The notes beneath the pieces were generated by a model. That model saw nothing but the letters and a program-made list of their open reading frames with translations, did not search any database and had not been told where the DNA came from. DNA of 64,000 nt from a virus: the IMG/VR virus record IMGVR_UViG_3300034121_001395, one strand, 5' to 3'. The position numbers and the translations under genes are program-made. This document shows, piece after piece, positions 1 to 64,000 of this stretch. Positions within the stretch are counted from its first letter, which is position 1. The number at the start of each line of letters is the position of its first letter.

Positions 1-2
1 TT

Positions 3-332
3 ACACTCTATCGTGTCACTGACATAATTCAAGAGCAGTGGTACGAACCACTCATTGTGCTTGAAGTTCTCAAACATTCTGGCTGGTCCCCCACTTCGGT
101 TCGCTTTCATCACCTCTTTAAACCAACCAAGGTAAAGCCGCGAAAGTTACGTTGGTTTTTGAGCGCGATTCCAGTTGGTGGACTATTCAAAAGTTCTAAC
201 TATGAAGGCGCTCTACTTATGCAGCGAGTCCAAGACACTGATGCTGGCACACTACGAGCCCGTTACCTAGAAGGCCAGTTTACAGGTGAGGTCATTTGTA
301 AAAGCAAGCACAGCCGAGTCTATGCTCTCTAA
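3..332 (+). CDS. hypothetical phage protein, 5'-truncated
   Basis: The frame of ORF 57..332 is open to the left edge (TLYRVTDIIQEQWYEPLIV...); no recognised motif. Confidence 0.6.
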   Translation, partial: TLYRVTDIIQEQWYEPLIVLEVLKHSGWSPTSVRFHHLFKPTKVKPRKLRWFLSAIPVGGLFKSSNYEGALLMQRVQDTDAGTLRARYLEGQFTGEVICKSKHSRVYAL

Positions 333-351
333 TCTCTCAACACACGAAAAT

Positions 352-588
352 ATGGACAAAGAATACATTGTAAAGACAAAAACTGGTGGAGAAGCAACAG
401 TACTTGCTCGCACACCAGCCGAAGCCCTTGGTATCTTCACAAAACGAGGACGATTTGGCATTGGAGCAGCATGGACGTTTACTCGTCAACCAGACGGTTG
501 GATTGTATGCACCCATACTGGAATGAAGACTCTTGAACGCACCTATCACAAACTTCGTGAAAAGGACTATGTTCGTGGCATGCGCTAA
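352..588 (+). CDS. hypothetical protein
   Basis: ORF track 286..588; ATG at 352 (MDKEYIVK) avoids overlap with the previous gene. Confidence 0.6.
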   Translation: MDKEYIVKTKTGGEATVLARTPAEALGIFTKRGRFGIGAAWTFTRQPDGWIVCTHTGMKTLERTYHKLREKDYVRGMR

Positions 589-606
589 ACTTCAACTTTA
601 TATCGT

Positions 607-1719
607 ATGAAATTACCTACACTATACAGTCGTACATCGACTGGGAGCATTCAAGAATGGACGATTGAAATCGAAGATGGGCGGTGTCGTACCCATCATG
701 GCAAGGTCGGAGGCAAGATTGTGACCACGCTGTGGACCACATGTGAAGCCACAAATGTCGGTCGAGCAAATGAACGTGACGAATCGGCTCAGGCGCTCTT
801 TGAGGCTACCTCTCTTTGGAAAAAGAAAAGTGAAAGTGGCTGCTTTGAGTCAATTGCCGATATTGATCGCAGTCTCTATATTGAGCCGATGCTTGCTAAA
901 AAATGGGAGGATCGAAAGAGTAGAGTCGTCTATCCAGTCTATAGTCAACCAAAGCTTGATGGTTTACGAGCAGTCATTACAGCAAACGGAGCAACGACAC
1001 GAAATGGCAAGGCCTGGGTCACAATTCCGCATATCTTGCATGAGTTGGCTCCTCTCTTTAAGGCACATCCAGATCTTGTACTTGATGGCGAGCTCTATAC
1101 TCACAAATATAAAGATGACTTTAATAGTATCTGTAGTCTCGTGAAAAAGACTAAACCGTCTGCCACAGACCTACAAGAGTGTGCTGCCAAAATCCAATTT
1201 TGGTGGTATGATATTGTTGACCCAAGTAAAAAGTTTTCGGCACGTTCCTCTCAGGCTGCTTACTATGCAAACGTGTTCAAGTTGAATCCAAACATTATCG
1301 TGGATGTACCTACCACTATGGTGTGTGACGAGATTTCCCTTGATGCTACATACGAAAACTATTTGCAAGATGGCTATGAAGGTCAGATGGTACGAGTTGA
1401 TGCGCCATACGAGTGTAAGAGAAGTGACTTGCTATTAAAGCGCAAAGAGTTTCAGGATGGTGAGTATCTTATTGTTGAAATTTGCGAAGGCAACGGTAAT
1501 AAAAGCGGTATGGCCGGTTATGCAGTCTTACAAAGACCAGACGGCAAAACATTCCGAAGCAACATTAAAGGTACACACTCATTTTTGAAAGAGCTCTTAA
1601 AGGATGCTGAGTCTCTTCGTGGAACATATGCTACATGCACCTATTTCAATCTTACCCCAGACGGCATTCCACGCTTCCCGTACGTCACCAGACTGAGACC
1701 TGGACCTGGAATTGACTGA
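607..1719 (+). CDS. lig: ATP-dependent DNA ligase (gp30-like) with N-terminal WGR-like domain
   Basis: PMLA, motif I QPKLDGLRA (KxDG), LDGELY, GYEGQMVR, LLKRK and C-terminal G.PRFP motifs. Confidence 0.95.
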   Translation: MKLPTLYSRTSTGSIQEWTIEIEDGRCRTHHGKVGGKIVTTLWTTCEATNVGRANERDESAQALFEATSLWKKKSESGCFESIADIDRSLYIEPMLAKKWEDRKSRVVYPVYSQPKLDGLRAVITANGATTRNGKAWVTIPHILHELAPLFKAHPDLVLDGELYTHKYKDDFNSICSLVKKTKPSATDLQECAAKIQFWWYDIVDPSKKFSARSSQAAYYANVFKLNPNIIVDVPTTMVCDEISLDATYENYLQDGYEGQMVRVDAPYECKRSDLLLKRKEFQDGEYLIVEICEGNGNKSGMAGYAVLQRPDGKTFRSNIKGTHSFLKELLKDAESLRGTYATCTYFNLTPDGIPRFPYVTRLRPGPGID

Positions 1720-1721
1720 AA

Positions 1722-1740
1722 TTTGACCCTGGAGGTCAAA
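1722..1740. terminator. short hairpin after the ligase gene
   Basis: TTTGACC-CTGGA-GGTCAAA inverted repeat immediately after the stop codon. Confidence 0.4.
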
Positions 1741-1775
1741 AACGTGAAGTTTTTTCACTTTTATGAAAAAAGTTG

Positions 1776-1804
1776 TGTACTTTCTGCGCGTTTTATGCTA
1801 TAAT
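1776..1804 (+). promoter_or_regulatory. early sigma70-type promoter
   Basis: TGTACT-17 nt-TATAAT with extended -10 TG and an upstream A-tract; resembles T4-like early promoters. Confidence 0.7.
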
Positions 1805-1822
1805 AACCATGTAAGCAATAAT

Positions 1823-2155
1823 ATGACCGCCACTGATATAACCACTGCCGTAGCTACTGTAAGTCTTTATCGCAGCCTTGATAATCTTTTTCAGGACGAT
1901 GCAGATGATCGTCAACGTCACATTACGTTTCGTTGCATAATTGCAGATAACATGCCCGAGTGGCTGTTTGAAGCAACTAATGCTCCAGAAAGTTTTCTCG
2001 ACGCTGAGCAGATGTGGGTGCGCAAAACCTTCTCTGAAGCGGGACTATACTCACTTTCTCGTGGAGACGTAATTGGTATCAACGGCACATTCTATAAATG
2101 CAAGATGGTTGGATGGGAAAAGGTCCCACACTTTAACGACACAATTGAACACTGA
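1823..2155 (+). CDS. hypothetical early protein, YodL-like
   Basis: ATG 1823 lies downstream of the promoter; YSLSRGDVI resembles the YodL SLSxGDVV motif. Confidence 0.55.
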   Translation: MTATDITTAVATVSLYRSLDNLFQDDADDRQRHITFRCIIADNMPEWLFEATNAPESFLDAEQMWVRKTFSEAGLYSLSRGDVIGINGTFYKCKMVGWEKVPHFNDTIEH

Positions 2156-2328
2156 TGAATATGAAACAAAAAACTTGGGTTTGCGCCGGGCAATGGGGTT
2201 GGATTTCAACCGACGAGGTGGAATTTTCTGACATCGAAGAAGGACCATTCGGAGACGTGATGAGTTTTAAATTTTGTGGAGAATCTTTCAAATCTCAGAT
2301 TGCAGTTGGATCAAAACCAGGAGCATAA
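2155..2328 (+). CDS. small hypothetical protein (57 aa, not in ORF track)
   Basis: MNMKQKTWVCAGQWGWISTDEVEFSDIEEGPFGDVMSFKFCGESFKSQIAVGSKPGA*; fills the gap exactly, with TGATG coupling. Confidence 0.7.
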   Translation: MNMKQKTWVCAGQWGWISTDEVEFSDIEEGPFGDVMSFKFCGESFKSQIAVGSKPGA

Positions 2329-2329
2329 C

Positions 2330-2647
2330 ATGAATAGACTAGATTCCATACGTGAAGTGCTTGACATCAGATTTGCTGATTTACAACAAGAGATTGACTT
2401 TCTCAAAGAAGAAAACTATAGGCTACACAATGGCTTTCAAGGAGCATGCTATGCCTGCGAGCCAGTAGGAGAACTCAATCAAAAGCTCGTTGAAAGAGGA
2501 CATGCACTCTATCGAGCACTTGCATACTTTACGGATAGTTTCTCTTCCTTTATGGATGAAGACGGCTTTTCACAGGAGAAGAAAGCAGTAGAAGATTGGA
2601 AGGAACTCTTTGATAATAATATACCCGAACAGAACTATGAAGATTAG
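2330..2647 (+). CDS. hypothetical protein with coiled coil and CxxC (CYAC)
   Basis: ORF track 2276..2647; ATG 2330 follows the stop at 2328. Confidence 0.65.
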   Translation: MNRLDSIREVLDIRFADLQQEIDFLKEENYRLHNGFQGACYACEPVGELNQKLVERGHALYRALAYFTDSFSSFMDEDGFSQEKKAVEDWKELFDNNIPEQNYED

Positions 2648-3023
2648 AATTGACAACATTGGCGCACAGCCTCCGACCTATATTGGCAAGTCTCCAGAAG
2701 ATGTAGACAAAAGACTTGTTATTGTTAAGTATTTTCCTAACCCTAAATATGGTAAATTGCGGGAATATATTGATGATGGTTGGAATGATATCGGAGATCG
2801 TGTCATAAAAGATATGTGTAGCATTCACAAGAACTGCTTTGAAGGCAAAGAGAATAATATAGTGATTGCTGATCTTATCTATAGCACTAAAGAAGAAGAC
2901 ACATTCTTAGAGACTGTAGGTGAGCGAGTATTAGATCTATCACTAGAAGATCGTGAAACTTTCTTTGAGGTTTATGCTCTTGCTGCAAAGAAACTAGCTA
3001 AACAACATAAAACAGATGAGTGA
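2637..3023 (+). CDS. hypothetical protein
   Basis: ORF track 2610..3023; ATG 2637. Confidence 0.65.
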   Translation: MKIRIDNIGAQPPTYIGKSPEDVDKRLVIVKYFPNPKYGKLREYIDDGWNDIGDRVIKDMCSIHKNCFEGKENNIVIADLIYSTKEEDTFLETVGERVLDLSLEDRETFFEVYALAAKKLAKQHKTDE

Positions 3024-3117
3024 TATGTGGTTAGCAATTATCATCATGGGCTCATTAGCGCTATTTGCTGTGTGCTACATCCTTTATAAGGCTAGCGATG
3101 AAGACTTTTGGTATTAA
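3016..3117 (+). CDS. small single-pass membrane protein (33 aa)
   Basis: MSDMWLAIIIMGSLALFAVCYILYKASDEDFWY*; one hydrophobic helix; fills the intergenic gap. Confidence 0.55.
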   Translation: MSDMWLAIIIMGSLALFAVCYILYKASDEDFWY

Positions 3118-3139
3118 GGAACTCTAATATAATAAACGT

Positions 3140-3619
3140 ATGGGACTTGACATGTATATATTTAAAGTTAAGAAGACTGCTCACTCTATTAAAGAACTGA
3201 GCGATCTTGATCGCAATCCGGAACCTGGACAGCTAGAAGTTGCGGAGTTTGAACCATTGCAGCGCCCGTATGAAGATACGTGTCCTGATCATTACACAAT
3301 CTTCCAAGAGGTCGCATACTGGCGTAAGTTTAACGCACTGCATCAATGGTTCGTTACAACTGTTCAACTAGGTATTGATAAATGCGATCTTTATGAACTA
3401 GATAAAGATGTTCTTTTTGAACTGTTAGAGATTCTTGAGGATGTTTACCATCTTAAGAACCCTTCTAAGCTTCCTCCCACGCAAGGATTCTTTTGGGGAT
3501 CAACTGAAGTAGACGACTACTATTGGGATAAAGTAGAGAGCTGTATTCAAATTATTTCAAAACTCATCGACGACACTGATTGGGATAACGAACGCCTCTT
3601 CTATCAATCATCTTGGTAA
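3140..3619 (+). CDS. conserved hypothetical phage protein (MGLDMY...YWRKxNxxHxWF family)
   Basis: Recognisable widespread phage motifs MGLDMY, YWRKFNALHQWF, GFFWGS and YQSSW. Confidence 0.8.
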   Translation: MGLDMYIFKVKKTAHSIKELSDLDRNPEPGQLEVAEFEPLQRPYEDTCPDHYTIFQEVAYWRKFNALHQWFVTTVQLGIDKCDLYELDKDVLFELLEILEDVYHLKNPSKLPPTQGFFWGSTEVDDYYWDKVESCIQIISKLIDDTDWDNERLFYQSSW

Positions 3620-3624
3620 AATTT

Positions 3625-4305
3625 ATGATAAATAAAGTAGAACTAATTGGGCATTATGGGTGTGATGAAACTATCGCATGTAGTGCATGGACAAGCACAT
3701 CACGAGAATTAACTGATGAAAAGAAATCGCGCATTCCTGGACTCATCAATATGCTGTGGTCTAATGGTCACGAAACACCGTTTGAAAAAGGCAGCGTGCA
3801 TTTTCTTGTTGATTGTGACATTGCCTCTCATATTCATCTGCTCAAACATCGTATTGCTAGCATTAATGCTGAATCAGCCCGATATAAAGAACTAAAGGAA
3901 GACAAGGCATATATTCCAAATGATTGGAAACAATGCAATGCTAGTGATGGTAGAAATCTATCTTATTTTGGGCAAACATTTGATGTGTGGCATCAGAACT
4001 GGACTGAAATTCTTGAAGAATATACACAATTAGGTAATGAACTCTATCACCGCGCAGTTGAAGATCTTAGTGGCACACTTGGTCGTAAACGCGCGAAGGA
4101 AAGCGCACGTTTCTTCAAGACATACAACTCTCAAATACAGGCTGATGTTCAATTTAATATGCGCAGCTTTGCAAACTTTTTGAAGCTACGTAACTCTGAG
4201 CATGCACAGCTAGAAATTCGTGAGATTGCACAAGAGATGCTCCGACTTGTATCAGAAATTGAAGGAGAGCCATTTAAACACACATTAGCAGCCTGGAATA
4301 TCTAA
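3625..4305 (+). CDS. thyX: FAD-dependent thymidylate synthase ThyX
   Basis: GHETPFE, KHRIASINAESARY (variant of RHRxxSxxxxSxRY), AKESAR, LR...HAQLEIR. Confidence 0.93.
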   Translation: MINKVELIGHYGCDETIACSAWTSTSRELTDEKKSRIPGLINMLWSNGHETPFEKGSVHFLVDCDIASHIHLLKHRIASINAESARYKELKEDKAYIPNDWKQCNASDGRNLSYFGQTFDVWHQNWTEILEEYTQLGNELYHRAVEDLSGTLGRKRAKESARFFKTYNSQIQADVQFNMRSFANFLKLRNSEHAQLEIREIAQEMLRLVSEIEGEPFKHTLAAWNI

Positions 4306-4309
4306 CATT

Positions 4310-4705
4310 ATGTATACACTAACACTTGAACAACTAACAAAGCTCCTAGAAGAGTATAAAGAACTTAGCGATGCATGTGACGCGGCAAGAGCGGCAGGGT
4401 GCCTTGAAATCGAAGGACGACTGCAAAATGCTATTTGGTCCTCAATAGAGAGAGTTATTAGCTTCTTTGATCCAGAAGGATGGATCATGTGGCATATTTT
4501 AGAGAATGAATATGGAGCTAAGGAATATGAAGCTGGTTATGGTAGCGATATGAAGAAGATCAAAACTCCAGAAGATCTTTTCTGGATTATAAACGTTCAC
4601 AACAAATCAGAACTCGATAATTTAAAAAAGTCGCATGAAGACGCTCTTTGTAAAATTCGTGAACTTGAAATGCAAGTAGATAACCATCGTGTTAAAACAT
4701 ACTAA
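4310..4705 (+). CDS. hypothetical protein
   Basis: 131-aa ORF in operon context. Confidence 0.7.
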   Translation: MYTLTLEQLTKLLEEYKELSDACDAARAAGCLEIEGRLQNAIWSSIERVISFFDPEGWIMWHILENEYGAKEYEAGYGSDMKKIKTPEDLFWIINVHNKSELDNLKKSHEDALCKIRELEMQVDNHRVKTY

Positions 4706-4714
4706 AGTTTCTTA

Positions 4715-4743
4715 TTTACATTTCTAGTAAATTAGTGTATAAT
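4715..4743 (+). promoter_or_regulatory. early/middle sigma70-type promoter
   Basis: TTTACA-17 nt-TATAAT; ATG 6 nt after the -10 box. Confidence 0.75.
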
Positions 4744-4749
4744 AACTAT

Positions 4750-5019
4750 ATGAAAAACATAAGTTTAGATAAGTCATCAATATTGCAAAGACTTCAAAAC
4801 GGAGTCGCACTCGTCACTTTTACCAAAAAAGATGGCACAGTTCGCGGCATGAAGTGTACGCTCGCTGAATCGTTAACACCTCAGGTTGAAGTTAAAAGCT
4901 CGGCTCCTCGAGTTATCGCCGAAAATGATAATCTCGTTAAGGTCTATGACCTTGAAAAACAAGGATGGCGCAGCTTTAATGTTGACAGTGTAATTTCAAT
5001 TTTTGACACAAATGAGTAA
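4750..5019 (+). CDS. WYL_2/SH3-like conserved T4-like phage protein
   Basis: VTFTKKDGTVRGMKCTL and VYDLEKQGWRSF motifs. Confidence 0.8.
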   Translation: MKNISLDKSSILQRLQNGVALVTFTKKDGTVRGMKCTLAESLTPQVEVKSSAPRVIAENDNLVKVYDLEKQGWRSFNVDSVISIFDTNE

Positions 5020-6229
5020 TGCATTTAAAGCAGGTCGCGTTATTGCGCCAGACGCAAAGTGGACAGGTGACGAGCCAGAATGGAATGGTTGGGAAACTTG
5101 GCCAATTGAAAAGTTTTATAAGACACGGGCTCGTGCTTTAGGGTTTTATAACTACTACTTGGATGCCACATCGATGAAGCCACTCGTGCTTGATTGGATG
5201 AAGATCAACGGATATAACAAGGATGATGTCTCTGCAATCAAAGAGGCAAACCCAAACGTTTTACCAAGTACAGTTGGCAAACTAGTAAGGTGTTTGACGC
5301 GCGGAATGCCAAGTATACACCCACAAGCAACAGAATATTTCGCAACTCTACCATTTCACGATGAACCGCCAGTTCCAAAGAATGATGCGTCAGTTGTGCA
5401 TCATGAGTTAAAACGAGCAATTACACTTTTACGAGCAAACTCGTCGTCAGATAATAATGACGACACAAAGGTTAAAGTTGCAACTCCAAGTCCACTTGAT
5501 CGTATACGCGAGAGAGTGCATAAGGAGATTGTTGTGCAACTTGAGGATTGTACCGATCAATGGGCAACCACTCGTTCTGGAAATGCTTCTTTTAATATGT
5601 CTGCCGCTTTGCGAGACTCTAAGATTCCAGCACAAGGCTGTAAGACTATACTCGATTGGTTAGAAAAAAACTATGAAGAATATAATGGAGCTCTTCAACG
5701 TCTCGATGAACAACTTGTTGAAGGTTATTCACACTTACCAAAGCCAGAACTTCGTAAGATTGTAAAGTCGCTTGAAAGCATGATTGGTGATGTTCGTAAC
5801 CATGCAAAAATTAAAAACTCTACTCGTAAACCTCGTAAGAAAAAGGTTAAGGACGCGAGCAAACAAGTTTCTAAGATGAAATATCAACAGCACTCCGCAG
5901 ACTGGAGTCTAGACTCTGTTTCACCAACTCGTATTCCAACTTCGCAGCGACTCTATCTCTTTAATACAAAGACGCGAGGCTTGAGTGTCTATGTTGCATC
6001 TGGCGTGGCAGGATTTGAAGTAAAAGGCACATCATTAAAAGGTTATGATACCGAAGCTAGCTTTACTGCGACGTTGCGCAAACCTAAAGAAACCTTAAAT
6101 GGAATCTTAAGTTCTACACCAAAACAACTAGAAAAACTACTCACATCTTTAACAGTTAAAAAGAAACCCGCAAACGGCCGCATAAATGAACAAACCATAA
6201 TCTTAAAAGTAATTGAACACAAAATCTAA
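5012..6229 (+). CDS. hypothetical protein upstream of gp33 (basic C-terminal domain)
   Basis: 405-aa ORF with RKPRKKK, LFNTKTR, LRKP and NGRINE motifs of a type seen in T4-like phages. Confidence 0.75.
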   Translation: MSNAFKAGRVIAPDAKWTGDEPEWNGWETWPIEKFYKTRARALGFYNYYLDATSMKPLVLDWMKINGYNKDDVSAIKEANPNVLPSTVGKLVRCLTRGMPSIHPQATEYFATLPFHDEPPVPKNDASVVHHELKRAITLLRANSSSDNNDDTKVKVATPSPLDRIRERVHKEIVVQLEDCTDQWATTRSGNASFNMSAALRDSKIPAQGCKTILDWLEKNYEEYNGALQRLDEQLVEGYSHLPKPELRKIVKSLESMIGDVRNHAKIKNSTRKPRKKKVKDASKQVSKMKYQQHSADWSLDSVSPTRIPTSQRLYLFNTKTRGLSVYVASGVAGFEVKGTSLKGYDTEASFTATLRKPKETLNGILSSTPKQLEKLLTSLTVKKKPANGRINEQTIILKVIEHKI

Positions 6230-6230
6230 T

Positions 6231-6467
6231 ATGTCTGAAGAACTACCAGTGAAAATTCTAACAAAACAAGAGTTTGCTCTTGAAATTGAACGTCGTGTTC
6301 GTCATAAGTCTATGGGCTATCTTGAAGCTATTATTGATTATTGTGATGATCGTAATATTGATCCAGACGAAATATCAAAACTCGTAGTTGGCAGTTTAAA
6401 AGAAAAGCTTGAGGCAGAAGCGCAACGAAACAACTTGCTGCCTAAATCTGCGTCTCTATTTGCATGA
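6231..6467 (+). CDS. gp33: late transcription co-activator gp33
   Basis: FALEIE...YLEAIIDYC...LKEKLEAEA..NNLL; 33-59-32 synteny. Confidence 0.9.
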   Translation: MSEELPVKILTKQEFALEIERRVRHKSMGYLEAIIDYCDDRNIDPDEISKLVVGSLKEKLEAEAQRNNLLPKSASLFA

Positions 6468-7081
6468 TGCTTCAAGACACGCGAGTTTCTGGCTTTGAAA
6501 CATGGTCAATCTATATGGCCATAAAACTACATTTTGGTGAGGGCAACTATGACGCATTTAAGTTTAACTTTAAAGGGCCACGTCTAAAAGAAAGTACTTT
6601 TCAGGCGCGCCGTGATCGCTATTTCTTTGAAAAATTGGCTCGACGATATGTTAAGAAAAAAATAGTAATAGAATATTTTTTAGCAAACATACTTGTCGGT
6701 CAAGACTGGGTAGGTAATATGACAGATGAAGCCTATGTAGTTTGGACAGCTAAGATGCAGCGACTACAATATGCATTTAAAGAAGAGATGTCAACTTGTG
6801 CAAGTCGCGTAGAAAATTTTGACTCGTTGCTGCAACCGCGCGGAGGTCAGGTGCCGTTGTATGCCCTACACATGTCAGGTCAAGTTTCTTTAGAGACACT
6901 GTGCATACTTGATATGCTTTGCAATTATTCTCCGCGAGTAGTCAAAACAGTGTCAGATCCCATGGGACTAATTACATCTTTGACACATAAGATAAATAAC
7001 TACAAGCCATTTATTCGCAATTTACCATTGCAACAAAAAGCTTTTCAAGAAACTGTAATAAAAATATTTACAAAGTCTTGA
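6464..7081 (+). CDS. gp59: helicase loader gp59
   Basis: YMAIKLHF...YDAFKFN...RRDRYFFEKLA; synteny. Confidence 0.9.
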   Translation: MMLQDTRVSGFETWSIYMAIKLHFGEGNYDAFKFNFKGPRLKESTFQARRDRYFFEKLARRYVKKKIVIEYFLANILVGQDWVGNMTDEAYVVWTAKMQRLQYAFKEEMSTCASRVENFDSLLQPRGGQVPLYALHMSGQVSLETLCILDMLCNYSPRVVKTVSDPMGLITSLTHKINNYKPFIRNLPLQQKAFQETVIKIFTKS

Positions 7082-7094
7082 AATATGTTATAAT
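7067..7094 (+). promoter_or_regulatory. promoter upstream of gp32
   Basis: TTTACA-16 nt-TATAAT with TG extension. Confidence 0.65.
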
Positions 7095-7151
7095 AACCAA
7101 GTGGTTGTATAACATCACACAATAACAATACACTGCAATACAAATAAACAT

Positions 7152-8072
7152 ATGTCATTTGACAAACTAAAACAAAATCGGGCAGCAAGCATCAATAAAC
7201 TTGTTGAAGCTGCAGAAAAATTGAGTACACCAAAAGCTTCATACGGCGATGATCGTATTTGGAGCCCAGTAGTTGATAAAGCTGGAAACGGTTATGCCGT
7301 GATTCGCTTTTTGCCAGCACTTGAAGGTGAAGATCTGCCATGGGTTCGCTTTTGGGATCATGGTTTTAAGGGACCAACTGGTCGTTGGTATATTGAAAAT
7401 TCTCTTACCAGTATTGGTCAACCTGACCCGGTAAGCGAGATCAATAGCGTGCTCTGGAATAGCGGTAATGAAAAAGATAAAGAGATTGCTCGCGAGCGCA
7501 AGCGTCGTTTGCATTATGTCTCTAACATTCTTGTGCTTAGTGACCCTGCAAATCCAGACAATGAAGGTAAAGTTTTCTTGTACAAATATGGCAAGAAAAT
7601 CTTTGACAAAATTATGGATATTATGCAACCACAGTTTCAAGATGAGACACCAATCAACCCGTTTGATTTTTGGGCAGGTGCAAACTTCAAGTTGAAGATT
7701 CGCAACTTTGAAGGCTATCGTAACTATGATAAGTCTGAATTTGAAGGAGCTTCTGAACTCTTCAGTGGAGATGAAGCCAAACTTGAGAAGACTTACAACT
7801 CGTTGTATTCATTGAAGGACTTTATTGATCCTGCAAATTATAAGTCATATGCAGACCTTAAGCGTAAACTTGTTGAGGTACTTGGAGCAGAGGCACTTGC
7901 TGGTTCTTCTACTGAACCAGAAAGTGTGAATGTCGCTGCTGCAGCAGTTGGAAAAACAGTTGAACAGACACCAAGTTATAAGAGTACTGAATCGACATTT
8001 GCTGCATCAAGCACAGATGACGATGACGATGAGTCGCTTAGCTACTTTGCAAAGCTTGCTCAAGGCGGCTAA
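7152..8072 (+). CDS. gp32: single-stranded DNA-binding protein gp32
   Basis: DKAGNGYAVIRFLP, WYIENSLT, YKYGKKIFDKI, PFDFW.GANFKLK, NYDKSEF and an acidic tail. Confidence 0.97.
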   Translation: MSFDKLKQNRAASINKLVEAAEKLSTPKASYGDDRIWSPVVDKAGNGYAVIRFLPALEGEDLPWVRFWDHGFKGPTGRWYIENSLTSIGQPDPVSEINSVLWNSGNEKDKEIARERKRRLHYVSNILVLSDPANPDNEGKVFLYKYGKKIFDKIMDIMQPQFQDETPINPFDFWAGANFKLKIRNFEGYRNYDKSEFEGASELFSGDEAKLEKTYNSLYSLKDFIDPANYKSYADLKRKLVEVLGAEALAGSSTEPESVNVAAAAVGKTVEQTPSYKSTESTFAASSTDDDDDESLSYFAKLAQGG

Positions 8073-8086
8073 TATTTAAAGATTAG

Positions 8087-8122
8087 AAAAAACAGGGGGT
8101 AGAATAGTTCTACCCCCTGTTT
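8087..8122. terminator. bidirectional intrinsic terminator
   Basis: Perfect 15-bp stem AAACAGGGGGTAGAA-TAG-TTCTACCCCCTGTTT flanked by A and T tracts, near the junction of converging transcription units. Confidence 0.85.
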
Positions 8123-8139
8123 GCATATATACTACTAAT

Positions 8140-8415
8140 ATGATCTTTCTAATAAAAGTATTTACATACTTAAATTGTACTGATTGTTTACGTCATCTAA
8201 AGACATTACGTGACTATTGTGAACGCACTCCTACAAGTTTACAAATAATTGATATTGACAAGGAAGAAAATATACCACTTATATTTGAACATAAAATAGA
8301 TGGCATACCACACACAATATGCTATAATATACGTGGTGAAATTATGCATAGTTTTCCAGGAATAAAAACTCCTGAAGAGTTTGACGATATTGTATATTAT
8401 CGAACTGCAGATTAA
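8140..8415 (+). CDS. thioredoxin/glutaredoxin-like protein
   Basis: CTDC (CxxC), IDIDK and cis-Pro motif GIP; TATACT lies 6 nt upstream of the ATG. Confidence 0.75.
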   Translation: MIFLIKVFTYLNCTDCLRHLKTLRDYCERTPTSLQIIDIDKEENIPLIFEHKIDGIPHTICYNIRGEIMHSFPGIKTPEEFDDIVYYRTAD

Positions 8416-10145
8416 TAACCCATCGCACTGCCAGTTAATATTGGCATCATTGGCGTGGCATTATTATTTACATTACTCGTACTAATATTATTAGTGTTTC
8501 CGCCATTATTGTTATTAACAACTATTGTTGGTGCTATATTTGCAAAGTTACCTGCAGTCGCTAGTGTATTACCAGTTGTTAATGGTGTTGCTTTGATGTT
8601 TGCTTTCCACTTAAAGTCTGAAGCAGCATACTCATCCCATGAACCATAACCGGCAGCCATCGCCTTTTCAGTTTTAGACAGTTCAGTAAAATTATTTGTA
8701 GATGTAGCCTTTAATATTTTCTCAGATGACGATAATGTAGCAGTTGCTAATTTTTCAGATGATGATGATGACTCTTTTTCTTTTGGAGAACTACTGTATG
8801 CATACTCGTAAATTTTTGGTGGTATTGCCTTGCGTACCCAATACTTCGGATTTGCCTTTGATAGATCTTCTTTCGGATCTGGCAATATTGCTCGTATACT
8901 TGATTTGTAAAGTTCATTTATTGCATTTCCCATGTCACCTGCTATATCTCCTATTGCGCCACCAGCAGAAGAGAATAAATTTTCAACATCAGCAAAAATA
9001 GTTCTAAATAAATTTGGAAATACTTCTGTAAAAAGATTTTTGATCACATCAAAAATAAACACACCAATTTTTTTAATGATACCTGGTCCTTCGGTAATCA
9101 AATATTCTATAATTTTATAACCAAGTTTACTAATAAATACTGGAAGATCAAACAATAAAAATTTAAAACCCTTTATAATAAGAGGAAATATTTCCATTAT
9201 TCCAGTAAGAAGAAGATTTCCTAAAGGTTTGACAATATTTTCCCAACTGTTTGTAAAATATTTTCTCAATTCATCAGTTAATTTATTAGCATCTAATGAA
9301 AGAATAGCATCAAAAATAGTAAATAAACTTCTAAAATTATCTATAACTTGGTCAATGACTTGTTTTACAGTTGGTCCAAGGAGTGTTCCAAGTTTTTCAA
9401 GACCAAAAAGTTTTAAAATCCAACCTCCTATATCAGCAAGTACTTGTATCGTCGAAGCAAAAACACTATTAAAAAGACCAATTAATCCTTCTTTAATTGC
9501 GCCCATAACTCCATCTTCTTTATATCCTTTAATTGCACCCATAATAGCACCAATAAGTCCAGTAACCACAGTTATTGCAAGTCCAATTGGGCCAGCCAAT
9601 TTAGTAAGTTTACCAAAAATAGAAAATATTTTTGGCATTTTACTTAGCATATTCAACAATCCAGCTGGAAGAATTTTTGTACCTAATGTAGCAAATATAT
9701 TACCCAACCCCTTCAATAATCCACCCGCAAATGGTCCTCCCGCTGCAAATAAACCAGCTAATAAACCAGCTAATTTTCCAAATATTCCACCGGGGATTTC
9801 AATCTTAGAATTTTTAGCTGGTGCTGAACGTGTTTTATCTGGTTTTAAACCTCTAAGAGCATCAAGTAATTCGTCACGATTTTCACGTTCTTGAAGTTTA
9901 TTGCCTTCAAGACGTTTTGCCAACACTACATTTGATCGTATTAAAACATCAAATTTATCCTTTAGGTCACCTGCAACATTAACTAACTTGTCTAAAAACG
10001 TAGGAACCTCTGTAGTGTTTTCACGAGCAGCATTCGATGCAAGTGTAAAGTCATAGTTATCGATTGTATCAAGAATAAGATCTTGAGACAAATTAGAACT
10101 TTGTAATTCTTTTACAACCTGGGCTAGTGACGATTCTGCGGTCAT
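8412..10145 (-). CDS. gp29: tape-measure-like baseplate hub protein (gp29-like)
   Basis: 577 aa, helical, Gly/Ala/Leu-rich amphipathic repeats, N-rich C-terminus; located after gp26/gp51; size close to T4 gp29. Confidence 0.7.
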   Translation of the reverse strand: MTAESSLAQVVKELQSSNLSQDLILDTIDNYDFTLASNAARENTTEVPTFLDKLVNVAGDLKDKFDVLIRSNVVLAKRLEGNKLQERENRDELLDALRGLKPDKTRSAPAKNSKIEIPGGIFGKLAGLLAGLFAAGGPFAGGLLKGLGNIFATLGTKILPAGLLNMLSKMPKIFSIFGKLTKLAGPIGLAITVVTGLIGAIMGAIKGYKEDGVMGAIKEGLIGLFNSVFASTIQVLADIGGWILKLFGLEKLGTLLGPTVKQVIDQVIDNFRSLFTIFDAILSLDANKLTDELRKYFTNSWENIVKPLGNLLLTGIMEIFPLIIKGFKFLLFDLPVFISKLGYKIIEYLITEGPGIIKKIGVFIFDVIKNLFTEVFPNLFRTIFADVENLFSSAGGAIGDIAGDMGNAINELYKSSIRAILPDPKEDLSKANPKYWVRKAIPPKIYEYAYSSSPKEKESSSSSEKLATATLSSSEKILKATSTNNFTELSKTEKAMAAGYGSWDEYAASDFKWKANIKATPLTTGNTLATAGNFANIAPTIVVNNNNGGNTNNISTSNVNNNATPMMPILTGSAMGY

Positions 10146-10324
10146 TTTTTACGTTTTTCTTCTTCTTCTCTTATGTGTTTTATTAGCATTGCAATATAAA
10201 TTTCCCTCTCCCATGGTATCATCGTGTCTAATTCAGTTAAACTATATTTGTGATGTTGCATGAGTGCAAAGTTTGTTTGATAGTAATTAGTCAACGATTC
10301 ATGCGAGAGGGCTATTCGAAAAAA
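10142..10324 (-). CDS. gp51: gp51-like baseplate hub assembly protein; probably expressed as a -1 frameshift extension of gp26 (first ATG at 10261)
   Basis: Frame reads FFRIALSHESLTNYYQTNFALMQHHKYSLTELDTMIPWEREIYIAMLIKHIREEEEKRKK*; its TGA overlaps the tape-measure ATG. Confidence 0.8.
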   Translation of the reverse strand, partial: FFRIALSHESLTNYYQTNFALMQHHKYSLTELDTMIPWEREIYIAMLIKHIREEEEKRKK

Positions 10325-11022
10325 GCTTGTGTGCCTACAAGTGTAATATCATTGTCAGTCTTACAACCAGTACAATTAAATTTTACACTATGTTGTAGTT
10401 TAGGAGAGTTTGATATATACTCTTCAATTTTATTAAGTTGAGCTCGGCTTAAGCTGTTAACAAATGTTAGCAACTCTTCGCGAGACGACTGTGCTGAGGG
10501 ATACACTCCACTGTCATCAAAGATTGAATCAATTGAAGCAATAAGCATATTTGTTATTGTGTCCATATCAACTTCAGATGTGCTTATAATCGTTGACATA
10601 TCATTTACACGTATATGTCTTAAAACCACACCAATTTTATCAGTTAACATAATTTTGTTGCTAATTTCTTTAACTGGCCACGTTACTTCAATATCATCAA
10701 TATTAACAGACACCTCGTTGTAAGTTTCACAATGATCGCACTTACATTTGATATTGCTAACTTCACCTACGCTCTTTGCTCGTAACTTTAAGAAAATATA
10801 CTCTAAGTCAAACGAAGTCAAATCGTTTGGGTCAACGACACCGAATGTACAGGCTCGTATAATGTTTTTAATCGCGGACATCATTTCTGATGAGCTGTTT
10901 GACTCCTGTGCGAGCAGCAATATTTTTTCTTCCTTTACAAGAAAAGGACGATATTCAATTGACTGTGATGTAGATGGTACAGTCAATACATATTTTGGGG
11001 ATTCTAGGATTGGTAATGGCAT
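10312..11022 (-). CDS. gp26: baseplate hub assembly chaperone gp26
   Basis: YRPFLVKEEKILL, FDLEYIFLKLRAKSVGE, two CxxC pairs; ends in QAFFE. Confidence 0.92.
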   Translation of the reverse strand: MPLPILESPKYVLTVPSTSQSIEYRPFLVKEEKILLLAQESNSSSEMMSAIKNIIRACTFGVVDPNDLTSFDLEYIFLKLRAKSVGEVSNIKCKCDHCETYNEVSVNIDDIEVTWPVKEISNKIMLTDKIGVVLRHIRVNDMSTIISTSEVDMDTITNMLIASIDSIFDDSGVYPSAQSSREELLTFVNSLSRAQLNKIEEYISNSPKLQHSVKFNCTGCKTDNDITLVGTQAFFE

Positions 11023-11046
11023 AATATAATGTTATTTATTGTTTAA

Positions 11047-11574
11047 TTATTTCTTAATATCTAATTTATCATATGTAAATACTACAGATATTTTTTGTAT
11101 TGTTGATTCAGCATTATTATCTAGTTCAATAGAATTCAAAGTTATTGGATATGCGTTTTGCAATTTAACGTTTTGAATTTCTTCGTCATTTTCGTTTAGC
11201 TGCGTAATAGTAATATCAGCCTTGTAAGTTTGGTGATCTTTAGCGAGTAGATAGGAATCAATGTTTATTATTTTTTTCATCCATTCATCTATCGCCTTTT
11301 TAATGGCGTTATTATTAGTTGAAATAAATGTCATTGTTACATCATCTTCAATATAACCGGTTGGTATTTTTAATGGACGACGAGTGCCTATATCATAGTC
11401 TAATGTTGTAATTTGTTTTCCAGGTATATTAACAGACTCACATAAAAATGAAATATCCCTTGATACAGATGATGAACCAGGTAAACTAGCAAATGTTACT
11501 GAAAATCTATTTGGACGCGCTAAGCCCCCATTTCGCATTATTGCGGATTTAAAATCATTTATTGAAGATGACAT
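11047..11574 (-). CDS. gp54: tail tube initiator, gp54/gp19-family protein
   Basis: GLARPNRF, LCESVNIPG, NAYPI and VFTY tail-tube fold motifs. Confidence 0.75.
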   Translation of the reverse strand: MSSSINDFKSAIMRNGGLARPNRFSVTFASLPGSSSVSRDISFLCESVNIPGKQITTLDYDIGTRRPLKIPTGYIEDDVTMTFISTNNNAIKKAIDEWMKKIINIDSYLLAKDHQTYKADITITQLNENDEEIQNVKLQNAYPITLNSIELDNNAESTIQKISVVFTYDKLDIKK

Positions 11575-11577
11575 AGT

Positions 11578-12162
11578 TTAGATTAGTGTACGTGTTTTTT
11601 GCCAGATTGAGGCATTCTTTTGGCCAACGAAAGAATCAGTTGGTAGAAAAAGTGCAGTTTCCCATTCCTTTGGAAGCACCTCAACAGTTTTAGAAGTGAC
11701 GTGTGCATACAAATAGTGTTTAAAACATGGAGCGTATGCACGCAATTTTGATGTGCCATTTAGTAAATCATATGATAGTTTAAACCGTGTAGTTTCATCT
11801 AATTTATTGTTGTTCATATAATCCATCAGGCGATCAAAAAATATTGCGCGTTGACGAGGCGGAAGATAGTGTAGATTCAATCCATAGAATCCTTTTTTTG
11901 CTGGGCCTACCATGAGTATAAGTGGAAATCTATCATAATACGGCAGCGTCTCTTTGTATTTTGGATCATATAAAAACATAAACATACGACCAATAAGAGG
12001 TCTGTTTCTTACTGTCAATGAGTCGTCGTTTAATACTTTTGATGGAGATACATTTGTAAGTGTACGTATTTTACGATAAAACCATTCTCTGGATTCTTTT
12101 GTACGAGGTAAGAATCCAGTTTTTTCTGCATCAGACTGAATTTTAGAAAAAAGAGATGGCAT
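11578..12162 (-). CDS. gp2: DNA end protector protein gp2
   Basis: MFLYDPKYKETLPYYDRFPL, GLNLHYLPP, CFKHYL. Confidence 0.93.
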   Translation of the reverse strand: MPSLFSKIQSDAEKTGFLPRTKESREWFYRKIRTLTNVSPSKVLNDDSLTVRNRPLIGRMFMFLYDPKYKETLPYYDRFPLILMVGPAKKGFYGLNLHYLPPRQRAIFFDRLMDYMNNNKLDETTRFKLSYDLLNGTSKLRAYAPCFKHYLYAHVTSKTVEVLPKEWETALFLPTDSFVGQKNASIWQKTRTLI

Positions 12163-12183
12163 ATATCTATTTATAATGTAGAT

Positions 12184-12639
12184 TTATGTCAATAATTTTA
12201 TACCAAGCGCCTTTATGGTGTCTTCCGTCCATACTTCAAAAATCATGCCACGATCTGCACAATACTCGGTTGCGGCGCACCATTTGGATTGATTTTTTAC
12301 ATATGTAAGCACTTCAGTAATGTATGCTTTCGTTTTTCGGGTACGCACCTTTGGTTCTTGAGTTTGCTTCTTTGGCTTTATCTCGATGAGATACGTTTGA
12401 CCAGTTTTAAATTGTATTTTTAAGTCTACGAAATATCGATGTAATTTATTATCAGTTTTACATCGATAGGGCACAATTGTTTCTTCACTGCTCCATTTCA
12501 CAACGTTGATATTCTCATCACACCATTTAAATACTTGACGTTCCCAAAGTGATCGGTAACATATTGCAGTATAGTCACCGTCATATTTTCCTGGATGTAT
12601 TGGCCGATACTTACCACTATAATATTGCCCACGTTTCAT
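12184..12639 (-). CDS. gp4: head completion nuclease gp4
   Basis: YRSLWER, WSSEE, HRYFVD, LIEIKP, NQSKW; ATG at 12639. Confidence 0.93.
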   Translation of the reverse strand: MKRGQYYSGKYRPIHPGKYDGDYTAICYRSLWERQVFKWCDENINVVKWSSEETIVPYRCKTDNKLHRYFVDLKIQFKTGQTYLIEIKPKKQTQEPKVRTRKTKAYITEVLTYVKNQSKWCAATEYCADRGMIFEVWTEDTIKALGIKLLT

Positions 12640-12654
12640 ATAAATACTTATATG
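12637..12654. promoter_or_regulatory. divergent overlapping gp55-type late promoters
   Basis: CATATAAATACTTATATG: TATAAATA on + (12639-12646) and TATAAGTA on - (12645-12652), each 5 nt from an ATG. Confidence 0.8.
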
Positions 12655-13392
12655 GCACTTAATTTTCCAGAAGACGCAAACACAAGTCGTCCATATGTAT
12701 TTTTTCAATGTACCGCACGAAATAGCGAAGTTATAGCACTGCCGATTCCAGGATCGCTACAATTTAGTGATGGTGCTACATACAACAATACTGAGCTCGG
12801 ATTTTTAGGGGGTAGTTTAGCTAATATTGCATCAACAGTATCTACTCGGGGCCTTAGTGGTGAATCAGTAAAAAGTGCACTGGCTAATGAATTTTTAAAT
12901 AAAAAATCTGAATATAGTGGAGCATCGATAGGTACTTTAGTACAAGGGATAACTACAATGACTGGAGCAAATGAAGGTCTTCAAAGTGCAATAAGTATAG
13001 CCACTGGAACAACGGTAAATAAAAATATAACAACTGAATTTACCTCTACAAATACGCGTGTATTTTCATTTCAATTTCAACTCATACCACGAACATCTAG
13101 TGAAAGTACTAAAATAAAAAATATAGTAAAGACCTTTAGAGAAGGATTATATCCAGAATCAATTGGTTTTCAATTAAAATATCCCCCAAAATGGAAAATA
13201 GAGTTTAAAACGAGTGGCAGTAGTAGTTTAGATCATTTACCAAAGATTGGTGAGACATATTTAACTGAAGTAAATACTACATACAATGGATCTACAAATA
13301 TGTGGAGAGATGACGGTTCGCCGCTTGAAACAACTATACAGGTGTCCTTTATGGAAACAAAGGCGTATACATATAACACAATACCTAAATAA
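12652..13392 (+). CDS. gp48: baseplate tail tube cap gp48
   Basis: RVFSFQFQLIPRT..ES..IK.I, YPPKWKIEF, L..VNTTY, F.ET; synteny. Confidence 0.85.
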   Translation: MALNFPEDANTSRPYVFFQCTARNSEVIALPIPGSLQFSDGATYNNTELGFLGGSLANIASTVSTRGLSGESVKSALANEFLNKKSEYSGASIGTLVQGITTMTGANEGLQSAISIATGTTVNKNITTEFTSTNTRVFSFQFQLIPRTSSESTKIKNIVKTFREGLYPESIGFQLKYPPKWKIEFKTSGSSSLDHLPKIGETYLTEVNTTYNGSTNMWRDDGSPLETTIQVSFMETKAYTYNTIPK

Positions 13393-13395
13393 TAT

Positions 13396-14385
13396 ATGCC
13401 AAACTTTTTTGCAAAATATCCAAAAGTAAATTATGACCTGGTTTCTGATGGGTCTATATTTGAATTAACAGACATCACACGATCTGTTGTAATAAACACA
13501 AATAAGATACAGGATGATAATGCACTCTACACATACTATGAAATAGAAGATGGAGAAAGACCTGATATAGTATCGCATAAACTTTATGATGATATTCAGT
13601 ATTATTGGACATTTTTTATAATAAATAATTTTTTACGCGACGGTTATTTGTCGTCTTGGCCGCTGTCTTATAGAAATTTTACAAAGATGATTGAGAGTGA
13701 ATATGGTAAATATTCTGCGATATCAATTGTCCCTGTTGTTGATCCAACAGTTGATCTAAATGGCCGAGGTAAACTAGACATGTCATGCATACCGCTTGAT
13801 GAAAAATATCTGCCATACTTAAAATTTGTTTCTCAAGATCGCGAGTATCGTTCAAGCATAGCGCAGTATGACAGCGGGCGCCAACAATTAGTCGTATATG
13901 ACTGTCATAAAGTTAATATCACTGGCACAAGAATAGAAATATCTAGAGAAGCATTTATAGAAAATAGCAATCTTAGTTATACAATTGTATGTGATGACAC
14001 AATGCCAACTGAATTAAAGACAGAATGGATAAATTTAGTTTATACGCAAATTTTAAAATATGATCCAGTTGGATATGCTGAACACATTGAAGCAAATACA
14101 CCTCCAGAACAATATGTGTCTACGAAAACGCTAAACGTGGCAGATCCACAATATCGATGGAGCAACTATGCCAATGCTGCATATGAATATGTTGATCCAA
14201 TTGGCGTCATACATTCTGCATATGATATCTTAACTGATGAGAATGTAGTTATTCCAAAATACAAATCATTTTATGACAGCGAAAATGAAATAAACGAAAG
14301 TAAGCGAGTCATACAAGTTATACGCCCAGATTTTATCTCTGATTTTGCAGACGAATATTTTAATGTTTTAAATGACACTCTTTGA
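13396..14385 (+). CDS. gp53: baseplate wedge protein gp53
   Basis: FFAKYP.V.Y, LysM-like GERPDIVSHKLY..YYW, WPLS, ENE.NESKR.I.VIRP. Confidence 0.9.
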   Translation: MPNFFAKYPKVNYDLVSDGSIFELTDITRSVVINTNKIQDDNALYTYYEIEDGERPDIVSHKLYDDIQYYWTFFIINNFLRDGYLSSWPLSYRNFTKMIESEYGKYSAISIVPVVDPTVDLNGRGKLDMSCIPLDEKYLPYLKFVSQDREYRSSIAQYDSGRQQLVVYDCHKVNITGTRIEISREAFIENSNLSYTIVCDDTMPTELKTEWINLVYTQILKYDPVGYAEHIEANTPPEQYVSTKTLNVADPQYRWSNYANAAYEYVDPIGVIHSAYDILTDENVVIPKYKSFYDSENEINESKRVIQVIRPDFISDFADEYFNVLNDTL

Positions 14386-14387
14386 TT

Positions 14388-15977
14388 ATGGCAACTACGT
14401 CTAATGCAAACAATCCAGCGATTAATACACCAAAGACTGGCTATGCTGGAGATAATTCTGACGTAAAGACACCTGGCGCATTTGAAATTAAAAGATTGAT
14501 AATGACAAATTCAAGAGGAGTCAAGAAAGATTTAAAAGCCCTTAACCTAGTTGATTCATTTACTATAACGACTGAATTATTTTCACCGGTAGTTACATTT
14601 ACGGCAACTATACGAGATAATGAAAATTTCATTGATACATTTGATATATGTGGTCAAGAAATTATTGAAGTTGAAATAGATCCATTAATTGCGGGTGACG
14701 CAATAAAACAAACATTTTATGTAAAAGAGTATGTAAATTATACAAAAACACTTGATTTTCCAAATACTCAAATATACTCACTCGTGGCAATTTCAGAATT
14801 TGCGTATCGTAGTAGTCTAATGAATATTTGCCGAGTAGTTGATAAGAATCAAACTGTTGCAGAAAATATTAAAACTATTTTCATAGAAGATTTGGGATTT
14901 AATAAAGAAGATGGATTTAATGTTGACGGAGACGTATCAACTAAATTTGAAGGCATTATAAACATACAACGACCACTAAAGGCAGCTGAATGGTTACGTT
15001 CGCGTTGTTTTGAAGAAAATGGCTCTCCATTCTTTCTTCATAGTAACATAACCCAACCAAAAAGAATATTTTTGTCTTCCTGGAAAAGTTTAAGTGCTGG
15101 AGCTATTGTAGCAAAATATAAGTATCGTCAACAGTCTGAAGAGACTCCAGGTACAACAAAACATACAATAGAAGAACGCTCTCGTATATTAAGTATGTCA
15201 TCAAACATAAAATTTGATAGACTTGCTTCTGCCAATGCTGGAGCATATGCTAGTCGATTAAACGTAACTGACTACACGGCAAAGACATATTATACTTTAG
15301 ATTTTAAAAGCAAAGCAACTAAAGATTGGACACCTCAAAAATATAAAATAAAAAATAGAGAAGGCGCCATTGTCGAAGATGCAACGATGCATAATATTCC
15401 TTCTGCAAATACCGCAAGTGTTCATATTAATACTGCAATAAATCCAGATGGCAAAGGTAATTCAGTTACTAATGCGCTATATCCTAACATATCAATAGCA
15501 AATGCGTTTATTGCGCGATTAAACGAAATTAATCATGAAATTGTAGTGTATGGAGACACTGCATTTAATCCAGGAGTAAAACTAAAATTGGAGATACCAA
15601 AAACATTACGAGAACGCACCATTGGCCAAGGTAAAGACAACCTTGATCCAGTAGTATCAGGTGAGTTTATGATTGTTGTGGCGGCTCATGTTTTTTCAAA
15701 TGGTATCTATACAAATAAATTAAAATTAGTTCGTATTGGAGGAGTTGAGGCTTTAAGTGGCGCCGATGGCATATACATACCTTCAAATACATCTACATCT
15801 GAGGTTGCAGTTACACCAAATATTAATCCAAATCCAAATAATACTGTCCCATTGCCAAATTTACAAGATGTGCAAGATACACAAGCAGCGCAAGAAGATC
15901 TGAATATATTGCCTGATCAACCCCCATCTGGTGCGTCACCAATACCACTAGGGCAACCTGGAAATATGATACAATAA
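14388..15977 (+). CDS. baseplate hub protein (gp27-like)
   Basis: Lies between gp53 and gp5; C-terminal VYGD..FNPG...SGEFMI...H.F hub-type motif. Confidence 0.65.
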   Translation: MATTSNANNPAINTPKTGYAGDNSDVKTPGAFEIKRLIMTNSRGVKKDLKALNLVDSFTITTELFSPVVTFTATIRDNENFIDTFDICGQEIIEVEIDPLIAGDAIKQTFYVKEYVNYTKTLDFPNTQIYSLVAISEFAYRSSLMNICRVVDKNQTVAENIKTIFIEDLGFNKEDGFNVDGDVSTKFEGIINIQRPLKAAEWLRSRCFEENGSPFFLHSNITQPKRIFLSSWKSLSAGAIVAKYKYRQQSEETPGTTKHTIEERSRILSMSSNIKFDRLASANAGAYASRLNVTDYTAKTYYTLDFKSKATKDWTPQKYKIKNREGAIVEDATMHNIPSANTASVHINTAINPDGKGNSVTNALYPNISIANAFIARLNEINHEIVVYGDTAFNPGVKLKLEIPKTLRERTIGQGKDNLDPVVSGEFMIVVAAHVFSNGIYTNKLKLVRIGGVEALSGADGIYIPSNTSTSEVAVTPNINPNPNNTVPLPNLQDVQDTQAAQEDLNILPDQPPSGASPIPLGQPGNMIQ

Positions 15978-15981
15978 TAAA

Positions 15982-16617
15982 ATGAAAATTGAACATTGGT
16001 TTACAGGAATCATAGAAAATATTGCAGACCCGCTAAATGCTGGTCGAGTACAGGTTCGTATCTATGAATATCATGAACTCGATGACGTAAATAGCATACC
16101 AAGTGAAAACTTGCCATGGGCTACTCCATTATTACCAATTACCAGCGCGTCAAATACCTCAATTGGTACTGGAGCAACCGGACTTATGGTTGGCAGTTGG
16201 GTTTTTGGTTTTTTTAGAGATTCCGATCAACAAGATCCAGTAATACTTGCAAGCATACCTGGAGTGGCTTCAGTAAATGGTGCCGACATACCACGAGATG
16301 CAAGCAGTTCTTCTGTCGGCATTGCCTATTCTGGGGCAACAAACACTTCACAACTTGTTGAAAATTCTCCGGTAGCAAATCAAGCAAATACATCTGCACT
16401 TGATGGAGAGAGTTCGCCACAAGCACAGAGTAGTACAAATTCTTCAGCAGAGGTAAATAATTTTGTAAACAAAGTTCTTTCAGAATCAACAGACGAAAAT
16501 ACATCTTCGACTCGAAGCAGCGGCGTCTCCGGAACCAACGATCCCATACCGGGCCTCGATGACTCTGAACCAGTTGATAATAACACTGATGAGCTATTAC
16601 CACCTTTGCCACAATAA
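15982..16617 (+). CDS. gp5: gp5 N-terminal OB-fold domain (stand-alone)
   Basis: WFTGIIE..DPL.AGRVQVRI, LPWA, GSWVFGFFRD...Q.PVIL; acidic low-complexity tail. Confidence 0.88.
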   Translation: MKIEHWFTGIIENIADPLNAGRVQVRIYEYHELDDVNSIPSENLPWATPLLPITSASNTSIGTGATGLMVGSWVFGFFRDSDQQDPVILASIPGVASVNGADIPRDASSSSVGIAYSGATNTSQLVENSPVANQANTSALDGESSPQAQSSTNSSAEVNNFVNKVLSESTDENTSSTRSSGVSGTNDPIPGLDDSEPVDNNTDELLPPLPQ

Positions 16618-16655
16618 GCTAATAAATAGTTTAAATGAAAATTAAATAATAAACT

Positions 16656-17459
16656 ATGGCAAATGTTTCAAATCAATGGTGTGCACAAAAACTAAATGAG
16701 TTTTTGAAATCTAGTTTTAAAATTGAAAATGAAGATTTTCCAGCCGACACCAGTAGTTTATATAGTTGGTCAAATTGGCCAAGTGGAAAAGGCGGGAAAT
16801 ATTTTGAAAGAGTCTTAAACCCTAAGCTTTTATATAAAGGTGATATAATAATTAGAGACACAGCTCAAGACTATATTGCGGTAGTATATGAGGGAGGAGC
16901 AGTATCAGGAAAATACAAAATTGCTGAAGGTAACTCAGCAACTAAGAAATTTGTTAAAAAAGAGACGTCTGGACCAGTAACATATGTATTGCGAGCGCGC
17001 GGATCAAAACGTGACTATGTTGCGCCAACAGCAGCTCCAGAAGGATCATTTGCCGATTGGTTTAACAAACAAGGTTTTAGGAGATTTTCTGCACAAACTT
17101 TTATCAATAGCTTTAATAAGACCAGAGGGAATGTTAGTAATTCTCCACCTCCTAGCAAATATTGGAATAACATTGTGCCGACACTGCGAATTGTCGAAGA
17201 TCTTTGTGATGATTTTGGCGTAACTTGCACTATTACTAGTTCTTATCGCAATCCGGAATATAATGCTAAAGTTGGTGGTAAGCCAAATAGTCTACATATG
17301 ACGTTTAAAGCTTTAGATATTTCGTTTCCCGGAATTGCAGCAAGCACAGTCTATGCAAAACTAGTAAAATGGCGAGCAAATGGTAAGTTTACTGGCGGGC
17401 TTGGCAGTTATCCTGGTTTTACGCACATAGACACTCGAAACTATAATACAAACTGGTAA
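16656..17459 (+). CDS. peptidoglycan hydrolase: degenerate CHAP-like domain plus peptidase M15
   Basis: M15 motifs SSYRNPEYNAKVGG..NSLHM.FKALDI and FTHIDTR; N-terminal QWCA...GDIII...IAEGN. Confidence 0.85.
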   Translation: MANVSNQWCAQKLNEFLKSSFKIENEDFPADTSSLYSWSNWPSGKGGKYFERVLNPKLLYKGDIIIRDTAQDYIAVVYEGGAVSGKYKIAEGNSATKKFVKKETSGPVTYVLRARGSKRDYVAPTAAPEGSFADWFNKQGFRRFSAQTFINSFNKTRGNVSNSPPPSKYWNNIVPTLRIVEDLCDDFGVTCTITSSYRNPEYNAKVGGKPNSLHMTFKALDISFPGIAASTVYAKLVKWRANGKFTGGLGSYPGFTHIDTRNYNTNW

Positions 17460-17490
17460 AACTATTAATCATTTTTCTAATATATAAGTT

Positions 17491-18330
17491 ATGCCAAGTT
17501 TACATAATCAACCATTTCCTACAAATCAATCAGTTTATCCGTATAACAACGTGACGCAGACGCGGTCTGGACATGTCTTTGAGGTTGATGACACGCTAGG
17601 CAATGAACGTATACATGAAAAGCATAAGTCTGGAACATGCCGCACAATTGACGCAACTGGCGCACTTTCAGTAACTGTTGTATCAAATCGCTATACAACT
17701 GTATGTGGTGAAGATTCTATATCAATTATAGGCAATGCAAACATTACCATAAATGGTTCTGCAAACTTAACTGTAAATGGCGACTACAATGTTGAAGTCA
17801 ATGGCAGCATGAGTCAAACTGTTAAGGGTCAATATCGTTTAAAGGTTGGCGGAGCATACAAAAATGAAGTGCTCGGCGACAAGGCAGAAAATATTGCTGG
17901 TAAAAAGGACAGCATAATTGGTAATGGAGTAAACAATACTATACGAGGTGGTGGTATAAAAAGCATGGTAGTTGGTAGCATTGAAGAAACTGTAGCTGGA
18001 GGATATACTGGAATATATACTGGTTCGAGTAGTACAACAGCATTACTTGGAGCAAGTATGACCGCTCCGGCCGGTGCAGCTACAATTGGCGGCATGACTG
18101 CAGCAATTGATGGTGTATCAATGTTAACTCTAACATCACTTGGACCAACTAATATGTTTTCAACTGTAACAAATATGACAACACCACTTGTAAACATATT
18201 AGGTGGAGCACTAATTGCAGCTGGAGATGTGCGAGCTCTCGCTGGAGCTCGCGGATTGCTCACACATATTCACCTTGGTGATGGCGCCCCAGGCACCCCT
18301 GCCCCAACATCACCACCAATAGCAGGATAA
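17491..18330 (+). CDS. gp5: gp5 C-terminal spike (beta-helix) protein
   Basis: YPYNNV..TRSGHVFEVDDT.G.ERI...HKSGT; VxG beta-helix repeats; HIH near the C-terminus. Confidence 0.88.
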   Translation: MPSLHNQPFPTNQSVYPYNNVTQTRSGHVFEVDDTLGNERIHEKHKSGTCRTIDATGALSVTVVSNRYTTVCGEDSISIIGNANITINGSANLTVNGDYNVEVNGSMSQTVKGQYRLKVGGAYKNEVLGDKAENIAGKKDSIIGNGVNNTIRGGGIKSMVVGSIEETVAGGYTGIYTGSSSTTALLGASMTAPAGAATIGGMTAAIDGVSMLTLTSLGPTNMFSTVTNMTTPLVNILGGALIAAGDVRALAGARGLLTHIHLGDGAPGTPAPTSPPIAG

Positions 18331-18334
18331 GTTT

Positions 18335-20533
18335 ATGGCACAAGTAGATCCATTTTTATACATTGTACTTGAAAATACTAGTTATGATCCAGTACGAGAC
18401 ACATATGATGCAACAGTTAAATCAGTGCGTGATATTGTTTCAAATATTTTTATTATTACACAAAAAGGTAGTGGTAGTGGTTTAACCCGAATTGAATGGG
18501 AGGCATTAGAAATATCTTTAGATGACGTCACCTTTGAATTAACATATGATAGTGGAATTCCTACGCTATCAAATGTTCCAAAAAATGTTGGGCGTTATGA
18601 TTATAATATTGCGATGACATATGTTCGTAATATATTAGACGACTCCTATAATGGTACATATCGTAATTTCTTTACTACAAATTATTTTACAAGTGTACCA
18701 AGTGGCACTCCTACGCCAGATAGTACAATATACAGCGATTCTTTATTTACTACGGAGAGTGGATTTCCAAAACCACAAGGACTACGAAATACATACAAGT
18801 TTTTAATAATAGATCCTTGCCCAGTAGAAATTATTTTTACTGATACTGAGTTAGGATACACTGGAAATACACTATCTCCAGAGTATATAACAAATCCACA
18901 GTTGTTAGACCCAACAGATCCAAACGCTCCAGGAAACATCCCATTACGATTAATGTATAGCGGAAATAGCGTAGTTGCTCCACTAGCATCGCCCACAGAA
19001 ATTGGAACATATACTGTAACAGCAACTGCTCTTGACTTTAATTATGTCGGTTCTGAAACTACATCATTTGTGATTCGTAACCTAACAAATATAGAAGCTG
19101 CTGAAAATGCCGCAATTTATCAAGAAAAATCAGACTTATTTCAAAATGTTACGTCTGGGGCAAATGGGTCCGGTAATGTTAATAATTTTGAAGGAAGTAA
19201 CACCTATATTTCTACCAGCGGAGTAAGTAGTGGTAGTAGTTTAATAAATTCAAGTTATGCGTCGTCATCTAATAAAATGACAAAGGAGGAATTTATCGAG
19301 ACTGGCGTATTAACAATACTTGAAAAAGCAGACATTGAAGGTCTTGGTACAATTAAAACACTTGCAGAATGTGCTCAAAGTTTACCTCAACGTTTAATGA
19401 TGTTTGCAGCTGCTAAAATAGCAGCATTTGTTTTAAGTTATATACCAGGGTTAGGCATTATAAAGCTATTAACTTCAATAATGGAGTTGATAGAGATGGT
19501 GAAAAAGATAATGGCGCTTATTGAGTTTGTTAAAGAGAACCCATGGGCTGCATTGAATATGGTACTTGAAACTAGTGGTGCATATGACGCGTTAGGCAAA
19601 TTAGCGAATGAACAAATTGCTGCAATACAAGAAAGTTTTCCAGGCATGACTGGTGATGTCGGTCAATTTGTAAAAGATGTTGCAAATGGACTTGTTGATA
19701 TTTGTAACCTTGATATGTCACTTATAAAGGCCGATAATACAAAGGTGCCTGAAGCAGTTGTAGGATTTATCCCTGCAACTTCACGACAACCAGTTGAAGC
19801 TAAAGCTCGCTATGACCTTTTTCAATTTCGTTTGAGAGATGCATTAAACAAAGATTCTGAAAAGATAAACACCATGAATGCTGCTGGAAATGTAGTTGGC
19901 GTACAAGAATATGTTTCGATGCTTACTGCAGTACATGAACTCGCATATAACTATCATGATCGTATAGCATCGACTGGAAACGCATTGGGTATATTAGATC
20001 CAGGCAATGACATTGGAGAATTTAGCAACTCGCTCGGATCAGTGTATGGTGTACTAGGCGATGCTACAAGCATATTATCAAGTGTCTATACAGACACTGC
20101 CTCTACGACAACCACTTCAAGCGGCACAAAAAAATCTTCAGGCTTTTCAGTAGACTCATTAAATGCCGGACTTGGTTCAGTTGCAAATACAATTAGCGGA
20201 GTTACAGCTGGATTAAGTTCAGTTACAAGTTTTGCAATGGGGGAGACTGGATTCTCTATAACTGCATTTAAAAATGAATTTAATTTTTCTGCTAAAGAAA
20301 TGCTTAAGAAAAATCCGTTCTGGTCAAAAGCAACAATTGCAGAGTATAATGCCAGAGTAAATAAAATAAAGTCTGTGATGGAAAATAACATAGATGCAAT
20401 ACGCAACAATCCAGCAAACGCAGCCGCATCTGCTGCTGAGGGGACCACTCTAAGTTCAGGTTCTTCTATCGGTGGTATTTCATCACTTATATCATCTGCC
20501 AGTTCGTCTCTCAGTTCGTTGATTAGATCATAA
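18335..20533 (+). CDS. putative virion protein with MBG-like domain and hydrophobic helical region
   Basis: SPTEIGTYTVTAT..NYVGSETTSFVI (MBG-like); LMMFAAAKIAAFVLSYIPGLGIIKLL; lies between gp5 and gp25. Confidence 0.6.
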   Translation: MAQVDPFLYIVLENTSYDPVRDTYDATVKSVRDIVSNIFIITQKGSGSGLTRIEWEALEISLDDVTFELTYDSGIPTLSNVPKNVGRYDYNIAMTYVRNILDDSYNGTYRNFFTTNYFTSVPSGTPTPDSTIYSDSLFTTESGFPKPQGLRNTYKFLIIDPCPVEIIFTDTELGYTGNTLSPEYITNPQLLDPTDPNAPGNIPLRLMYSGNSVVAPLASPTEIGTYTVTATALDFNYVGSETTSFVIRNLTNIEAAENAAIYQEKSDLFQNVTSGANGSGNVNNFEGSNTYISTSGVSSGSSLINSSYASSSNKMTKEEFIETGVLTILEKADIEGLGTIKTLAECAQSLPQRLMMFAAAKIAAFVLSYIPGLGIIKLLTSIMELIEMVKKIMALIEFVKENPWAALNMVLETSGAYDALGKLANEQIAAIQESFPGMTGDVGQFVKDVANGLVDICNLDMSLIKADNTKVPEAVVGFIPATSRQPVEAKARYDLFQFRLRDALNKDSEKINTMNAAGNVVGVQEYVSMLTAVHELAYNYHDRIASTGNALGILDPGNDIGEFSNSLGSVYGVLGDATSILSSVYTDTASTTTTSSGTKKSSGFSVDSLNAGLGSVANTISGVTAGLSSVTSFAMGETGFSITAFKNEFNFSAKEMLKKNPFWSKATIAEYNARVNKIKSVMENNIDAIRNNPANAAASAAEGTTLSSGSSIGGISSLISSASSSLSSLIRS

Positions 20534-20565
20534 TGTTTGTATAATTTACCGCGTATTATAAATTA

Positions 20566-20573
20566 TATAAATA
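20566..20573 (+). promoter_or_regulatory. T4-type late promoter
   Basis: TATAAATA 5 nt before the gp25 ATG. Confidence 0.8.
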
Positions 20574-20578
20574 GAAAT

Positions 20579-21010
20579 ATGAGTAAAACTTTATCGGATT
20601 ATAATGATTCTAGGCCATCGAATGTGGCTAGAAAAAATTTATATTCCGATATAGACAATAGTTTTGCTATACACCCGATTTATAATGACATACGTCCAAT
20701 TCTTGATATTGATTCAATACGTCAAAGTTTAAAAAATTTGTTGTTAACAAATCAATATGATCGGCTGTTTCAACCAGAAATTGCTTCGGACATTCGTTCT
20801 TTGCTGTTTGAAAATGCAAACATGTTTACAGAATATGAGCTAAAGACAAAAATAGAACGAATGATTGATGATTATGAACCACGTATAAGCGACTATGAAG
20901 TGACTGTAGTGGACGAGTCTGATCAAAATGCATATCGGGTGGGCATAACTTTTCAAGCATCATACAATTCAACTGCTGAAATTGTAATATATTTAACACG
21001 AGTACGATAA
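20579..21010 (+). CDS. gp25: baseplate wedge subunit gp25
   Basis: YSDID..F..HP, SIRQSLKNLLLT...RLFQP, YEPR. Confidence 0.92.
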   Translation: MSKTLSDYNDSRPSNVARKNLYSDIDNSFAIHPIYNDIRPILDIDSIRQSLKNLLLTNQYDRLFQPEIASDIRSLLFENANMFTEYELKTKIERMIDDYEPRISDYEVTVVDESDQNAYRVGITFQASYNSTAEIVIYLTRVR

Positions 21011-22878
21011 TGGAAATTCCTACACAATCAGTAAATGTTACAGAATTAGATTTTGATCAAATCAAGGCTAATCTAATAGAATATTTCAAGGCTGGAGACA
21101 GTCCATTTAAAGACTGGGATTATGCTGGGTCTGGATTAAATATGTTGATTGATGTGCTCTCGCATAACACACATTACAATGCATTACTCGCACACATGGC
21201 AGTCAATGAAAGTTTTATTGATACTGCACAGTTACGACAAAACGTGGTGTCTGCCGCAAAGTTAATTGGATATACCCCACGCAGTTATGCCTCTGCAAAG
21301 GCACAAATAAACGTAACTGTAACGCCAAGAAATACATTATTAAATGAATATGTTTTTCCAGTGGGTTCAACTTTTTCATCAAATATAACAGACCTTTCAA
21401 AAAGTCAAACCTATAAATTCACAAATTTAAATGATATTGTCTGCACAAAAAATTCTAGTGGAAACTTGGTAGCAAATAACGTTGACATATATCAAGGTAC
21501 ATTTATTAAAAAGAGAATTCAAATAAATTCTACACAAAGTAATAATGAATATATTATAGATGATAAAAATATTGATACGAGCACGTTAAAAGTAGCGGTA
21601 TATCAAACTGGACGTTCAGAAATTAACGAAGTATATTCTTTATTTACGGATATTAATATTGTTGATGATACAACCCCAATTTATTTCTTATACGAAAACT
21701 ATAATGGCAACTATGTAATATCATTTGGTAATGGTTTATTTGGCAAAAAACCAGATAACTTAAACGTTTTAGAGTTAACATATTTGGTTACTGATGGTAT
21801 TGGCGCAAACTCTTCAAATATTTTTTCATACTCTGATTTTTTTGATTCAACTCAACTAACTCGAGTTAGTTTAAATACAGTTGCAAGTGCAGTTGGCGGG
21901 TCAGACCGTGAGTCTATTAGCAGTATAAAATATAACGCGCCACTTCAATATGTTTCACAAAATCGTGCAGTAACTGCTGATGACTATAAAACATTGGTAC
22001 ACAGTTATCTAACAAATGTAAAATCAGTAGCTGTGTGGGGAGGCGAAGATAATGATCCGCCACAATATGGTAAAGTTTTTATATCTGCAAAAAAATCGGA
22101 TTCTTCATCAGTTTTAACTTCAAATGAAAAACAAGGATTGCTAACATATTTAAGTGATAAAAAAGTACTCTCAATATTTCCTGAAATAGTTGATCCTGAA
22201 TATGTTGATATTGTGCTTGATGTACTCTTTAAGTATAACCGTAACCTGACTACATACACAAAAACACAACTTGAAACAAAGGTTAAAGAAAGTATAGGCG
22301 CATTTAATAGTCAATATTTGGAATCTTTTGATGGTGTGTTTCGTCATTCATTTTTATCAAAGACTGTTGATGGAACAAGTCCTGCAATATTAAATTCACT
22401 TATACGAGTGTTTATTTCTAAAAGTTTTACGTTAGTTAGTGGACAACCGCAAAAAATAACAATAAAATTTGGTACATCATTAACTGTTGACGATAATATT
22501 GCCATTGTAAATTCTACTGGTTGGGTTTATGATGGAGTTACATATTATATTGGTGAAGAGGCGCATCCAACACTGTCTGACATACGCTTGCTATATGTCT
22601 ATTATTATGATGTCAATGATAAACCAATTATTCGTAATAAAGACGTTGGCACGCTTACATTGAGTACAGGAGTAATGGAAATAGAACCGCTACTCGCCGA
22701 CACTGATACCACAATGATAATAGACGTAATACCGCTATCAAATGACCTTGCGCCTAAACGCAACCAACTTATGCGCATTGATACAACACGCCTAAATGTT
22801 TATGGCGAAGTTGACCTAATTGCGGTTGGTGGTTCAAATCGTTCAGTGCAGTATAATACATTTAGTAGAGACCGTTAA
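21010..22878 (+). CDS. gp6: baseplate wedge subunit gp6
   Basis: LDFDQIK, SGLNMLIDVLSHNTHY, ESFIDTAQLR, FGNG.FGKKP, QNRAVTADDY, WGGEDNDPPQYGKVFIS. Confidence 0.96.
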   Translation: MEIPTQSVNVTELDFDQIKANLIEYFKAGDSPFKDWDYAGSGLNMLIDVLSHNTHYNALLAHMAVNESFIDTAQLRQNVVSAAKLIGYTPRSYASAKAQINVTVTPRNTLLNEYVFPVGSTFSSNITDLSKSQTYKFTNLNDIVCTKNSSGNLVANNVDIYQGTFIKKRIQINSTQSNNEYIIDDKNIDTSTLKVAVYQTGRSEINEVYSLFTDINIVDDTTPIYFLYENYNGNYVISFGNGLFGKKPDNLNVLELTYLVTDGIGANSSNIFSYSDFFDSTQLTRVSLNTVASAVGGSDRESISSIKYNAPLQYVSQNRAVTADDYKTLVHSYLTNVKSVAVWGGEDNDPPQYGKVFISAKKSDSSSVLTSNEKQGLLTYLSDKKVLSIFPEIVDPEYVDIVLDVLFKYNRNLTTYTKTQLETKVKESIGAFNSQYLESFDGVFRHSFLSKTVDGTSPAILNSLIRVFISKSFTLVSGQPQKITIKFGTSLTVDDNIAIVNSTGWVYDGVTYYIGEEAHPTLSDIRLLYVYYYDVNDKPIIRNKDVGTLTLSTGVMEIEPLLADTDTTMIIDVIPLSNDLAPKRNQLMRIDTTRLNVYGEVDLIAVGGSNRSVQYNTFSRDR

Positions 22879-22880
22879 GT

Positions 22881-25433
22881 ATGCTTTTAAGTATAGCAAA
22901 TTCGCGCCCGCGTAATATAGAATCAATACAAACCGAAAGTTTGTATCCAGATTCTTTAAAAGAGCCTGCGAGCAATCTTATCAATTTTATTGAGCGCTAT
23001 TATGAGCATCTAAACCGTAATGGTTTGCCGTCAAACGAAATTGCTGCCATTACTCGCGAAAAAGATATTGATATTGTATCTGATAAATATCTAACCCAAA
23101 TACAAAGCCTAATTGCACGCAATATTCCAAATTCACGTGTGCTTGATAAGGTCACTCTCTATCGCGTTATTATACAATATTATCATACACGCGGTTCGGA
23201 AGACAGCATACACACATTTTTCAAACTTTTCTTTGACGAAATTGTAAGTATATTTTACCCTAAAAATTACCTATTTGACTTGTCAGGCGGCGGCGGCCGT
23301 TGGGCCCCAATTGACATACCATCATTACGCACATCAGGCACAAACCCAAATAAAAATACAATTGTTGTAACGTCTGATTATAAAATTGGTCCATTTCCAA
23401 CTTCTGCGGTTGCGCCATATGCTGTCACTCTTAGATGTTTTTCAACTAATCTTTGGACATACGGAGAAGTTGAACAGTCATTTAATCTTCCATATATACA
23501 AAAAGTAAATATTGCCACTGAAGGAGCAGATCCCATTTATCGTTGGGTCTATCGATATAAAGATGACTTTGAGTTATACAGTACAAATGACACGCCTTGG
23601 CCAGATGAAGCAGTTTGGGACATCTTTGCGCGTAACATTGAATATGATGACACAATAGACTCTCAAAATATAGAGTATAGTAGGTTAACTATAACTCCTA
23701 TAGTTCCATCTACAGACACAGAAGAAATACTTGATGAGTCTGGTAAAGTTTTAGTTGATGAGTCTATTACAAACAACGAAATAATTACTGAAAAAATAAT
23801 TACTCTTGGTGATGATAGTATAAACATTTCAGTTTTTGGTTTAGAGACTGAAGAGGGCACGGCAGACTATATATTAACTCAAAAAGGACTGCCTCCTGAA
23901 GACAATGGTATTGTCACAGAAGAAGCGGGCGGCTCAACATATGTAGTTGACATTTCAAATGTCGAGTATGCTCATATATTTAGCGTAACGGCAAGCCCAG
24001 AATATACATCTAAAATTGGTGACCTTATATATTCATTAGAAGACGCACCAACACCAACAATTTATCGGTGTGAAGACCTAGATCCAATTCTATGGAGTGT
24101 AATTCCAAGTGATGAAGATGTATGGACATATTCTGATAACAAATCATTTGCTTCTAATCTATATAAGTTGCATGACGGTTATTATTGGCAAAATTATTCA
24201 TATGAAATCAAAAGTGAATTACCATATGATGAGTGGGGCGATGATTATTTGCGGTTTGTACACCCTTCTGGGTTAAAACTATTTAGCGCTATAATCTTTG
24301 AATTTATTGCTCGTAGTGAATGGTACGATATTATTGACTATGTCGTTCGCAAACCGCAGGAAAGTTATTCATGGCTAAATGCATATCATCCTCCAGTACT
24401 CGGCTATCATAGCCCTCGTAGTCAACCAGGTTGGTTAACGGCAAACGAAAGACTGCTAACAATTATACTTACAAGACTGCTAGATCGCAACGCGCCGGAG
24501 TCTCTAGTACGTATGGTTCAACTTGCCCTTCGCATATTTGCAATTAATGCCAATTATAGAGACAAAGTAGTCTATGAAGACTATCAACGTTGGATAAAAT
24601 TCTTTGATCCAAACGAACTAGTCTCTGGCTTTTCACACAAGACTATTGCTCAGGCAAGTGCGCCATACACACCAAATGCTGATCGACTGTTTAGTAATAT
24701 ATCAAGTTTTATAACATTTAAAGTACTCGATCTTTCATACTACCCATGGTTTTATAGTGAATTAATTCCACTTGATCCAACATATGAAGACACGGACCCA
24801 GAATATGATGAAGCAGTCGTCGAATCTTTTGATATAACTATGGAAGCCTATATGAATAGTACACTTGAAGACAAAGAACCACTAGTTTATCGATATCCAT
24901 TTACTACACAAGATTCAGAGTCATTTTTAACTGAAGACGACGAATACACACTTATAACTGAAGGTCAAACAAATGTGCAAATGGGCACATTTTTCTCAAA
25001 TAAAACTAATATATTTGAAGGCGAATCAGTGAGATTTTATGTAAATACAAAATTTATACCAGATGGCACTATACTATATTATAACATAGTTGGCACAAAT
25101 ATCGAATCGGACTCTGGTAGTTTTGTAATTAAAAATAATTCAGGATATTTTAGAGTTGTGCCGGTATTGGGTGAAAACTCTGGAATATCTGAAACATTTA
25201 CAATTTTTATAAGAAAAGGAGCAACCGATGGGCCAATACTTATTGGCGGCTCAGCACCAGTAATTGTACAAAAAATAGTGTATGAACTTTGGGAATTTGC
25301 AGCTTCTAGTAGTGTCTTAAATGAATTTAGTATTAACACTTTTCCGCCATCACAAGTAGAAATAATATGGGGTGACGCTACACCTTCTACTACAATTAAT
25401 AGCGGAGACACAACTTCTCATACATACACATAA
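22881..25433 (+). CDS. gp7: baseplate wedge initiator (gp7-like) with accessory inserted domains
   Basis: FIERYYE, YHTRGSEDSI..FFKLFF, LHDGYYWQNYSYEIKS, FVHPSGLKLF; follows gp6. Confidence 0.8.
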   Translation: MLLSIANSRPRNIESIQTESLYPDSLKEPASNLINFIERYYEHLNRNGLPSNEIAAITREKDIDIVSDKYLTQIQSLIARNIPNSRVLDKVTLYRVIIQYYHTRGSEDSIHTFFKLFFDEIVSIFYPKNYLFDLSGGGGRWAPIDIPSLRTSGTNPNKNTIVVTSDYKIGPFPTSAVAPYAVTLRCFSTNLWTYGEVEQSFNLPYIQKVNIATEGADPIYRWVYRYKDDFELYSTNDTPWPDEAVWDIFARNIEYDDTIDSQNIEYSRLTITPIVPSTDTEEILDESGKVLVDESITNNEIITEKIITLGDDSINISVFGLETEEGTADYILTQKGLPPEDNGIVTEEAGGSTYVVDISNVEYAHIFSVTASPEYTSKIGDLIYSLEDAPTPTIYRCEDLDPILWSVIPSDEDVWTYSDNKSFASNLYKLHDGYYWQNYSYEIKSELPYDEWGDDYLRFVHPSGLKLFSAIIFEFIARSEWYDIIDYVVRKPQESYSWLNAYHPPVLGYHSPRSQPGWLTANERLLTIILTRLLDRNAPESLVRMVQLALRIFAINANYRDKVVYEDYQRWIKFFDPNELVSGFSHKTIAQASAPYTPNADRLFSNISSFITFKVLDLSYYPWFYSELIPLDPTYEDTDPEYDEAVVESFDITMEAYMNSTLEDKEPLVYRYPFTTQDSESFLTEDDEYTLITEGQTNVQMGTFFSNKTNIFEGESVRFYVNTKFIPDGTILYYNIVGTNIESDSGSFVIKNNSGYFRVVPVLGENSGISETFTIFIRKGATDGPILIGGSAPVIVQKIVYELWEFAASSSVLNEFSINTFPPSQVEIIWGDATPSTTINSGDTTSHTYT

Positions 25434-25452
25434 AGTAAAGTAGTTTTAATTT

Positions 25453-25460
25453 TATAAATA
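25453..25460 (+). promoter_or_regulatory. T4-type late promoter
   Basis: TATAAATA 6 nt before ATG 25467. Confidence 0.8.
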
Positions 25461-25466
25461 ATAGAT

Positions 25467-26501
25467 ATGCCAGATATTAAATTTTCACAATTAGAGGTTG
25501 TACCGGCGGCGGCAGCAAATGATTCAATACCAATTATTGACGCCTCTAACCCACTTATGTCAGAAAATGGCAGCAATGCTATTATATCTGTAGGTGATCT
25601 TGCAGATTCGTTGTTTGACGGACTTTCTGATGGTGCATTGAGCAGTGCCAAGATTCAAACAAATCCAACTTTTACCGGTAACGTTACACTGCCGTCTACA
25701 ACAAGCATTGGCAGTGTGACTGGTATTGAAATAAGCTTCTTGTTAGGATTGAGAGATAATATACAATCTCAACTTGATGGTTTTACTTTTGGCGGTCTAA
25801 CTAGTACAGAAATAGGTTACCTCAGTGGAATAACGTCTAGCGTTCAAACTCAGTTAAACTCTAAAGCACCCCGTGAATCTCCTACATTCACTGGAACTGT
25901 AAGTGGCATTACTGCATCGATGGTAGGATTGAGTAACGTAGACAATACAAGTGATGCAAACAAACCAGTATCGTCGGCGACACAGACCGCATTAAATCTT
26001 AAAGCAAACCTTGCGAGTCCAACATTCACCGGAACAGTGAGCGGTATAACTGCAACTATGGTTGGATTGGGCGCTGTCACAAATGAAAGCAAGTCTACGA
26101 TGTTTAGCAGTCCTACCTTTACTGGGACTCCGTTATCAACTACAGCAAACGTTGGCACAAATACCACTCAAATTGCTACGACGGAATTTGTGCAATCTGC
26201 AATAACTGATAGTTATAATAATATATTAGAAATATCCACATCTACGCTGACTCTTAGCAGCACTCATTATAATAAATATGTGCGTCTTTCAAATGCAAGT
26301 GCTATAACTATTACACTACCCGTTTTAACGTCAGCTCCAGTAGGAACTACAATTACATTTAGACGCAACACTGGCGCTGGTTCATTGACACTAACTGCAG
26401 CAAATGGCGTTACAGTTAATAATAATGATGCCGCAACTGTGCTTGCTGGTGAAGTGTGTGCGATTAAAAATATAAGCAGCAATACTTGGGACTTTATTTG
26501 A
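25467..26501 (+). CDS. short fibre/adaptor protein
   Basis: N-terminal IKFSQL motif; SPTFTG and VDNTSDANKPVS fibre repeats; C-terminal ITITLP...GAGSLTL adaptor-type domain. Confidence 0.75.
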   Translation: MPDIKFSQLEVVPAAAANDSIPIIDASNPLMSENGSNAIISVGDLADSLFDGLSDGALSSAKIQTNPTFTGNVTLPSTTSIGSVTGIEISFLLGLRDNIQSQLDGFTFGGLTSTEIGYLSGITSSVQTQLNSKAPRESPTFTGTVSGITASMVGLSNVDNTSDANKPVSSATQTALNLKANLASPTFTGTVSGITATMVGLGAVTNESKSTMFSSPTFTGTPLSTTANVGTNTTQIATTEFVQSAITDSYNNILEISTSTLTLSSTHYNKYVRLSNASAITITLPVLTSAPVGTTITFRRNTGAGSLTLTAANGVTVNNNDAATVLAGEVCAIKNISSNTWDFI

Positions 26502-26502
26502 T

Positions 26503-27387
26503 ATGTTATTTTCTGCAATTAAAAGAAAGCGACGTCGGCGTAATGTGGGATCAAACGCATGGGCTTTCATTCCACAGGGATCCTTCACGATGGGTGACTC
26601 ATTAGATGGTATCGCAAATGCTACTCCTACGCGTACAGTAACCTTAGATGGATTCTATATATGTAAGTGTGAGGTGACAAGGGGCGAGTGGAATGAAGTG
26701 CGAACTTGGGGATTAATCAACGGATATACAGATTTAGCTTCAGAAACTACGATAAACCCAACTATGGGATTCGGCACAGCTAGCAATCACCCTATCAGTT
26801 ATGTCACTTGGTTTGATGCTGTAAAATGGTGTAATGCGCGTAGTCAGAAGGAAGGACTTACTCCAGTTTACTACAGTGATAGCGCTCAGACCGCGGTTTA
26901 CAAGACTGGAAATACAAATCTACCTAGCACGCATGTAAAATGGAATGCTAATGGCTACAGGCTTCCGACTGAGGCCGAATGGGAAAAAGCAGCGAGGGGA
27001 GGGCTAACTGGGAAAAGATATTCGTTAGGTGATACTATTACACGAGCTGAAGCAAATTATATGAATCCTAGCCAACTTCTCGGGCCAGATATGCCGAATA
27101 CTACTGCAGTAGGAACCTTTCCACCAAACGGTTATGGTCTATACGATGTTGCAGGCAATATTAGTGAGTTGTGTTGGGATTATTATGCAGAAAGTTATAA
27201 CCCTACCGATCTTATTAATCCGCGTGGACCAACCTCAGGTATAAACCTTAACAGTAGAGTACTTCGAGGCGGTAGTTGGGATTCGACAAACGCAACCGAT
27301 GTAAGAGTAGCAATTAGAAATGGTGGTGGCCAACCAGGATCTTCAAACACGACCGGTTTCCGAGTCGTTCGTAGTAAAATAAATTAA
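26503..27387 (+). CDS. FGE-sulfatase (SUMF1)/C-type lectin fold protein, candidate adhesin
   Basis: FTMGD, HP...VTWFDA..WCN, YRLPTEAEWEKAARGG, NGYGLYD.AGN..E.CWD, RVLRGGSW and GFR motifs. Confidence 0.9.
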   Translation: MLFSAIKRKRRRRNVGSNAWAFIPQGSFTMGDSLDGIANATPTRTVTLDGFYICKCEVTRGEWNEVRTWGLINGYTDLASETTINPTMGFGTASNHPISYVTWFDAVKWCNARSQKEGLTPVYYSDSAQTAVYKTGNTNLPSTHVKWNANGYRLPTEAEWEKAARGGLTGKRYSLGDTITRAEANYMNPSQLLGPDMPNTTAVGTFPPNGYGLYDVAGNISELCWDYYAESYNPTDLINPRGPTSGINLNSRVLRGGSWDSTNATDVRVAIRNGGGQPGSSNTTGFRVVRSKIN

Positions 27388-27390
27388 CTC

Positions 27391-27442
27391 TATAAATAAC
27401 AACACGTGTCTAATATAATCACTATTAAAATTATTATAAATA
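27391..27442 (+). promoter_or_regulatory. two tandem late promoters
   Basis: TATAAATA at 27391 and 27435; the second is 6 nt before ATG 27449. Confidence 0.75.
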
Positions 27443-27448
27443 CTGTAT

Positions 27449-28861
27449 ATGGCTACCATAAAAATTTCACAGTTAAGCGAACTAACAGTTGACACAGATG
27501 TAACGTCAAATGACCTCTTACAAATAATTAATATTGAGCAGACTTCGTCGACATATCCAGCTGGTACAAATCGCAAGATTAAAGCGAGTACCCTCGCAAA
27601 TGGACTCTCTCGTCTGACTACAACAATATCACCTGTTGTACAGGCTGCATTAGACAGCAAAGTATCGCTTGAAAACTTTAATAGCGCTGGTTTAAAAATT
27701 GCAGTTCCAGTAGTTGCTGCGTCTCCAGGCCTTAACTATGCGCTGTCTAATATTATTCCAGGTTCTATACTTGATGGAGTAACATTAGTGTCTGGTAATC
27801 GTGTGTTATTAAAAAATCAAACGGCCCCAGCGCAAAACGGAATTTATGTGGTTCAATCATCAGGGGTACCTTTACGCGCAACAGATTTTGACACTCTGCT
27901 AGAAATTAATGACGGCTATGTACTTGTAGATGGTGGCAATACACTTAAAGGCAGCGCATGGGTTGTAACGAGTGTAGTAGAAGAACTTGGCACTGACCCT
28001 ATAAATTTTACTCAATTTTCCTCTGCTATAACTAACGTATCAAAGGCGTCCATTGGATTGGGTAATGTAGACAACACGAGCGATGCAAACAAGCCAATAT
28101 CAACAGCAACTGCAACTGTATTAAACGGCAAACAGGCTACAATAACAGGAGGAGCAACATCAATAGTCTCAAACAATCTTACTGTTAATCGAGCATTAGT
28201 TTCTGACTCGTCTGGTAAAGTTGCAGTGTCTGCTGTCACAAGCACAGAATTAGGACGTTTGTCTGGAGTTACAAGTAGCATACAAAGTCAACTAGATTTA
28301 AAAGCAAATCTTGCAAGTCCTACTTTTACAGGAAATGTATCTCTTCCAAGCACTACAAAAGTTGATGGTGTTACGATTAGTTCTGAATTTATACCAGTGG
28401 GCGCAGTTATTCCATTTGCTATGAATAGTACGCCTGCTGGATGGGTAACATGTAATGGAGCAGTCGTGAATCGTATTGGAACATATGCTGATCTTTTTAA
28501 TGTAATTGGCACTACATATAACATTGGAGGTGAGTCATCGACACAATTTAGACTTCCTGATTTGCGTGGTATTTTTATACGTGGAAGTGGCAGTCAAACT
28601 ATTGATGGAACTTCTTATAGTGCAACCTTTGGTCAAACAGTAAAAGATGCATTTCAAAAATTTACTGGAACTTTAAGAATTGATTCCTGGATGAAAGGTA
28701 CTGGTGTTTTTTCAGAAAACACAACTCCTAGCTCGTATATTGATAATACTGGCGCTACAGATACTGGCTCAGAAGTTACTTTTGATCCAAGTACTGTAGC
28801 TAGGACTTCAAATGAAACTCGCCCAGTAAATATTGCTTTACGTTATTGCATAAAATTCTAA
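27449..28861 (+). CDS. tail fibre with phage tail collar domain
   Basis: IKISQL N-terminus; RVLLKNQT..QNGIY; PVGAVIPFA..TPAGW..CNG, FRLPDLRG.FIRG, ETRP.NIAL.YCIK. Confidence 0.85.
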   Translation: MATIKISQLSELTVDTDVTSNDLLQIINIEQTSSTYPAGTNRKIKASTLANGLSRLTTTISPVVQAALDSKVSLENFNSAGLKIAVPVVAASPGLNYALSNIIPGSILDGVTLVSGNRVLLKNQTAPAQNGIYVVQSSGVPLRATDFDTLLEINDGYVLVDGGNTLKGSAWVVTSVVEELGTDPINFTQFSSAITNVSKASIGLGNVDNTSDANKPISTATATVLNGKQATITGGATSIVSNNLTVNRALVSDSSGKVAVSAVTSTELGRLSGVTSSIQSQLDLKANLASPTFTGNVSLPSTTKVDGVTISSEFIPVGAVIPFAMNSTPAGWVTCNGAVVNRIGTYADLFNVIGTTYNIGGESSTQFRLPDLRGIFIRGSGSQTIDGTSYSATFGQTVKDAFQKFTGTLRIDSWMKGTGVFSENTTPSSYIDNTGATDTGSEVTFDPSTVARTSNETRPVNIALRYCIKF

Positions 28862-28873
28862 TAAATATAAAAT

Positions 28874-30025
28874 ATGCCAGTTAAAATTACAGATTTACGT
28901 GCATCAACTACTATTACAGGTAATGATTTTATTCAAATTATTGATAGTGATGACACTGACATGTCTCCTACCGGAACAAATAAAAAAATAACTGCATCTA
29001 ATGCTGCAAATCAACTTGCAAATTTAATTTCTAGTGTGCCACCTATAGTTGTGTCGTCACTCGCAACAAAGGCAAATCTTAATTCTCCTACATTTGATGG
29101 AAATGTAGTGTTACCAGACACAACCTCTATAGGAGCCGTTAATAGTGCTGAAATAGGACGGTTGTCTGGTGTTACAAGTTCTATTCAAACACAATTAGAT
29201 CTTAAGTCACCGCTTGCAAGCCCAACCTTTACTGGAACAGTTACTCTTCCAACTGGTACTGTAACGAGTGGTATGATCCTTGATGGCACAATTGTAAATG
29301 CTGATATTAATGCATCTGCTGCGATTGCTGGAACTAAAATATCTCCAAATTTTGGATCACAAAATATTGTAACAACTGGTACGACAACAGCAACAACATT
29401 TATAGGTGCACTTACTGGAAATGCTAATACCGCAACTATTCTTCAAAATGCCAGAACAATTGCAATTTCTGGCAGCGTAAGTGGAACGGCAACTAGTTTT
29501 AATGGAAGTGAAAATATTACAATTCCTGTTACAATTAATGATTCTTCCATAACAACTTTAAAGATCGCGGATGCTAATGTAACCCAAGGTAAACTTGCAT
29601 CTAATGTTGCAGGAAATGGCCCGACATTTAGAGCATATGCCGGCACAACTACAACACTTCCAACCAACTCTCATACAAAAATAAACCTTACGATTGAAGA
29701 ATTTGATACAAATTCAAACTTTTCTAATAGTAGATTTACGCCAAGTGTAGCTGGTTATTATTTAATAACTGGAACAATAGCTACAAATACATCCTCAATA
29801 TTTTCTATTTTAGCGTCAATATCAAAAAATGGAAACATTGTTTCATTTGGTTCTGGACAGGTCAATGCAGCGGGATTAAGATCTACAGTGAGTGATATAA
29901 TTTATCTAAATGGATCATCTGATTATGTTGAGCTTAATGGATATCATGTGTCCAGCACAAGCGCAGTAATAGCAACTGGGGGGAATCAAACATACTTTTC
30001 TGGTTGCCTTATTAGGTCGGCATAA
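28874..30025 (+). CDS. fibre protein with C-terminal C1q-like head
   Basis: VKITDL N-terminus; SPTFTG repeats; FDTNSNF...RFTP.VAGYY...YLNGSSDYVEL...FSG. Confidence 0.75.
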   Translation: MPVKITDLRASTTITGNDFIQIIDSDDTDMSPTGTNKKITASNAANQLANLISSVPPIVVSSLATKANLNSPTFDGNVVLPDTTSIGAVNSAEIGRLSGVTSSIQTQLDLKSPLASPTFTGTVTLPTGTVTSGMILDGTIVNADINASAAIAGTKISPNFGSQNIVTTGTTTATTFIGALTGNANTATILQNARTIAISGSVSGTATSFNGSENITIPVTINDSSITTLKIADANVTQGKLASNVAGNGPTFRAYAGTTTTLPTNSHTKINLTIEEFDTNSNFSNSRFTPSVAGYYLITGTIATNTSSIFSILASISKNGNIVSFGSGQVNAAGLRSTVSDIIYLNGSSDYVELNGYHVSSTSAVIATGGNQTYFSGCLIRSA

Positions 30026-30116
30026 ACAACTTTCTAAAAATATTTACAAAATTTCATTACACTCTTTGTTATTGCAACTAAAAAAATTTATATAAATACA
30101 TTAAATATATCCTAAT

Positions 30117-31502
30117 ATGGCAGCAATCGTAACAGACTCCTTTCGTAGAAATAATACACAATTTTTTCTAGACAATATTGCTCTTACAGACAGTAAATAT
30201 TATCTTGGGCTTGGTAAATCTGAACAATGGGCGACCGACGAGGAGTCAACAAGTTTAGTTATACCTATTCCTCTCGGAATTCCTTCAGATGACTCTGATA
30301 TAAAATCAAATTTAACTACATTAATTAAGATTAATGCGTTTAGTAGCGGACTGGTAATTCCACAAATAAAATGGAAAGCTGGCGCTCGCTATAAGGCATA
30401 CGGCCCAACTTATCCTGATTGTTTTTATCCTAGCACGCTTATTGGTGGAGGAGAAGTTAATCCATGCTATGCAGTTATAAGTGGACGAATTTATCTATGC
30501 TTAAAGGCTGGCGACGGAGCAGTTGCTAACATTCCAGTGTCTACCGACTATCGTGCCCTTAGTTATGGCAGTGATGGTTATATATGGATACTTGTTGATA
30601 ATGTAGTTACTGCAACTGCAAATATCAATACTGATCAATTTATTAGCATTTCTTCTGGAGTTGCTGCTGATTCAATTTCAGCAGCAATTGAAAATGATGG
30701 TGGAGGGTTATTATATGGATTTACAGTAACTTCTGGAGGCAGTGGATATACATCTACAAATTCTGTTCAGTTTGTTGCGCGAAAAAACAATAACACCGAA
30801 ATTACAATAACATGCCCAGTAAATATAAATTCTACTACTGGAGCGATTGAAAGTGTGCTATTGCCTGCTGACTATTCTTATATCTCGGAGTCTTCAAAAG
30901 GTATAGTTGATGGATATTTTATTTTTGGCCCGGCTGAAACTGGATCTGGGGCGGTTATAGTTCCACATATTGCTCCTGCCAGTGGATTTGCATACAAACC
31001 ATCAGCAACTTTACCATCGTGGTATGTTGGAATTGCGGTAGACGCAGTTGATACCATTTCGGATGATGGGTTGTATATACCGTATCGTCAAATATCAATA
31101 TTAAAAGATATAGAATATTCTGAAGGTTCATCAATTGATACACTAGCTGCGCTTCGTTACCTAACATTAGCGTCTGCTCCAACAAGTACTCCTCCAGTTG
31201 GTAGTTTAATAACTTTTGGTACGACTGGAATAAAGGCGTATTTTGATAACTATTCTGCTGTTTCTGTTGGTGGAAGCACTCAACATCGTGTTTATTTTCA
31301 CCAAAACTCAACTACTGGATATGGTGTGATACCATCAACTGGTTCATTTACAGCGCCTAATAATAACACTATAAATTATTTAACAGTAAATAATAATGAG
31401 TATACACCACGTAGCGGCGAAGTTATATTTGCTGAAAATCGCAAAAAAATAAATCGTCAAAGTGCTCAAACTGAAGAAATCAAGATTATTATTCAATTCT
31501 AA
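30117..31502 (+). CDS. gp8: baseplate wedge subunit gp8
   Basis: MAAIVTDSFR, YLGLGK, DGYIW, YRQI, SGEVIFAENR..I.R...QTEEIKIIIQF; TATAAATA at 30091. Confidence 0.85.
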   Translation: MAAIVTDSFRRNNTQFFLDNIALTDSKYYLGLGKSEQWATDEESTSLVIPIPLGIPSDDSDIKSNLTTLIKINAFSSGLVIPQIKWKAGARYKAYGPTYPDCFYPSTLIGGGEVNPCYAVISGRIYLCLKAGDGAVANIPVSTDYRALSYGSDGYIWILVDNVVTATANINTDQFISISSGVAADSISAAIENDGGGLLYGFTVTSGGSGYTSTNSVQFVARKNNNTEITITCPVNINSTTGAIESVLLPADYSYISESSKGIVDGYFIFGPAETGSGAVIVPHIAPASGFAYKPSATLPSWYVGIAVDAVDTISDDGLYIPYRQISILKDIEYSEGSSIDTLAALRYLTLASAPTSTPPVGSLITFGTTGIKAYFDNYSAVSVGGSTQHRVYFHQNSTTGYGVIPSTGSFTAPNNNTINYLTVNNNEYTPRSGEVIFAENRKKINRQSAQTEEIKIIIQF

Positions 31503-34500
31503 TGTCTGTTACAACATACAACACTACATATCATGATGATTATAATGCGTCTGGAAATGACGATAAAAATTATCTTCGCGTATTATTTAAACCTGGTTAT
31601 AGTGTACAGGTAAGAGAACTTAATCAGTTGCAGTCTGCACTGCAAGATCAAGTTAATCGCCTTGGCAGCAGCGTTTGGAAAAATGATACTGCGGTAATTG
31701 GCGGCAAGACTTCTTTTTTGCCTAGTGTACGCTCACTCACATTAAACCTATCAACTGCAGTTTCATCTGTTGCCGAAACCGCATTTACTGTCGCTCAAAT
31801 TGCCGAGACTGCAAAAACTATTGAATATATCTCAGGTCTTCGTGGTGAAATACTTGGTTATAGACAAATAGAGGCAAATATCTATAGGTTTTATTTTACA
31901 TACATCAGTACAGGAGACTCTAGAGAAACAGAATTTGACGATGATACTCCTACCGGTTATAGTCTAATAATGCGTTCTTCAGATTTAAATTTAACTGAAA
32001 ATGAGTTGCCCACAGTAACTGCATTAACTTATGTCTCTGTTGGGTTTGCATCTGGGCTAGTCTGTGAAGAAGGTGTATTTTTTACAAAAGGATCATTTGT
32101 AGCAGTTCCACGTCAAACAGTTTTCATTGATAAGACATCTGAAGAAACAACGCTCTCTGGATATGCTGTTTTAAAAATTGACGAAAATATTGTTATATAT
32201 TCAAGTGATAATACACTACTTGATAATGCAAATGGCACGCCAAACTATAGTGCTCCAGGCGCTGATCGCTATTCAATAGACTTAACACTGCAATGGATCA
32301 CGTCAACAGCATATGCCTCTGACACATTAAATTCATATATAAAACTACTTGTAATAAATTCTTCGCGTCCAGTAGAAGTTGTTGAAACTGCAGAATACTC
32401 TGAAATTGTTGATATACTTGCAAAGCGTACAAGTGAAGAGTCTGGTAACTATACAGTAAATCCATTTTCTATACAAATACGCGAAACGTTTGATGGTGAC
32501 GCTTTGCCTGCAAATTGTATAGTGGTTGGTCGACGTTATCGCATTCAAGATCTTGGTAGTACAGTTGCTCCACTCACTGATTGGGTTGCTCTCGGTGCAA
32601 CGTCTCCGGCAACTGTAGGTTCAGAATTTGTCGCAGTATTACCTCCTGGCGATGGCACAAACGGAACTGCAACTGTAAATGGCGGACGTGTTAGTGAGAT
32701 TGCATACATACACGGCGCATATCGCGCTGATGACCTTGACCAAATAGGATACACGCTTGATACACTAGCTCAGCAAAAGTCGGCAATTGAAGACGCCCGC
32801 GGTAAATATACCCTCACCGTTGATCCTTCAATAGCTTATGTAGATGGCTATCGAGTCTCATTGGATAAAAGTTTAAATATAACTGCCCCAAAAGCTCTTG
32901 AGACTGGAGAATTTAATATTAGCGTAAGTGCTAATATTGGTAATTATTTTATTGGTAATATACAAAAGGCTAATAATTCCGATTCCACTTTTCCAACTCT
33001 TTCGTCAATAACAAATGTTTATAATTTGTATGCATATGCAAATGGTGCACCATCAAATAGTACGTCTGGCGGCGTAATAATTGGAACTTGTCGTATAAAA
33101 GCATTTGAGGCAACCGGTGGTTCAGCAACGCAATTTAAATGTTATGTATATGATATAACATTTAATACGTCTGCACCTACAGCAGATTGGAATATTCGTC
33201 GATTTGATAATATAGATCAAATTGTTGGAAATAATTTTATGTTTAATGTCTCTAGTGGTAATCTACTAGAAACTGGTTCAAATACAAATCTATTTGACCT
33301 TCCACATCCGCAAACAAAGACTCTTCAAAATATATCATACTATGTTCAACAAACCTTTAGTGGTTCAACTGGGCCAAATATAACATTAACTGTTGGAGAC
33401 AATAAAGTATTTACTGATACGAGTGATATAGTTGTTCTTGTCAACGGAGACGTTAAAACTGTTGGCACACATTATACTGCAACACTTTCGTCAAACACAA
33501 AAACTATTACGATTGTTCCAATTAGTAGCAACTGGTCATCCGGCGCGCTTTATAGCGTAATAGCAAAAGTTAAAGTTACAAATGCTAATACTGCATCACG
33601 AGTAACAAAAAGCAAAGCAACTACTACTGATAGCGGAATTACGCCTGCGTCAGGTGGGGCTGCAAAAATATACACTCTTAAAAATACAGACATTATACGC
33701 ATAATAAGTGTAACTTCAAACAGTAAAGACATTACGTCATCATTTAAATTAATTGATGATGGACAACGTGATAATGTCTATACAAATGGGCGAGTTCAAT
33801 ATATTGGATCTGCAACATTAAATGCTAATATTAATATAACATATGAATATTATGAGCGACTTGGTGGAGTGTCTGGTCGTGACTTGGTAATGTATACTGT
33901 TGATTCATACAGCTCAAATAACAATAGTGTTGGCACAGCATTTGATGACATTCCAACATATGCAGGAGTTAAACTTTCTGATGTACTAGACTTTAGACAA
34001 GACGTACTATACAGCGTAACTGGTGGAGTTGTTGGAAGTGTAGTACAAAATCTTGGCAAAGCTGTTATTGACCCAAACACTCCAATAACTGCTGCAGCTA
34101 CATTTTATTTGCCACGCATTGATAAACTTACAGTAAATTCTAAAAATGAATTTTCAATTATACAAGGCATTCCATCTTTGACTCCAATTGAGCCAAACAC
34201 CCCAAAAAATTCAATGACGCTTTATTCATTGAATGTTCCAGCATACACAGCAAATGTTTCAGAAATCGTAAAAAATTACATTGATAATCGTCGATACACA
34301 ATGAGAGACATTGGCACTCTTGAAAAACGTATTGGCAATATTGAATATTATACGTCATTATCATTATTAGAACGCTCTGCAAATGATAAATCGATATTTG
34401 ATGATACCGGTGAACGATTTAAAAATGGAATATTAGTTGATAACTTTATTGGTCATGGCGTAGGAGATGTATTTGATCCACAATATCAGTGTGCAGTTGA

Positions 34501-37024
34501 TCGAAATGAAGGAATTTTACGCCCAAGATATAACAGTCATAATATTGATCTCGCAATTGACAGCGCACTTTCTGACACAACAAAGCTTGCAGACAATGGG
34601 AAAATAAGAGTGCATGACAGCATAATTACACTTTCATATGATGAAGTTGAACTTGTATCTCACTTAAAAGCAACCGCACACATTAGCGTTCACCCACACG
34701 TCTATGCTAAAATTAATGGTTCAATTCGTCTGTCTCCAGCAGCAGACAATTGGAAAGACACTGTCACTCGTCCTGATCTTATCGTCACTGATAACAGCGC
34801 GTTTGACGCAATTAAATTTATTGCTGAAGACCCAAGCCTTGATATACTTGGCACAGACTGGAACAACTGGGAACGTGAATGGGGTGGTTCTACAACTACT
34901 CGAGTAGTAGGAAAATTTCAAAAAGGTAGAGGTATACCAACTACTACTACAACCACACGTCAATACACTGAAGAGCGTACAGGCACAAATACGACACTTG
35001 GTTTTTCATTTGTTCCAAAAAGTCTCGGCGAAAATGTAGTTGACACTGCAATTATACCATTTATTCGCTCACGAATAGTATATTTCCATGCGACTGGCTT
35101 AAAGGCGTCTACTCGTGTCTATCCATTTTTTGAAGACAAAGATATATCAGCCTACACAAATCAAATATTAAATAATGATTCTAGTAAATTTATTGTTCCT
35201 ACAACAGTAAATGATAACACTACTCGTCGTTTTGATGGAATTTTATCAAATGAATTGCCGGCTTCAGAGTCTGGTTATAGCGCATATGGAAGTGTATTGA
35301 CTACTGATGCATCCGGTGAATTGTATGGATCATTTATTATTCCAAATAATAGTTCAATGAGATTCCGAACTGGTGATCGCACATTTAAGCTTACAGATGA
35401 TCCTAGAAACTTATCATCAGAGACGACATACGCGCTATCGAAATATACTGCAAGTGGTATACTTGAAACTGTTCAAGAGACAATATTGTCTACAAAAACC
35501 CCGCAATTTACTGTAACACCATTAAATGAAACGCGTTCTGGTAGTGTTGTAACTTCAACAACTACATATCATGACCCTCTTGCGCAGTCATTTGTAATTA
35601 GTCCAGAAGACTATCCAACTGGTGTGTTTATAACTTCAGTTGACTTATATTTTGCCCAAAAAGCACTCTTCCAACCAGTTGAAATTTATATTGTAACTAT
35701 GGAAAATGGCGCACCAACACGTAAAATTGTTCCATATTCACGCACTTTCCGTCGTCCGTCTGAGGTGCAAATAAGTGCAAATGGATCACTACCTACAAAC
35801 TTTAAATTTAGTGATCCGGTCTTTTTAAAGAGTGATGAAGAGTATGCAGTAATTGTGTCTTCAAATGACGGTGACTATCGTTGCTGGTATGCTATACTTG
35901 GCGAGTCTGATGTAATTACTGGCAAGCGCATAGAAAAACAAGAATATCTTGGAACATTCTTTACTAGTGCAAATGCATTTACGTGGACGCCACAACAAGA
36001 ACAAGATTTAAAGTTTAAAATTAATCGTGCTCAATTCTTTGATCCTGCAACAACTTCATTTAAATCTGGTAACATTTCATTTAGAACACAATTACACACC
36101 GGTGTTGAAGCCATTGAAATTGTAGATGGCGGAAGTGGTTATGGGTTGCCTCCAATTTTAACATTTAGTCCAGACAGAGGAACTCGCGCAGAAGCAATTC
36201 TTGATCCATCTAATGGAAGCGTTTCACGTATAATTATACATGATCGCGGTGCTGGTTACACAAACAATCCACCAGCAGTAATTGTAACTAAAGACCCAAC
36301 AGACACTAATACTCCAGTTGTGGCAAATCTAATTGCTAAACGGGCAGAAGTTCCAGTGTCAATTTATAATTTGCGCCAACCAAATTTAATATTTAATAAT
36401 TCTGCAATTTCTCATAACATTCAATTTGGTGCAGAATCATCTGTGCGCATTGAATCAAATACAAATAATTATATTCCAAGTAGTTATGGTAATTTAAATT
36501 CACATACACTCACTTCATTAAATCAAAACATTCCGTTTGGACCGCGTGCAGTAATAACATCAACCCTTGCCACTGCTGATTCAGCAATATCACCAGTAAT
36601 TGATGCCGATGGCTCATCATTATTAACAATAACAAATCTTATTAATGATGACTCTACAGATGAAACCGGTAATGTTGGTGCTGCACTCACTCGCTACATT
36701 ACTCGTAAAGTTAATTTAAATGCTCCGTCTGATTGGTTAGACATTTATATATCTACTAATCGTCCTACGGCTGAAACAAACATTAAGGTTTATGCCAAAC
36801 TAGGTTTTGATACTACAACTCCAGATGATCAATTGTTGTGGACAGAATTGACACCTACAAATCCTATACCAATTAATGCTAATCTTGATGTATATTCTGA
36901 AACACAATATAGAATTGACCCAGGTGATGACTTTATTTCTTTCCAAGTAAAGGTTGTACTCTTATCAGACAATATTTTTGATATACCAACAATTAGAGAC
37001 TTTAGAGCAATTGCAACAGTATAA
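31502..37024 (+). CDS. large virion structural protein (VrlC/DUF4815-like)
   Basis: YHDDY..RVLFKPG.SVQ.RELNQLQ, APGADR, NRRYTMRDIG.LEKRI, RFKNGILVDNF, DPLAQSF. Confidence 0.88.
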   Translation: MSVTTYNTTYHDDYNASGNDDKNYLRVLFKPGYSVQVRELNQLQSALQDQVNRLGSSVWKNDTAVIGGKTSFLPSVRSLTLNLSTAVSSVAETAFTVAQIAETAKTIEYISGLRGEILGYRQIEANIYRFYFTYISTGDSRETEFDDDTPTGYSLIMRSSDLNLTENELPTVTALTYVSVGFASGLVCEEGVFFTKGSFVAVPRQTVFIDKTSEETTLSGYAVLKIDENIVIYSSDNTLLDNANGTPNYSAPGADRYSIDLTLQWITSTAYASDTLNSYIKLLVINSSRPVEVVETAEYSEIVDILAKRTSEESGNYTVNPFSIQIRETFDGDALPANCIVVGRRYRIQDLGSTVAPLTDWVALGATSPATVGSEFVAVLPPGDGTNGTATVNGGRVSEIAYIHGAYRADDLDQIGYTLDTLAQQKSAIEDARGKYTLTVDPSIAYVDGYRVSLDKSLNITAPKALETGEFNISVSANIGNYFIGNIQKANNSDSTFPTLSSITNVYNLYAYANGAPSNSTSGGVIIGTCRIKAFEATGGSATQFKCYVYDITFNTSAPTADWNIRRFDNIDQIVGNNFMFNVSSGNLLETGSNTNLFDLPHPQTKTLQNISYYVQQTFSGSTGPNITLTVGDNKVFTDTSDIVVLVNGDVKTVGTHYTATLSSNTKTITIVPISSNWSSGALYSVIAKVKVTNANTASRVTKSKATTTDSGITPASGGAAKIYTLKNTDIIRIISVTSNSKDITSSFKLIDDGQRDNVYTNGRVQYIGSATLNANINITYEYYERLGGVSGRDLVMYTVDSYSSNNNSVGTAFDDIPTYAGVKLSDVLDFRQDVLYSVTGGVVGSVVQNLGKAVIDPNTPITAAATFYLPRIDKLTVNSKNEFSIIQGIPSLTPIEPNTPKNSMTLYSLNVPAYTANVSEIVKNYIDNRRYTMRDIGTLEKRIGNIEYYTSLSLLERSANDKSIFDDTGERFKNGILVDNFIGHGVGDVFDPQYQCAVDRNEGILRPRYNSHNIDLAIDSALSDTTKLADNGKIRVHDSIITLSYDEVELVSHLKATAHISVHPHVYAKINGSIRLSPAADNWKDTVTRPDLIVTDNSAFDAIKFIAEDPSLDILGTDWNNWEREWGGSTTTRVVGKFQKGRGIPTTTTTTRQYTEERTGTNTTLGFSFVPKSLGENVVDTAIIPFIRSRIVYFHATGLKASTRVYPFFEDKDISAYTNQILNNDSSKFIVPTTVNDNTTRRFDGILSNELPASESGYSAYGSVLTTDASGELYGSFIIPNNSSMRFRTGDRTFKLTDDPRNLSSETTYALSKYTASGILETVQETILSTKTPQFTVTPLNETRSGSVVTSTTTYHDPLAQSFVISPEDYPTGVFITSVDLYFAQKALFQPVEIYIVTMENGAPTRKIVPYSRTFRRPSEVQISANGSLPTNFKFSDPVFLKSDEEYAVIVSSNDGDYRCWYAILGESDVITGKRIEKQEYLGTFFTSANAFTWTPQQEQDLKFKINRAQFFDPATTSFKSGNISFRTQLHTGVEAIEIVDGGSGYGLPPILTFSPDRGTRAEAILDPSNGSVSRIIIHDRGAGYTNNPPAVIVTKDPTDTNTPVVANLIAKRAEVPVSIYNLRQPNLIFNNSAISHNIQFGAESSVRIESNTNNYIPSSYGNLNSHTLTSLNQNIPFGPRAVITSTLATADSAISPVIDADGSSLLTITNLINDDSTDETGNVGAALTRYITRKVNLNAPSDWLDIYISTNRPTAETNIKVYAKLGFDTTTPDDQLLWTELTPTNPIPINANLDVYSETQYRIDPGDDFISFQVKVVLLSDNIFDIPTIRDFRAIATV

Positions 37025-37029
37025 AATAT

Positions 37030-37260
37030 ATGGCTACAAGAAAAAAAATTAAAGTAGAAGAAAATATATCATTAGAAAGAGATTCTTTTTCTAATGCAAT
37101 TTTAAATACTGATTTTGCTGCATACACTGCGGCACGCAATCGTAAAAAGCATATACGAAATCAAGAACGAATAATTGCAGATTTACAAGCAAAAGTTGAA
37201 GAATTGTTGTCTTGGAAAGTTGAAATAATGAAAATGCTAGCAAAAAAAGAGAATAAATAA
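37030..37260 (+). CDS. small conserved coiled-coil protein following the DUF4815-like gene
   Basis: LERD..SNAILNTD..AY motif; synteny. Confidence 0.7.
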   Translation: MATRKKIKVEENISLERDSFSNAILNTDFAAYTAARNRKKHIRNQERIIADLQAKVEELLSWKVEIMKMLAKKENK

Positions 37261-37269
37261 ATAAAGATA

Positions 37270-40200
37270 ATGGATTCAATTCAATTTTCAGAATTTTCTA
37301 CTGTTGGTGTTAATATATCTGACACCTTTGATATTTGGCGTCAAAAAACGAATGGTGTAGTAACAGAACTAACCGATTTGCGTAATGATATATCGCCATT
37401 ATTTTATAGTACTGGCCAAAACTCATCGTCATTGCTGCGTACTGTCACTCTTGATACACCACAAACAATCTCTGGTATCAAAACCTTTATCGGTGGCACA
37501 TCAACCGCCCCAGTGCTAAAGATTGGGGAGGTTGGACTCTATGAAAGTGACGGAGCGCTATCAACCACAACTCCGATTCAAGTAAATAAACTTATATTAC
37601 AGTCTCAATTACAATTTGGTGAACATGCATATGCTATACCAAACACAAACCCAAGTGAAGCCTCGATCTTAGGAAAGTCTGGAAACTCTCTGTCATGGAC
37701 AACGCTAAGTAGCATAATCTCTCAAGTTCAAAGTGAAGGTGCTGCAAATGTTGTAAGCACAAATGAAATTCTTGCAGTTGGTTCTCTCGTTGATTATGCT
37801 CCGAATGGCACCACATTTTCTTCAGATTGGTTACGTTGCACTGGATCACGTTTTCAAGGGAGTGCATACCCAGAACTTGCGACTGCGTTATTAAATAAAT
37901 ATGCCGCAATCTATACAACTCAAACCGGAAATACGATTGCTCCTTCAGTGTCATACAATGCTTCTTGGTGGTATACTTTGCCAAACATAAGCGGAGCACT
38001 CATAAAAGCAAAACCAGATTCTGTAATTAATACATTTATAGATCGTGGTAATGTATTTGATATAATACGAGGCACAGAGTCTATTCAAAGTCTGTCTATT
38101 GCAAATGGTGGCACTGGTGTGTTAAACTTACGCTATGACCCAACATTAACTATAAATGTTGATCGTCAGTTGGGTGTTGCACCTCTTGCAATTACGTCTG
38201 ATCGACTTGCAAACAACTCAGTCAGCCCTTCTAAATTAAGTCTTGGTGGTCCGTCATGGGATTTAACTTCTGCAGCTTTATATGAAGGCAATGACGTTAA
38301 CACCCGTCGTAGAGTTGCAACACGCGAATATGTCGACTCACTCGTATTTAAAAAGGGACCTGCTGCAAAGTTAGCAAGTAAACCTTCGCATTCTCCATAT
38401 AGTTCTGCTCCTGGATTTGGCGAGTTTTGTTATATAAATCATGACGGCGTTCCAATAATATCTGGAAGCAATGGATATAATAGATTTGGCTATGCTGATA
38501 AATTTTCACATTGCGAAATGCCATTGCCAGACAACAGGAAAGCAGTGCAGTTGCATGTTAATCGATATAATATGTGTGCTCTTGATGATGAGGGTGAGTT
38601 ATGGGCACTTGGAAATATTTGGCATAATCCATTTAATATTGTTCCATTTCCAGGAACAGCAAATGTAGATTCACGAGTAAAAGAATGGACAAAGGCATAC
38701 AATCCCCTCTATAACTATTCAGCTGACAATAAAATAGCTAAAGTTGTAATTAGTGGTGGTTATGACATTAACAACGTTGCCGTAATCGACACATCAAATC
38801 GTCTTTGGATTGCAGGATATAACCAACATGGTGTATTAGGTCGTGGTAACAATGGGACAACTACTACAAGTACTGCAACAAAACCAACTGGAGAGACAAC
38901 ACCAGTACTTGAAAATGTGTATGACGCATGTATTATTGGTACATGGTCAGGAGCAGCTGAATATGCAACATGTATAGCACTAACTTCAACTGGTATACGT
39001 GTATCTGGATATGGTAGTAGCGGTTTACGTGGTGACGGATTAAATCCAGCAGCAGTTAATAATACATTTAATACTGTTACAATATCAGGTATCTCTGACT
39101 ACTCGTCATGCAAACTGTATGCTGGAGGAGAAGACTCTGCAACTACAGCATTTTTAATTACAGACTCTGGAAATGTAGTTTATGGTTGGGGTTATAATGG
39201 TAATGGAATACTTGGCGATAATACAACATCAAATAAAAATCGTCCAACTGTAATTTGGGAAAATCCAGATTTAAACATTGATAAGGTTTATACGACAACA
39301 CACGCGGATGGAACAGGCGCAGCATACTTGTTTGGTAGTAAAAATAACTCTACTGCAAAACTCGGTTCTGATATAATTTCAACTGTTAGTGATCACCTTT
39401 TAGGAACGTCTATTAGTTCCAATGATGCTGGCAGTATAATCGCAGCTGGCTCTCCAGGTGTTGGAACTGGACGTGTACAATGCTATCAATATTCTGGAAC
39501 AGCATGGAATGCATATGGAGCAATTATAAATGGTTCTGAAAACGCCAGTAATTTTGGTAATTCTGTAAGCTTAAGCTCGTCTGGTAATCGCCTTGCAATT
39601 GGTATACCTGACGGACAACGTGTAGGCTCAGAAATTAGAGGACAAGTGCGTATTTATGATTATTCTGCTGGAACCTGGTCTCAACTTGGTACAAATTTAA
39701 CTGGTGAAAATAAAAATTTATCGAAATTTGGTAATAGTGTCGCATTGTCTGGAAATGGTAACGTCTTAATAGTTGGTGCACCAAACACAAATAGACTAAT
39801 CAGTGGTGTAAACACTACAAATGTTGGTCAAGTATTTGTTTATTCTTTAGTTGGTGCAAATGCTGTTGAACTTGGATCATCAATATACGGGTCTGGAGGA
39901 GGCCAACTTTGTGGATCAAATGTTGCAATTAACACTGACGGTACCATAATCGCCATTTCTTCAATGGGTGTTTCTAGTGCGGGAGTTGTTAGGATTTATC
40001 AATTAGTGGCAGGTCAATGGTCGCAACTAGGTGGAGACATTGCTGGAAATAGTGCAAACGATAATTTTATTAATATATCACTCAGTGGTAATGGCACTAG
40101 AATTGCAATAGGTGCACCTGGTAGTGATATCAATGGAGCAAACAGTGGACAAACACGAGTATTTGAGTACAACTCAACTATAACTACTTGGGAACAGATT

Positions 40201-40980
40201 GGTACAAACATCAATGGGTTTGGTATAGGAGACGCTAGTGGAAGTGATGTTGTATTATCGCGTGACGGACAAAATCTTGCAATAGGCGCACCAAATGCGG
40301 ACTCACTTGGAAGAACTGATAATGGATATGTTCGTCTGTATAAACTCTTAGGTAATAGTTGGAAATTATTAACCGGTAATTTATCTGGAGAAAATTCTAA
40401 TGAAAAATCAGGATCAGTTGTTGCACTCAGTTCAGATGGCAATACTGTAATAATTGGTGCCCCAACATATAATGCGAATCGTGGACTTGTTCGTGCAATA
40501 TCTTTTGTATCTACTCCAACAATAACTAATGAGTTATGGTGTTCTGGTACAAATACTGGAAATAAATTTGGTATAACTGGAAACAGCAATCAATGGAGAC
40601 TGTCTGGTCCACTGCCGTCTGGATATAGTCTCCAAGACTTTTGGTGTGGTAATGGATTTTATTCGGATAATGTAAACTTTGCAAAGGGTTATCGTCAAAG
40701 TGATGACAAATATTACTTGTTTGTAGTTGGTGCAAATAGTAGTTATCAAAGTGGAAATGGTAGTAATATACAGCTAAATACTTGGACTCGTCTTAATTTA
40801 AGTTCAGAAATTGTACAAAAAATAGTTGACATCCAGTGCGTGTCTCCATACGGTTCTGAGGATTATACAATTTTATTATTAGACGATGGCACATTATATT
40901 TTTCTGGACATAATGCCTATATGATTGATCCAAATTTACCAAACAACGCTTACAGAACAGACTTTACACGCATTAAATAA
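37270..40980 (+). CDS. large fibre/adhesin with collar-like, RCC1-like and FG-GAP-like propeller domains
   Basis: DTFDIWRQKTN N-terminus; WLRCTG..YPELA collar; RCC1-like LW..GYN..G.LG repeats; seven G.SV.LS..G..LAIGAP repeats. Confidence 0.8.
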   Translation: MDSIQFSEFSTVGVNISDTFDIWRQKTNGVVTELTDLRNDISPLFYSTGQNSSSLLRTVTLDTPQTISGIKTFIGGTSTAPVLKIGEVGLYESDGALSTTTPIQVNKLILQSQLQFGEHAYAIPNTNPSEASILGKSGNSLSWTTLSSIISQVQSEGAANVVSTNEILAVGSLVDYAPNGTTFSSDWLRCTGSRFQGSAYPELATALLNKYAAIYTTQTGNTIAPSVSYNASWWYTLPNISGALIKAKPDSVINTFIDRGNVFDIIRGTESIQSLSIANGGTGVLNLRYDPTLTINVDRQLGVAPLAITSDRLANNSVSPSKLSLGGPSWDLTSAALYEGNDVNTRRRVATREYVDSLVFKKGPAAKLASKPSHSPYSSAPGFGEFCYINHDGVPIISGSNGYNRFGYADKFSHCEMPLPDNRKAVQLHVNRYNMCALDDEGELWALGNIWHNPFNIVPFPGTANVDSRVKEWTKAYNPLYNYSADNKIAKVVISGGYDINNVAVIDTSNRLWIAGYNQHGVLGRGNNGTTTTSTATKPTGETTPVLENVYDACIIGTWSGAAEYATCIALTSTGIRVSGYGSSGLRGDGLNPAAVNNTFNTVTISGISDYSSCKLYAGGEDSATTAFLITDSGNVVYGWGYNGNGILGDNTTSNKNRPTVIWENPDLNIDKVYTTTHADGTGAAYLFGSKNNSTAKLGSDIISTVSDHLLGTSISSNDAGSIIAAGSPGVGTGRVQCYQYSGTAWNAYGAIINGSENASNFGNSVSLSSSGNRLAIGIPDGQRVGSEIRGQVRIYDYSAGTWSQLGTNLTGENKNLSKFGNSVALSGNGNVLIVGAPNTNRLISGVNTTNVGQVFVYSLVGANAVELGSSIYGSGGGQLCGSNVAINTDGTIIAISSMGVSSAGVVRIYQLVAGQWSQLGGDIAGNSANDNFINISLSGNGTRIAIGAPGSDINGANSGQTRVFEYNSTITTWEQIGTNINGFGIGDASGSDVVLSRDGQNLAIGAPNADSLGRTDNGYVRLYKLLGNSWKLLTGNLSGENSNEKSGSVVALSSDGNTVIIGAPTYNANRGLVRAISFVSTPTITNELWCSGTNTGNKFGITGNSNQWRLSGPLPSGYSLQDFWCGNGFYSDNVNFAKGYRQSDDKYYLFVVGANSSYQSGNGSNIQLNTWTRLNLSSEIVQKIVDIQCVSPYGSEDYTILLLDDGTLYFSGHNAYMIDPNLPNNAYRTDFTRIK

Positions 40981-40981
40981 T

Positions 40982-42625
40982 ATGTCAGATTATAAAAAAA
41001 TAATTTTAAAAAATAGTCCAGTTGCTGGTGCAGTTCCGCTAGAAAATTTCTTGGATTTTGGTGAACTTGCATTAAATTATGCTGATAACAAACTATATTA
41101 TAAAGAACTTGGAGGCGGAATTGTTGTACATGAGACTCCATATCTTGACGTTGAAGGCAGTCAAAATTCTGTAGTAAAGAGAAATGGTGATGGTTCCGGT
41201 ATTTTTAATGGAGTCATTAGTAATGTATCTGATCCAGACCTATATGCATTAGATATTTCTTCTAGTGCATCTACTACCGCTCGGGTGTCTGCTCTAAATG
41301 CACAAACCGCAATAAATGCATCTGCGGTGAGCGGTATTGGTGCAAATATAAACAGCGTTTCTGGCATAGGTTCGGTTATAAGCAGCAGCAGTTCTACAGC
41401 TGCAGTTATAAGTAGTAATAGTTCCACATATCACGCAGAATTTGGTAACATTGCAACCAATAATTCATCTGCAATTGAAAGAATTCGTGGCGCGTTTGTG
41501 TGGTTCTATAACACATTTAAAGGTCGATTACAGACTTCAAATATAACTGCAGACCGCAATTGGACACTACCAAATTTAAGTGGCACAATAGTACTAGACT
41601 CAAGTGAAGTCACTGGTAAAACAATATTTGTTGATGCAACTTCTGGAACAGACACGCGCACAAATCTTACTAAATATTCTTTAAAACCATATGCAAGTAT
41701 TTCAGCAGCAGTTGCAGCTTCTGAAAGTGGTGATTTAGTTTATGTACGCGCTGGAACATACACAATATCCGCTCAAATTAACTTAAATCTTAAAGGTCAC
41801 TTATATTTTGAAACCGGAACAACTATTAATGTTGCGACTGGAATTGTAGCATTCTCATATAGTCAAAATAGCATTCCAATTTATATTAAAGGAGCTGCAG
41901 ATTTTGTACTGGCTGGAGGTGCAGCGGGCATATTAACAATGCCTAGCGGTAATGCCGCAACAGCAGTTGCCTTTGAATGTAATAATATAAGTGGTCCTAA
42001 TAGTGTTAGTGGCACACTCTTTAATTGCGCAGTTGGTGTATTGGTTGTCGATGTTAAGGTGGTTCAGATGACCACGACGTTTACTGCTTCTAGTGCTACT
42101 GTGTTTAATGTCACTGGTGCTGGGAAAGTTACAACACGAATTCTATTTGTATATTGCGGTGTGTTTGTTAATGGTGCTGGTGCTGCTAATCCAGGTAATG
42201 CTACTGGTGCTCAAATCAATGCTGACGTTTGGACATTAGCTACATACAACGCAACTGCTGGCATGCTACTAAGTTTAATTATCACTAACTTTAGCATAGT
42301 TAATTATAATCATGCGGGTGTAGGTGCTGCATTAAGTTGGACAGAAAATACCACATTTGAAAGTCATGCTTTCCGAGGAATTACTTGGACTAGTTCAGCT
42401 GGTCAACCGAATATAACATTTGCTTCTACCAATGGTTCAACAACTAATAAAATCATTAGACTATACCAAACAAATATAATGCGTGCGGCTACTGCAAACA
42501 GTCTAAGTTCTAATGTACCTATAAATGTAGGCACATATGGTACATTTGCATCAGTGCCAGCAACTTCAAACGTTACATTTAAGATTGGTACATTCACAGT
42601 CGACGCGGACATAAACACTTATTAA
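40982..42625 (+). CDS. fibre/tailspike-like protein with beta-helix-like C-terminus
   Basis: GELALNYAD.KLYY N-terminus; IFVD...G.D...PYASISAAV...GD.VYVRAGTY pectin-lyase-like start. Confidence 0.7.
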   Translation: MSDYKKIILKNSPVAGAVPLENFLDFGELALNYADNKLYYKELGGGIVVHETPYLDVEGSQNSVVKRNGDGSGIFNGVISNVSDPDLYALDISSSASTTARVSALNAQTAINASAVSGIGANINSVSGIGSVISSSSSTAAVISSNSSTYHAEFGNIATNNSSAIERIRGAFVWFYNTFKGRLQTSNITADRNWTLPNLSGTIVLDSSEVTGKTIFVDATSGTDTRTNLTKYSLKPYASISAAVAASESGDLVYVRAGTYTISAQINLNLKGHLYFETGTTINVATGIVAFSYSQNSIPIYIKGAADFVLAGGAAGILTMPSGNAATAVAFECNNISGPNSVSGTLFNCAVGVLVVDVKVVQMTTTFTASSATVFNVTGAGKVTTRILFVYCGVFVNGAGAANPGNATGAQINADVWTLATYNATAGMLLSLIITNFSIVNYNHAGVGAALSWTENTTFESHAFRGITWTSSAGQPNITFASTNGSTTNKIIRLYQTNIMRAATANSLSSNVPINVGTYGTFASVPATSNVTFKIGTFTVDADINTY

Positions 42626-42634
42626 TTTTAAAAT

Positions 42635-44422
42635 ATGAGTCAACAAACACTATATAACGATTTGGTAATTACTGGTGACCTAACCGTATCAGGTGCCACA
42701 ACTACAATTAGCACTACAAATTTAATTGTAGAAGATAAAAATATTATACTAGGCAATGTCGATGACACTCCTACAAATGTTACAGCAGATGGAGGAGGCA
42801 TCACACTACGTGGCACTACTGATAAAACTTTTAATTGGACTTCATCCACCTCTTCTTGGACTTCTTCTGAGGATTTAAACCTGTCCTCTGGAAAGGTATA
42901 CGAGATAAATGGAATCAGTGTATTAAGTTCAACTACACTAGGAAGTGGAGTAACTGGTTCATCATTAACAGGCGTAGGAACAATCGGAACTGGAACGTGG
43001 GCTGGAACAATTATAAGTCCAACTTATGGAGGAACTGGTGTCAATAATGGTGTCAAAACAATAACTCTTGGTGGTAACTTAACAACAAGTGGAGCATTCA
43101 CTACTACGCTAATCGCAACTGGAAATACCAGTGTGATTTTGCCGACGAGTGGTACACTCGCAAACAGAGAAACAAATCTTAGTCAGTTCGCGTCTACAAC
43201 TTCAGCACAGCTTGCAGGCTTGATTCCAGATGAAACCGGAAGCGGTTCATTAGTATTTTCAATTAACCCAGTATTAAATGAACCAATTATTGGCACTATA
43301 AATGGTTCAGGGTCGGCAAGCGGAACACTAACTCTACGTTCCACAACAAACATAGGAAAGGCTAATGCTGGAATATTAATGCCAGATAATATTCCATCTA
43401 GTTCATCAACTACAGGTTCGCTCGTAGTAACTGGTGGAGTTGGAGTCAGTGGAAACTTGTATGCTGGAGGAAACATCTATGCTAACAATGAGATTCTAGC
43501 TACTAAAAGTTATGTAGATACACTTGCTGAAGGACTACACGTTCATGCCCAAGTGCATGTTATACTAAATACACCGCTTGAAACTATTACTGGTGGAAGT
43601 GTCACCTATAACAATGGAACTGATGGTGTAGGTGCGTTCTTAACACTTAGCAATCCTATTAGTTTTACTACTGGACTAGAAGGTGATCTCGATCTTGGGG
43701 TTGGTTCACGAATTATAGTCAACGGGCAAAGCCAAGCACTTCGCAACGGGATCTATGTTATTGCATCGACAACACGTTTAGATCGTGCTACTGATTTTGA
43801 TACCCCTCTTGCAATGGCTGGTGGAGATTTTGTATTCGTCACTCATGGTTCAACATACGCGAATACTGGTTGGGTGCTCGGTGAAGCTGTAGCATCAGTT
43901 GGAGTTTCTCCGGTAAACTTTATTCAATTTTCTGGAGCAGGCACACCTATAGCAGGTGCTGGACTGTCCGCTGACGGATTGATCTTGAACGTTGGAGGTA
44001 CAAGCGGCCGCATAGTTACAAATTCAGATTCAATTGATCTTGCTACGACTGGGGTGTCAGCTGGTACATATGAAAATGTAACTGTTGACGCATATGGTCG
44101 TGTTACTTCTGGCACAAATACTACATTTGATTCAAGCATAACTGGAAGTGGTAAAACTTTTACAAACGCTGATGATGGCAAAATATTTCATATCACTGGA
44201 GCAAATACACTTACTCTTCCAAGTTATGCATCGGCAAGCAGCGGATGGATCATTGGTATTGTAAATGTCGGCGGACTCGCGCTTACTCTCAATATTGCGG
44301 ATGGTTCTGGAAATACTATAAATGATGGCACTACAATAAGCAATACTGTTAAATGGTCATCTTTTTATGTGTATAAATCAGATGTATCTGATAAATTTAT
44401 TGCAATTGGTGTCTTATATTAA
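42635..44422 (+). CDS. tail fibre/adaptor protein
   Basis: GDLTVSG.TTTI....L.VEDKNI, VTVDAYGRVT; shares a domain with 49280..54037; C-terminal TLTLP adaptor-type domain. Confidence 0.75.
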   Translation: MSQQTLYNDLVITGDLTVSGATTTISTTNLIVEDKNIILGNVDDTPTNVTADGGGITLRGTTDKTFNWTSSTSSWTSSEDLNLSSGKVYEINGISVLSSTTLGSGVTGSSLTGVGTIGTGTWAGTIISPTYGGTGVNNGVKTITLGGNLTTSGAFTTTLIATGNTSVILPTSGTLANRETNLSQFASTTSAQLAGLIPDETGSGSLVFSINPVLNEPIIGTINGSGSASGTLTLRSTTNIGKANAGILMPDNIPSSSSTTGSLVVTGGVGVSGNLYAGGNIYANNEILATKSYVDTLAEGLHVHAQVHVILNTPLETITGGSVTYNNGTDGVGAFLTLSNPISFTTGLEGDLDLGVGSRIIVNGQSQALRNGIYVIASTTRLDRATDFDTPLAMAGGDFVFVTHGSTYANTGWVLGEAVASVGVSPVNFIQFSGAGTPIAGAGLSADGLILNVGGTSGRIVTNSDSIDLATTGVSAGTYENVTVDAYGRVTSGTNTTFDSSITGSGKTFTNADDGKIFHITGANTLTLPSYASASSGWIIGIVNVGGLALTLNIADGSGNTINDGTTISNTVKWSSFYVYKSDVSDKFIAIGVLY

Positions 44423-44424
44423 TT

Positions 44425-44622
44425 ATGAATTTAGAAGATTTTAAACGCGCAACAATTGCCCAAGTAAGTGAATTTTGGAGATTTACGACGTCTGGAACCA
44501 CCACACTATCTAATTTTAATGTGACTACTAGCAGTGGTAATATTAAAATTATTTGGTCTGATGGTACGCCGCCAGACATTGCTACCTCTGGTCAAAATAT
44601 TTCCCATATATATACCTTATAA
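44425..44622 (+). CDS. small PKD-like half-domain protein
   Basis: IIWSDG...SHIY motif; similar to the gp7 C-terminus. Confidence 0.65.
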   Translation: MNLEDFKRATIAQVSEFWRFTTSGTTTLSNFNVTTSSGNIKIIWSDGTPPDIATSGQNISHIYTL

Positions 44623-44624
44623 CT

Positions 44625-45641
44625 ATGCCTACTAGATCTATCAACATTGTACCGCAAAATGGTAATGCCTCAGTAACGGCAATAAACTGTGGTACTTCAA
44701 CCCCAAAATTAGGCGGCACAATAGATGTATCTGCTTTTCCTAATTTGCAGGAGTTTAGGTGCAATTCTAATGATATAACAGCATTGTCTGGTTATACAAA
44801 TAATAGCAATTTGACAATTGTGGATTTTGCTGTTAATAAAGTAACTGGTTCTATCCCCGGTTTGACTGGGATGAGTAATTTACAAACTTTTCGTTGCCAC
44901 ACAAATCAACTTACCGGATCGATTCCAAGTTTGACTGGGTTGAGTAATTTACAACTATTTGCATGTCACACCAATCAACTTACCGGATCGATTCCAAGTT
45001 TGACTGGGTTGGCTAGCTTGTTAACATTAAACGCTTACAATAATTTGATTACTGGGAGCATTCCATCATTAACTGGAGCGCCCAATTTACTTAATTTGTT
45101 TATTCAAAGTAACCAACTTACCGGATCGATTCCAAGTTTGACTGGGTTGAGTAATTTACAAGAGTTTCATTGTGAAATAAATCAACTTACTGGATCGATT
45201 CCAAGTTTGACTGGGTTGAGTAATTTACAGGGTTTTTATTGCCACACAAATCAACTTACCGGATCGATTCCAAGTTTGACTGGGTTGAGTAATTTGCGAT
45301 ATTTTTATTGCAATAACCAACTGGGAACAACAAAATTAACAGGATCTATTCCCAGTTTAAGCGGATTGAGTAATTTGCAATCTTTTGATTGCACCCTAAA
45401 TCAACTTACTAGCTTTGCGGGTGGTTCTGTTTCTGCTACTTTAGGAGACTTTCGAGCTAATGTTAATCTATTGTCAGCATCAGCAGTAAACGCGATTTTA
45501 GCGGCTTTTGTTGCTGCCAATAAAACAACCGGGACAAGGGTATTAAATCTTGGCGGAACTGGTAATGCAGCCCCAACCGGTCAAGGGCTAACAGACGTGA
45601 CTACGTTGAGAAATCGTGGATGGTCAGTTACTACAAATTAA
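44625..45641 (+). CDS. leucine-rich-repeat protein (23-aa NQLTGSIPSLTGLSNL repeats), candidate adhesin
   Basis: About ten LxxFxCxxNxLTGSIP repeats with N- and C-terminal caps. Confidence 0.9.
   Translation: MPTRSINIVPQNGNASVTAINCGTSTPKLGGTIDVSAFPNLQEFRCNSNDITALSGYTNNSNLTIVDFAVNKVTGSIPGLTGMSNLQTFRCHTNQLTGSIPSLTGLSNLQLFACHTNQLTGSIPSLTGLASLLTLNAYNNLITGSIPSLTGAPNLLNLFIQSNQLTGSIPSLTGLSNLQEFHCEINQLTGSIPSLTGLSNLQGFYCHTNQLTGSIPSLTGLSNLRYFYCNNQLGTTKLTGSIPSLSGLSNLQSFDCTLNQLTSFAGGSVSATLGDFRANVNLLSASAVNAILAAFVAANKTTGTRVLNLGGTGNAAPTGQGLTDVTTLRNRGWSVTTN
44835..45410 (+). repeat. intragenic 69-bp tandem repeat
   Basis: Units start at 44904, 44973, 45042 (diverged), 45111, 45180 and 45249; core AATCAACTTACCGGATCGATTCCAAGTTTGACTGGGTTGAGTAATTT. 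Confidence 0.95.
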
Positions 45642-45645
45642 TATT

Positions 45646-45915
45646 ATGATTAAAATATATACAAAACAATTAGAGGCAGAAGAAATAATTTCTTCTCCAG
45701 ATAAAGTTTATACAACGGAACAAGATTGGTGGATGATATATGATGCTACCACTAAACAAATAATTGTAGAACCGCAACAATGCTCTGGCTATACTTCAAG
45801 CCCTCTTGCTATGGTTATTGCTGATGCTATAGAAGAACTTGAGCAATATATTGCTGATAATAATTTAATATTTAAAAATAAACTTCAGCCAAACTACATT
45901 GGCGAGGAATTATAA
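45646..45915 (+). CDS. hypothetical protein
   Basis: ATG 45646 in ORF 45616..45915; tightly coupled to the LRR gene. Confidence 0.65.
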   Translation: MIKIYTKQLEAEEIISSPDKVYTTEQDWWMIYDATTKQIIVEPQQCSGYTSSPLAMVIADAIEELEQYIADNNLIFKNKLQPNYIGEEL

Positions 45916-45924
45916 ATAATTAGT

Positions 45925-47496
45925 ATGTCAACACCAATTAATTTAGGTCCATATTTACTTAACGCTCCAACAGAAACTGAAAAGGGGCATATACGTAATA
46001 GTTTAAGTCTTGGATCAGCTTCTCTTTTACAAGGACAATTTTTAGATAATAACAGATTAGAATTTGCTGACCCAAATAATTCTACTCGTAAAATTATACT
46101 TGATAAAACTCTTTTTGGATCAGCGGTAGCCGATCGTTTACGTTTTGCGCGGGCACTTAACATTACCGGTGAAGTTACTACAGCAACTCCAATTCCACTT
46201 TTCGATGGAACTGAAGACGTTAATATACCAATAAGCATTAATCCTGGAGCAATTACTGAATCTAAATTAGCTACAGACGCTGTAGTTGCATCTAAAATTA
46301 AAAATGGTGAAGTTACTCCGGCAAAACTTTCTGCTGGAGGACCATTTTGGGCTGGCAGCACTACATTTTTATCATCTGGTCTAGAACTTGGAAATAACAT
46401 TATTGCCGATGGTTCTTCTTTTGTAGATTTTCATTCATCTTTCCCAATAGTTGATTATGACGCTCGAATAGAACGCAAATCAGGTGTTAATGGAGCATTA
46501 GATATTATTAATGTCGGTACTGGTCCAATAAATGTTGGCTATGGTTTGTCGATTGCATCTAATAATACAGTAACCACATCACGTCAATTAATAGGCAGAT
46601 TAGAAATTATTGGAAATCAAATTAATACGACGTTTGCAAATAATGCAGAAATTGCGCTCAACTTTGAAAACAGCGATAGTACGGTTGCAAATTTCTTAAA
46701 TACTACAATATACAACGGTAAACGTGAAGTTTCTGCAAAGTTTTTTGGTGACACAAAAACACTTGAAACATATGGGCCGTGTCGTTCAGTAACAAACGGA
46801 CAAGTTGGGTGGGCTACCGCTGGACTTGAAACACGCAGCACATCTGGAAATACATTGCTAGCATTACATGCTGTTGGTTCAACCGCAACTCTATTAAAAC
46901 ATGTTCGTGGCGGATCAGGATTAGAAATACGTGACGCGGGAGACACTGGCTTTGCTCCGCTGAAGGCTTCAACATTTACAGGTAATAACGCGCTCTATTT
47001 AAACTACGAAACTCCAACAATATATCTTCAAGACACAAATCATCGTGGTTCGATGATATATGTAGACAACAATATATTTTCTATACGTCGGTCGTCTGGC
47101 AATAATTCTACAACGATGCAAGATCTTAATGGTCGTTGGCCACTAGACATCAACCTAGAGACAAATAACGCGACCTTTGGTGCAGATGTAAATGCTGCTT
47201 CATTTACTTCTCGTTCTTCGATTCGTTATAAGAAAAACATACAACCGCTACAAGATTCGCTGTCTAAAGTAAACTCGTTAAATGGAGTTTCATATGTTTG
47301 GAAAGAAACTAAAAAGGCTGATCTTGGATTAATAGCAGAAGAAGTGTATAAGGTTTATCCAGATCTTGTGCATAAGACAGAGACTGACGAAGTTGAGGGC
47401 ATAGATTATGGAAAATTAACTGCGGTACTTATTGAAGCAGTAAAAGAGTTGACTTGTCGTGTACAGACCCTTGAAAAACAATTAAAACAAAGATAA
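45925..47496 (+). CDS. tail fibre with C-terminal peptidase S74 intramolecular chaperone
   Basis: SS.RYKKNI, LNGVSY.WK, GLIAEEV..V.P.LV, IDYGKLTAVLIEAVKEL; TATAAATA at 45911. Confidence 0.88.
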   Translation: MSTPINLGPYLLNAPTETEKGHIRNSLSLGSASLLQGQFLDNNRLEFADPNNSTRKIILDKTLFGSAVADRLRFARALNITGEVTTATPIPLFDGTEDVNIPISINPGAITESKLATDAVVASKIKNGEVTPAKLSAGGPFWAGSTTFLSSGLELGNNIIADGSSFVDFHSSFPIVDYDARIERKSGVNGALDIINVGTGPINVGYGLSIASNNTVTTSRQLIGRLEIIGNQINTTFANNAEIALNFENSDSTVANFLNTTIYNGKREVSAKFFGDTKTLETYGPCRSVTNGQVGWATAGLETRSTSGNTLLALHAVGSTATLLKHVRGGSGLEIRDAGDTGFAPLKASTFTGNNALYLNYETPTIYLQDTNHRGSMIYVDNNIFSIRRSSGNNSTTMQDLNGRWPLDINLETNNATFGADVNAASFTSRSSIRYKKNIQPLQDSLSKVNSLNGVSYVWKETKKADLGLIAEEVYKVYPDLVHKTETDEVEGIDYGKLTAVLIEAVKELTCRVQTLEKQLKQR

Positions 47497-47499
47497 ACT

Positions 47500-48909
47500 A
47501 TGCCAACCGGTTATACAATAAACGGTACTGACTTTGATGAACTGTTTAAACCACGCGTAGGAACTGCTGGGGCGGCGTGTGGTTATAATGTAGTAACTTC
47601 TACAAACCCATACACGACTCAAGATTTAGCGAGCCGCTATGAGCCTAGTAGAGGAGCAGTGGATCGAATACCTGAATTTACGAGACTTAAAACATCAACT
47701 GGCATTGACCTGCGTGATTTGTTTATGAATGGCGGTTTTGAAATTATTCCTACATACACACTTGTTGCAAATAAAACTTCAATCAATGAAACGACTGACC
47801 GAACTGTAACCTTTACATTAACCACAACTGATGTGCCTAATGGAACAATCCTGTATGTGTCACTGTCTAGAACTGACTTGACATTAAGTGCAAGTACGAT
47901 TACAGTAAACTCTAACACAGCAAGTTTTAGCGCGACTGCAACAGATGACGCAGTTGCTGAAGGATATGTTACATTTCAGGCAATTCTTCGTACTGGTTCT
48001 CAGTCTGGTCCAGAGGTTGCACTCAGCAATGCTATTGGGTTGGTTGATTCTTCGATTCCAATTCCAACATATTCTATTGCCCCTTCATTATCTGCCATTA
48101 ATGAAGGGGGTTCAGTAACATTTAATGTCTCTACCACAAATGTTAATCCTGGAACTACATTATACTGGACCACATCTAGAACAGATTTGACGCCTAATAA
48201 TGGGAGTTTTATAGTATCTAGTGGCAGTAATTCTTTTGCAGTTACTGCAAACTTAGATAGTACAACTGAAGGATACACTACATTTACTGCAAGTTTACGC
48301 GCAGGAAGCGTGACTGGCGGAATTTTAACTACAAGCGGTACAGTTGGTATAAATGATACATCAACCACGCCAATAAATTATTCTATAGGTCTTAGAATTG
48401 ATGTATATCGAAATACTTCTGGTGGAAGAAATGGTAATGCTGATAACGGTAAAGTACGAGTTTTAATAAACCGTGATAGTGTTTTAAAATATGGATCAGA
48501 TGGTTATTGTAACGTGACTGTAAGAGTTTCAAATAACTTTATGGATCCAGATAAAGATGGAATAAATACTGGATATTATCTATTAAGACAATGGAATAAC
48601 ACAGTTTTTTCCGGATTTATTCCACTTACATCATTTAATTGGAATTTTACTCTCAGATTAACTGAACAAGAGTTAAAAACTAAAGTACCAAATACTGTTA
48701 TAGGTAGAGCAAATGATACAGGATATTATGATATTACAAGTACATTACCAACTCCATCGACAGCGGGATGGTCAGAAACTAATGGTATACCATGGGGTTC
48801 AAATACTACAATAACTATAAAAGATACTCTTGCAGGCACAACTAAAACTGGAATAGTATCATCGCATTTTAATGGTTATACTGATCAAGCATATCCAAAT
48901 TATTTTTAA
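47500..48909 (+). CDS. candidate fibre-tip adhesin with two Ig/Calx-beta-like repeats
   Basis: MPTGY...DFDELF N-terminus; two SINE(G)..VTF...TT.V..GT.LY...EG..TF...LR.GS repeats. Confidence 0.65.
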   Translation: MPTGYTINGTDFDELFKPRVGTAGAACGYNVVTSTNPYTTQDLASRYEPSRGAVDRIPEFTRLKTSTGIDLRDLFMNGGFEIIPTYTLVANKTSINETTDRTVTFTLTTTDVPNGTILYVSLSRTDLTLSASTITVNSNTASFSATATDDAVAEGYVTFQAILRTGSQSGPEVALSNAIGLVDSSIPIPTYSIAPSLSAINEGGSVTFNVSTTNVNPGTTLYWTTSRTDLTPNNGSFIVSSGSNSFAVTANLDSTTEGYTTFTASLRAGSVTGGILTTSGTVGINDTSTTPINYSIGLRIDVYRNTSGGRNGNADNGKVRVLINRDSVLKYGSDGYCNVTVRVSNNFMDPDKDGINTGYYLLRQWNNTVFSGFIPLTSFNWNFTLRLTEQELKTKVPNTVIGRANDTGYYDITSTLPTPSTAGWSETNGIPWGSNTTITIKDTLAGTTKTGIVSSHFNGYTDQAYPNYF

Positions 48910-48940
48910 TCATCATATTAAAATATTATAAATATAGAAT

Positions 48941-49276
48941 ATGGCTACATATTCTGATATTTTTATAGACCAGGGCAGTACATATTCCTCAACTATAGAT
49001 GTACTTGATGCTAATGGATTGCCTTTTAATTTGACTGGATATTCTGCTCGTGGTCAAATTCGTAAAAGTTATTCATCGACAAATGCAATAGCTTTTGCTA
49101 CAAATATTAATCTTCCTCTTACTGGTAAAGTCAATATTTCGTTGACATCAAGCCAAACTCGAGTCATGAAGTCTGGACGATATGTCTATGACGTTGAAAT
49201 TTATAATAATGGTGGTCATGTTATTCGTATAAGTGAAGGTCAAGTCGAGATTTCTCCAGCGTCAACACGTCCTTAA
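48941..49276 (+). CDS. small conserved virion protein (BppU-N-like)
   Basis: IDQG.T, NLTGY.ARGQIRKSY, GRYVYDVE, RI.EG...ISP; TATAAATA at 48927. Confidence 0.75.
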   Translation: MATYSDIFIDQGSTYSSTIDVLDANGLPFNLTGYSARGQIRKSYSSTNAIAFATNINLPLTGKVNISLTSSQTRVMKSGRYVYDVEIYNNGGHVIRISEGQVEISPASTRP

Positions 49277-49279
49277 TGC

Positions 49280-52200
49280 ATGTCAAATATAACTTCTACA
49301 ATAACACCTGACACTCTTATAACATCTACAGTATCATCACCAATTACTGTAAGTGTTTCTACATTTAGTGAGGGTGGACGCACACTTTCAGAGCTTACTG
49401 ACGTTGATTTACAAGGCGTAACATCTGGATCAATACTAATTTATGATACAAACGAATTTGTGTCACGCGCATTGACTGGTGATGTTACTATAAACTCTTC
49501 AGGAGTCACAACAATATCTCCAAATTCTGTGACACTTGGCAGTGATACAACTGGTCAATATGTGTCAACAATTGTTGGAACGTCAGATCAAGTTATTGTA
49601 GGTGGATCTGGAGTCGAGTCTGCTGCAGTTACACTAAGTTTACCACAATCCATAGCGCCTACATCGAGTCCTACATTTAATAATATTACACTAAGCGGGT
49701 CAATTACAAATGCTGATCTAACTGCTAAATTAAACGCTAAGGCACCATCTCATTCTCCTACATTTACTGGAACCGTAAGTGGAATTACAAAGGAGATGGT
49801 CGGACTGAGTGCTGTAGACAATACAAGTGATCTTAATAAACCAATTTCAACCGCAATACAGTCTGCGTTAAATACAAAAGTCAACGTAATAGTTGGAAAA
49901 GCACTTTCAGATGAAAATTATACAGCAATTGAAAAGACTAAGTTAGCTGGGATAGCAAATGGCGCAACCGCAAATTCAACTGATGCATATCTACTTGACC
50001 GAGCAAATCATACTGGCAGTCAATCATACACAACTATAACCGGCCTAGGCACACTTGCAACTCAAAGTGGGACTTTTAGTGGGACTTCAAGCGGTACAAA
50101 TACTGGTGACCAGACTATTACCCTTGGCGGCGATGCAAGTGGCAGCGGAACTGGATTATTAAATGTTACTCTATCTTCAACTGGAGTGTTTGCCGGAACA
50201 TATAATAATAGTGCTACAGTAGTCTCTCCACTTACAATAGACGTCAAAGGACGCATTACTGCAGTTGGAAATCCAATTACAATTTCTCCACACTGGAATT
50301 CGGTAACAAATAAGCCAACCACATTGTCTGGTTATGGCATCTCAGATGCTGTTGACCTGTCTAGCTCTCAAACTATAAGCGGGCATAAAGATTTTACAAG
50401 CAGTCCCACAGTTCCACTTATACCAACTGCTTCTGGACACGCTGCATCAAAAGCATATGTTGATACACTCTCTGAAGGACTGCATGTGCATGCTGCTACG
50501 CATGCGATTATCACCGGTCCATTATCGCAATATCTAGATGATGGAACTTATGTAATTTATAGCAATGGCACAAATGGAGTTGGAGCAAAATTAACAGTGT
50601 CTGCTCCAGTAACATGGACAACGGTTTTTAATGACTCTGATATTATAGTTGGCAGTCGAGTAATAATTGCTGGTCAAAGTACAAGTGCTCATAATGGTAT
50701 ATATGTTGTAAGTTCTAGCACCGAATTAACTCGTGCAGATGATTTTAATACTCCAACAGAAATGGCAGGAGGTGACTTTGTTTTTGTTACTCATGGAACA
50801 TACGCTGACACTGGTTGGGTACTCTCTGAGCCAGTGACTGAGGTTGGTGCAACTGCAGTAATATTCACACAATTTTCTGGAGCAGGCACATATGAAGCTG
50901 GGTCGGGACTCTCTCGCGATGGCACAACATTTTCAGTAAAAAGTGCTGGTATTGATAGAATCATTGTTGATGTGCTTGGCGTTGATCTTGCAAGGACTGG
51001 AATATCAACTGGCACATATCGTTCAGTGACTGTTGACTCTTATGGGCGAGTCACAGCTGGCAGCAATCCGACTACATTAAACGGTTATGGAATTACAGAT
51101 GCGGCATCTTCAACTGCTCTAAGCAATCATATTAGCGATGCTACAGTTCACCTAACAAGCACACAAAATACGCTGCTTGATGGCATCACTGTGACATCTG
51201 AAAAGGTTAACTATCTGTCTAACGTCACATCAAATATACAGAGTCAACTTGACGGCAAGAGTGCAAGCGGTCATACACACTCTGCTGCAACTACAAGCGT
51301 CGCTGGATTTTTATCAGCAAGTGATAAATCTAAACTTGATGGTATTGCTGCAGGCGCCGAGGTAAATGTTAACGCTGACTGGAGCGCAGCGAGTGGAGAC
51401 ACCCAAATTTTAAATAAACCAACCACGCTGTCTGGATATGGCATTACTGATGCTGTAAATTTAACTGGCACTCAAACTATAACTGGAACAAAAACGATAA
51501 ATGCTCCAGTCACGATGAATAGTAATTTTCTTACGATTCAAAGTGATGCATTAAACCCATCATACGGTTTAAAGATAGCAAATACAAATTCATTTGATCC
51601 TGGAACGCCGTTGCTTGTTGACGGTCGAGCACGATTTGTGCATGGTGTATCATTTGCAGCAGGCATAACAAACTTTACGAATAATAGCGATCACACACAC
51701 GTTCAATGGACAGCTCAAGGTCGTGGTAATTGGCAGATGATTCAAAATGGTGGAACAAGTTCTACCAATAGAAATACATTTTTACTAACGACTGTAGGAT
51801 CCACTGCATCGCAAACGTTTTTTAATGAGTCGAATGCATACAACGTTGATACTACGGGTGTAGTAGCAAGCAGCGTCTCTCCATTTATCGCGACTGGAAT
51901 AAAGGTAAACTATAATACTGCTGGTTCTGGACTAGCGATTGGAGACTATGTGCAAATTACGTTTAATCCTGGCGCTGCGGGTGTTGTAGCAAATACCTAT
52001 CCAGGTGTTGTAACTGCTGGTCCTACCGCAGTTACGATTGCTGGTACTACTAAACATCAATATACATTTTCATTAGAAAATTTTAGTAGCGTTAACTGGG
52101 TGGCAGCGTCTGCGCGCGCTGAATTAATCTACTTAAATTCGAGTAGCGTTAATAACGTTCGCGTCTCTTATGCGCCTACACAAATTGATGGCACTCGAGT

Positions 52201-54037
52201 GTCGTTAACTGGCAACTATTCTGGAATTGGAAGATATGTGCTTGTTAATATCACTGGTCATACTGCATTCGAAGGTCAAAGTGCAGTTCTTGTAATAAAC
52301 ACTACATCAAAAATTGGTCTTGCTGTTGGAAGCTATAACTGTTTTGTTAAGCGCGTGATTGGCTCTAATAGTTTTGTAATTTCTGTCGGCAACGCTATAA
52401 ATGGTTGGTCGTCTACAAGCGGATCGACTGGAAGCGCTGGATGGATTCTTTATAAAGGATCAACAGATGCGGTTCATCAATACACGCCTGCGCTTCAACA
52501 TTTTTACTATCAGCGCTTTCCGACATCTGACACGTCACCGACAACTACTGGTGGAAACCGAAACGTAGCGCTAGGAAACAGCGCAGAGGTTGACGGTGAC
52601 TTTTCATATTCTTTAGGTCATAAGTCTGCTGTCTATGGAGCACACTCAGTAGCTCTTGGCGGAGAAGACAGTTTTGTCACTGGCAACTATTCTACGACGC
52701 TTGGCGGTCAAGGACTAGTTTCATCTGGAGCATATCAGACGATTATCGGCAAGTATAACACGATTGATTCATCAAACACAAAACCATTCATCGTTGGTTG
52801 GGGATCAAGTGACTCTAGTCGATCCAACCTTTTAGAGTTATCAAACACCACTCTTACACTAAACACTGCAATAAATGCAAGCGGCTCAGCGACTGCATCG
52901 TCATTTATAAGACTTGGTGGAACAAGTTCTCAGTTTTTAAAAGCTGACGGAAGTGTTGATTCAAATACATACAGCGTTTCAGGTCATACACATGTCACAT
53001 CGCAAATAACTGACCTATATCAACCATCGCCACAACAAGATCCTGATGCAACTTCAAATATAACTGTAGGTGGTACGCTCTATATAAAGACTGGTGCACA
53101 ATATTATGAGGAGTCAGGAAACAACAATAATTGGCTTAATTATAATTCTAGCATCAATCGTTGGCAACTAGGCGATAATGTAGATGGTGTGTATGCAACT
53201 TCTACAAGTGATGGGTTCTATCCTTGGCTTGCAACATGGAGCGGATATAGTGTTGAAAAATATTCATATCCACGAATAGTGGGTGCTCTATTGGCATCAA
53301 TGGCGTCTGATGGAGTTTCAAATTACGCAGCTCGCGCAGATCACGTTCACCCGCTTCCTTCTGCACTTCAAGTTGGAGCAGCACCATTAGTTGGTGGAAA
53401 GATTCCAATAGAATATATTCCATCTGCATCAGATGATGTGCTTGTGTTTAATAGCAGAGCAAACTTTCCAGTAACAGGAGAGACTGGAAAGGTCTATATT
53501 GCACTCAATGAAACATACTTTAACAATATTTATTATGAAGCTGAGAGAATGTATGTTTGGCAAGATGCTTCTTTTCCTTCTCGTTATATAGAATGTGCGC
53601 CGTTAAGTGACCTTAATCCATCAAATAGCCAGGCATCTTTTATTGCAAACATATCGGGTAATTCTGTATTATTTAGACCATCAGGTCTAACTGGAGATCG
53701 CAATCAATATAAGTCTATACTTAACGAAACTTATACTTTTTATAACACTGGACGATGGAAGATAATATCATATGGAGAAGAAACTTATACTGAAGCTGAA
53801 GCTAATCTTGGAACTGAACTTTATCCATGGCAAGCTACTTGGCCAAGTACTTCAGTTTCTCGCTATCCAGTTTCATACAATTCAAATGCAATTCCACGAC
53901 CGCTCTCCTCGGTCGCTAGCAGCGGAACAAGCGGCCGCTCTGCTCGAGCAGATCATGTTCATCCGCTTCCAACTGCAGCAGAAGTTGGTGCGACCACAGA
54001 AAACTTCGCAATTGCAATGGCTATAGCTCTAGGTTAA
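49280..54037 (+). CDS. long tail fibre protein (1585 aa)
   Basis: LSELTDVD, RANHTGSQ, KPTTLSGYGI.DA repeats, YadA-like head repeats, ARADHVHPLP twice, C-terminal AIAMAIALG. Confidence 0.85.
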   Translation: MSNITSTITPDTLITSTVSSPITVSVSTFSEGGRTLSELTDVDLQGVTSGSILIYDTNEFVSRALTGDVTINSSGVTTISPNSVTLGSDTTGQYVSTIVGTSDQVIVGGSGVESAAVTLSLPQSIAPTSSPTFNNITLSGSITNADLTAKLNAKAPSHSPTFTGTVSGITKEMVGLSAVDNTSDLNKPISTAIQSALNTKVNVIVGKALSDENYTAIEKTKLAGIANGATANSTDAYLLDRANHTGSQSYTTITGLGTLATQSGTFSGTSSGTNTGDQTITLGGDASGSGTGLLNVTLSSTGVFAGTYNNSATVVSPLTIDVKGRITAVGNPITISPHWNSVTNKPTTLSGYGISDAVDLSSSQTISGHKDFTSSPTVPLIPTASGHAASKAYVDTLSEGLHVHAATHAIITGPLSQYLDDGTYVIYSNGTNGVGAKLTVSAPVTWTTVFNDSDIIVGSRVIIAGQSTSAHNGIYVVSSSTELTRADDFNTPTEMAGGDFVFVTHGTYADTGWVLSEPVTEVGATAVIFTQFSGAGTYEAGSGLSRDGTTFSVKSAGIDRIIVDVLGVDLARTGISTGTYRSVTVDSYGRVTAGSNPTTLNGYGITDAASSTALSNHISDATVHLTSTQNTLLDGITVTSEKVNYLSNVTSNIQSQLDGKSASGHTHSAATTSVAGFLSASDKSKLDGIAAGAEVNVNADWSAASGDTQILNKPTTLSGYGITDAVNLTGTQTITGTKTINAPVTMNSNFLTIQSDALNPSYGLKIANTNSFDPGTPLLVDGRARFVHGVSFAAGITNFTNNSDHTHVQWTAQGRGNWQMIQNGGTSSTNRNTFLLTTVGSTASQTFFNESNAYNVDTTGVVASSVSPFIATGIKVNYNTAGSGLAIGDYVQITFNPGAAGVVANTYPGVVTAGPTAVTIAGTTKHQYTFSLENFSSVNWVAASARAELIYLNSSSVNNVRVSYAPTQIDGTRVSLTGNYSGIGRYVLVNITGHTAFEGQSAVLVINTTSKIGLAVGSYNCFVKRVIGSNSFVISVGNAINGWSSTSGSTGSAGWILYKGSTDAVHQYTPALQHFYYQRFPTSDTSPTTTGGNRNVALGNSAEVDGDFSYSLGHKSAVYGAHSVALGGEDSFVTGNYSTTLGGQGLVSSGAYQTIIGKYNTIDSSNTKPFIVGWGSSDSSRSNLLELSNTTLTLNTAINASGSATASSFIRLGGTSSQFLKADGSVDSNTYSVSGHTHVTSQITDLYQPSPQQDPDATSNITVGGTLYIKTGAQYYEESGNNNNWLNYNSSINRWQLGDNVDGVYATSTSDGFYPWLATWSGYSVEKYSYPRIVGALLASMASDGVSNYAARADHVHPLPSALQVGAAPLVGGKIPIEYIPSASDDVLVFNSRANFPVTGETGKVYIALNETYFNNIYYEAERMYVWQDASFPSRYIECAPLSDLNPSNSQASFIANISGNSVLFRPSGLTGDRNQYKSILNETYTFYNTGRWKIISYGEETYTEAEANLGTELYPWQATWPSTSVSRYPVSYNSNAIPRPLSSVASSGTSGRSARADHVHPLPTAAEVGATTENFAIAMAIALG

Positions 54038-54052
54038 TATAAATATATCTAC

Positions 54053-54559
54053 ATGAAGAAGTTAATAACAAATTACACTTTCAATGCCACGGCGCAGACG
54101 ATAACGTTTGTCGATCAAACTTCTATAGATCTTGAAAGTGTGTTGTTGATTACTAATGTCACCTCTAACGTTATCGTCTATAATTTTGCAAATCCTGCGC
54201 AAGGTGGAAGTGTTGCTGGTAATGTCTTATCGTTAAACTATGACACTACATTAATGTCAAACAGTGACGCTCTTCAAGTATATTATGATGATGGAGTTGA
54301 GTCTGCGTCTGAAATTACTGCCGAGGCAATTGTAGATGCCGTATTAACACTTAAACGTATCGCAAAAAATATGGAGTCTCTTCAGGTTGTAGACTCTAAC
54401 CAACGTCAGCGCGTTAACGTTGAAGCTGTGCCAACTATTGCGACTGTTACCACTCTTGGTAATATTGCAGGTATAGGTGGTATTGATCCGCGTTGGCAAA
54501 CTATAGATTGGGCGCGTGCTGCTGCAGACACACTTCGAACAAAATTAACATTCTCTTAA
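54053..54559 (+). CDS. fibre-associated protein
   Basis: YTFNA...TI.F, LLITNVT....YNFA, L.YDT..MS.SD.LQ.YY; TATAAATA at 54038. Confidence 0.7.
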   Translation: MKKLITNYTFNATAQTITFVDQTSIDLESVLLITNVTSNVIVYNFANPAQGGSVAGNVLSLNYDTTLMSNSDALQVYYDDGVESASEITAEAIVDAVLTLKRIAKNMESLQVVDSNQRQRVNVEAVPTIATVTTLGNIAGIGGIDPRWQTIDWARAAADTLRTKLTFS

Positions 54560-54577
54560 AACAAATATACATAAATT

Positions 54578-57451
54578 ATGTCAGTAACTAGTCAGTTAAA
54601 ACCAATAGTCGATCTTCCAGTATTTGAATGGGCAAGATTTTTACCAGCAAACACAAGCAACAGTTCATGCTTTACCAAAGATGATCGATATATCTATTAT
54701 ATCTATACTACGGCATTTTGGCGCTATGACACATACAACGACTCTTGGCAGCAACTAGCGACCCCAGTTCTTGGCATTGGTAACTGCACTGCAATGGAAT
54801 ATTGCAAGACTCAAGGATATTATGGTCGAGCAATCAGTGCAGGTGGTGGAAATAATACCATTCAACTTGCTGGACTTGTAGGAAATCGTCTTGTCGGACA
54901 AAAGATTCGTATAATTTCTGGAACTGGTGCTGGCCAAGAGCGTACAATTACTGCAGTGTCTGCTCCTACTATACATGATCGTGGAATAGTTACTGACTCA
55001 TCTAACCTTGGTTTAACAGATGGCTCTACTGGTATTGGTGCAAAGGCTTGGAGAATTAATCAATGGCGTGACTATCAAGTACGTCTTGACTATTCTGCTG
55101 GTACTGGTGGTCAAACACAATGTCGTCCGATTTTAAATAATCGTGCAACTGTATTAAACTGGTATGTTGCTGACTATGCAACAATTGATCCTTGGTGGGG
55201 ACGTCTAACAAACCCAGCTACGAGTAACACTGCAGGTACCCAAACATTGTATCAAATTGAGTCGCACGTTGCTACAGTTGATAGCAACTGGGATGTAAAT
55301 CCTGATGCATCTTCAAAATTTGTAGTTATGGGTGGTGGAATATGGGCAATGTCAACTGTAACTGGTTCATATTCATTTCAATATTATGATGTTCTTGCTG
55401 ACGCTTGGTATTATAAAAGTTCACAGGACAATATGTTGCCTGCTGCTCTCGGTACTGAAGCCTCTCTTGCGGTAATTTCCGAAGAAGACACTCCTCCATT
55501 AAGTGGTACAGCAAGTGCCGCAACTGATATGTCATTGGTTGATAGCAGCAAAAATTTAGCTCATAATCAGTATGCCAACTTTGAAATTCGAATCACTGGA
55601 GGTACAGGTCGTGGACAGGCTCGTACAATATTAGCAAACACAGCTACAACATTTTACGTCACTCGTCGCTGGGATGTTAATCCAAACAACACATCAACAT
55701 ATGAAATCTATAGCGACACTGGTAAAATTTGGTTTATCGGTGATGGTCGTAGTCAAACATATCAATATAGTCTAGAGAGTGATCAATTTTCATTAGGTCG
55801 TCAGTTAGATTATGGTGCTGCACGTATAGGTGGCGCTGCATTGCCTGGTCAAGATGCTATTCCTCTTACATCTATAACAAAGGCAACAGGCGGCGTAACT
55901 GTATTAAATCCAACTCCAACTGCTGGAGGTAGTGGTTATCTTGCTGATCAAATATTAACAATTTCAACTGGCGGTACTAATGCGACTGCACGTATTACCA
56001 GCGTTAACGCTTCAGGCGCAGTATTGTCTGTAGCACTTGAAACATGCGGATCTGGATATACAACTGGTGCAAGTAAAGCTACAACAGTAAACGTAACTGG
56101 TGGGTCTGGCTGTACTCTGGATATTACAACTATCGGTGATATTGCTACAGTAACTACACCATACTTCCATAACTTTAAACATGGAGAAGTTGTTACTATA
56201 TCTGGTGCGTCTGCTGCAAATTATAATGGAGCAAAAACAATACTAGGCATTCTTACACACACTACATTTCAATATATTGCTCCAGCCGACGCTGCTCCAA
56301 CCTTTGGCTCGCACAGCGCGACTACACTAATCGACTCTTCTAAAAATTGGATTGTAAATGAACATGCCGGTAAGATTTTACAATATACTGCATCGGTAGG
56401 TCCAACAAATTCAGAAAACAAACGACGTATTGTAAGTAATACCGCAAATACTATTACGTTTGTTTCTGGCACTACTCCTACAAACGGAACAACACGATAT
56501 GTTATATATGATGTAAAGCCGTTTGGCACTGAAATGTCGATGTATGCCCGCACTGCCGGTGGACGTGCAGGAATTGCTACTGGAGGTACATCTACATCAC
56601 TTACTGACACTACTAAAAATTGGCCTGTTAACTATTGGAGCAATACGCTTCCATCGGGCGCAAGCAATACTGGACGTAAAGTAAAAATTATTGCCGGAAC
56701 CGGAGTAGGTCAGGAACTGACAATTACTTCAAACACAGCAAACACTTTAAATTTTGCAAGCGCAACTGCGCCAGACGCAACTAGTGTCTATGTTATTATG
56801 GATTGTCATGGAGTTGCAACAAGCACAAGTTCAACATCACTCACTGATACAACTCAAAACTGGGCAACAAATATTTGGGCTGGTAAACGTTTACGTATTA
56901 CGTCTGGAGCGTCTTCAGGATCTGCAGACACTGAAGTTACTATAACTTCTAACACTCAAACTACACTAACATTTGGTGCTGTAACCAACACACCTGACTC
57001 TAACTGTACATACGCTATTCTTGAAGTTCCACCACGCGGTGCTGGTACAAATCTCGTTGGTGCTAAAGATTCTACAGACGCATCGCTAAACAGTCGTTAT
57101 CTGTATGCATGGAGAGGCGCAGCTACTTCTGAGATTGCACGTTATAATATTAACACAGAACAATATGACTTGCTAACATACTTCCCACTCACAGAGACAC
57201 TAACTACAGGCTCTATGTATGCATATGATGGAGTTGATAGAGTGTATTTTACAAAAGAAGCAACTGGTCGTATAATGTATTATGATATTGTAAAAAATAT
57301 AACAGTTCCTGCCGGCACAATTCCTTATGGTATGGGTACTGCTCAGATTGGTGATCGCATGGAAATATTTACTACACCAGATGGTCTTAAATATTTGTAT
57401 ATAGCACGTCATTCAAGTACTGAACTATGGAGAACGCTACTTTTTAATTAA
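54578..57451 (+). CDS. large propeller/repeat virion protein, candidate adhesin
   Basis: Kelch-like FWRYD...DSWQ.L blades plus repeated LTD..KNW..N.W.G..VRI..GTG.GQ...I.SNT units. Confidence 0.7.
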   Translation: MSVTSQLKPIVDLPVFEWARFLPANTSNSSCFTKDDRYIYYIYTTAFWRYDTYNDSWQQLATPVLGIGNCTAMEYCKTQGYYGRAISAGGGNNTIQLAGLVGNRLVGQKIRIISGTGAGQERTITAVSAPTIHDRGIVTDSSNLGLTDGSTGIGAKAWRINQWRDYQVRLDYSAGTGGQTQCRPILNNRATVLNWYVADYATIDPWWGRLTNPATSNTAGTQTLYQIESHVATVDSNWDVNPDASSKFVVMGGGIWAMSTVTGSYSFQYYDVLADAWYYKSSQDNMLPAALGTEASLAVISEEDTPPLSGTASAATDMSLVDSSKNLAHNQYANFEIRITGGTGRGQARTILANTATTFYVTRRWDVNPNNTSTYEIYSDTGKIWFIGDGRSQTYQYSLESDQFSLGRQLDYGAARIGGAALPGQDAIPLTSITKATGGVTVLNPTPTAGGSGYLADQILTISTGGTNATARITSVNASGAVLSVALETCGSGYTTGASKATTVNVTGGSGCTLDITTIGDIATVTTPYFHNFKHGEVVTISGASAANYNGAKTILGILTHTTFQYIAPADAAPTFGSHSATTLIDSSKNWIVNEHAGKILQYTASVGPTNSENKRRIVSNTANTITFVSGTTPTNGTTRYVIYDVKPFGTEMSMYARTAGGRAGIATGGTSTSLTDTTKNWPVNYWSNTLPSGASNTGRKVKIIAGTGVGQELTITSNTANTLNFASATAPDATSVYVIMDCHGVATSTSSTSLTDTTQNWATNIWAGKRLRITSGASSGSADTEVTITSNTQTTLTFGAVTNTPDSNCTYAILEVPPRGAGTNLVGAKDSTDASLNSRYLYAWRGAATSEIARYNINTEQYDLLTYFPLTETLTTGSMYAYDGVDRVYFTKEATGRIMYYDIVKNITVPAGTIPYGMGTAQIGDRMEIFTTPDGLKYLYIARHSSTELWRTLLFN

Positions 57452-57455
57452 TCTT

Positions 57456-57611
57456 ATGACAATAGAAGAAATCAAACAGATACTACAAAATAAATTAAAC
57501 GATTTAACCAATCGGAAAAACCTTGCATATATGTCTGGTGATCTAGCGACATACACATCACTAGACACTGAAATAGCTGAAACTCAAGCCACGCTTGTTA
57601 AGTTAGGCTAA
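57456..57611 (+). CDS. small coiled-coil protein (51 aa, not in ORF track)
   Basis: MTIEEIKQILQNKLNDLTNRKNLAYMSGDLATYTSLDTEIAETQATLVKLG*. Confidence 0.7.
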   Translation: MTIEEIKQILQNKLNDLTNRKNLAYMSGDLATYTSLDTEIAETQATLVKLG

Positions 57612-57785
57612 CTTAACCTCTTCAAACTCTTCTTTCGAGAGATGTAGTTTTGCAGAGTTTGCTTTAAAAAATATCTTGTCTCCTTCTTTTTTATAGACAA
57701 CAATATAGTCGACAATGCCGACATTCATACTGCGGAGAAGATCTTTAAATTCACTGTTGATATAGACTTTTTCATTTAGTTTCAT
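57603..57785 (-). CDS. small hypothetical protein
   Basis: MKLNEKVYINSEF...; AATAAATA lies 8 nt upstream on the minus strand. Confidence 0.55.
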   Translation of the reverse strand: MKLNEKVYINSEFKDLLRSMNVGIVDYIVVYKKEGDKIFFKANSAKLHLSKEEFEEVKLA

Positions 57786-57802
57786 ATAGATAGTATTTAT
57801 TG

Positions 57803-57831
57803 TGTACATGCTCAATAAACTATGATAAAAT
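57803..57831 (+). promoter_or_regulatory. early sigma70-type promoter for the glf operon
   Basis: TGTACA-17 nt-TAAAAT with TG extension; same TTGTGTAC -35 context as the promoter at 1776. Confidence 0.7.
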
Positions 57832-57839
57832 AAAAATAT

Positions 57840-58838
57840 ATGAAAAAAAGTGCTAAAATAATTGGATGTGGGTTATCTGGAATTACTGCTGCGGTGTTGC
57901 TAAAGGAAAAGGGATACGCCGTAGAGATTTTTGAGACTCGTCCTCATATTGGTGGAAATTGCTATGATACCTACATTTGCAATACGCTTGTACATCAGTA
58001 TGGCCCTCATATTTTTCATACCGATGATGAAGAGGTCTATGAGTTTCTCAGTCGTTATACTGAGTGGACTCCGTTTGCGCTGCAACCAAAGGGAGACACC
58101 CGACTCGGACGTGTGAGTTTGCCGTACAGCAAAAAGACGATAAGTGAGATTGGTCGTGAGCTGTCACAAGAAGAGATTGTTGAGTATATTTTTAAAGAGT
58201 ATAGCGAAAAGCAATGGGGCGTGCCATTCGACGAGATTCCTAAGACTATTACAAATCGAATTCCAAAGACTGCAGAATGCGAAGATCCAACATGGTTTGA
58301 AGGTCAAAAGTATCAATGCATTCCAAAAGATGGTTACTCTGCAATGTTTACAAAGATGTTAGAAGGTATTATTGTGCATTTAAATTGTGGAGAGGATGAT
58401 TGGATGTACAAACGGGAGGCAGGTGATTTGATTGTCTATACTGGCAAGATTGACAGTTATTTTGGCACAATACATGGACGTCTGCCATATCGTTCACTTG
58501 AGTTTAAACATCATGTGTTGTGCGAAAAGCAAGACACATTTATTGTAAACCAAAACAATAGCACAACCGACTATACGCGAATCTATGATCACAGTTATTT
58601 TATGCCAGATCATGCCGGTCCAACAGTAGTCACCACTGAGCACCCGAAAGAATGCGGGCAGGGAGACATTCCGTTTTATCCTATTCCATGGGGTGAAGGA
58701 CAGGAAACATATCGACTCTATGAATCACTATCAAAGGCAGAAAAGGGAGTGATTTTTGTTGGTCGACTTGCAACCTATAAATACCTAGACATGTGGATGG
58801 CGATTAAACACGTCATGTTAAAGTTAAAGGATCTATGA
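57840..58838 (+). CDS. glf: UDP-galactopyranose mutase
   Basis: GCGLSG FAD motif, HIGGNCYD, HQYGPHIFHT, YSEKQWG, LPYRSL, PFYP, GRLATYKYLDM. Confidence 0.93.
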   Translation: MKKSAKIIGCGLSGITAAVLLKEKGYAVEIFETRPHIGGNCYDTYICNTLVHQYGPHIFHTDDEEVYEFLSRYTEWTPFALQPKGDTRLGRVSLPYSKKTISEIGRELSQEEIVEYIFKEYSEKQWGVPFDEIPKTITNRIPKTAECEDPTWFEGQKYQCIPKDGYSAMFTKMLEGIIVHLNCGEDDWMYKREAGDLIVYTGKIDSYFGTIHGRLPYRSLEFKHHVLCEKQDTFIVNQNNSTTDYTRIYDHSYFMPDHAGPTVVTTEHPKECGQGDIPFYPIPWGEGQETYRLYESLSKAEKGVIFVGRLATYKYLDMWMAIKHVMLKLKDL

Positions 58839-59506
58839 AACTAGCATTATGCATGCGTGGGCACGTTCGTGATGGACTATTTACCCGAGGTTTAACTCAA
58901 TATATAGACCAGTTAACTGCTAAGGGTCATGACGTTCAGTTATATTTGCATACGTGGAAGGAGTCAGAGGCAAAATCTAGTTATCGAGTACTCGATCGAA
59001 AATATGTGTTTAAGGTAAGTGAAGAGTTGTTGCAGAATTATTTTAAGGACTATAATGTTCAAAAAATAATCATTGATGATGACTCAAAAATAAAAATATA
59101 CGGGAAAAAAACAGGGCATGTAAGTGCGAGCACATGTCCATTACTAGCATGGAAACGTATGTGGGCTGGCCAGCATAAAATACTATCATACGTCTATGAG
59201 TGTCAGGAAAAATATGATGTAGTCATTAATACTCGTTTTGATATGTTTACTACACCAATATGCTATACACCTCCTTCAACCCTGAATAGTTTAATTTTAC
59301 AAAAAGACAATATAGTATTTAAATATCCAACATACACTAAAAATATAGTTGGTATTGATAATTTTTATATTGGAAAAATTGAAATGATGTATAAATTAGT
59401 CTCTAACTTTTATGTTTCTTTAGATGATATTTTAAAAACTTATTCAACTATTAAACATCAAGAAGAAATAGTATATCGTTATGCAGCGGACAACAACATA
59501 TTATGA
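58835..59506 (+). CDS. putative glycosyltransferase-like protein (paralogue 1)
   Basis: KLALCMRGHVR, LYLHTW, YDVVINTRFD and IDNFY motifs; coupled to glf. Confidence 0.55.
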   Translation: MKLALCMRGHVRDGLFTRGLTQYIDQLTAKGHDVQLYLHTWKESEAKSSYRVLDRKYVFKVSEELLQNYFKDYNVQKIIIDDDSKIKIYGKKTGHVSASTCPLLAWKRMWAGQHKILSYVYECQEKYDVVINTRFDMFTTPICYTPPSTLNSLILQKDNIVFKYPTYTKNIVGIDNFYIGKIEMMYKLVSNFYVSLDDILKTYSTIKHQEEIVYRYAADNNIL

Positions 59507-60180
59507 AACTGGCATTTTGTATTCGTGGACACCTAAGAGGCGGGTTACAAGACTCACGCTTAAATGACTATATAAATCTGTTAAAGCAAAACGGCCACGC
59601 GGTTGATCTTTTTCTTCATACATGGTGTGAGTCAGAGGCAAAAAGCTCATACCGAAAACTAGACTATAACGGTATTTTTACAGTAGAAAAAACTCATCTA
59701 TCTGATTATTTCCATGACCAAACTATAAAACATGTGTGTATCGAAGACGACTCACGTTTAAAATTACACGGCAACTTAGAAGGCGTCATTCCTGGCAGTC
59801 CTTGCCCAATATTGGCATGGAAACGCATGTGGGCCGGAAAGTTTAATCTGGTGTCCCACTTGTATCATAATCATACCTATGACTATAACCTCGTAGTAAA
59901 TACACGTTATGATAAATTTACTACGCCAGTGTGTTATACACCAACTAAAAATCTCTTGAAAATGACAACAGTTGGAAATGGATTGAGTCTAAAATATCCT
60001 CAATATTACAGACAATTTAAGGGTATAGACAACTATTATGCAGGAGACATAAAAAGCATGTATGACATAACTTCAGCGTTTCATTATTCTTTAGATGATA
60101 TTGTCAAAAAATATAATGTAAGAGCCCTCCAGGAAGAACTCTTTTATAAATATGCAGTTGATCATGCCTTGACCCGTTAA
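59503..60180 (+). CDS. putative glycosyltransferase-like protein (paralogue 2)
   Basis: Colinear paralogue of 58835..59506 (ESEAKSSYR, CP.LAWKRMWAG, NTR.D.FTTP.CYTP, GIDN, QEE). Confidence 0.55.
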   Translation: MKLAFCIRGHLRGGLQDSRLNDYINLLKQNGHAVDLFLHTWCESEAKSSYRKLDYNGIFTVEKTHLSDYFHDQTIKHVCIEDDSRLKLHGNLEGVIPGSPCPILAWKRMWAGKFNLVSHLYHNHTYDYNLVVNTRYDKFTTPVCYTPTKNLLKMTTVGNGLSLKYPQYYRQFKGIDNYYAGDIKSMYDITSAFHYSLDDIVKKYNVRALQEELFYKYAVDHALTR

Positions 60181-60255
60181 AACGGTGTTTTTTATAAATA
60201 CATTTAGATTGATAGTCATATTGTGATGTTTCACACTTTAAAAGTATAGTTATAA

Positions 60256-60576
60256 ATGGAACCAGAAAGATCGATGCTAAAAGAGTTTCTAGAGGGTGGG
60301 TGGATAATCCCTCTTGTTGGAGCGGCAGGCATGCTTGCTCGACTCATGACAGCAAAAAAAGAGTATACAATTCTCGAGCAGTTTAAAAATATAATATCAG
60401 CCGCACTCTCTGCAGCAATCGCTTGGTTTATATTGGAACAGACCGATATTCCCAGCCTATACAAGGCAATTACATATGGTATTATAGGAGTCGTTTCCCC
60501 AGAAATTATTACAGGCATCATCAAGCTAGCCAAGAATTTTGAACGCGCCCCAGAAAAATATGTAAAGAAGCCATGA
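60256..60576 (+). CDS. membrane protein, possible holin
   Basis: 106 aa with about three hydrophobic segments and a basic C-terminus; late promoter at 60193. Confidence 0.5.
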   Translation: MEPERSMLKEFLEGGWIIPLVGAAGMLARLMTAKKEYTILEQFKNIISAALSAAIAWFILEQTDIPSLYKAITYGIIGVVSPEIITGIIKLAKNFERAPEKYVKKP

Positions 60577-60728
60577 AAACTGTAATATGGTTAGCACTAG
60601 CGCTTATTGTTATTATACAAATAATAGCATTTAATGCTGTCGTTAATCCAAATGAAGTCATTTCTCACTATGTCGTATTGATTGCGCTTGGTCTTTCGTT
60701 ATATACTGGAATGGCTATAAGAGAATAA
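60573..60728 (+). CDS. small two-TM membrane protein (51 aa, not in ORF track)
   Basis: MKTVIWLALALIVIIQIIAFNAVVNPNEVISHYVVLIALGLSLYTGMAIRE*; ATGA overlap. Confidence 0.65.
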   Translation: MKTVIWLALALIVIIQIIAFNAVVNPNEVISHYVVLIALGLSLYTGMAIRE

Positions 60729-60741
60729 TATAAATAAGACT

Positions 60742-61026
60742 ATGAGTACTAACGTCTACGAAAAGGGTTTAATACACCAAAACACATCTGCTGTTGCATA
60801 TGAAGCATTGACTTTTACAGATGGCTTTTACACACCAACTGTTGGTAAAGTGTTTGCTGGTTTGTATATTGCTCCAGGTACTGCTAACGGAAACATTGTG
60901 ATTGAAGGAGTAGATGGAGAGACAGCTACACTTACATTGAGTCCAGGAGTATGGCCTCTTGGTGGTCAGCGTATAGTCGATAGTGGAACTACTATATCTG
61001 AAGCTGCTGTAACAGTATTATTCTAA
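60742..61026 (+). CDS. small virion protein
   Basis: LYI.PG..GNIVI...PG.WPL...RI..SGTT motif; TATAAATA at 60729. Confidence 0.65.
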   Translation: MSTNVYEKGLIHQNTSAVAYEALTFTDGFYTPTVGKVFAGLYIAPGTANGNIVIEGVDGETATLTLSPGVWPLGGQRIVDSGTTISEAAVTVLF

Positions 61027-61030
61027 TAAT

Positions 61031-61447
61031 ATGTTAGGCCTAGGATTAAATTTGGCATACAAATATGTCAATCCAGTTGCTACTATTGGTAGTGATAATC
61101 CAGCAAATGCTGCTGAACCAGATGCTACAGCATGGGTGTTAATGGACGGTCCATGGTACAACACTCCGGGAGACCAAAGTTCTGGTTTTGTTGGCGGACA
61201 AAGTTGGCGTAAGATGGCTCCGATTGGATATGCACCATATGGTAACGAAACATATGTTTATGGAGATGAAGTTGTAAGATATGAAACTGGCGTTTGGCTC
61301 TATTTAAATTCTACACTTGGAGAAATAGCCAGAGCTTATAGTTATGAAGGCCGTCCTTGGTTGGTAACAACATGGAATAATGGTTTCTCTGCCGCAAAGA
61401 TTACTTCTTCATATGTGAAGACAACTAATTATCCTGAGGTTCCATAA
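61031..61447 (+). CDS. hypothetical virion/tip protein
   Basis: MLGLGLNL N-terminus; Trp-rich PW..TTW domain. Confidence 0.65.
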   Translation: MLGLGLNLAYKYVNPVATIGSDNPANAAEPDATAWVLMDGPWYNTPGDQSSGFVGGQSWRKMAPIGYAPYGNETYVYGDEVVRYETGVWLYLNSTLGEIARAYSYEGRPWLVTTWNNGFSAAKITSSYVKTTNYPEVP

Positions 61448-61468
61448 TAGTCTTATAAATAATATATT

Positions 61469-62215
61469 ATGGCAAAACCAGCATCACGCCAAGAATTAGC
61501 AGACTATTGTTTAAGAGCACTCGGTGCTCCAGTACTCGAAATCAACATCGATGAAGATCAGATTGAGGATCGTATCGATGAGGCACTTCAGTTTTATCAA
61601 GAGTATCATAGCGACGCGGTTGTGCGCACATTCTTAAAGCATCAGGTCACTCAAGCAGACTATGACAACAACTATATTACTCTACCCGATCAACTTATTA
61701 GTGTACTTCGCGTCCTAAACTTGAGCAGCGGTGATGCTGCTGATATGTTTAGCGTTAAATATCAGATGTTTTTAAATGATCTGTATGGACTACGCAAACC
61801 TGACTCACTCATCAACTATGAGATGACGAAACAGTATATGAACTCGATTGAGCTTATACTTACAGGCTCAACTCAGCAGATTATATTTACTCGTCACATG
61901 AATCGTCTGAGCATTCAAGACGACTGGAAAACTTATGTAAATATTGGTCAGTATATTATAATTGAAGGTTATCAAACCATCAACCCAAATGATTTTACTG
62001 ACGTGTACAATGATATGCTTCTTAAAAAATATCTTACCGCACTGTTAAAAAAACAATGGGGGACAAATTTGCTGAAATTTGAAGGCATGACTCTTCCAGG
62101 TGGAGTTACGATAAATGGTCGTGCAATCTATGAAGATGCAATTGCTGATATTGAAAAGATTGAGACTGATTTTGATACCAAGTATCAAATGCCCCCAGAT
62201 TTTTACATGGGTTAG
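61469..62215 (+). CDS. gp13: neck protein gp13
   Basis: YCLRALGAPVLEINID.DQI.DRIDEAL, KKQWGTNL.KF.G..LPGGV..NG; TATAAATA at 61454. Confidence 0.95.
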   Translation: MAKPASRQELADYCLRALGAPVLEINIDEDQIEDRIDEALQFYQEYHSDAVVRTFLKHQVTQADYDNNYITLPDQLISVLRVLNLSSGDAADMFSVKYQMFLNDLYGLRKPDSLINYEMTKQYMNSIELILTGSTQQIIFTRHMNRLSIQDDWKTYVNIGQYIIIEGYQTINPNDFTDVYNDMLLKKYLTALLKKQWGTNLLKFEGMTLPGGVTINGRAIYEDAIADIEKIETDFDTKYQMPPDFYMG

Positions 62216-62228
62216 TAGATAATACGTT

Positions 62229-63155
62229 ATGCCACGCAGTGTATATTTTAGTGAACGTTATAGAGCCGAGCAAAACTTACTTGAAGATTTGCTTATAGAG
62301 TCTATGAAAATTATGGGGCATGATGTCTATTATATACCTCGTAAAATTGTAAAGCAAGACTTTATCCTAAACGAGGATGTCATATCAACGTTTGATGCTT
62401 CATTTTCGATTGAGATGTATGTTGAAAGTGTTGATGGCTTTGAAGGTGATGGCGACCTTATGACAAAATTCGGACTTGAAGTTCGTGACCAGGTTACACT
62501 TGTCTGCAGTCGTCGTCGATGGAATGCTTTGATTGGACGTCATGGCTATACAAATGACGCAGTACGTCCGCGTGAAGGCGATCTTATCTATTTGCCACTA
62601 ACTGGTGGACTCTTTGAAATTAAATTTGTTGAAGACAAGAGTCCGTTTTTCCAACTTGGTGGTACTGGAGACAGCAAGGGGACGACTCCAACGTTTAAAC
62701 TTACATGCGAACTCTTTGAATATAGTGGTCAGGAAATTGATACTGGAGTGCCTGAAGTCGATCTTATACAAGTTGGACAGACCCAAAGTGCACGCGCTAT
62801 ACTAGACTTTGATGGAGATGTGCATGATCTTGGTGAAACATTAGTCTTTACATTACCTTCTGGAATTACAGGTGAGGCAGAACTGCTACAATACGAACAT
62901 ACTGAAGATGGCACGATAGCAAACTTTGGTACGCTGACATTTGATGATGGTGAGTTCCACTCATTAACAGTTGACACTACTATAGAAGGACAAACTACCG
63001 GCACAACTTCAACAATAACTTCTCTTATAGGATTAGAGGATGGAGATGCGGCACTCTATAATAATGACGCATTGACTCAAAATAGTTCGTTTGAAGTGAT
63101 TGGAAACGACTATATCGATTTTAGTGAAAGTAACCCATTTGGAGACCCGTCATAA
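62229..63155 (+). CDS. gp14: neck protein gp14
   Basis: EQNLLEDL..ES.KI.GHDVYYIPR, KFGLEVRD, RPREGDLIY.P, FFQLG, DFSESNPFG. Confidence 0.95.
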   Translation: MPRSVYFSERYRAEQNLLEDLLIESMKIMGHDVYYIPRKIVKQDFILNEDVISTFDASFSIEMYVESVDGFEGDGDLMTKFGLEVRDQVTLVCSRRRWNALIGRHGYTNDAVRPREGDLIYLPLTGGLFEIKFVEDKSPFFQLGGTGDSKGTTPTFKLTCELFEYSGQEIDTGVPEVDLIQVGQTQSARAILDFDGDVHDLGETLVFTLPSGITGEAELLQYEHTEDGTIANFGTLTFDDGEFHSLTVDTTIEGQTTGTTSTITSLIGLEDGDAALYNNDALTQNSSFEVIGNDYIDFSESNPFGDPS

Positions 63156-63158
63156 GAT

Positions 63159-63941
63159 ATGTTAAATTCATCATACTATTATAATGGAAACCTAAAGAAA
63201 ATTGTAGCAGTTTTTGGTACAATTTTTAATGATATTTCTATTGCAAAAAAGGTAAATGGTAAAATGACTGGAATACAACGTGTGCCTATATCATATGGTC
63301 CACACCAAAAGTTTTTGGCACGTCTGTCAAGTCAACAAAACGAAAAGTATGGTGATGTAGCGATTAAGCTTCCACGTATGAGTTTTGAGATTACTTCAAT
63401 AGCCTATGACTCGACGAGTAAATTAAACAAACTTAATAGTAAATTATATCTGGTTGAAGGTGACTCTGATACAAAGACCAAAATATATCAAGGCATTCCA
63501 TATAAAGTCAGTATTCAATTGAGTATACTTGCACATCATCAGGATGATGCGCTCCAGGTGTTTGAACAGATTGTTCCGTACTTTACACCTGATTATACAG
63601 TTGCAGTAAAAGATCTTGAAGGACCAGGTTCTATTACTGACGTACCTATATTGCTAACAGCCACAAATTTACAAGATGACTATGAAGGTGACTTTGGCAA
63701 CAGTCGTCGCACAATCATTTATACCCTTGATTTTGATATCAAATTTAAGTTTATGGGTATACAGTCTGGCCCATCAAAAATTATTAAAGTTGTTGATGTT
63801 GACCTCTATGATACGCCTATAATGCCAGATGCATTACCAGTTGATGGTGTGCGAGTTGAGTTGGGTGATCCTATAAATGATACTCCAGAAAACTATACTG
63901 TCATTACGACTTACGGATTTGATGAAAGCCCTATACCATGA
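63159..63941 (+). CDS. gp15: tail sheath stabiliser/completion protein gp15
   Basis: FGTIFNDI, VPISYGP.QKFLAR, LPRMSFE, EQIVPYF.P, DDYEGDF..RR.IIYTL.F. Confidence 0.95.
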   Translation: MLNSSYYYNGNLKKIVAVFGTIFNDISIAKKVNGKMTGIQRVPISYGPHQKFLARLSSQQNEKYGDVAIKLPRMSFEITSIAYDSTSKLNKLNSKLYLVEGDSDTKTKIYQGIPYKVSIQLSILAHHQDDALQVFEQIVPYFTPDYTVAVKDLEGPGSITDVPILLTATNLQDDYEGDFGNSRRTIIYTLDFDIKFKFMGIQSGPSKIIKVVDVDLYDTPIMPDALPVDGVRVELGDPINDTPENYTVITTYGFDESPIP

Positions 63942-64000
63942 AAAAAGACAAAGACAGCATACTAGCGTCTCTTGAAAAAAACGTTTTACCAGTAAAACAC
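63938..64000 (+). CDS. probable terminase small subunit gp16, 3'-truncated
   Basis: ATGA overlap with gp15; called from synteny only (MKKDKDSILASLEK...). Confidence 0.5.
   Translation, partial: MKKDKDSILASLEKNVLPVKH

Follow-up and report, generated by a model that had tools for sequence, protein, structure and literature searches.

The gp26-like gene of a T4-like phage from lake water raises the question of whether a single gene is decoded in two ways, giving a short protein and, after a -1 slip, a longer protein that ends in the domain known from databases as gp51. The gene was found in IMG/VR virus record IMGVR_UViG_3300034121_001395, of which a stretch of 64,000 nt, here called the window, was analyzed. 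A preliminary description of the locus had proposed a programmed -1 frameshift between gp26 and gp51 and had compared the pair to the lambda tail assembly chaperones gpG and gpGT. The features of interest, with the evidence for each, are as follows.

11047-11574, minus strand: gp19-like gene for the tail tube protein, immediately preceding the chaperone gene (PF06841, E 9.8e-9; phrog_45 tail tube, E 1.4e-43)
10312-11022, minus strand: gp26-like gene, putative short chaperone form (TAC-N, 236 aa), zero frame, ending ...AFFE* (PF12322, phrog_150, T4 gp26, AF2 model)
10318-10324, minus strand: slippery heptamer T TTT TTC in X XXY YYZ register, proposed -1 slip site (same register in relatives)
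10312-10314, minus strand: zero-frame stop TAG, one codon past the heptamer (sequence and open reading frame list)
10142-10318, minus strand: -1 frame extension, gp51-like C-terminal domain of the putative long form (TAC-NC, 293 aa in total) (phrog_634, phrog_150 and T4 gp51 matches)
10142-10294, minus strand: gp51-like open reading frame as conventionally callable, from TTG 10294, with the first ATG at 10261 (open reading frame list)
8412-10145, minus strand: gene for a probable tape measure protein, gp29 analogue, 577 aa, with an ATGA overlap with the -1 frame stop (weak PHROG matches)

On the minus strand the gp26-like gene ends with ...CAA GCT TTT TTC GAA TAG. The T-run occupies 10324-10319 and is followed by C at 10318. 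The heptamer starts, at 10324, on the third position of a gp26 codon, which places the heptamer in the X XXY YYZ register, and its position one codon before the gp26 stop was confirmed in the window sequence. The -1 frame from this site reads FFRIALSHESLTNYYQTNFALMQHHKYSL...KRKK* (starting FFRIALSH...), with 58 residues after the two phenylalanines and before the stop. Upstream of the heptamer the frame is open for just 8 codons; TTG first occurs in it at codon 11 and ATG at codon 22. The stop of the frame, TGA (10144-10142), overlaps the ATG (10145-10143) of the 577-aa reading frame. Both the gp51-like sequence ending in KRKK and this overlap with the presumed tape measure start had been described before and were found as stated. 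The slip-site signal in gp26 is far above chance. Contigs from three other lake-water metagenome runs were identical to the window over 10100-10500, with no indel in the T-run; one of the three was near-identical throughout and possibly derives from the same source sample as the window. An assembly error at the T-run is therefore unlikely. Two RNA runs were also searched; 9% of the sampled words matched, and one of the runs, as a contig, spans 10100-10159, which is off the slip site.

Conservation of the site was analyzed in 77 distinct related loci, in which gp26 was 34-99% identical. All 77 had T TTT TTN in the identical register together with a gp51-like domain in the -1 frame. The heptamer was TTTTTTC in 50 loci, TTTTTTT in 26 and TTTTTTA in one, and T-runs of length 6, 7 and 8 were counted in 51, 24 and 2 loci, respectively. 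The zero-frame stop was located 0-1 codon past the heptamer in 68 of the 77 relatives. The codon preceding the two phenylalanines was AGT, TCT, AAT, GAT or GCT, coding for four different amino acids (S, N, D, A) and always ending in T. The first base of the heptamer was accordingly T in 76 out of 76 sequences, at a position that is synonymous in gp26, with an entropy of zero compared to about 1.7-1.85 bits at neighbouring third positions. This invariant base means that the heptamer is conserved beyond what the amino acid sequence requires. The slip site was also observed in a KVP40-like vibriophage, Sinorhizobium phiM19, Pelagibacter HTVC008M and S-CRM01. The preliminary description had suggested an alignment to check the T-run, the -1 relation to gp51 and the conservation of the gp51 frame upstream of its Met; all three are kept in every one of the 77 loci, as well as in four further phage groups.

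Stimulators are common at -1 frameshift sites, either as a hairpin or pseudoknot on the downstream side or as a Shine-Dalgarno-like element on the upstream side, and are not obligatory. RNAalifold on 43 sequences gave 0 pairs and no conserved downstream structure, and the fold of the window itself near the site had a z of 0.36, in agreement with the earlier remark that no strong downstream hairpin is evident. Two helices picked by eye, GAGGGN (-14) with GCCCUC (+12) and GCCUCU (+13) with AGAGGC (+32), performed no better than shuffled or slid controls. The Rfam search resulted in a chance snoRNA-like match only (E 0.35). Slippage in this clade appears to need no RNA structure. A Shine-Dalgarno-like GAGG at -15 to -12 (10-12 nt upstream) was present in 45 of the 77 relatives. 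Among the relatives, Glu at -14 is preferentially encoded by GAG, which creates the GAGG (24:11, compared to 11:27 for Glu-Gly at other places in gp26; p 0.001). The motif may raise slip efficiency in the relatives that have it. It is absent from the window, which has GTAGGC at this place, so slip efficiency in the window may be low.

The gp26-like protein matched PF12322 T4_baseplate (E 1.9e-56), phrog_150 (E 2e-60) and T4 gp26 (E 8e-10). The extension matched phrog_634, baseplate hub assembly catalyst (E 4.6e-24), the C-terminal part of phrog_150 (E 4e-5) and residues 200-244 of T4 gp51 (E 8e-7), and PF28602 is listed on it in the protein database. The zero-frame protein is thus a member of the T4 gp26 family and the extension corresponds to the C-terminus of gp51. 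BFVD structure matches included gp51 of Acinetobacter phage ZZ1 (E 9e-6). By sequence no curated chaperone family was hit; Pfam gave only PF12322 T4_baseplate and NCBIfam none. Foldseek against PDB returned no match, and a profile search against PDB sequences gave nothing below E 0.14 and thus no solved relative by sequence. An AF2 model of the window gp26 was obtained with a pLDDT of 95. When residues 1-90 of this model were compared with 48,161 chains, the best three were 3fgx (Z 7.5), 2ob9 (Z 7.3) and YqbN 3klu (Z 6.9), and the fourth-ranked chain fell to Z 5.1. The alignment with 2ob9, the HK97 tail assembly chaperone, covered 84 of 104 residues with an rmsd of 3.7. A second model, again for residues 1-90, had the same three chains on top, with 2ob9 at Z 7.7; Z values of about 7-8 are in the middling range by the structure tool's own note. 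The models support a predicted HK97 tail assembly chaperone fold for the N-terminal domain of the gp26-like protein.

The 577-aa reading frame downstream was weakly matched by tape measure families of PHROG (E 5e-5 to 5e-3) and has a length near that of T4 gp29 (590 aa). BLAST comparisons with T4 gp29 and with the tape measure protein of HTVC008M were both negative. Position, size and the weak PHROG matches make this a probable tape measure protein. The order of the tube gene (11047-11574), the chaperone gene (10142-11022 with its extension) and the probable tape measure gene (8412-10145) is the lambda-type placement, and a long reading frame within 20 nt downstream was found in 42 of 76 relatives. 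No tRNA genes were found in the window.

The T4 proteins gp26 and gp51 act as chaperones in hub assembly, and the virion contains no gp51 (PMC3004832). They belong to the same protein family as the pair in the window. A hidden Markov model of 76 conceptual fusions aligned T4 gp51 in a single domain that spans the junction (HMM 75-278 to gp51 64-244, E 4e-12), and T4 gp26 ended at the junction in the same alignment. Moreover, the N-terminus of T4 gp51 resembles gp26 (E 0.003). Because gp51 aligns unbroken across the junction of the conceptual fusion, T4 makes the long form from a separate gene. T4 gene 26 reads GAG TTC TTT GAG at the corresponding place and has lost the T-run. The long form of the window is therefore colinear with T4 gp51; in T4 it is a separate, divergently transcribed gene, whereas in the window one gene and a -1 slip would be needed. 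The proposal that gp26 and gp51 are a G/GT-like chaperone system is supported by the gene position, the HK97 chaperone fold and this colinearity.

Nearly all database records inspected annotate gp26 and gp51 as two independent genes, as had been pointed out, and this is the layout expected if gp51 were a separate protein of about 40-50 aa, translated from TTG 10294, from ATG 10261 or by termination-reinitiation, with no fusion made. In vibriophage D490 and S-CRM01 an ATG is located right at the junction, and coupled reinitiation is plausible there. The preliminary description had noted that the first ATG is not preceded by a Shine-Dalgarno sequence. This is true, but it is no argument against a gp51 start, since only 4 of the 43 long reading frames of the window have a Shine-Dalgarno-like motif. 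The pattern of conservation is a stronger guide. The match to the gp51 domain begins at the first transframe residue in related loci. The first ATG, said earlier to lie 21 codons downstream within the conserved region, is codon 22, and residues 3-20 of the -1 frame are conserved before this usual first Met (L6 91%, H8 87%, L11 99%, N18 97%, F19 100%). The entropies of these residues at the three -1-frame codon positions were 0.95, 0.66 and 1.41, which is a coding periodicity. Start codons, on the other hand, are not conserved: Met22 was kept in only 76%, the closest relatives read ...FALIQHH, and no ATG, GTG or TTG was found before residue 20 in 41 of the 77 loci. The -1 frame is thus open and conserved from the slip site and not from a start codon. 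Independent translation also leaves unexplained the invariant first base of the heptamer, the fixed -1 offset and the gp26-like N-terminal part of T4 gp51, colinear with the fusion, and it was considered improbable.

Slightly less probable still is transcriptional slippage, in which RNA polymerase would add one U in the T-run and a fraction of the mRNAs would encode the fusion in frame. The site does contain a homopolymer run, and polymerase and ribosome slippage would yield one and the same protein, so that sequence alone does not tell them apart. Efficient transcriptional slippage in bacteria is known for runs of about 9, however, and those observed in the related loci are shorter. The codon-selected GAGG of the relatives would act on ribosomes and not on RNA polymerase, and the 'other mechanism' mentioned in PMC10885494 is described in that passage as two separate genes. 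An artefact or decayed gene, with a homopolymer indel error splitting what is really a single gene, could be suspected from the in-frame fused reading frames of about 295-300 aa present in protein databases (P0006, P0009, P0010, P0031 and P0032). These fused forms were nearly all singletons, though. A profile of the fused forms was run over 1.84 billion representatives, and almost all of its top 150 matches (about 235 aa) ended at profile position 233-237, which is the junction. All 77 loci, and isolate genomes as well, have the split form, and the T-run was identical in the three other metagenome runs, including the one that may share its source sample with the window. The chance that the split is an artefact is negligible.

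The gp26-like gene is, with high probability, a tail assembly chaperone gene that is decoded two ways, into proteins of 236 and 293 aa, by a -1 slip. We infer both the ribosomal slip at the heptamer and its frequency from the sequence. Most ribosomes would read GCU UUU UUC GAA and halt at UAG, giving the 236-aa TAC-N. A minority would move back by one base at U UUU UUC, with both tRNA-Phe re-pairing from UUU-UUC to UUU-UUU. The slipped ribosomes would add 58 residues in the -1 frame and give the 293-aa TAC-NC, with the 'gp51' of databases as its C-terminal domain. Binding partners can be suggested by analogy with lambda G/GT. The N-terminal part shared by both forms would hold the tape measure protein encoded just downstream, and the role of the extension would be to bring in tube or hub proteins. 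Neither chaperone form is expected in the virion, judging from lambda and from T4 genetics (PMC3004832).

The site resembles known systems to different degrees. GTTTTT has been proposed as the slip site in chaperone genes of Vandenendeviridae and Andersonviridae (PMC12846349), likewise argued from motif conservation and from a -1 frame that stays open in many genomes. The -1 frameshift of T7 gene 10A/10B also uses a poly-U site and tRNA-Phe, in another gene family and phage group. Unlike in these two comparisons, both of which concern other gene families, the full X XXY YYZ heptamer is invariant in the clade of the window. For lambda, Levin et al. 1993 and Xu, Hendrix and Duda 2004 are said to have described gpG/gpGT and a conserved -1 frameshift in the chaperone genes of long-tailed phages. 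The window shares with lambda G/GT a chaperone gene between the tube and tape measure genes and the lack of a strong RNA stimulator. The slippery heptamer of lambda is G GGA AAG, compared to U UUU UUC in the window. The window protein differs further in being about two times larger, with a chaperone-fold domain, a second domain and a zinc ribbon, and in having no sequence match to Pfam chaperone families. Another difference from lambda is that the protein would act on a contractile tail, with baseplate hub proteins as its partners.

The novelty of gp26 and gp51 as a chaperone pair, implied in the preliminary description, did not hold. According to PMC10885494 and PMC12846349, which cite it, a 2022 study (Vladimirov, Gautam & Davidson, Virology 2022;566:9-15, PMID 34826709) had identified gp26/gp51 of T4-like phages as the tail assembly chaperones TAC-N/TAC-NC, and the passage in PMC12846349 attributes poly-T -1 frameshift signals in TAC-N genes to T4-like phages. 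As far as these citing passages go, the chaperone identity of gp26/gp51 in T4-like phages, together with the frameshift signal, appears to be already known, and the window appears to be a good example and not a new principle. It is rather unlikely that the 2022 paper covers only the two-gene case of T4, with the T-runs merely noted. If it did, the strictly conserved U UUU UUY -1 frameshift would be unreported in detail across Kyanoviridae, pelagimyophages, Emdodecavirus, KVP40-like vibriophages and freshwater relatives. Also unreported would then be slippage without RNA structure, the zero-frame stop 0-1 codon downstream, and a Shine-Dalgarno-like GAGG that is under codon-level selection in part of the clade and was lost in the lineage of the window; more than 500 phage genome records would have a wrong gene model.

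The practical value is in annotation, and the finding confirms and extends published work. The gp51-like domain is carried by 538 phage records, and in all of those inspected it was either a separate tiny gene or omitted; where annotated, it is labelled 'baseplate hub assembly catalyst' as a gene of its own. Cyanophage gp51 lacks the first approximately 200 aa of T4 gp51 and has about one fifth of its length (PMC3037559). With the proposed slip, these missing 200 residues would come from gp26, and T4-type phages with contractile tails would share the short and long chaperone logic of lambda.

The minus strand of the window carries, in this order, a tail tube gene, a gp26-like gene, a gp51-like frame and a 577-aa ORF.

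Features of the window
7152-8072, plus strand: 306-aa ORF with an acidic C-terminal tail, noted by eye
8412-10145, minus strand: 577-aa ORF, candidate tape measure gene (weak PHROG matches to tape measure proteins)
Ending at 10142, minus strand: short gp51-like frame (phrog_634 'baseplate hub assembly catalyst', E 4.6e-24)
10312-11022, minus strand: gp26-like gene (PF12322, E 1.9e-56; phrog_150, E 2e-60)
10324-10318, minus strand: slippery heptamer T TTT TTC, in the X XXY YYZ register
11047-11574, minus strand: gp19-like tail tube gene
11578-12162, minus strand: 194-aa ORF, DNA end protector gp2 (phrog_429, E 2.4e-55)

The gp26-like gene was found to end in GCT TTT TTC GAA TAG, and both the heptamer and the gp51-like sequence in the -1 frame are placed as the preliminary description had them. 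The -1 frame is open from just 8 codons 5' of the heptamer, reads FFRIALSHESLTNYYQTNFALMQHH... and terminates at a TGA sharing bases with the start ATG of the 577-aa ORF, which is tentatively assigned as the tape measure protein. A -1 slip would convert the 236-aa protein (short form) into a 293-aa gp26-gp51 fusion (long form).

The comparison covered 80 loci from IMG/VR and 4 from annotated phages, whose encoded gp26 relatives are 34-99% identical. The gp51-like domain was in the -1 frame in all 80 + 4 loci, and the tblastn match begins at the first transframe residue. Site statistics were taken over 77 distinct loci. Conservation of the T-run and of the -1 relation to gp51, proposed earlier as a check, was observed in 77/77; the heptamer is TTTTTTC in 50, TTTTTTT in 26 and TTTTTTA in 1, in a constant register. 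The codon ahead of it, AGT, TCT, AAT, GAT or GCT, thus specifies any of four amino acids, with a T ending throughout, and this T column has zero entropy, compared to about 1.7-1.85 bits at neighbouring third positions. A zero-frame stop follows 0-1 codon after the heptamer in 68/77 loci. An equivalent site with the -1 relation is present in a KVP40-like vibriophage, Sinorhizobium phage phiM19, Pelagibacter phage HTVC008M and Synechococcus phage S-CRM01. The gp51-like domain was detected by tblastn in 538 phage records; among the matches listed, it is annotated as a separate 'assembly catalyst' gene or not at all.

The split arrangement of gp26 and gp51 is the norm and not an assembly error, because three further lake-water metagenome runs have contigs identical to the window over 10100-10500, with no indel in the T-run, and because the best database homologues mostly end at the junction. 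A search with a profile built on the rare in-frame fused ORFs yielded 7,447 cluster representatives; among the best 150, nearly all were about 235 aa long and ended there. One of the three contigs is near-identical over its full length and is possibly the source of the window DNA. The in-frame gp26-gp51 ORFs in the databases (P0006, P0009, P0010, P0031 and P0032; about 295-300 aa) are either true fusions or homopolymer errors. Two of these come from contigs 307 kb and 215 kb long, and the junction of P0032 deviates (FFSRKYGHEDL), as though the frames had been joined by an indel a few codons further on.

Conservation of the gp51 frame ahead of its first Met had also been suggested as a check. 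Transframe residues 3-20 were found to be conserved (L6 91%, H8 87%, L11 99%, N18 97%, F19 100%), with entropies by -1-frame codon position of 0.95/0.66/1.41, as is typical of coding sequence. Conservation does not extend to the start codons: 76% of loci have Met22, close relatives of the window read ...FALIQHH, and 41/77 loci have no ATG, GTG or TTG ahead of residue 20. The missing Shine-Dalgarno (SD) sequence at the gp51 ATG, used as an argument in the preliminary description, carries no weight, since an SD-like motif lies at most 20 nt upstream of the ATG in just 4/43 ORFs of at least 150 aa in the window (37.7% G+C); the phage evidently initiates mostly without one. In Vibrio phage D490 (the KVP40-like vibriophage) and S-CRM01, coupled reinitiation could give a stand-alone gp51-like extension besides or in place of the fusion, because an ATG lies right at the gp26 stop and slip site.

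Transcriptional slippage at the T-run would give a product identical to that of a -1 ribosomal slip, but is very improbable, the run being short for it (6 bases in 51 loci, 7 in 24 and 8 in 2). An SD-like GAGG, GGAG or AGGA occurs 10-12 nt 5' of the heptamer (-15 to -12) in 45/77 relatives. The Glu codon at this motif favours GAG (24:11, versus 436:1366 for all other gp26 Glu codons and 11:27 at Glu-Gly elsewhere in gp26, p 0.001 for the latter). An SD-like motif upstream of a slip site resembles the dnaX stimulator, and with its GAG preference it points to a ribosomal mechanism. The motif is absent from the window, which has GTAGGC instead, and from its closest relatives, and may be a lineage-specific tuning of slip efficiency. 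No conserved RNA structure was found at the slip site (RNAalifold 0 pairs), the fold of the window itself was unremarkable (z 0.36) and Rfam gave no match for the site, which bears out the earlier remark that no strong downstream stimulatory hairpin is evident. Just 3' of the stop, around +13 to +15 (window 10309-10311; numbering starts at the heptamer), relatives have C at +14, a third position of the -1 frame, in 59/76 loci, and the Leu codon at +15 is CTN in 67/76, though the genomes are AT-rich; the outcome is a conserved GCCCTYTC. Two candidate helices, in which this segment would pair with an upstream GAGGG or a downstream AGAGGC, failed controls and were rejected.

Window gp26 and a natural fused homologue were modelled with AlphaFold (pLDDT 95 and 90.4, respectively), and each model was compared with 48,161 PDB representatives. 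The three best matches in both searches aligned to residues 1-90, with Z values that are middling by the standard of the comparison tool: HK97 tail assembly chaperone 2ob9 (7.7 for the fused homologue, 7.3 for window gp26), 3fgx (7.3 and 7.5) and B. subtilis YqbN, 3klu (6.8 and 6.9). The next matches were at about Z 5. The depositors of one of the three chains call it a tail assembly chaperone, and YqbN presumably belongs to the XkdN-like chaperone family. The remainder of gp26 is modelled as a second domain and a zinc-ribbon-like pair of hairpins, where the cysteines of KCKCDHCE (residues 93-98) and NCTGCK (218-221) lie on two beta-hairpins that meet; weak zinc-ribbon matches were to LysW, ZitP and NrdR (Z about 3-3.5). 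The cysteines are kept in T4 gp26 and lost in many marine homologues, e.g. P0006. Foldseek and sequence searches against the PDB gave no match, and by sequence gp26 is not a member of the curated chaperone families. The BFVD matches were all myovirus 'baseplate hub' proteins, one of them a T4-type gp51. In T4, both gp26 and gp51 act as chaperones of hub assembly (PMC3004832). The proposal that gp26 and gp51 of the window are, by analogy, a chaperone pair of the lambda G/GT type is well supported by the chaperone fold ranking over residues 1-90, the BFVD matches, the order of tube, chaperone and candidate tape measure, and T4 genetics.

T4 carries 26 and 51 as two distinct genes with divergent transcription. 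The window extension matches T4 gp51 residues 200-244 (E 8e-7), and the N-terminus of T4 gp51 is similar to gp26 (E 0.003). With an HMM of 76 conceptual fusions, a single domain of T4 gp51 spanned the junction (gp51 64-244 on HMM 75-278, E 4e-12), and the alignment of T4 gp26 stopped at the junction. T4 gene 26 has GAG TTC TTT GAG in place of the T-run. T4 thus encodes the long form as a gene of its own, whereas the window is predicted to use one gene and a -1 slip. Cyanophage gp51 is only about 20% of the length of T4 gp51 (PMC3037559), which would be explained by T4 gp51 being the whole long form.

The window phage is a recurrent freshwater virus, since 82-100% of the sampled words of 9900-10800 were present in each of 18 metagenome runs on lake water or freshwater, dated 2016-2024. 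The closest IMG/VR contig, L006, encodes a gp26 that is 99% identical. No tRNA genes were found in the window, and by eye the 306-aa ORF resembles single-strand DNA binding proteins of the gp32 type.

A literature search aimed at gp26, gp51 and frameshift found no paper directly. According to PMC10885494, some T4-like phages do without frameshifting and carry a short gene together with a longer, fused one, and PMC12846349 credits poly-T -1 frameshift signals in the TAC-N (short form) genes of T4-like phages to Vladimirov, Gautam & Davidson (Virology 2022). As both cite the 2022 paper, the predicted frameshift site appears to be known already, and the window is a well-supported further example from an uncultured freshwater phage.

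Follow-up and report, generated by a model that had tools for sequence, protein, structure and literature searches.

A leucine-rich repeat gene of a T4-like lake phage with homogenised repeat cores and differing unit numbers among assembled contigs

Introduction

Phages are known to vary their receptor-binding proteins rapidly by means of DGRs, invertible segments and the exchange of fibre modules between phages. In plants, unequal crossing-over changes the number of leucine-rich repeats (LRRs) in R genes. The closest known phenomenon to the one described here is that of the high-internal-conservation (HIC) repeat domains of fungal NLRs. In these domains (WD40 repeats of HET-E/HNWD, ANK and TPR repeats), the DNA of the repeats is nearly identical, and about four positions per repeat, located on the binding surface, are hypervariable and under selection (PMC13449251). 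The number of HIC repeats is polymorphic in populations, with concerted evolution through unequal crossing-over or conversion as both cause and consequence, whereas NLR arrays with low internal conservation keep a constant length (PMC13449251).

Among phages, the design that comes closest is that of the T-even adhesin gp38, in which conserved glycine-rich motifs (GRMs) separate hypervariable segments (PMC3157838). LRRs are also present in the DUF7941 proteins of the chimallivirus Goslar, for which a role in host recognition was suggested and not demonstrated (bioRxiv 10.64898/2026.04.21.720040). Our literature searches did not reveal any phage for which LRR unit polymorphism had been described. 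Here, we describe an LRR gene of a T4-like lake phage that probably changes by recombination between the near-identical cores of its units, a process known from fungal and plant immune receptors and not from phages.

Results

Genomic context of the LRR gene

The stretch of DNA analysed (64,000 nucleotides; hereafter, the window) belongs to a 106.6-kb virus record of IMG/VR, IMGVR_UViG_3300034121_001395, which is about 48% complete according to CheckV. The GC content is 37.7%. T4-type baseplate wedge genes at 21010-31502 are followed by a long run of fibre-like genes. The LRR gene (44625-45641, plus strand; 338 aa) is flanked by a 595-aa virion-structural-like gene at 42635 and by a gene at 45925 encoding a 523-aa fibre with a Peptidase_S74 chaperone domain; a fibre-assembly-like gene (phrog_1084/3304) is located at 48941. 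Gene junctions around the LRR gene measure only 2–4 nt.

The T4 late-promoter word TATAAATA is present in 15 copies, 14 of them on the plus strand. Six copies precede an ORF start at a distance of 7–19 nt, which is 7 nt in five cases, and are located at 25453-25460, 27435-27442, 30091-30098, 45911-45918, 48927-48934 and 54038-54045. No copy was found between 30091 and 45911, which suggests that the LRR gene is probably part of one long late transcript. A scan for promoters and terminators revealed nothing informative. Fibre-like neighbours, tight junctions and flanking late-promoter words are the features expected of a tail-fibre or receptor-binding protein gene, that is, a place in the tail-fibre module and late expression.

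Repeat units and their shared cores

From the N-terminus, the encoded protein consists of a cap remnant and irregular first repeats, followed by eight 23-aa units and a C-terminal cap that is conserved. TRF reported a 69-bp period at 44860-45311 (6.6 copies), and a separate repeat search found seven copies with a spacing of 69 nt. In codon register, the unit array U1–U8 (44838-45401, plus strand) has unit starts at 44838, 44907, 44976, 45045, 45114, 45183, 45252 and 45333. U7, which starts at 45252, is 81 nt long and carries a 4-aa insertion. The register of a unit is Q-L-T-G-S-I-P-S-L-T-G-L-S-N-L, then Q-x-F-x-C-x-x, then N, and its form can be written as QLTGSIPSLTGLSNL-QxFxCxx-N.

A shared core, on the plus strand throughout, was found in U2 (44907-44954), U5 (45114-45161), U6 (45183-45230) and U7 (45252-45296). 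The U2 and U5 cores are identical over 45–48 nt, while U6 is marked by ACT at codon 3 and U7 by TTG at codon 15. U3 has a partial core (44976-45011), in which the first 36 nt are identical and the sequence then diverges. Among U2, U5, U6 and U7, nucleotide identity is about 84–87% over the whole unit and 96–100% in the core. Of the sites that segregate among the four units, 2 fall in the core (45 nt) and 13 in the variable part (21 nt; Fisher p = 8e-7), and their mean pairwise difference is 2.2% in the core versus 43.7% in the variable part. The cores of U1, U4 and U8 are divergent (10–22 of 45 nt differ); thus, only four to five of the eight units are near-identical. The shared identical stretches constitute direct repeats of 36–48 nt at 69-nt spacing.

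If codons were chosen independently under the codon usage of this phage, four units would agree at all 15 core codons with a probability of about 1e-20, which excludes codon bias as the explanation. The cores include codons that are rare in this phage, namely ACC (8%), TCG (7%) and GGG (5%).

Predicted fold and binding face

Pfam LRR_4 matched six stretches of the ORF (1.1e-23; 83 bits against a cut-off of 27). The repeat consensus, L-x-x-F-x-C-x-x-N-Q-L, is of the LxxLxLxxN type that characterises the LRR superfamily profile, with Phe and Cys standing in for two framework Leu. An AlphaFold2 model based on 57 homologues had a pLDDT of 96 and a pTM of 0.91. DSSP assigned to each unit of this model one inner beta-strand of three residues, at positions 17–19 (x-F-x), and the C-terminal part contains helices at residues 285–298 and 320–330. 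The best Foldseek matches in the PDB were the ectodomains of the plant LRR receptor kinases BRI1, MIK2, RGFR1 and FLS2. A relative that includes the N-terminal cap aligned to MIK2 with a Z of 35 and an rmsd of 2.2 Å over 379 residues. The strands of the model and this alignment agree with the curved solenoid of the LRR superfamily, which has one inner strand per repeat.

LTGSIP is present in seven of the eight units, and U4 has ITGSIP. The units thereby carry the L(S/T)GxIP motif of the plant-specific (PS) LRR class, but their length of 23 residues (69 nt) differs from the 24 residues of that class. In LRR geometry, positions 17 and 19 face the solvent on the concave side, and positions 16, 21 and 22 lie at the rim. 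According to the model, each 23-aa unit most likely contributes four to five exposed residues (16, 17, 19, 21, 22) to the concave face.

Variability in the LRR family

We found more than 3,600 metagenomic homologues at E ≤ 0.001; unit counts in the family range from 2 to 12. In 497 units from 120 homologues, the binding-face positions 16, 17, 19, 21 and 22 were the most variable (entropy of 3.2–3.65 bits), whereas the framework positions G4, I6, P7, L9, L15, F18, C20 and N23 had an entropy below 1.3 bits. Conservation in the L(S/T)GxIP motif of these units was 88% for T, 100% for G, 93% for I and 99% for P. The 120 proteins held 717 distinct binding-face heptads. Those of the window are almost unique, as one of them recurs once in another homologue. 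Cassette exchange between lineages was considered and rejected, since the lineages have essentially no variable heptads in common.

These results bear on a preliminary description of the locus made from the sequence alone. It had read the gene as an LRR gene of the plant receptor-kinase type whose variable codons lie on the binding face. The Pfam match and the pLDDT of 96 support the first part of this claim and the best structural matches the second; the variable codons indeed flank the inner strand of each unit and correspond to the positions of highest entropy in the family. The structure prediction that it had called for yielded a confident LRR solenoid. Its core of about 47 bp, nearly identical in four units, is that of U2, U5, U6 and U7. 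The fifth unit, placed at 44973 and said to share the first 39 bp, is our U3 at 44976 with its 36 matching nt; the earlier unit starts lie 3 nt upstream because the preceding AAT was included. All eight variable heptads that it quoted (QTFRCHT to QSFDCTL) are correct.

The orthologues L004 and L006 are 92% identical, and both keep ten units across 8% divergence, in arrays of low internal identity. Between them, dN/dS is 1.18 on the concave face, a value that derives from 9 substitutions and is not significantly above 1; it is 0.18 elsewhere and 0.05 in the C-terminal cap. The cap (45402-45638, plus strand) bears a family signature (…AVNAILAAFVAANKTTGTR.LNLGGTGN…RGW.VTTN) that is conserved in all relatives, and it is under strong purifying selection.

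The cap motif was found at one locus among 185,579 reference prokaryote genomes; elsewhere, it occurs almost exclusively in uncultured phages. The single locus encodes a 736-aa protein in a Chloroflexota MAG (L026, JBDLTZ010000167.1). The contig also has matches to a phage-type HNH endonuclease and to tail-fibre assembly, and it is probably a phage contig that was binned into this MAG. Since the lone match lies on a phage-like contig, it offers no trustworthy clue to the host.

In other phages (L007, L008, L026), the LRR and C-terminal cap together form the C-terminal end of longer proteins. In the high-GC phage L008 (8118-8324), only three units stand at the end of a 413-aa protein whose N-terminal part is unrelated, which indicates that the module combines with different N-terminal modules. 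Two neighbouring units of L008 are identical in protein and differ by 1 nt in DNA. A relative with 62% identity (L003, 1089-1595) has a block duplication of about three LRR units, including a 27-aa unit with an NQTGVxK insertion; multi-unit duplication thus occurs within the family. No match to the 10 kb around the LRR gene was obtained by megablast against GenBank phages. With tblastn, only weak similarity to LRRs was detected (Leptospira phage LE1 and Listeria contigs, about 30% identity), and these searches yielded no characterised phage homologue of the LRR protein.

Age of the cores and of the variable parts

The variable parts of U2, U5, U6 and U7 differ from each other by about 40–50%, often at 2–3 nt per codon, which equals their distance to the variable parts of U1 and U8. 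The homogenised cores differ by 22–24% from the cores of U1 and U8 and by 0–4% from one another. Variable divergence at this old level next to near-identical cores suggests that the variable parts are old and that the cores were made alike recently. Judging from the sequence, U3 appears to be a mosaic, or to hold a conversion-tract boundary, after 36 nt. Young cores, old variable parts and the boundary in U3 together represent the signature of short-tract gene conversion or unequal exchange. Recent duplication of whole units followed by point mutation does not agree with these observations.

Array forms in near-identical contigs

Next, contigs were retrieved by exact look-up of neighbouring small proteins and of close homologues, which yielded at least nine other assemblies. 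Compared with the window, the upstream flank had no mismatch over 3.5 kb, and the downstream flank had 0–1 SNP over 3.5–6.5 kb (to the contig ends). Four forms of the array were found between these flanks. Form A has units U1–8 (338 aa) and is present in the window, in L017 and in one JGI contig without DNA; L018, L020 and P0123 hold parts of it. Form B is U1-2-3-4-7-8 (292 aa; L010), and form C is U1-3-4-5-7-8 (292 aa; L012, a 173-kb contig). Form D is U1-7-8 (223 aa) and was found in L011 (ENA) and in a junction contig, L019 (JGI). Additional array forms were sought through cluster look-ups and among shorter proteins, and none was found.

All four forms are in frame, and the junctions all fall within shared cores. 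In form C, the hybrid unit has ACT at codon 3, as in U6, and TTG at codon 15, as in U7; this locates the exchange to the 33 nt between the two markers. No unit showed any point difference across the at least nine assemblies, which indicates that there is no ongoing hypermutation and that unit number alone changes. The variants are collinear subsets of the 8-unit form; duplicated, reordered or new modules were not seen among them. The assembled contigs make it likely that the 8-, 6-, 6- and 3-unit forms are real and not products of assembly.

Six contigs (L014, L015, L018, L020, L024 and L025) break in or near the array. Two of them, L018 and L020, are JGI and ENA contigs from different samples, and both stop exactly at window position 45340, at the start of U8. 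This shared end may reflect yet another population variant, located downstream of U7. Mismatches in BLAST alignments on the downstream side of the array had raised the possibility of form-linked strain haplotypes. This possibility was rejected, because the base-by-base comparison gave 0–1 SNP, and the BLAST mismatches thus came from misaligned repeats.

The 65-aa ORF and a half-domain of the baseplate

A 65-aa ORF (44425-44622, plus strand) precedes the LRR gene and is homologous to the N-termini of the ORFs of L003, L004 and L006. In relatives with about 60% identity, the LRR is fused to a beta-rich cap, and the 65-aa ORF corresponds to the N-terminal part of this cap. A search for a Pfam family matching the N-terminal cap found none. 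In the window, the two ORFs are separated by TAA-CT-ATG and lie in different frames. The split is identical in all near-identical contigs, and many homologues start at the same point. A frameshift error at the (AT)4 run was considered and rejected, given the identity of the split across independent assemblies, the usual TAA-NN-ATG junction and the starts of the homologues. Hence, the split is stable.

A model of the complex between the 65-aa protein and LRR residues 1–140 scored 0.90 versus 0.00 for the best control, a pass that is expected, since the two halves are fused in relatives and the alignments derive from fused forms, and that shows likeness and not binding. The mark is reached by 58 of 80 solved complexes and by 2 of 110 mismatched pairs. 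The runs agreed in at least 97% of contacts, with a partner pLDDT of at least 86.

The 65-aa ORF also matched the last 51 residues (25278-25433, plus strand) of a gp7-like baseplate wedge protein in BLASTP (38% identity, E 3e-8). This protein is encoded at 22881-25433, and the 5' part of its ORF matches the baseplate wedge family phrog_17744. An SHxYT motif immediately precedes the end of both sequences, which stop at the same point, and in the record a profile of the half-domain matched these two only. They are homologous half-domains, the missing strands of which would lie at the N-terminus of the LRR ORF, so that the first approximately 40 LRR residues could complete either. Docking would then proceed by N-terminal strand complementation with the 65-aa protein or with the gp7 C-terminus, and the latter is a possible docking site for the LRR protein.

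Discussion

The reading that we favour, with somewhat better than even confidence, is that of an LRR adhesin with homogenised cores, the unit number of which is changed by recombination in a clonal phage population. The framework DNA of four to five units would be homogenised by short-tract gene conversion or unequal recombination, and the older, diverged binding-face codons would survive this homogenisation. The homologous recombination of the phage itself would delete whole units in frame between cores, and presumably it would duplicate units as well. A clonal phage population would thus hold 8-, 6-, 6- and 3-unit solenoids with different concave surfaces, and unit number could thereby alter host range. 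Singer et al. reportedly found in 1982 that T4 recombination is efficient from about 50 bp of homology; cores of 48 nt would sit at this threshold. A more far-reaching version, which we regard as tentative and doubtful, holds that the cores are kept as a contingency locus, with unit turnover far above point mutation and with the LRR clipped onto the baseplate through completion of the half-domain at the gp7 C-terminus. Every burst would then contain particles that differ in their concave binding surface.

An unlikely, though by no means negligible, alternative is that only the 8-unit gene exists, that the 6- and 3-unit forms result from assembly collapse, and that the cores are a passive trace of conversion. 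Collinear subsets with junctions in the cores are what a mis-traversed repeat graph is expected to yield, form D corresponds exactly to the maximal loop-out, many contigs end in or beside the array, and the 100% identical flanks provide no strain marker that separates the forms. However, the shared core of at most 48 nt is far shorter than the final k of 141 of the ENA contigs and is spanned by single reads. Furthermore, the length of the contig with form C implies good coverage, form D was obtained independently in ENA and JGI assemblies from different samples, and unit number clearly changes over the evolution of the family. It is very improbable that recent tandem duplications of whole units were followed, without any gene conversion, by very strong positive selection on the binding-face codons only, or by the action of a mutator, DGR-like or of another kind, targeted at them. 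Such a history would leave identical cores next to differing variable codons, and the concave-face positions are indeed the fastest evolving in the family. Against it stand variable parts near saturation versus 2 changes in 45 core sites, the mosaic U3, and variable codons without a single point difference in at least nine assemblies. In the 106-kb record, there was also no RVT_1 match, second copy or template.

Still less credible, to the point of being hardly worth entertaining, is a VLR-like assembly in which the expressed gene is put together from copies of modules stored as donor cassettes at other places in the genome. The constant flanks and variable faces of the LRR modules do resemble VLR cassettes, and the preliminary description had drawn on this likeness: it proposed that recombination or gene conversion between constant cores shuffles variable modules, as in lampreys, and diversifies a receptor-binding protein without reverse transcriptase. 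Recombination between cores agrees with the four array forms, the junctions inside cores and the mosaic U3. Shuffling does not, since module order is constant, and neither does diversification within the population, as variable codons differ only between units and between phage lineages. The lamprey analogy fails: the ORF is complete in every contig, unlike the incomplete germline VLR gene with its donor bank; no second copy of the core or the protein was found in the 106-kb record, where donor copies were to be sought; an exact search with 33 nt of the core gave no match in IMG/VR or JGI metagenome contigs; and the heptads of the window are not common to other lineages, bar the one that recurs once. 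As for reverse transcriptase, the earlier view is in keeping with a search for RVT_1, which gave no match in the 106-kb record (3 of 14 named genomes were positive as controls); a template copy, the other hallmark of a DGR, was likewise not found in it. As the record is about 48% complete, the absence of donors and of reverse transcriptase holds for these 106 kb only. An alternative of a different kind concerns the role of the protein, which might be an intracellular or secreted effector (e.g., for anti-defence or host takeover) whose gene happens to lie in the late region. The ligands of LRRs are of many kinds, and neither experiment nor homology links the protein to a characterised receptor-binding protein. 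Nevertheless, we consider an effector improbable, given that the gene is embedded among fibre genes with tight junctions and no late-promoter word of its own, that long tail-module proteins of other phages carry the LRR module at their C-terminal end, and that the gp7-like baseplate protein ends in a second copy of the N-terminal half-domain partner. The gene encodes a monomeric LRR solenoid, which, to judge from the gene neighbourhood, most likely acts in host binding, as an adhesin accessory to the tail or baseplate.

The favoured reading, that of an adhesin with recombining cores, resembles the fungal HIC repeats in several respects. The repeat identity of 80–100% that characterises HIC is found for U2, U5, U6 and U7 and partly for U3, and not for U1, U4 and U8. 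The hypervariable positions are few (16, 17, 19, 21, 22) and lie on or next to the inner strand of the binding surface. Repeat-number polymorphism would correspond to the four assembled forms with identical flanks, which assembly collapse could mimic. As in fungi (PMC13449251), the arrays with diverged cores (L004 and L006) keep their length, whereas the homogenised array of the window probably varies. The fungal proteins differ in being eukaryotic intracellular immune receptors with WD40, ANK or TPR repeats. The phage gene belongs to a tail module, has 23-aa LRRs of which four to five out of eight are homogenised, has so far shown only unit loss, and lacks NB-ARC/NACHT.

Like gp38, the LRR protein would be a small modular adhesin of the T4 superfamily, in which a scaffold alternates with hypervariable segments and the N-terminal part serves for attachment. 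The two are unrelated in sequence and fold, and the GRMs are not identical tandem DNA repeats. Recombination between conserved motifs is known for gp37/gp38; gp38 varies between phages, whereas here a single clone would vary in unit number. The L(T/S)GxIP motif, the solenoid and the hypervariable xxLxLxx residues are shared with plant LRR receptor kinases and receptor-like proteins (BRI1, MIK2, FLS2 and RGFR1; Cf-type R genes). The phage protein differs from them in its 23-aa unit and its own C-terminal cap, and it has no kinase, transmembrane segment or plant-type cysteine caps. The VLRs of lampreys and hagfish likewise place their diversity on concave-face residues of LRR modules, but they are assembled somatically from donor cassettes into an incomplete germline gene. 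DGRs, as in Mtd of Bordetella phage BPP-1, also diversify a phage host-binding protein at defined codons on a stable scaffold; Mtd is a C-type lectin, whereas the protein described here is an LRR protein, with no reverse transcriptase or template repeat found and no point variation in the population. The Goslar DUF7941 proteins are phage proteins with LRR or beta-helix domains as well (bioRxiv 10.64898/2026.04.21.720040). They belong to another phage family and have another N-terminal module, and neither repeat homogenisation nor unit polymorphism is reported for them.

If the favoured reading is true, a switch in LRR repeat number that depends on recombination alone would be a further, very simple route for the variation of receptor-binding proteins, and would permit bet-hedging in host range without reverse transcriptase or invertase. 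Its counterparts, on the opposite side of a host-parasite conflict, would be the HIC repeats of fungal NLRs and the LRRs of plant R genes. Since the family is large (more than 3,600 homologues) and uncharacterised, it may be a major unrecognised class of host-recognition proteins in freshwater phages.

The fibre region of the window contains another candidate repeat protein. At 37270-40980, a 1236-aa ORF matches the PHROGs annotation 'regulator of chromosome condensation' (RCC1-like beta-propeller repeats), and it is a further candidate for host binding.
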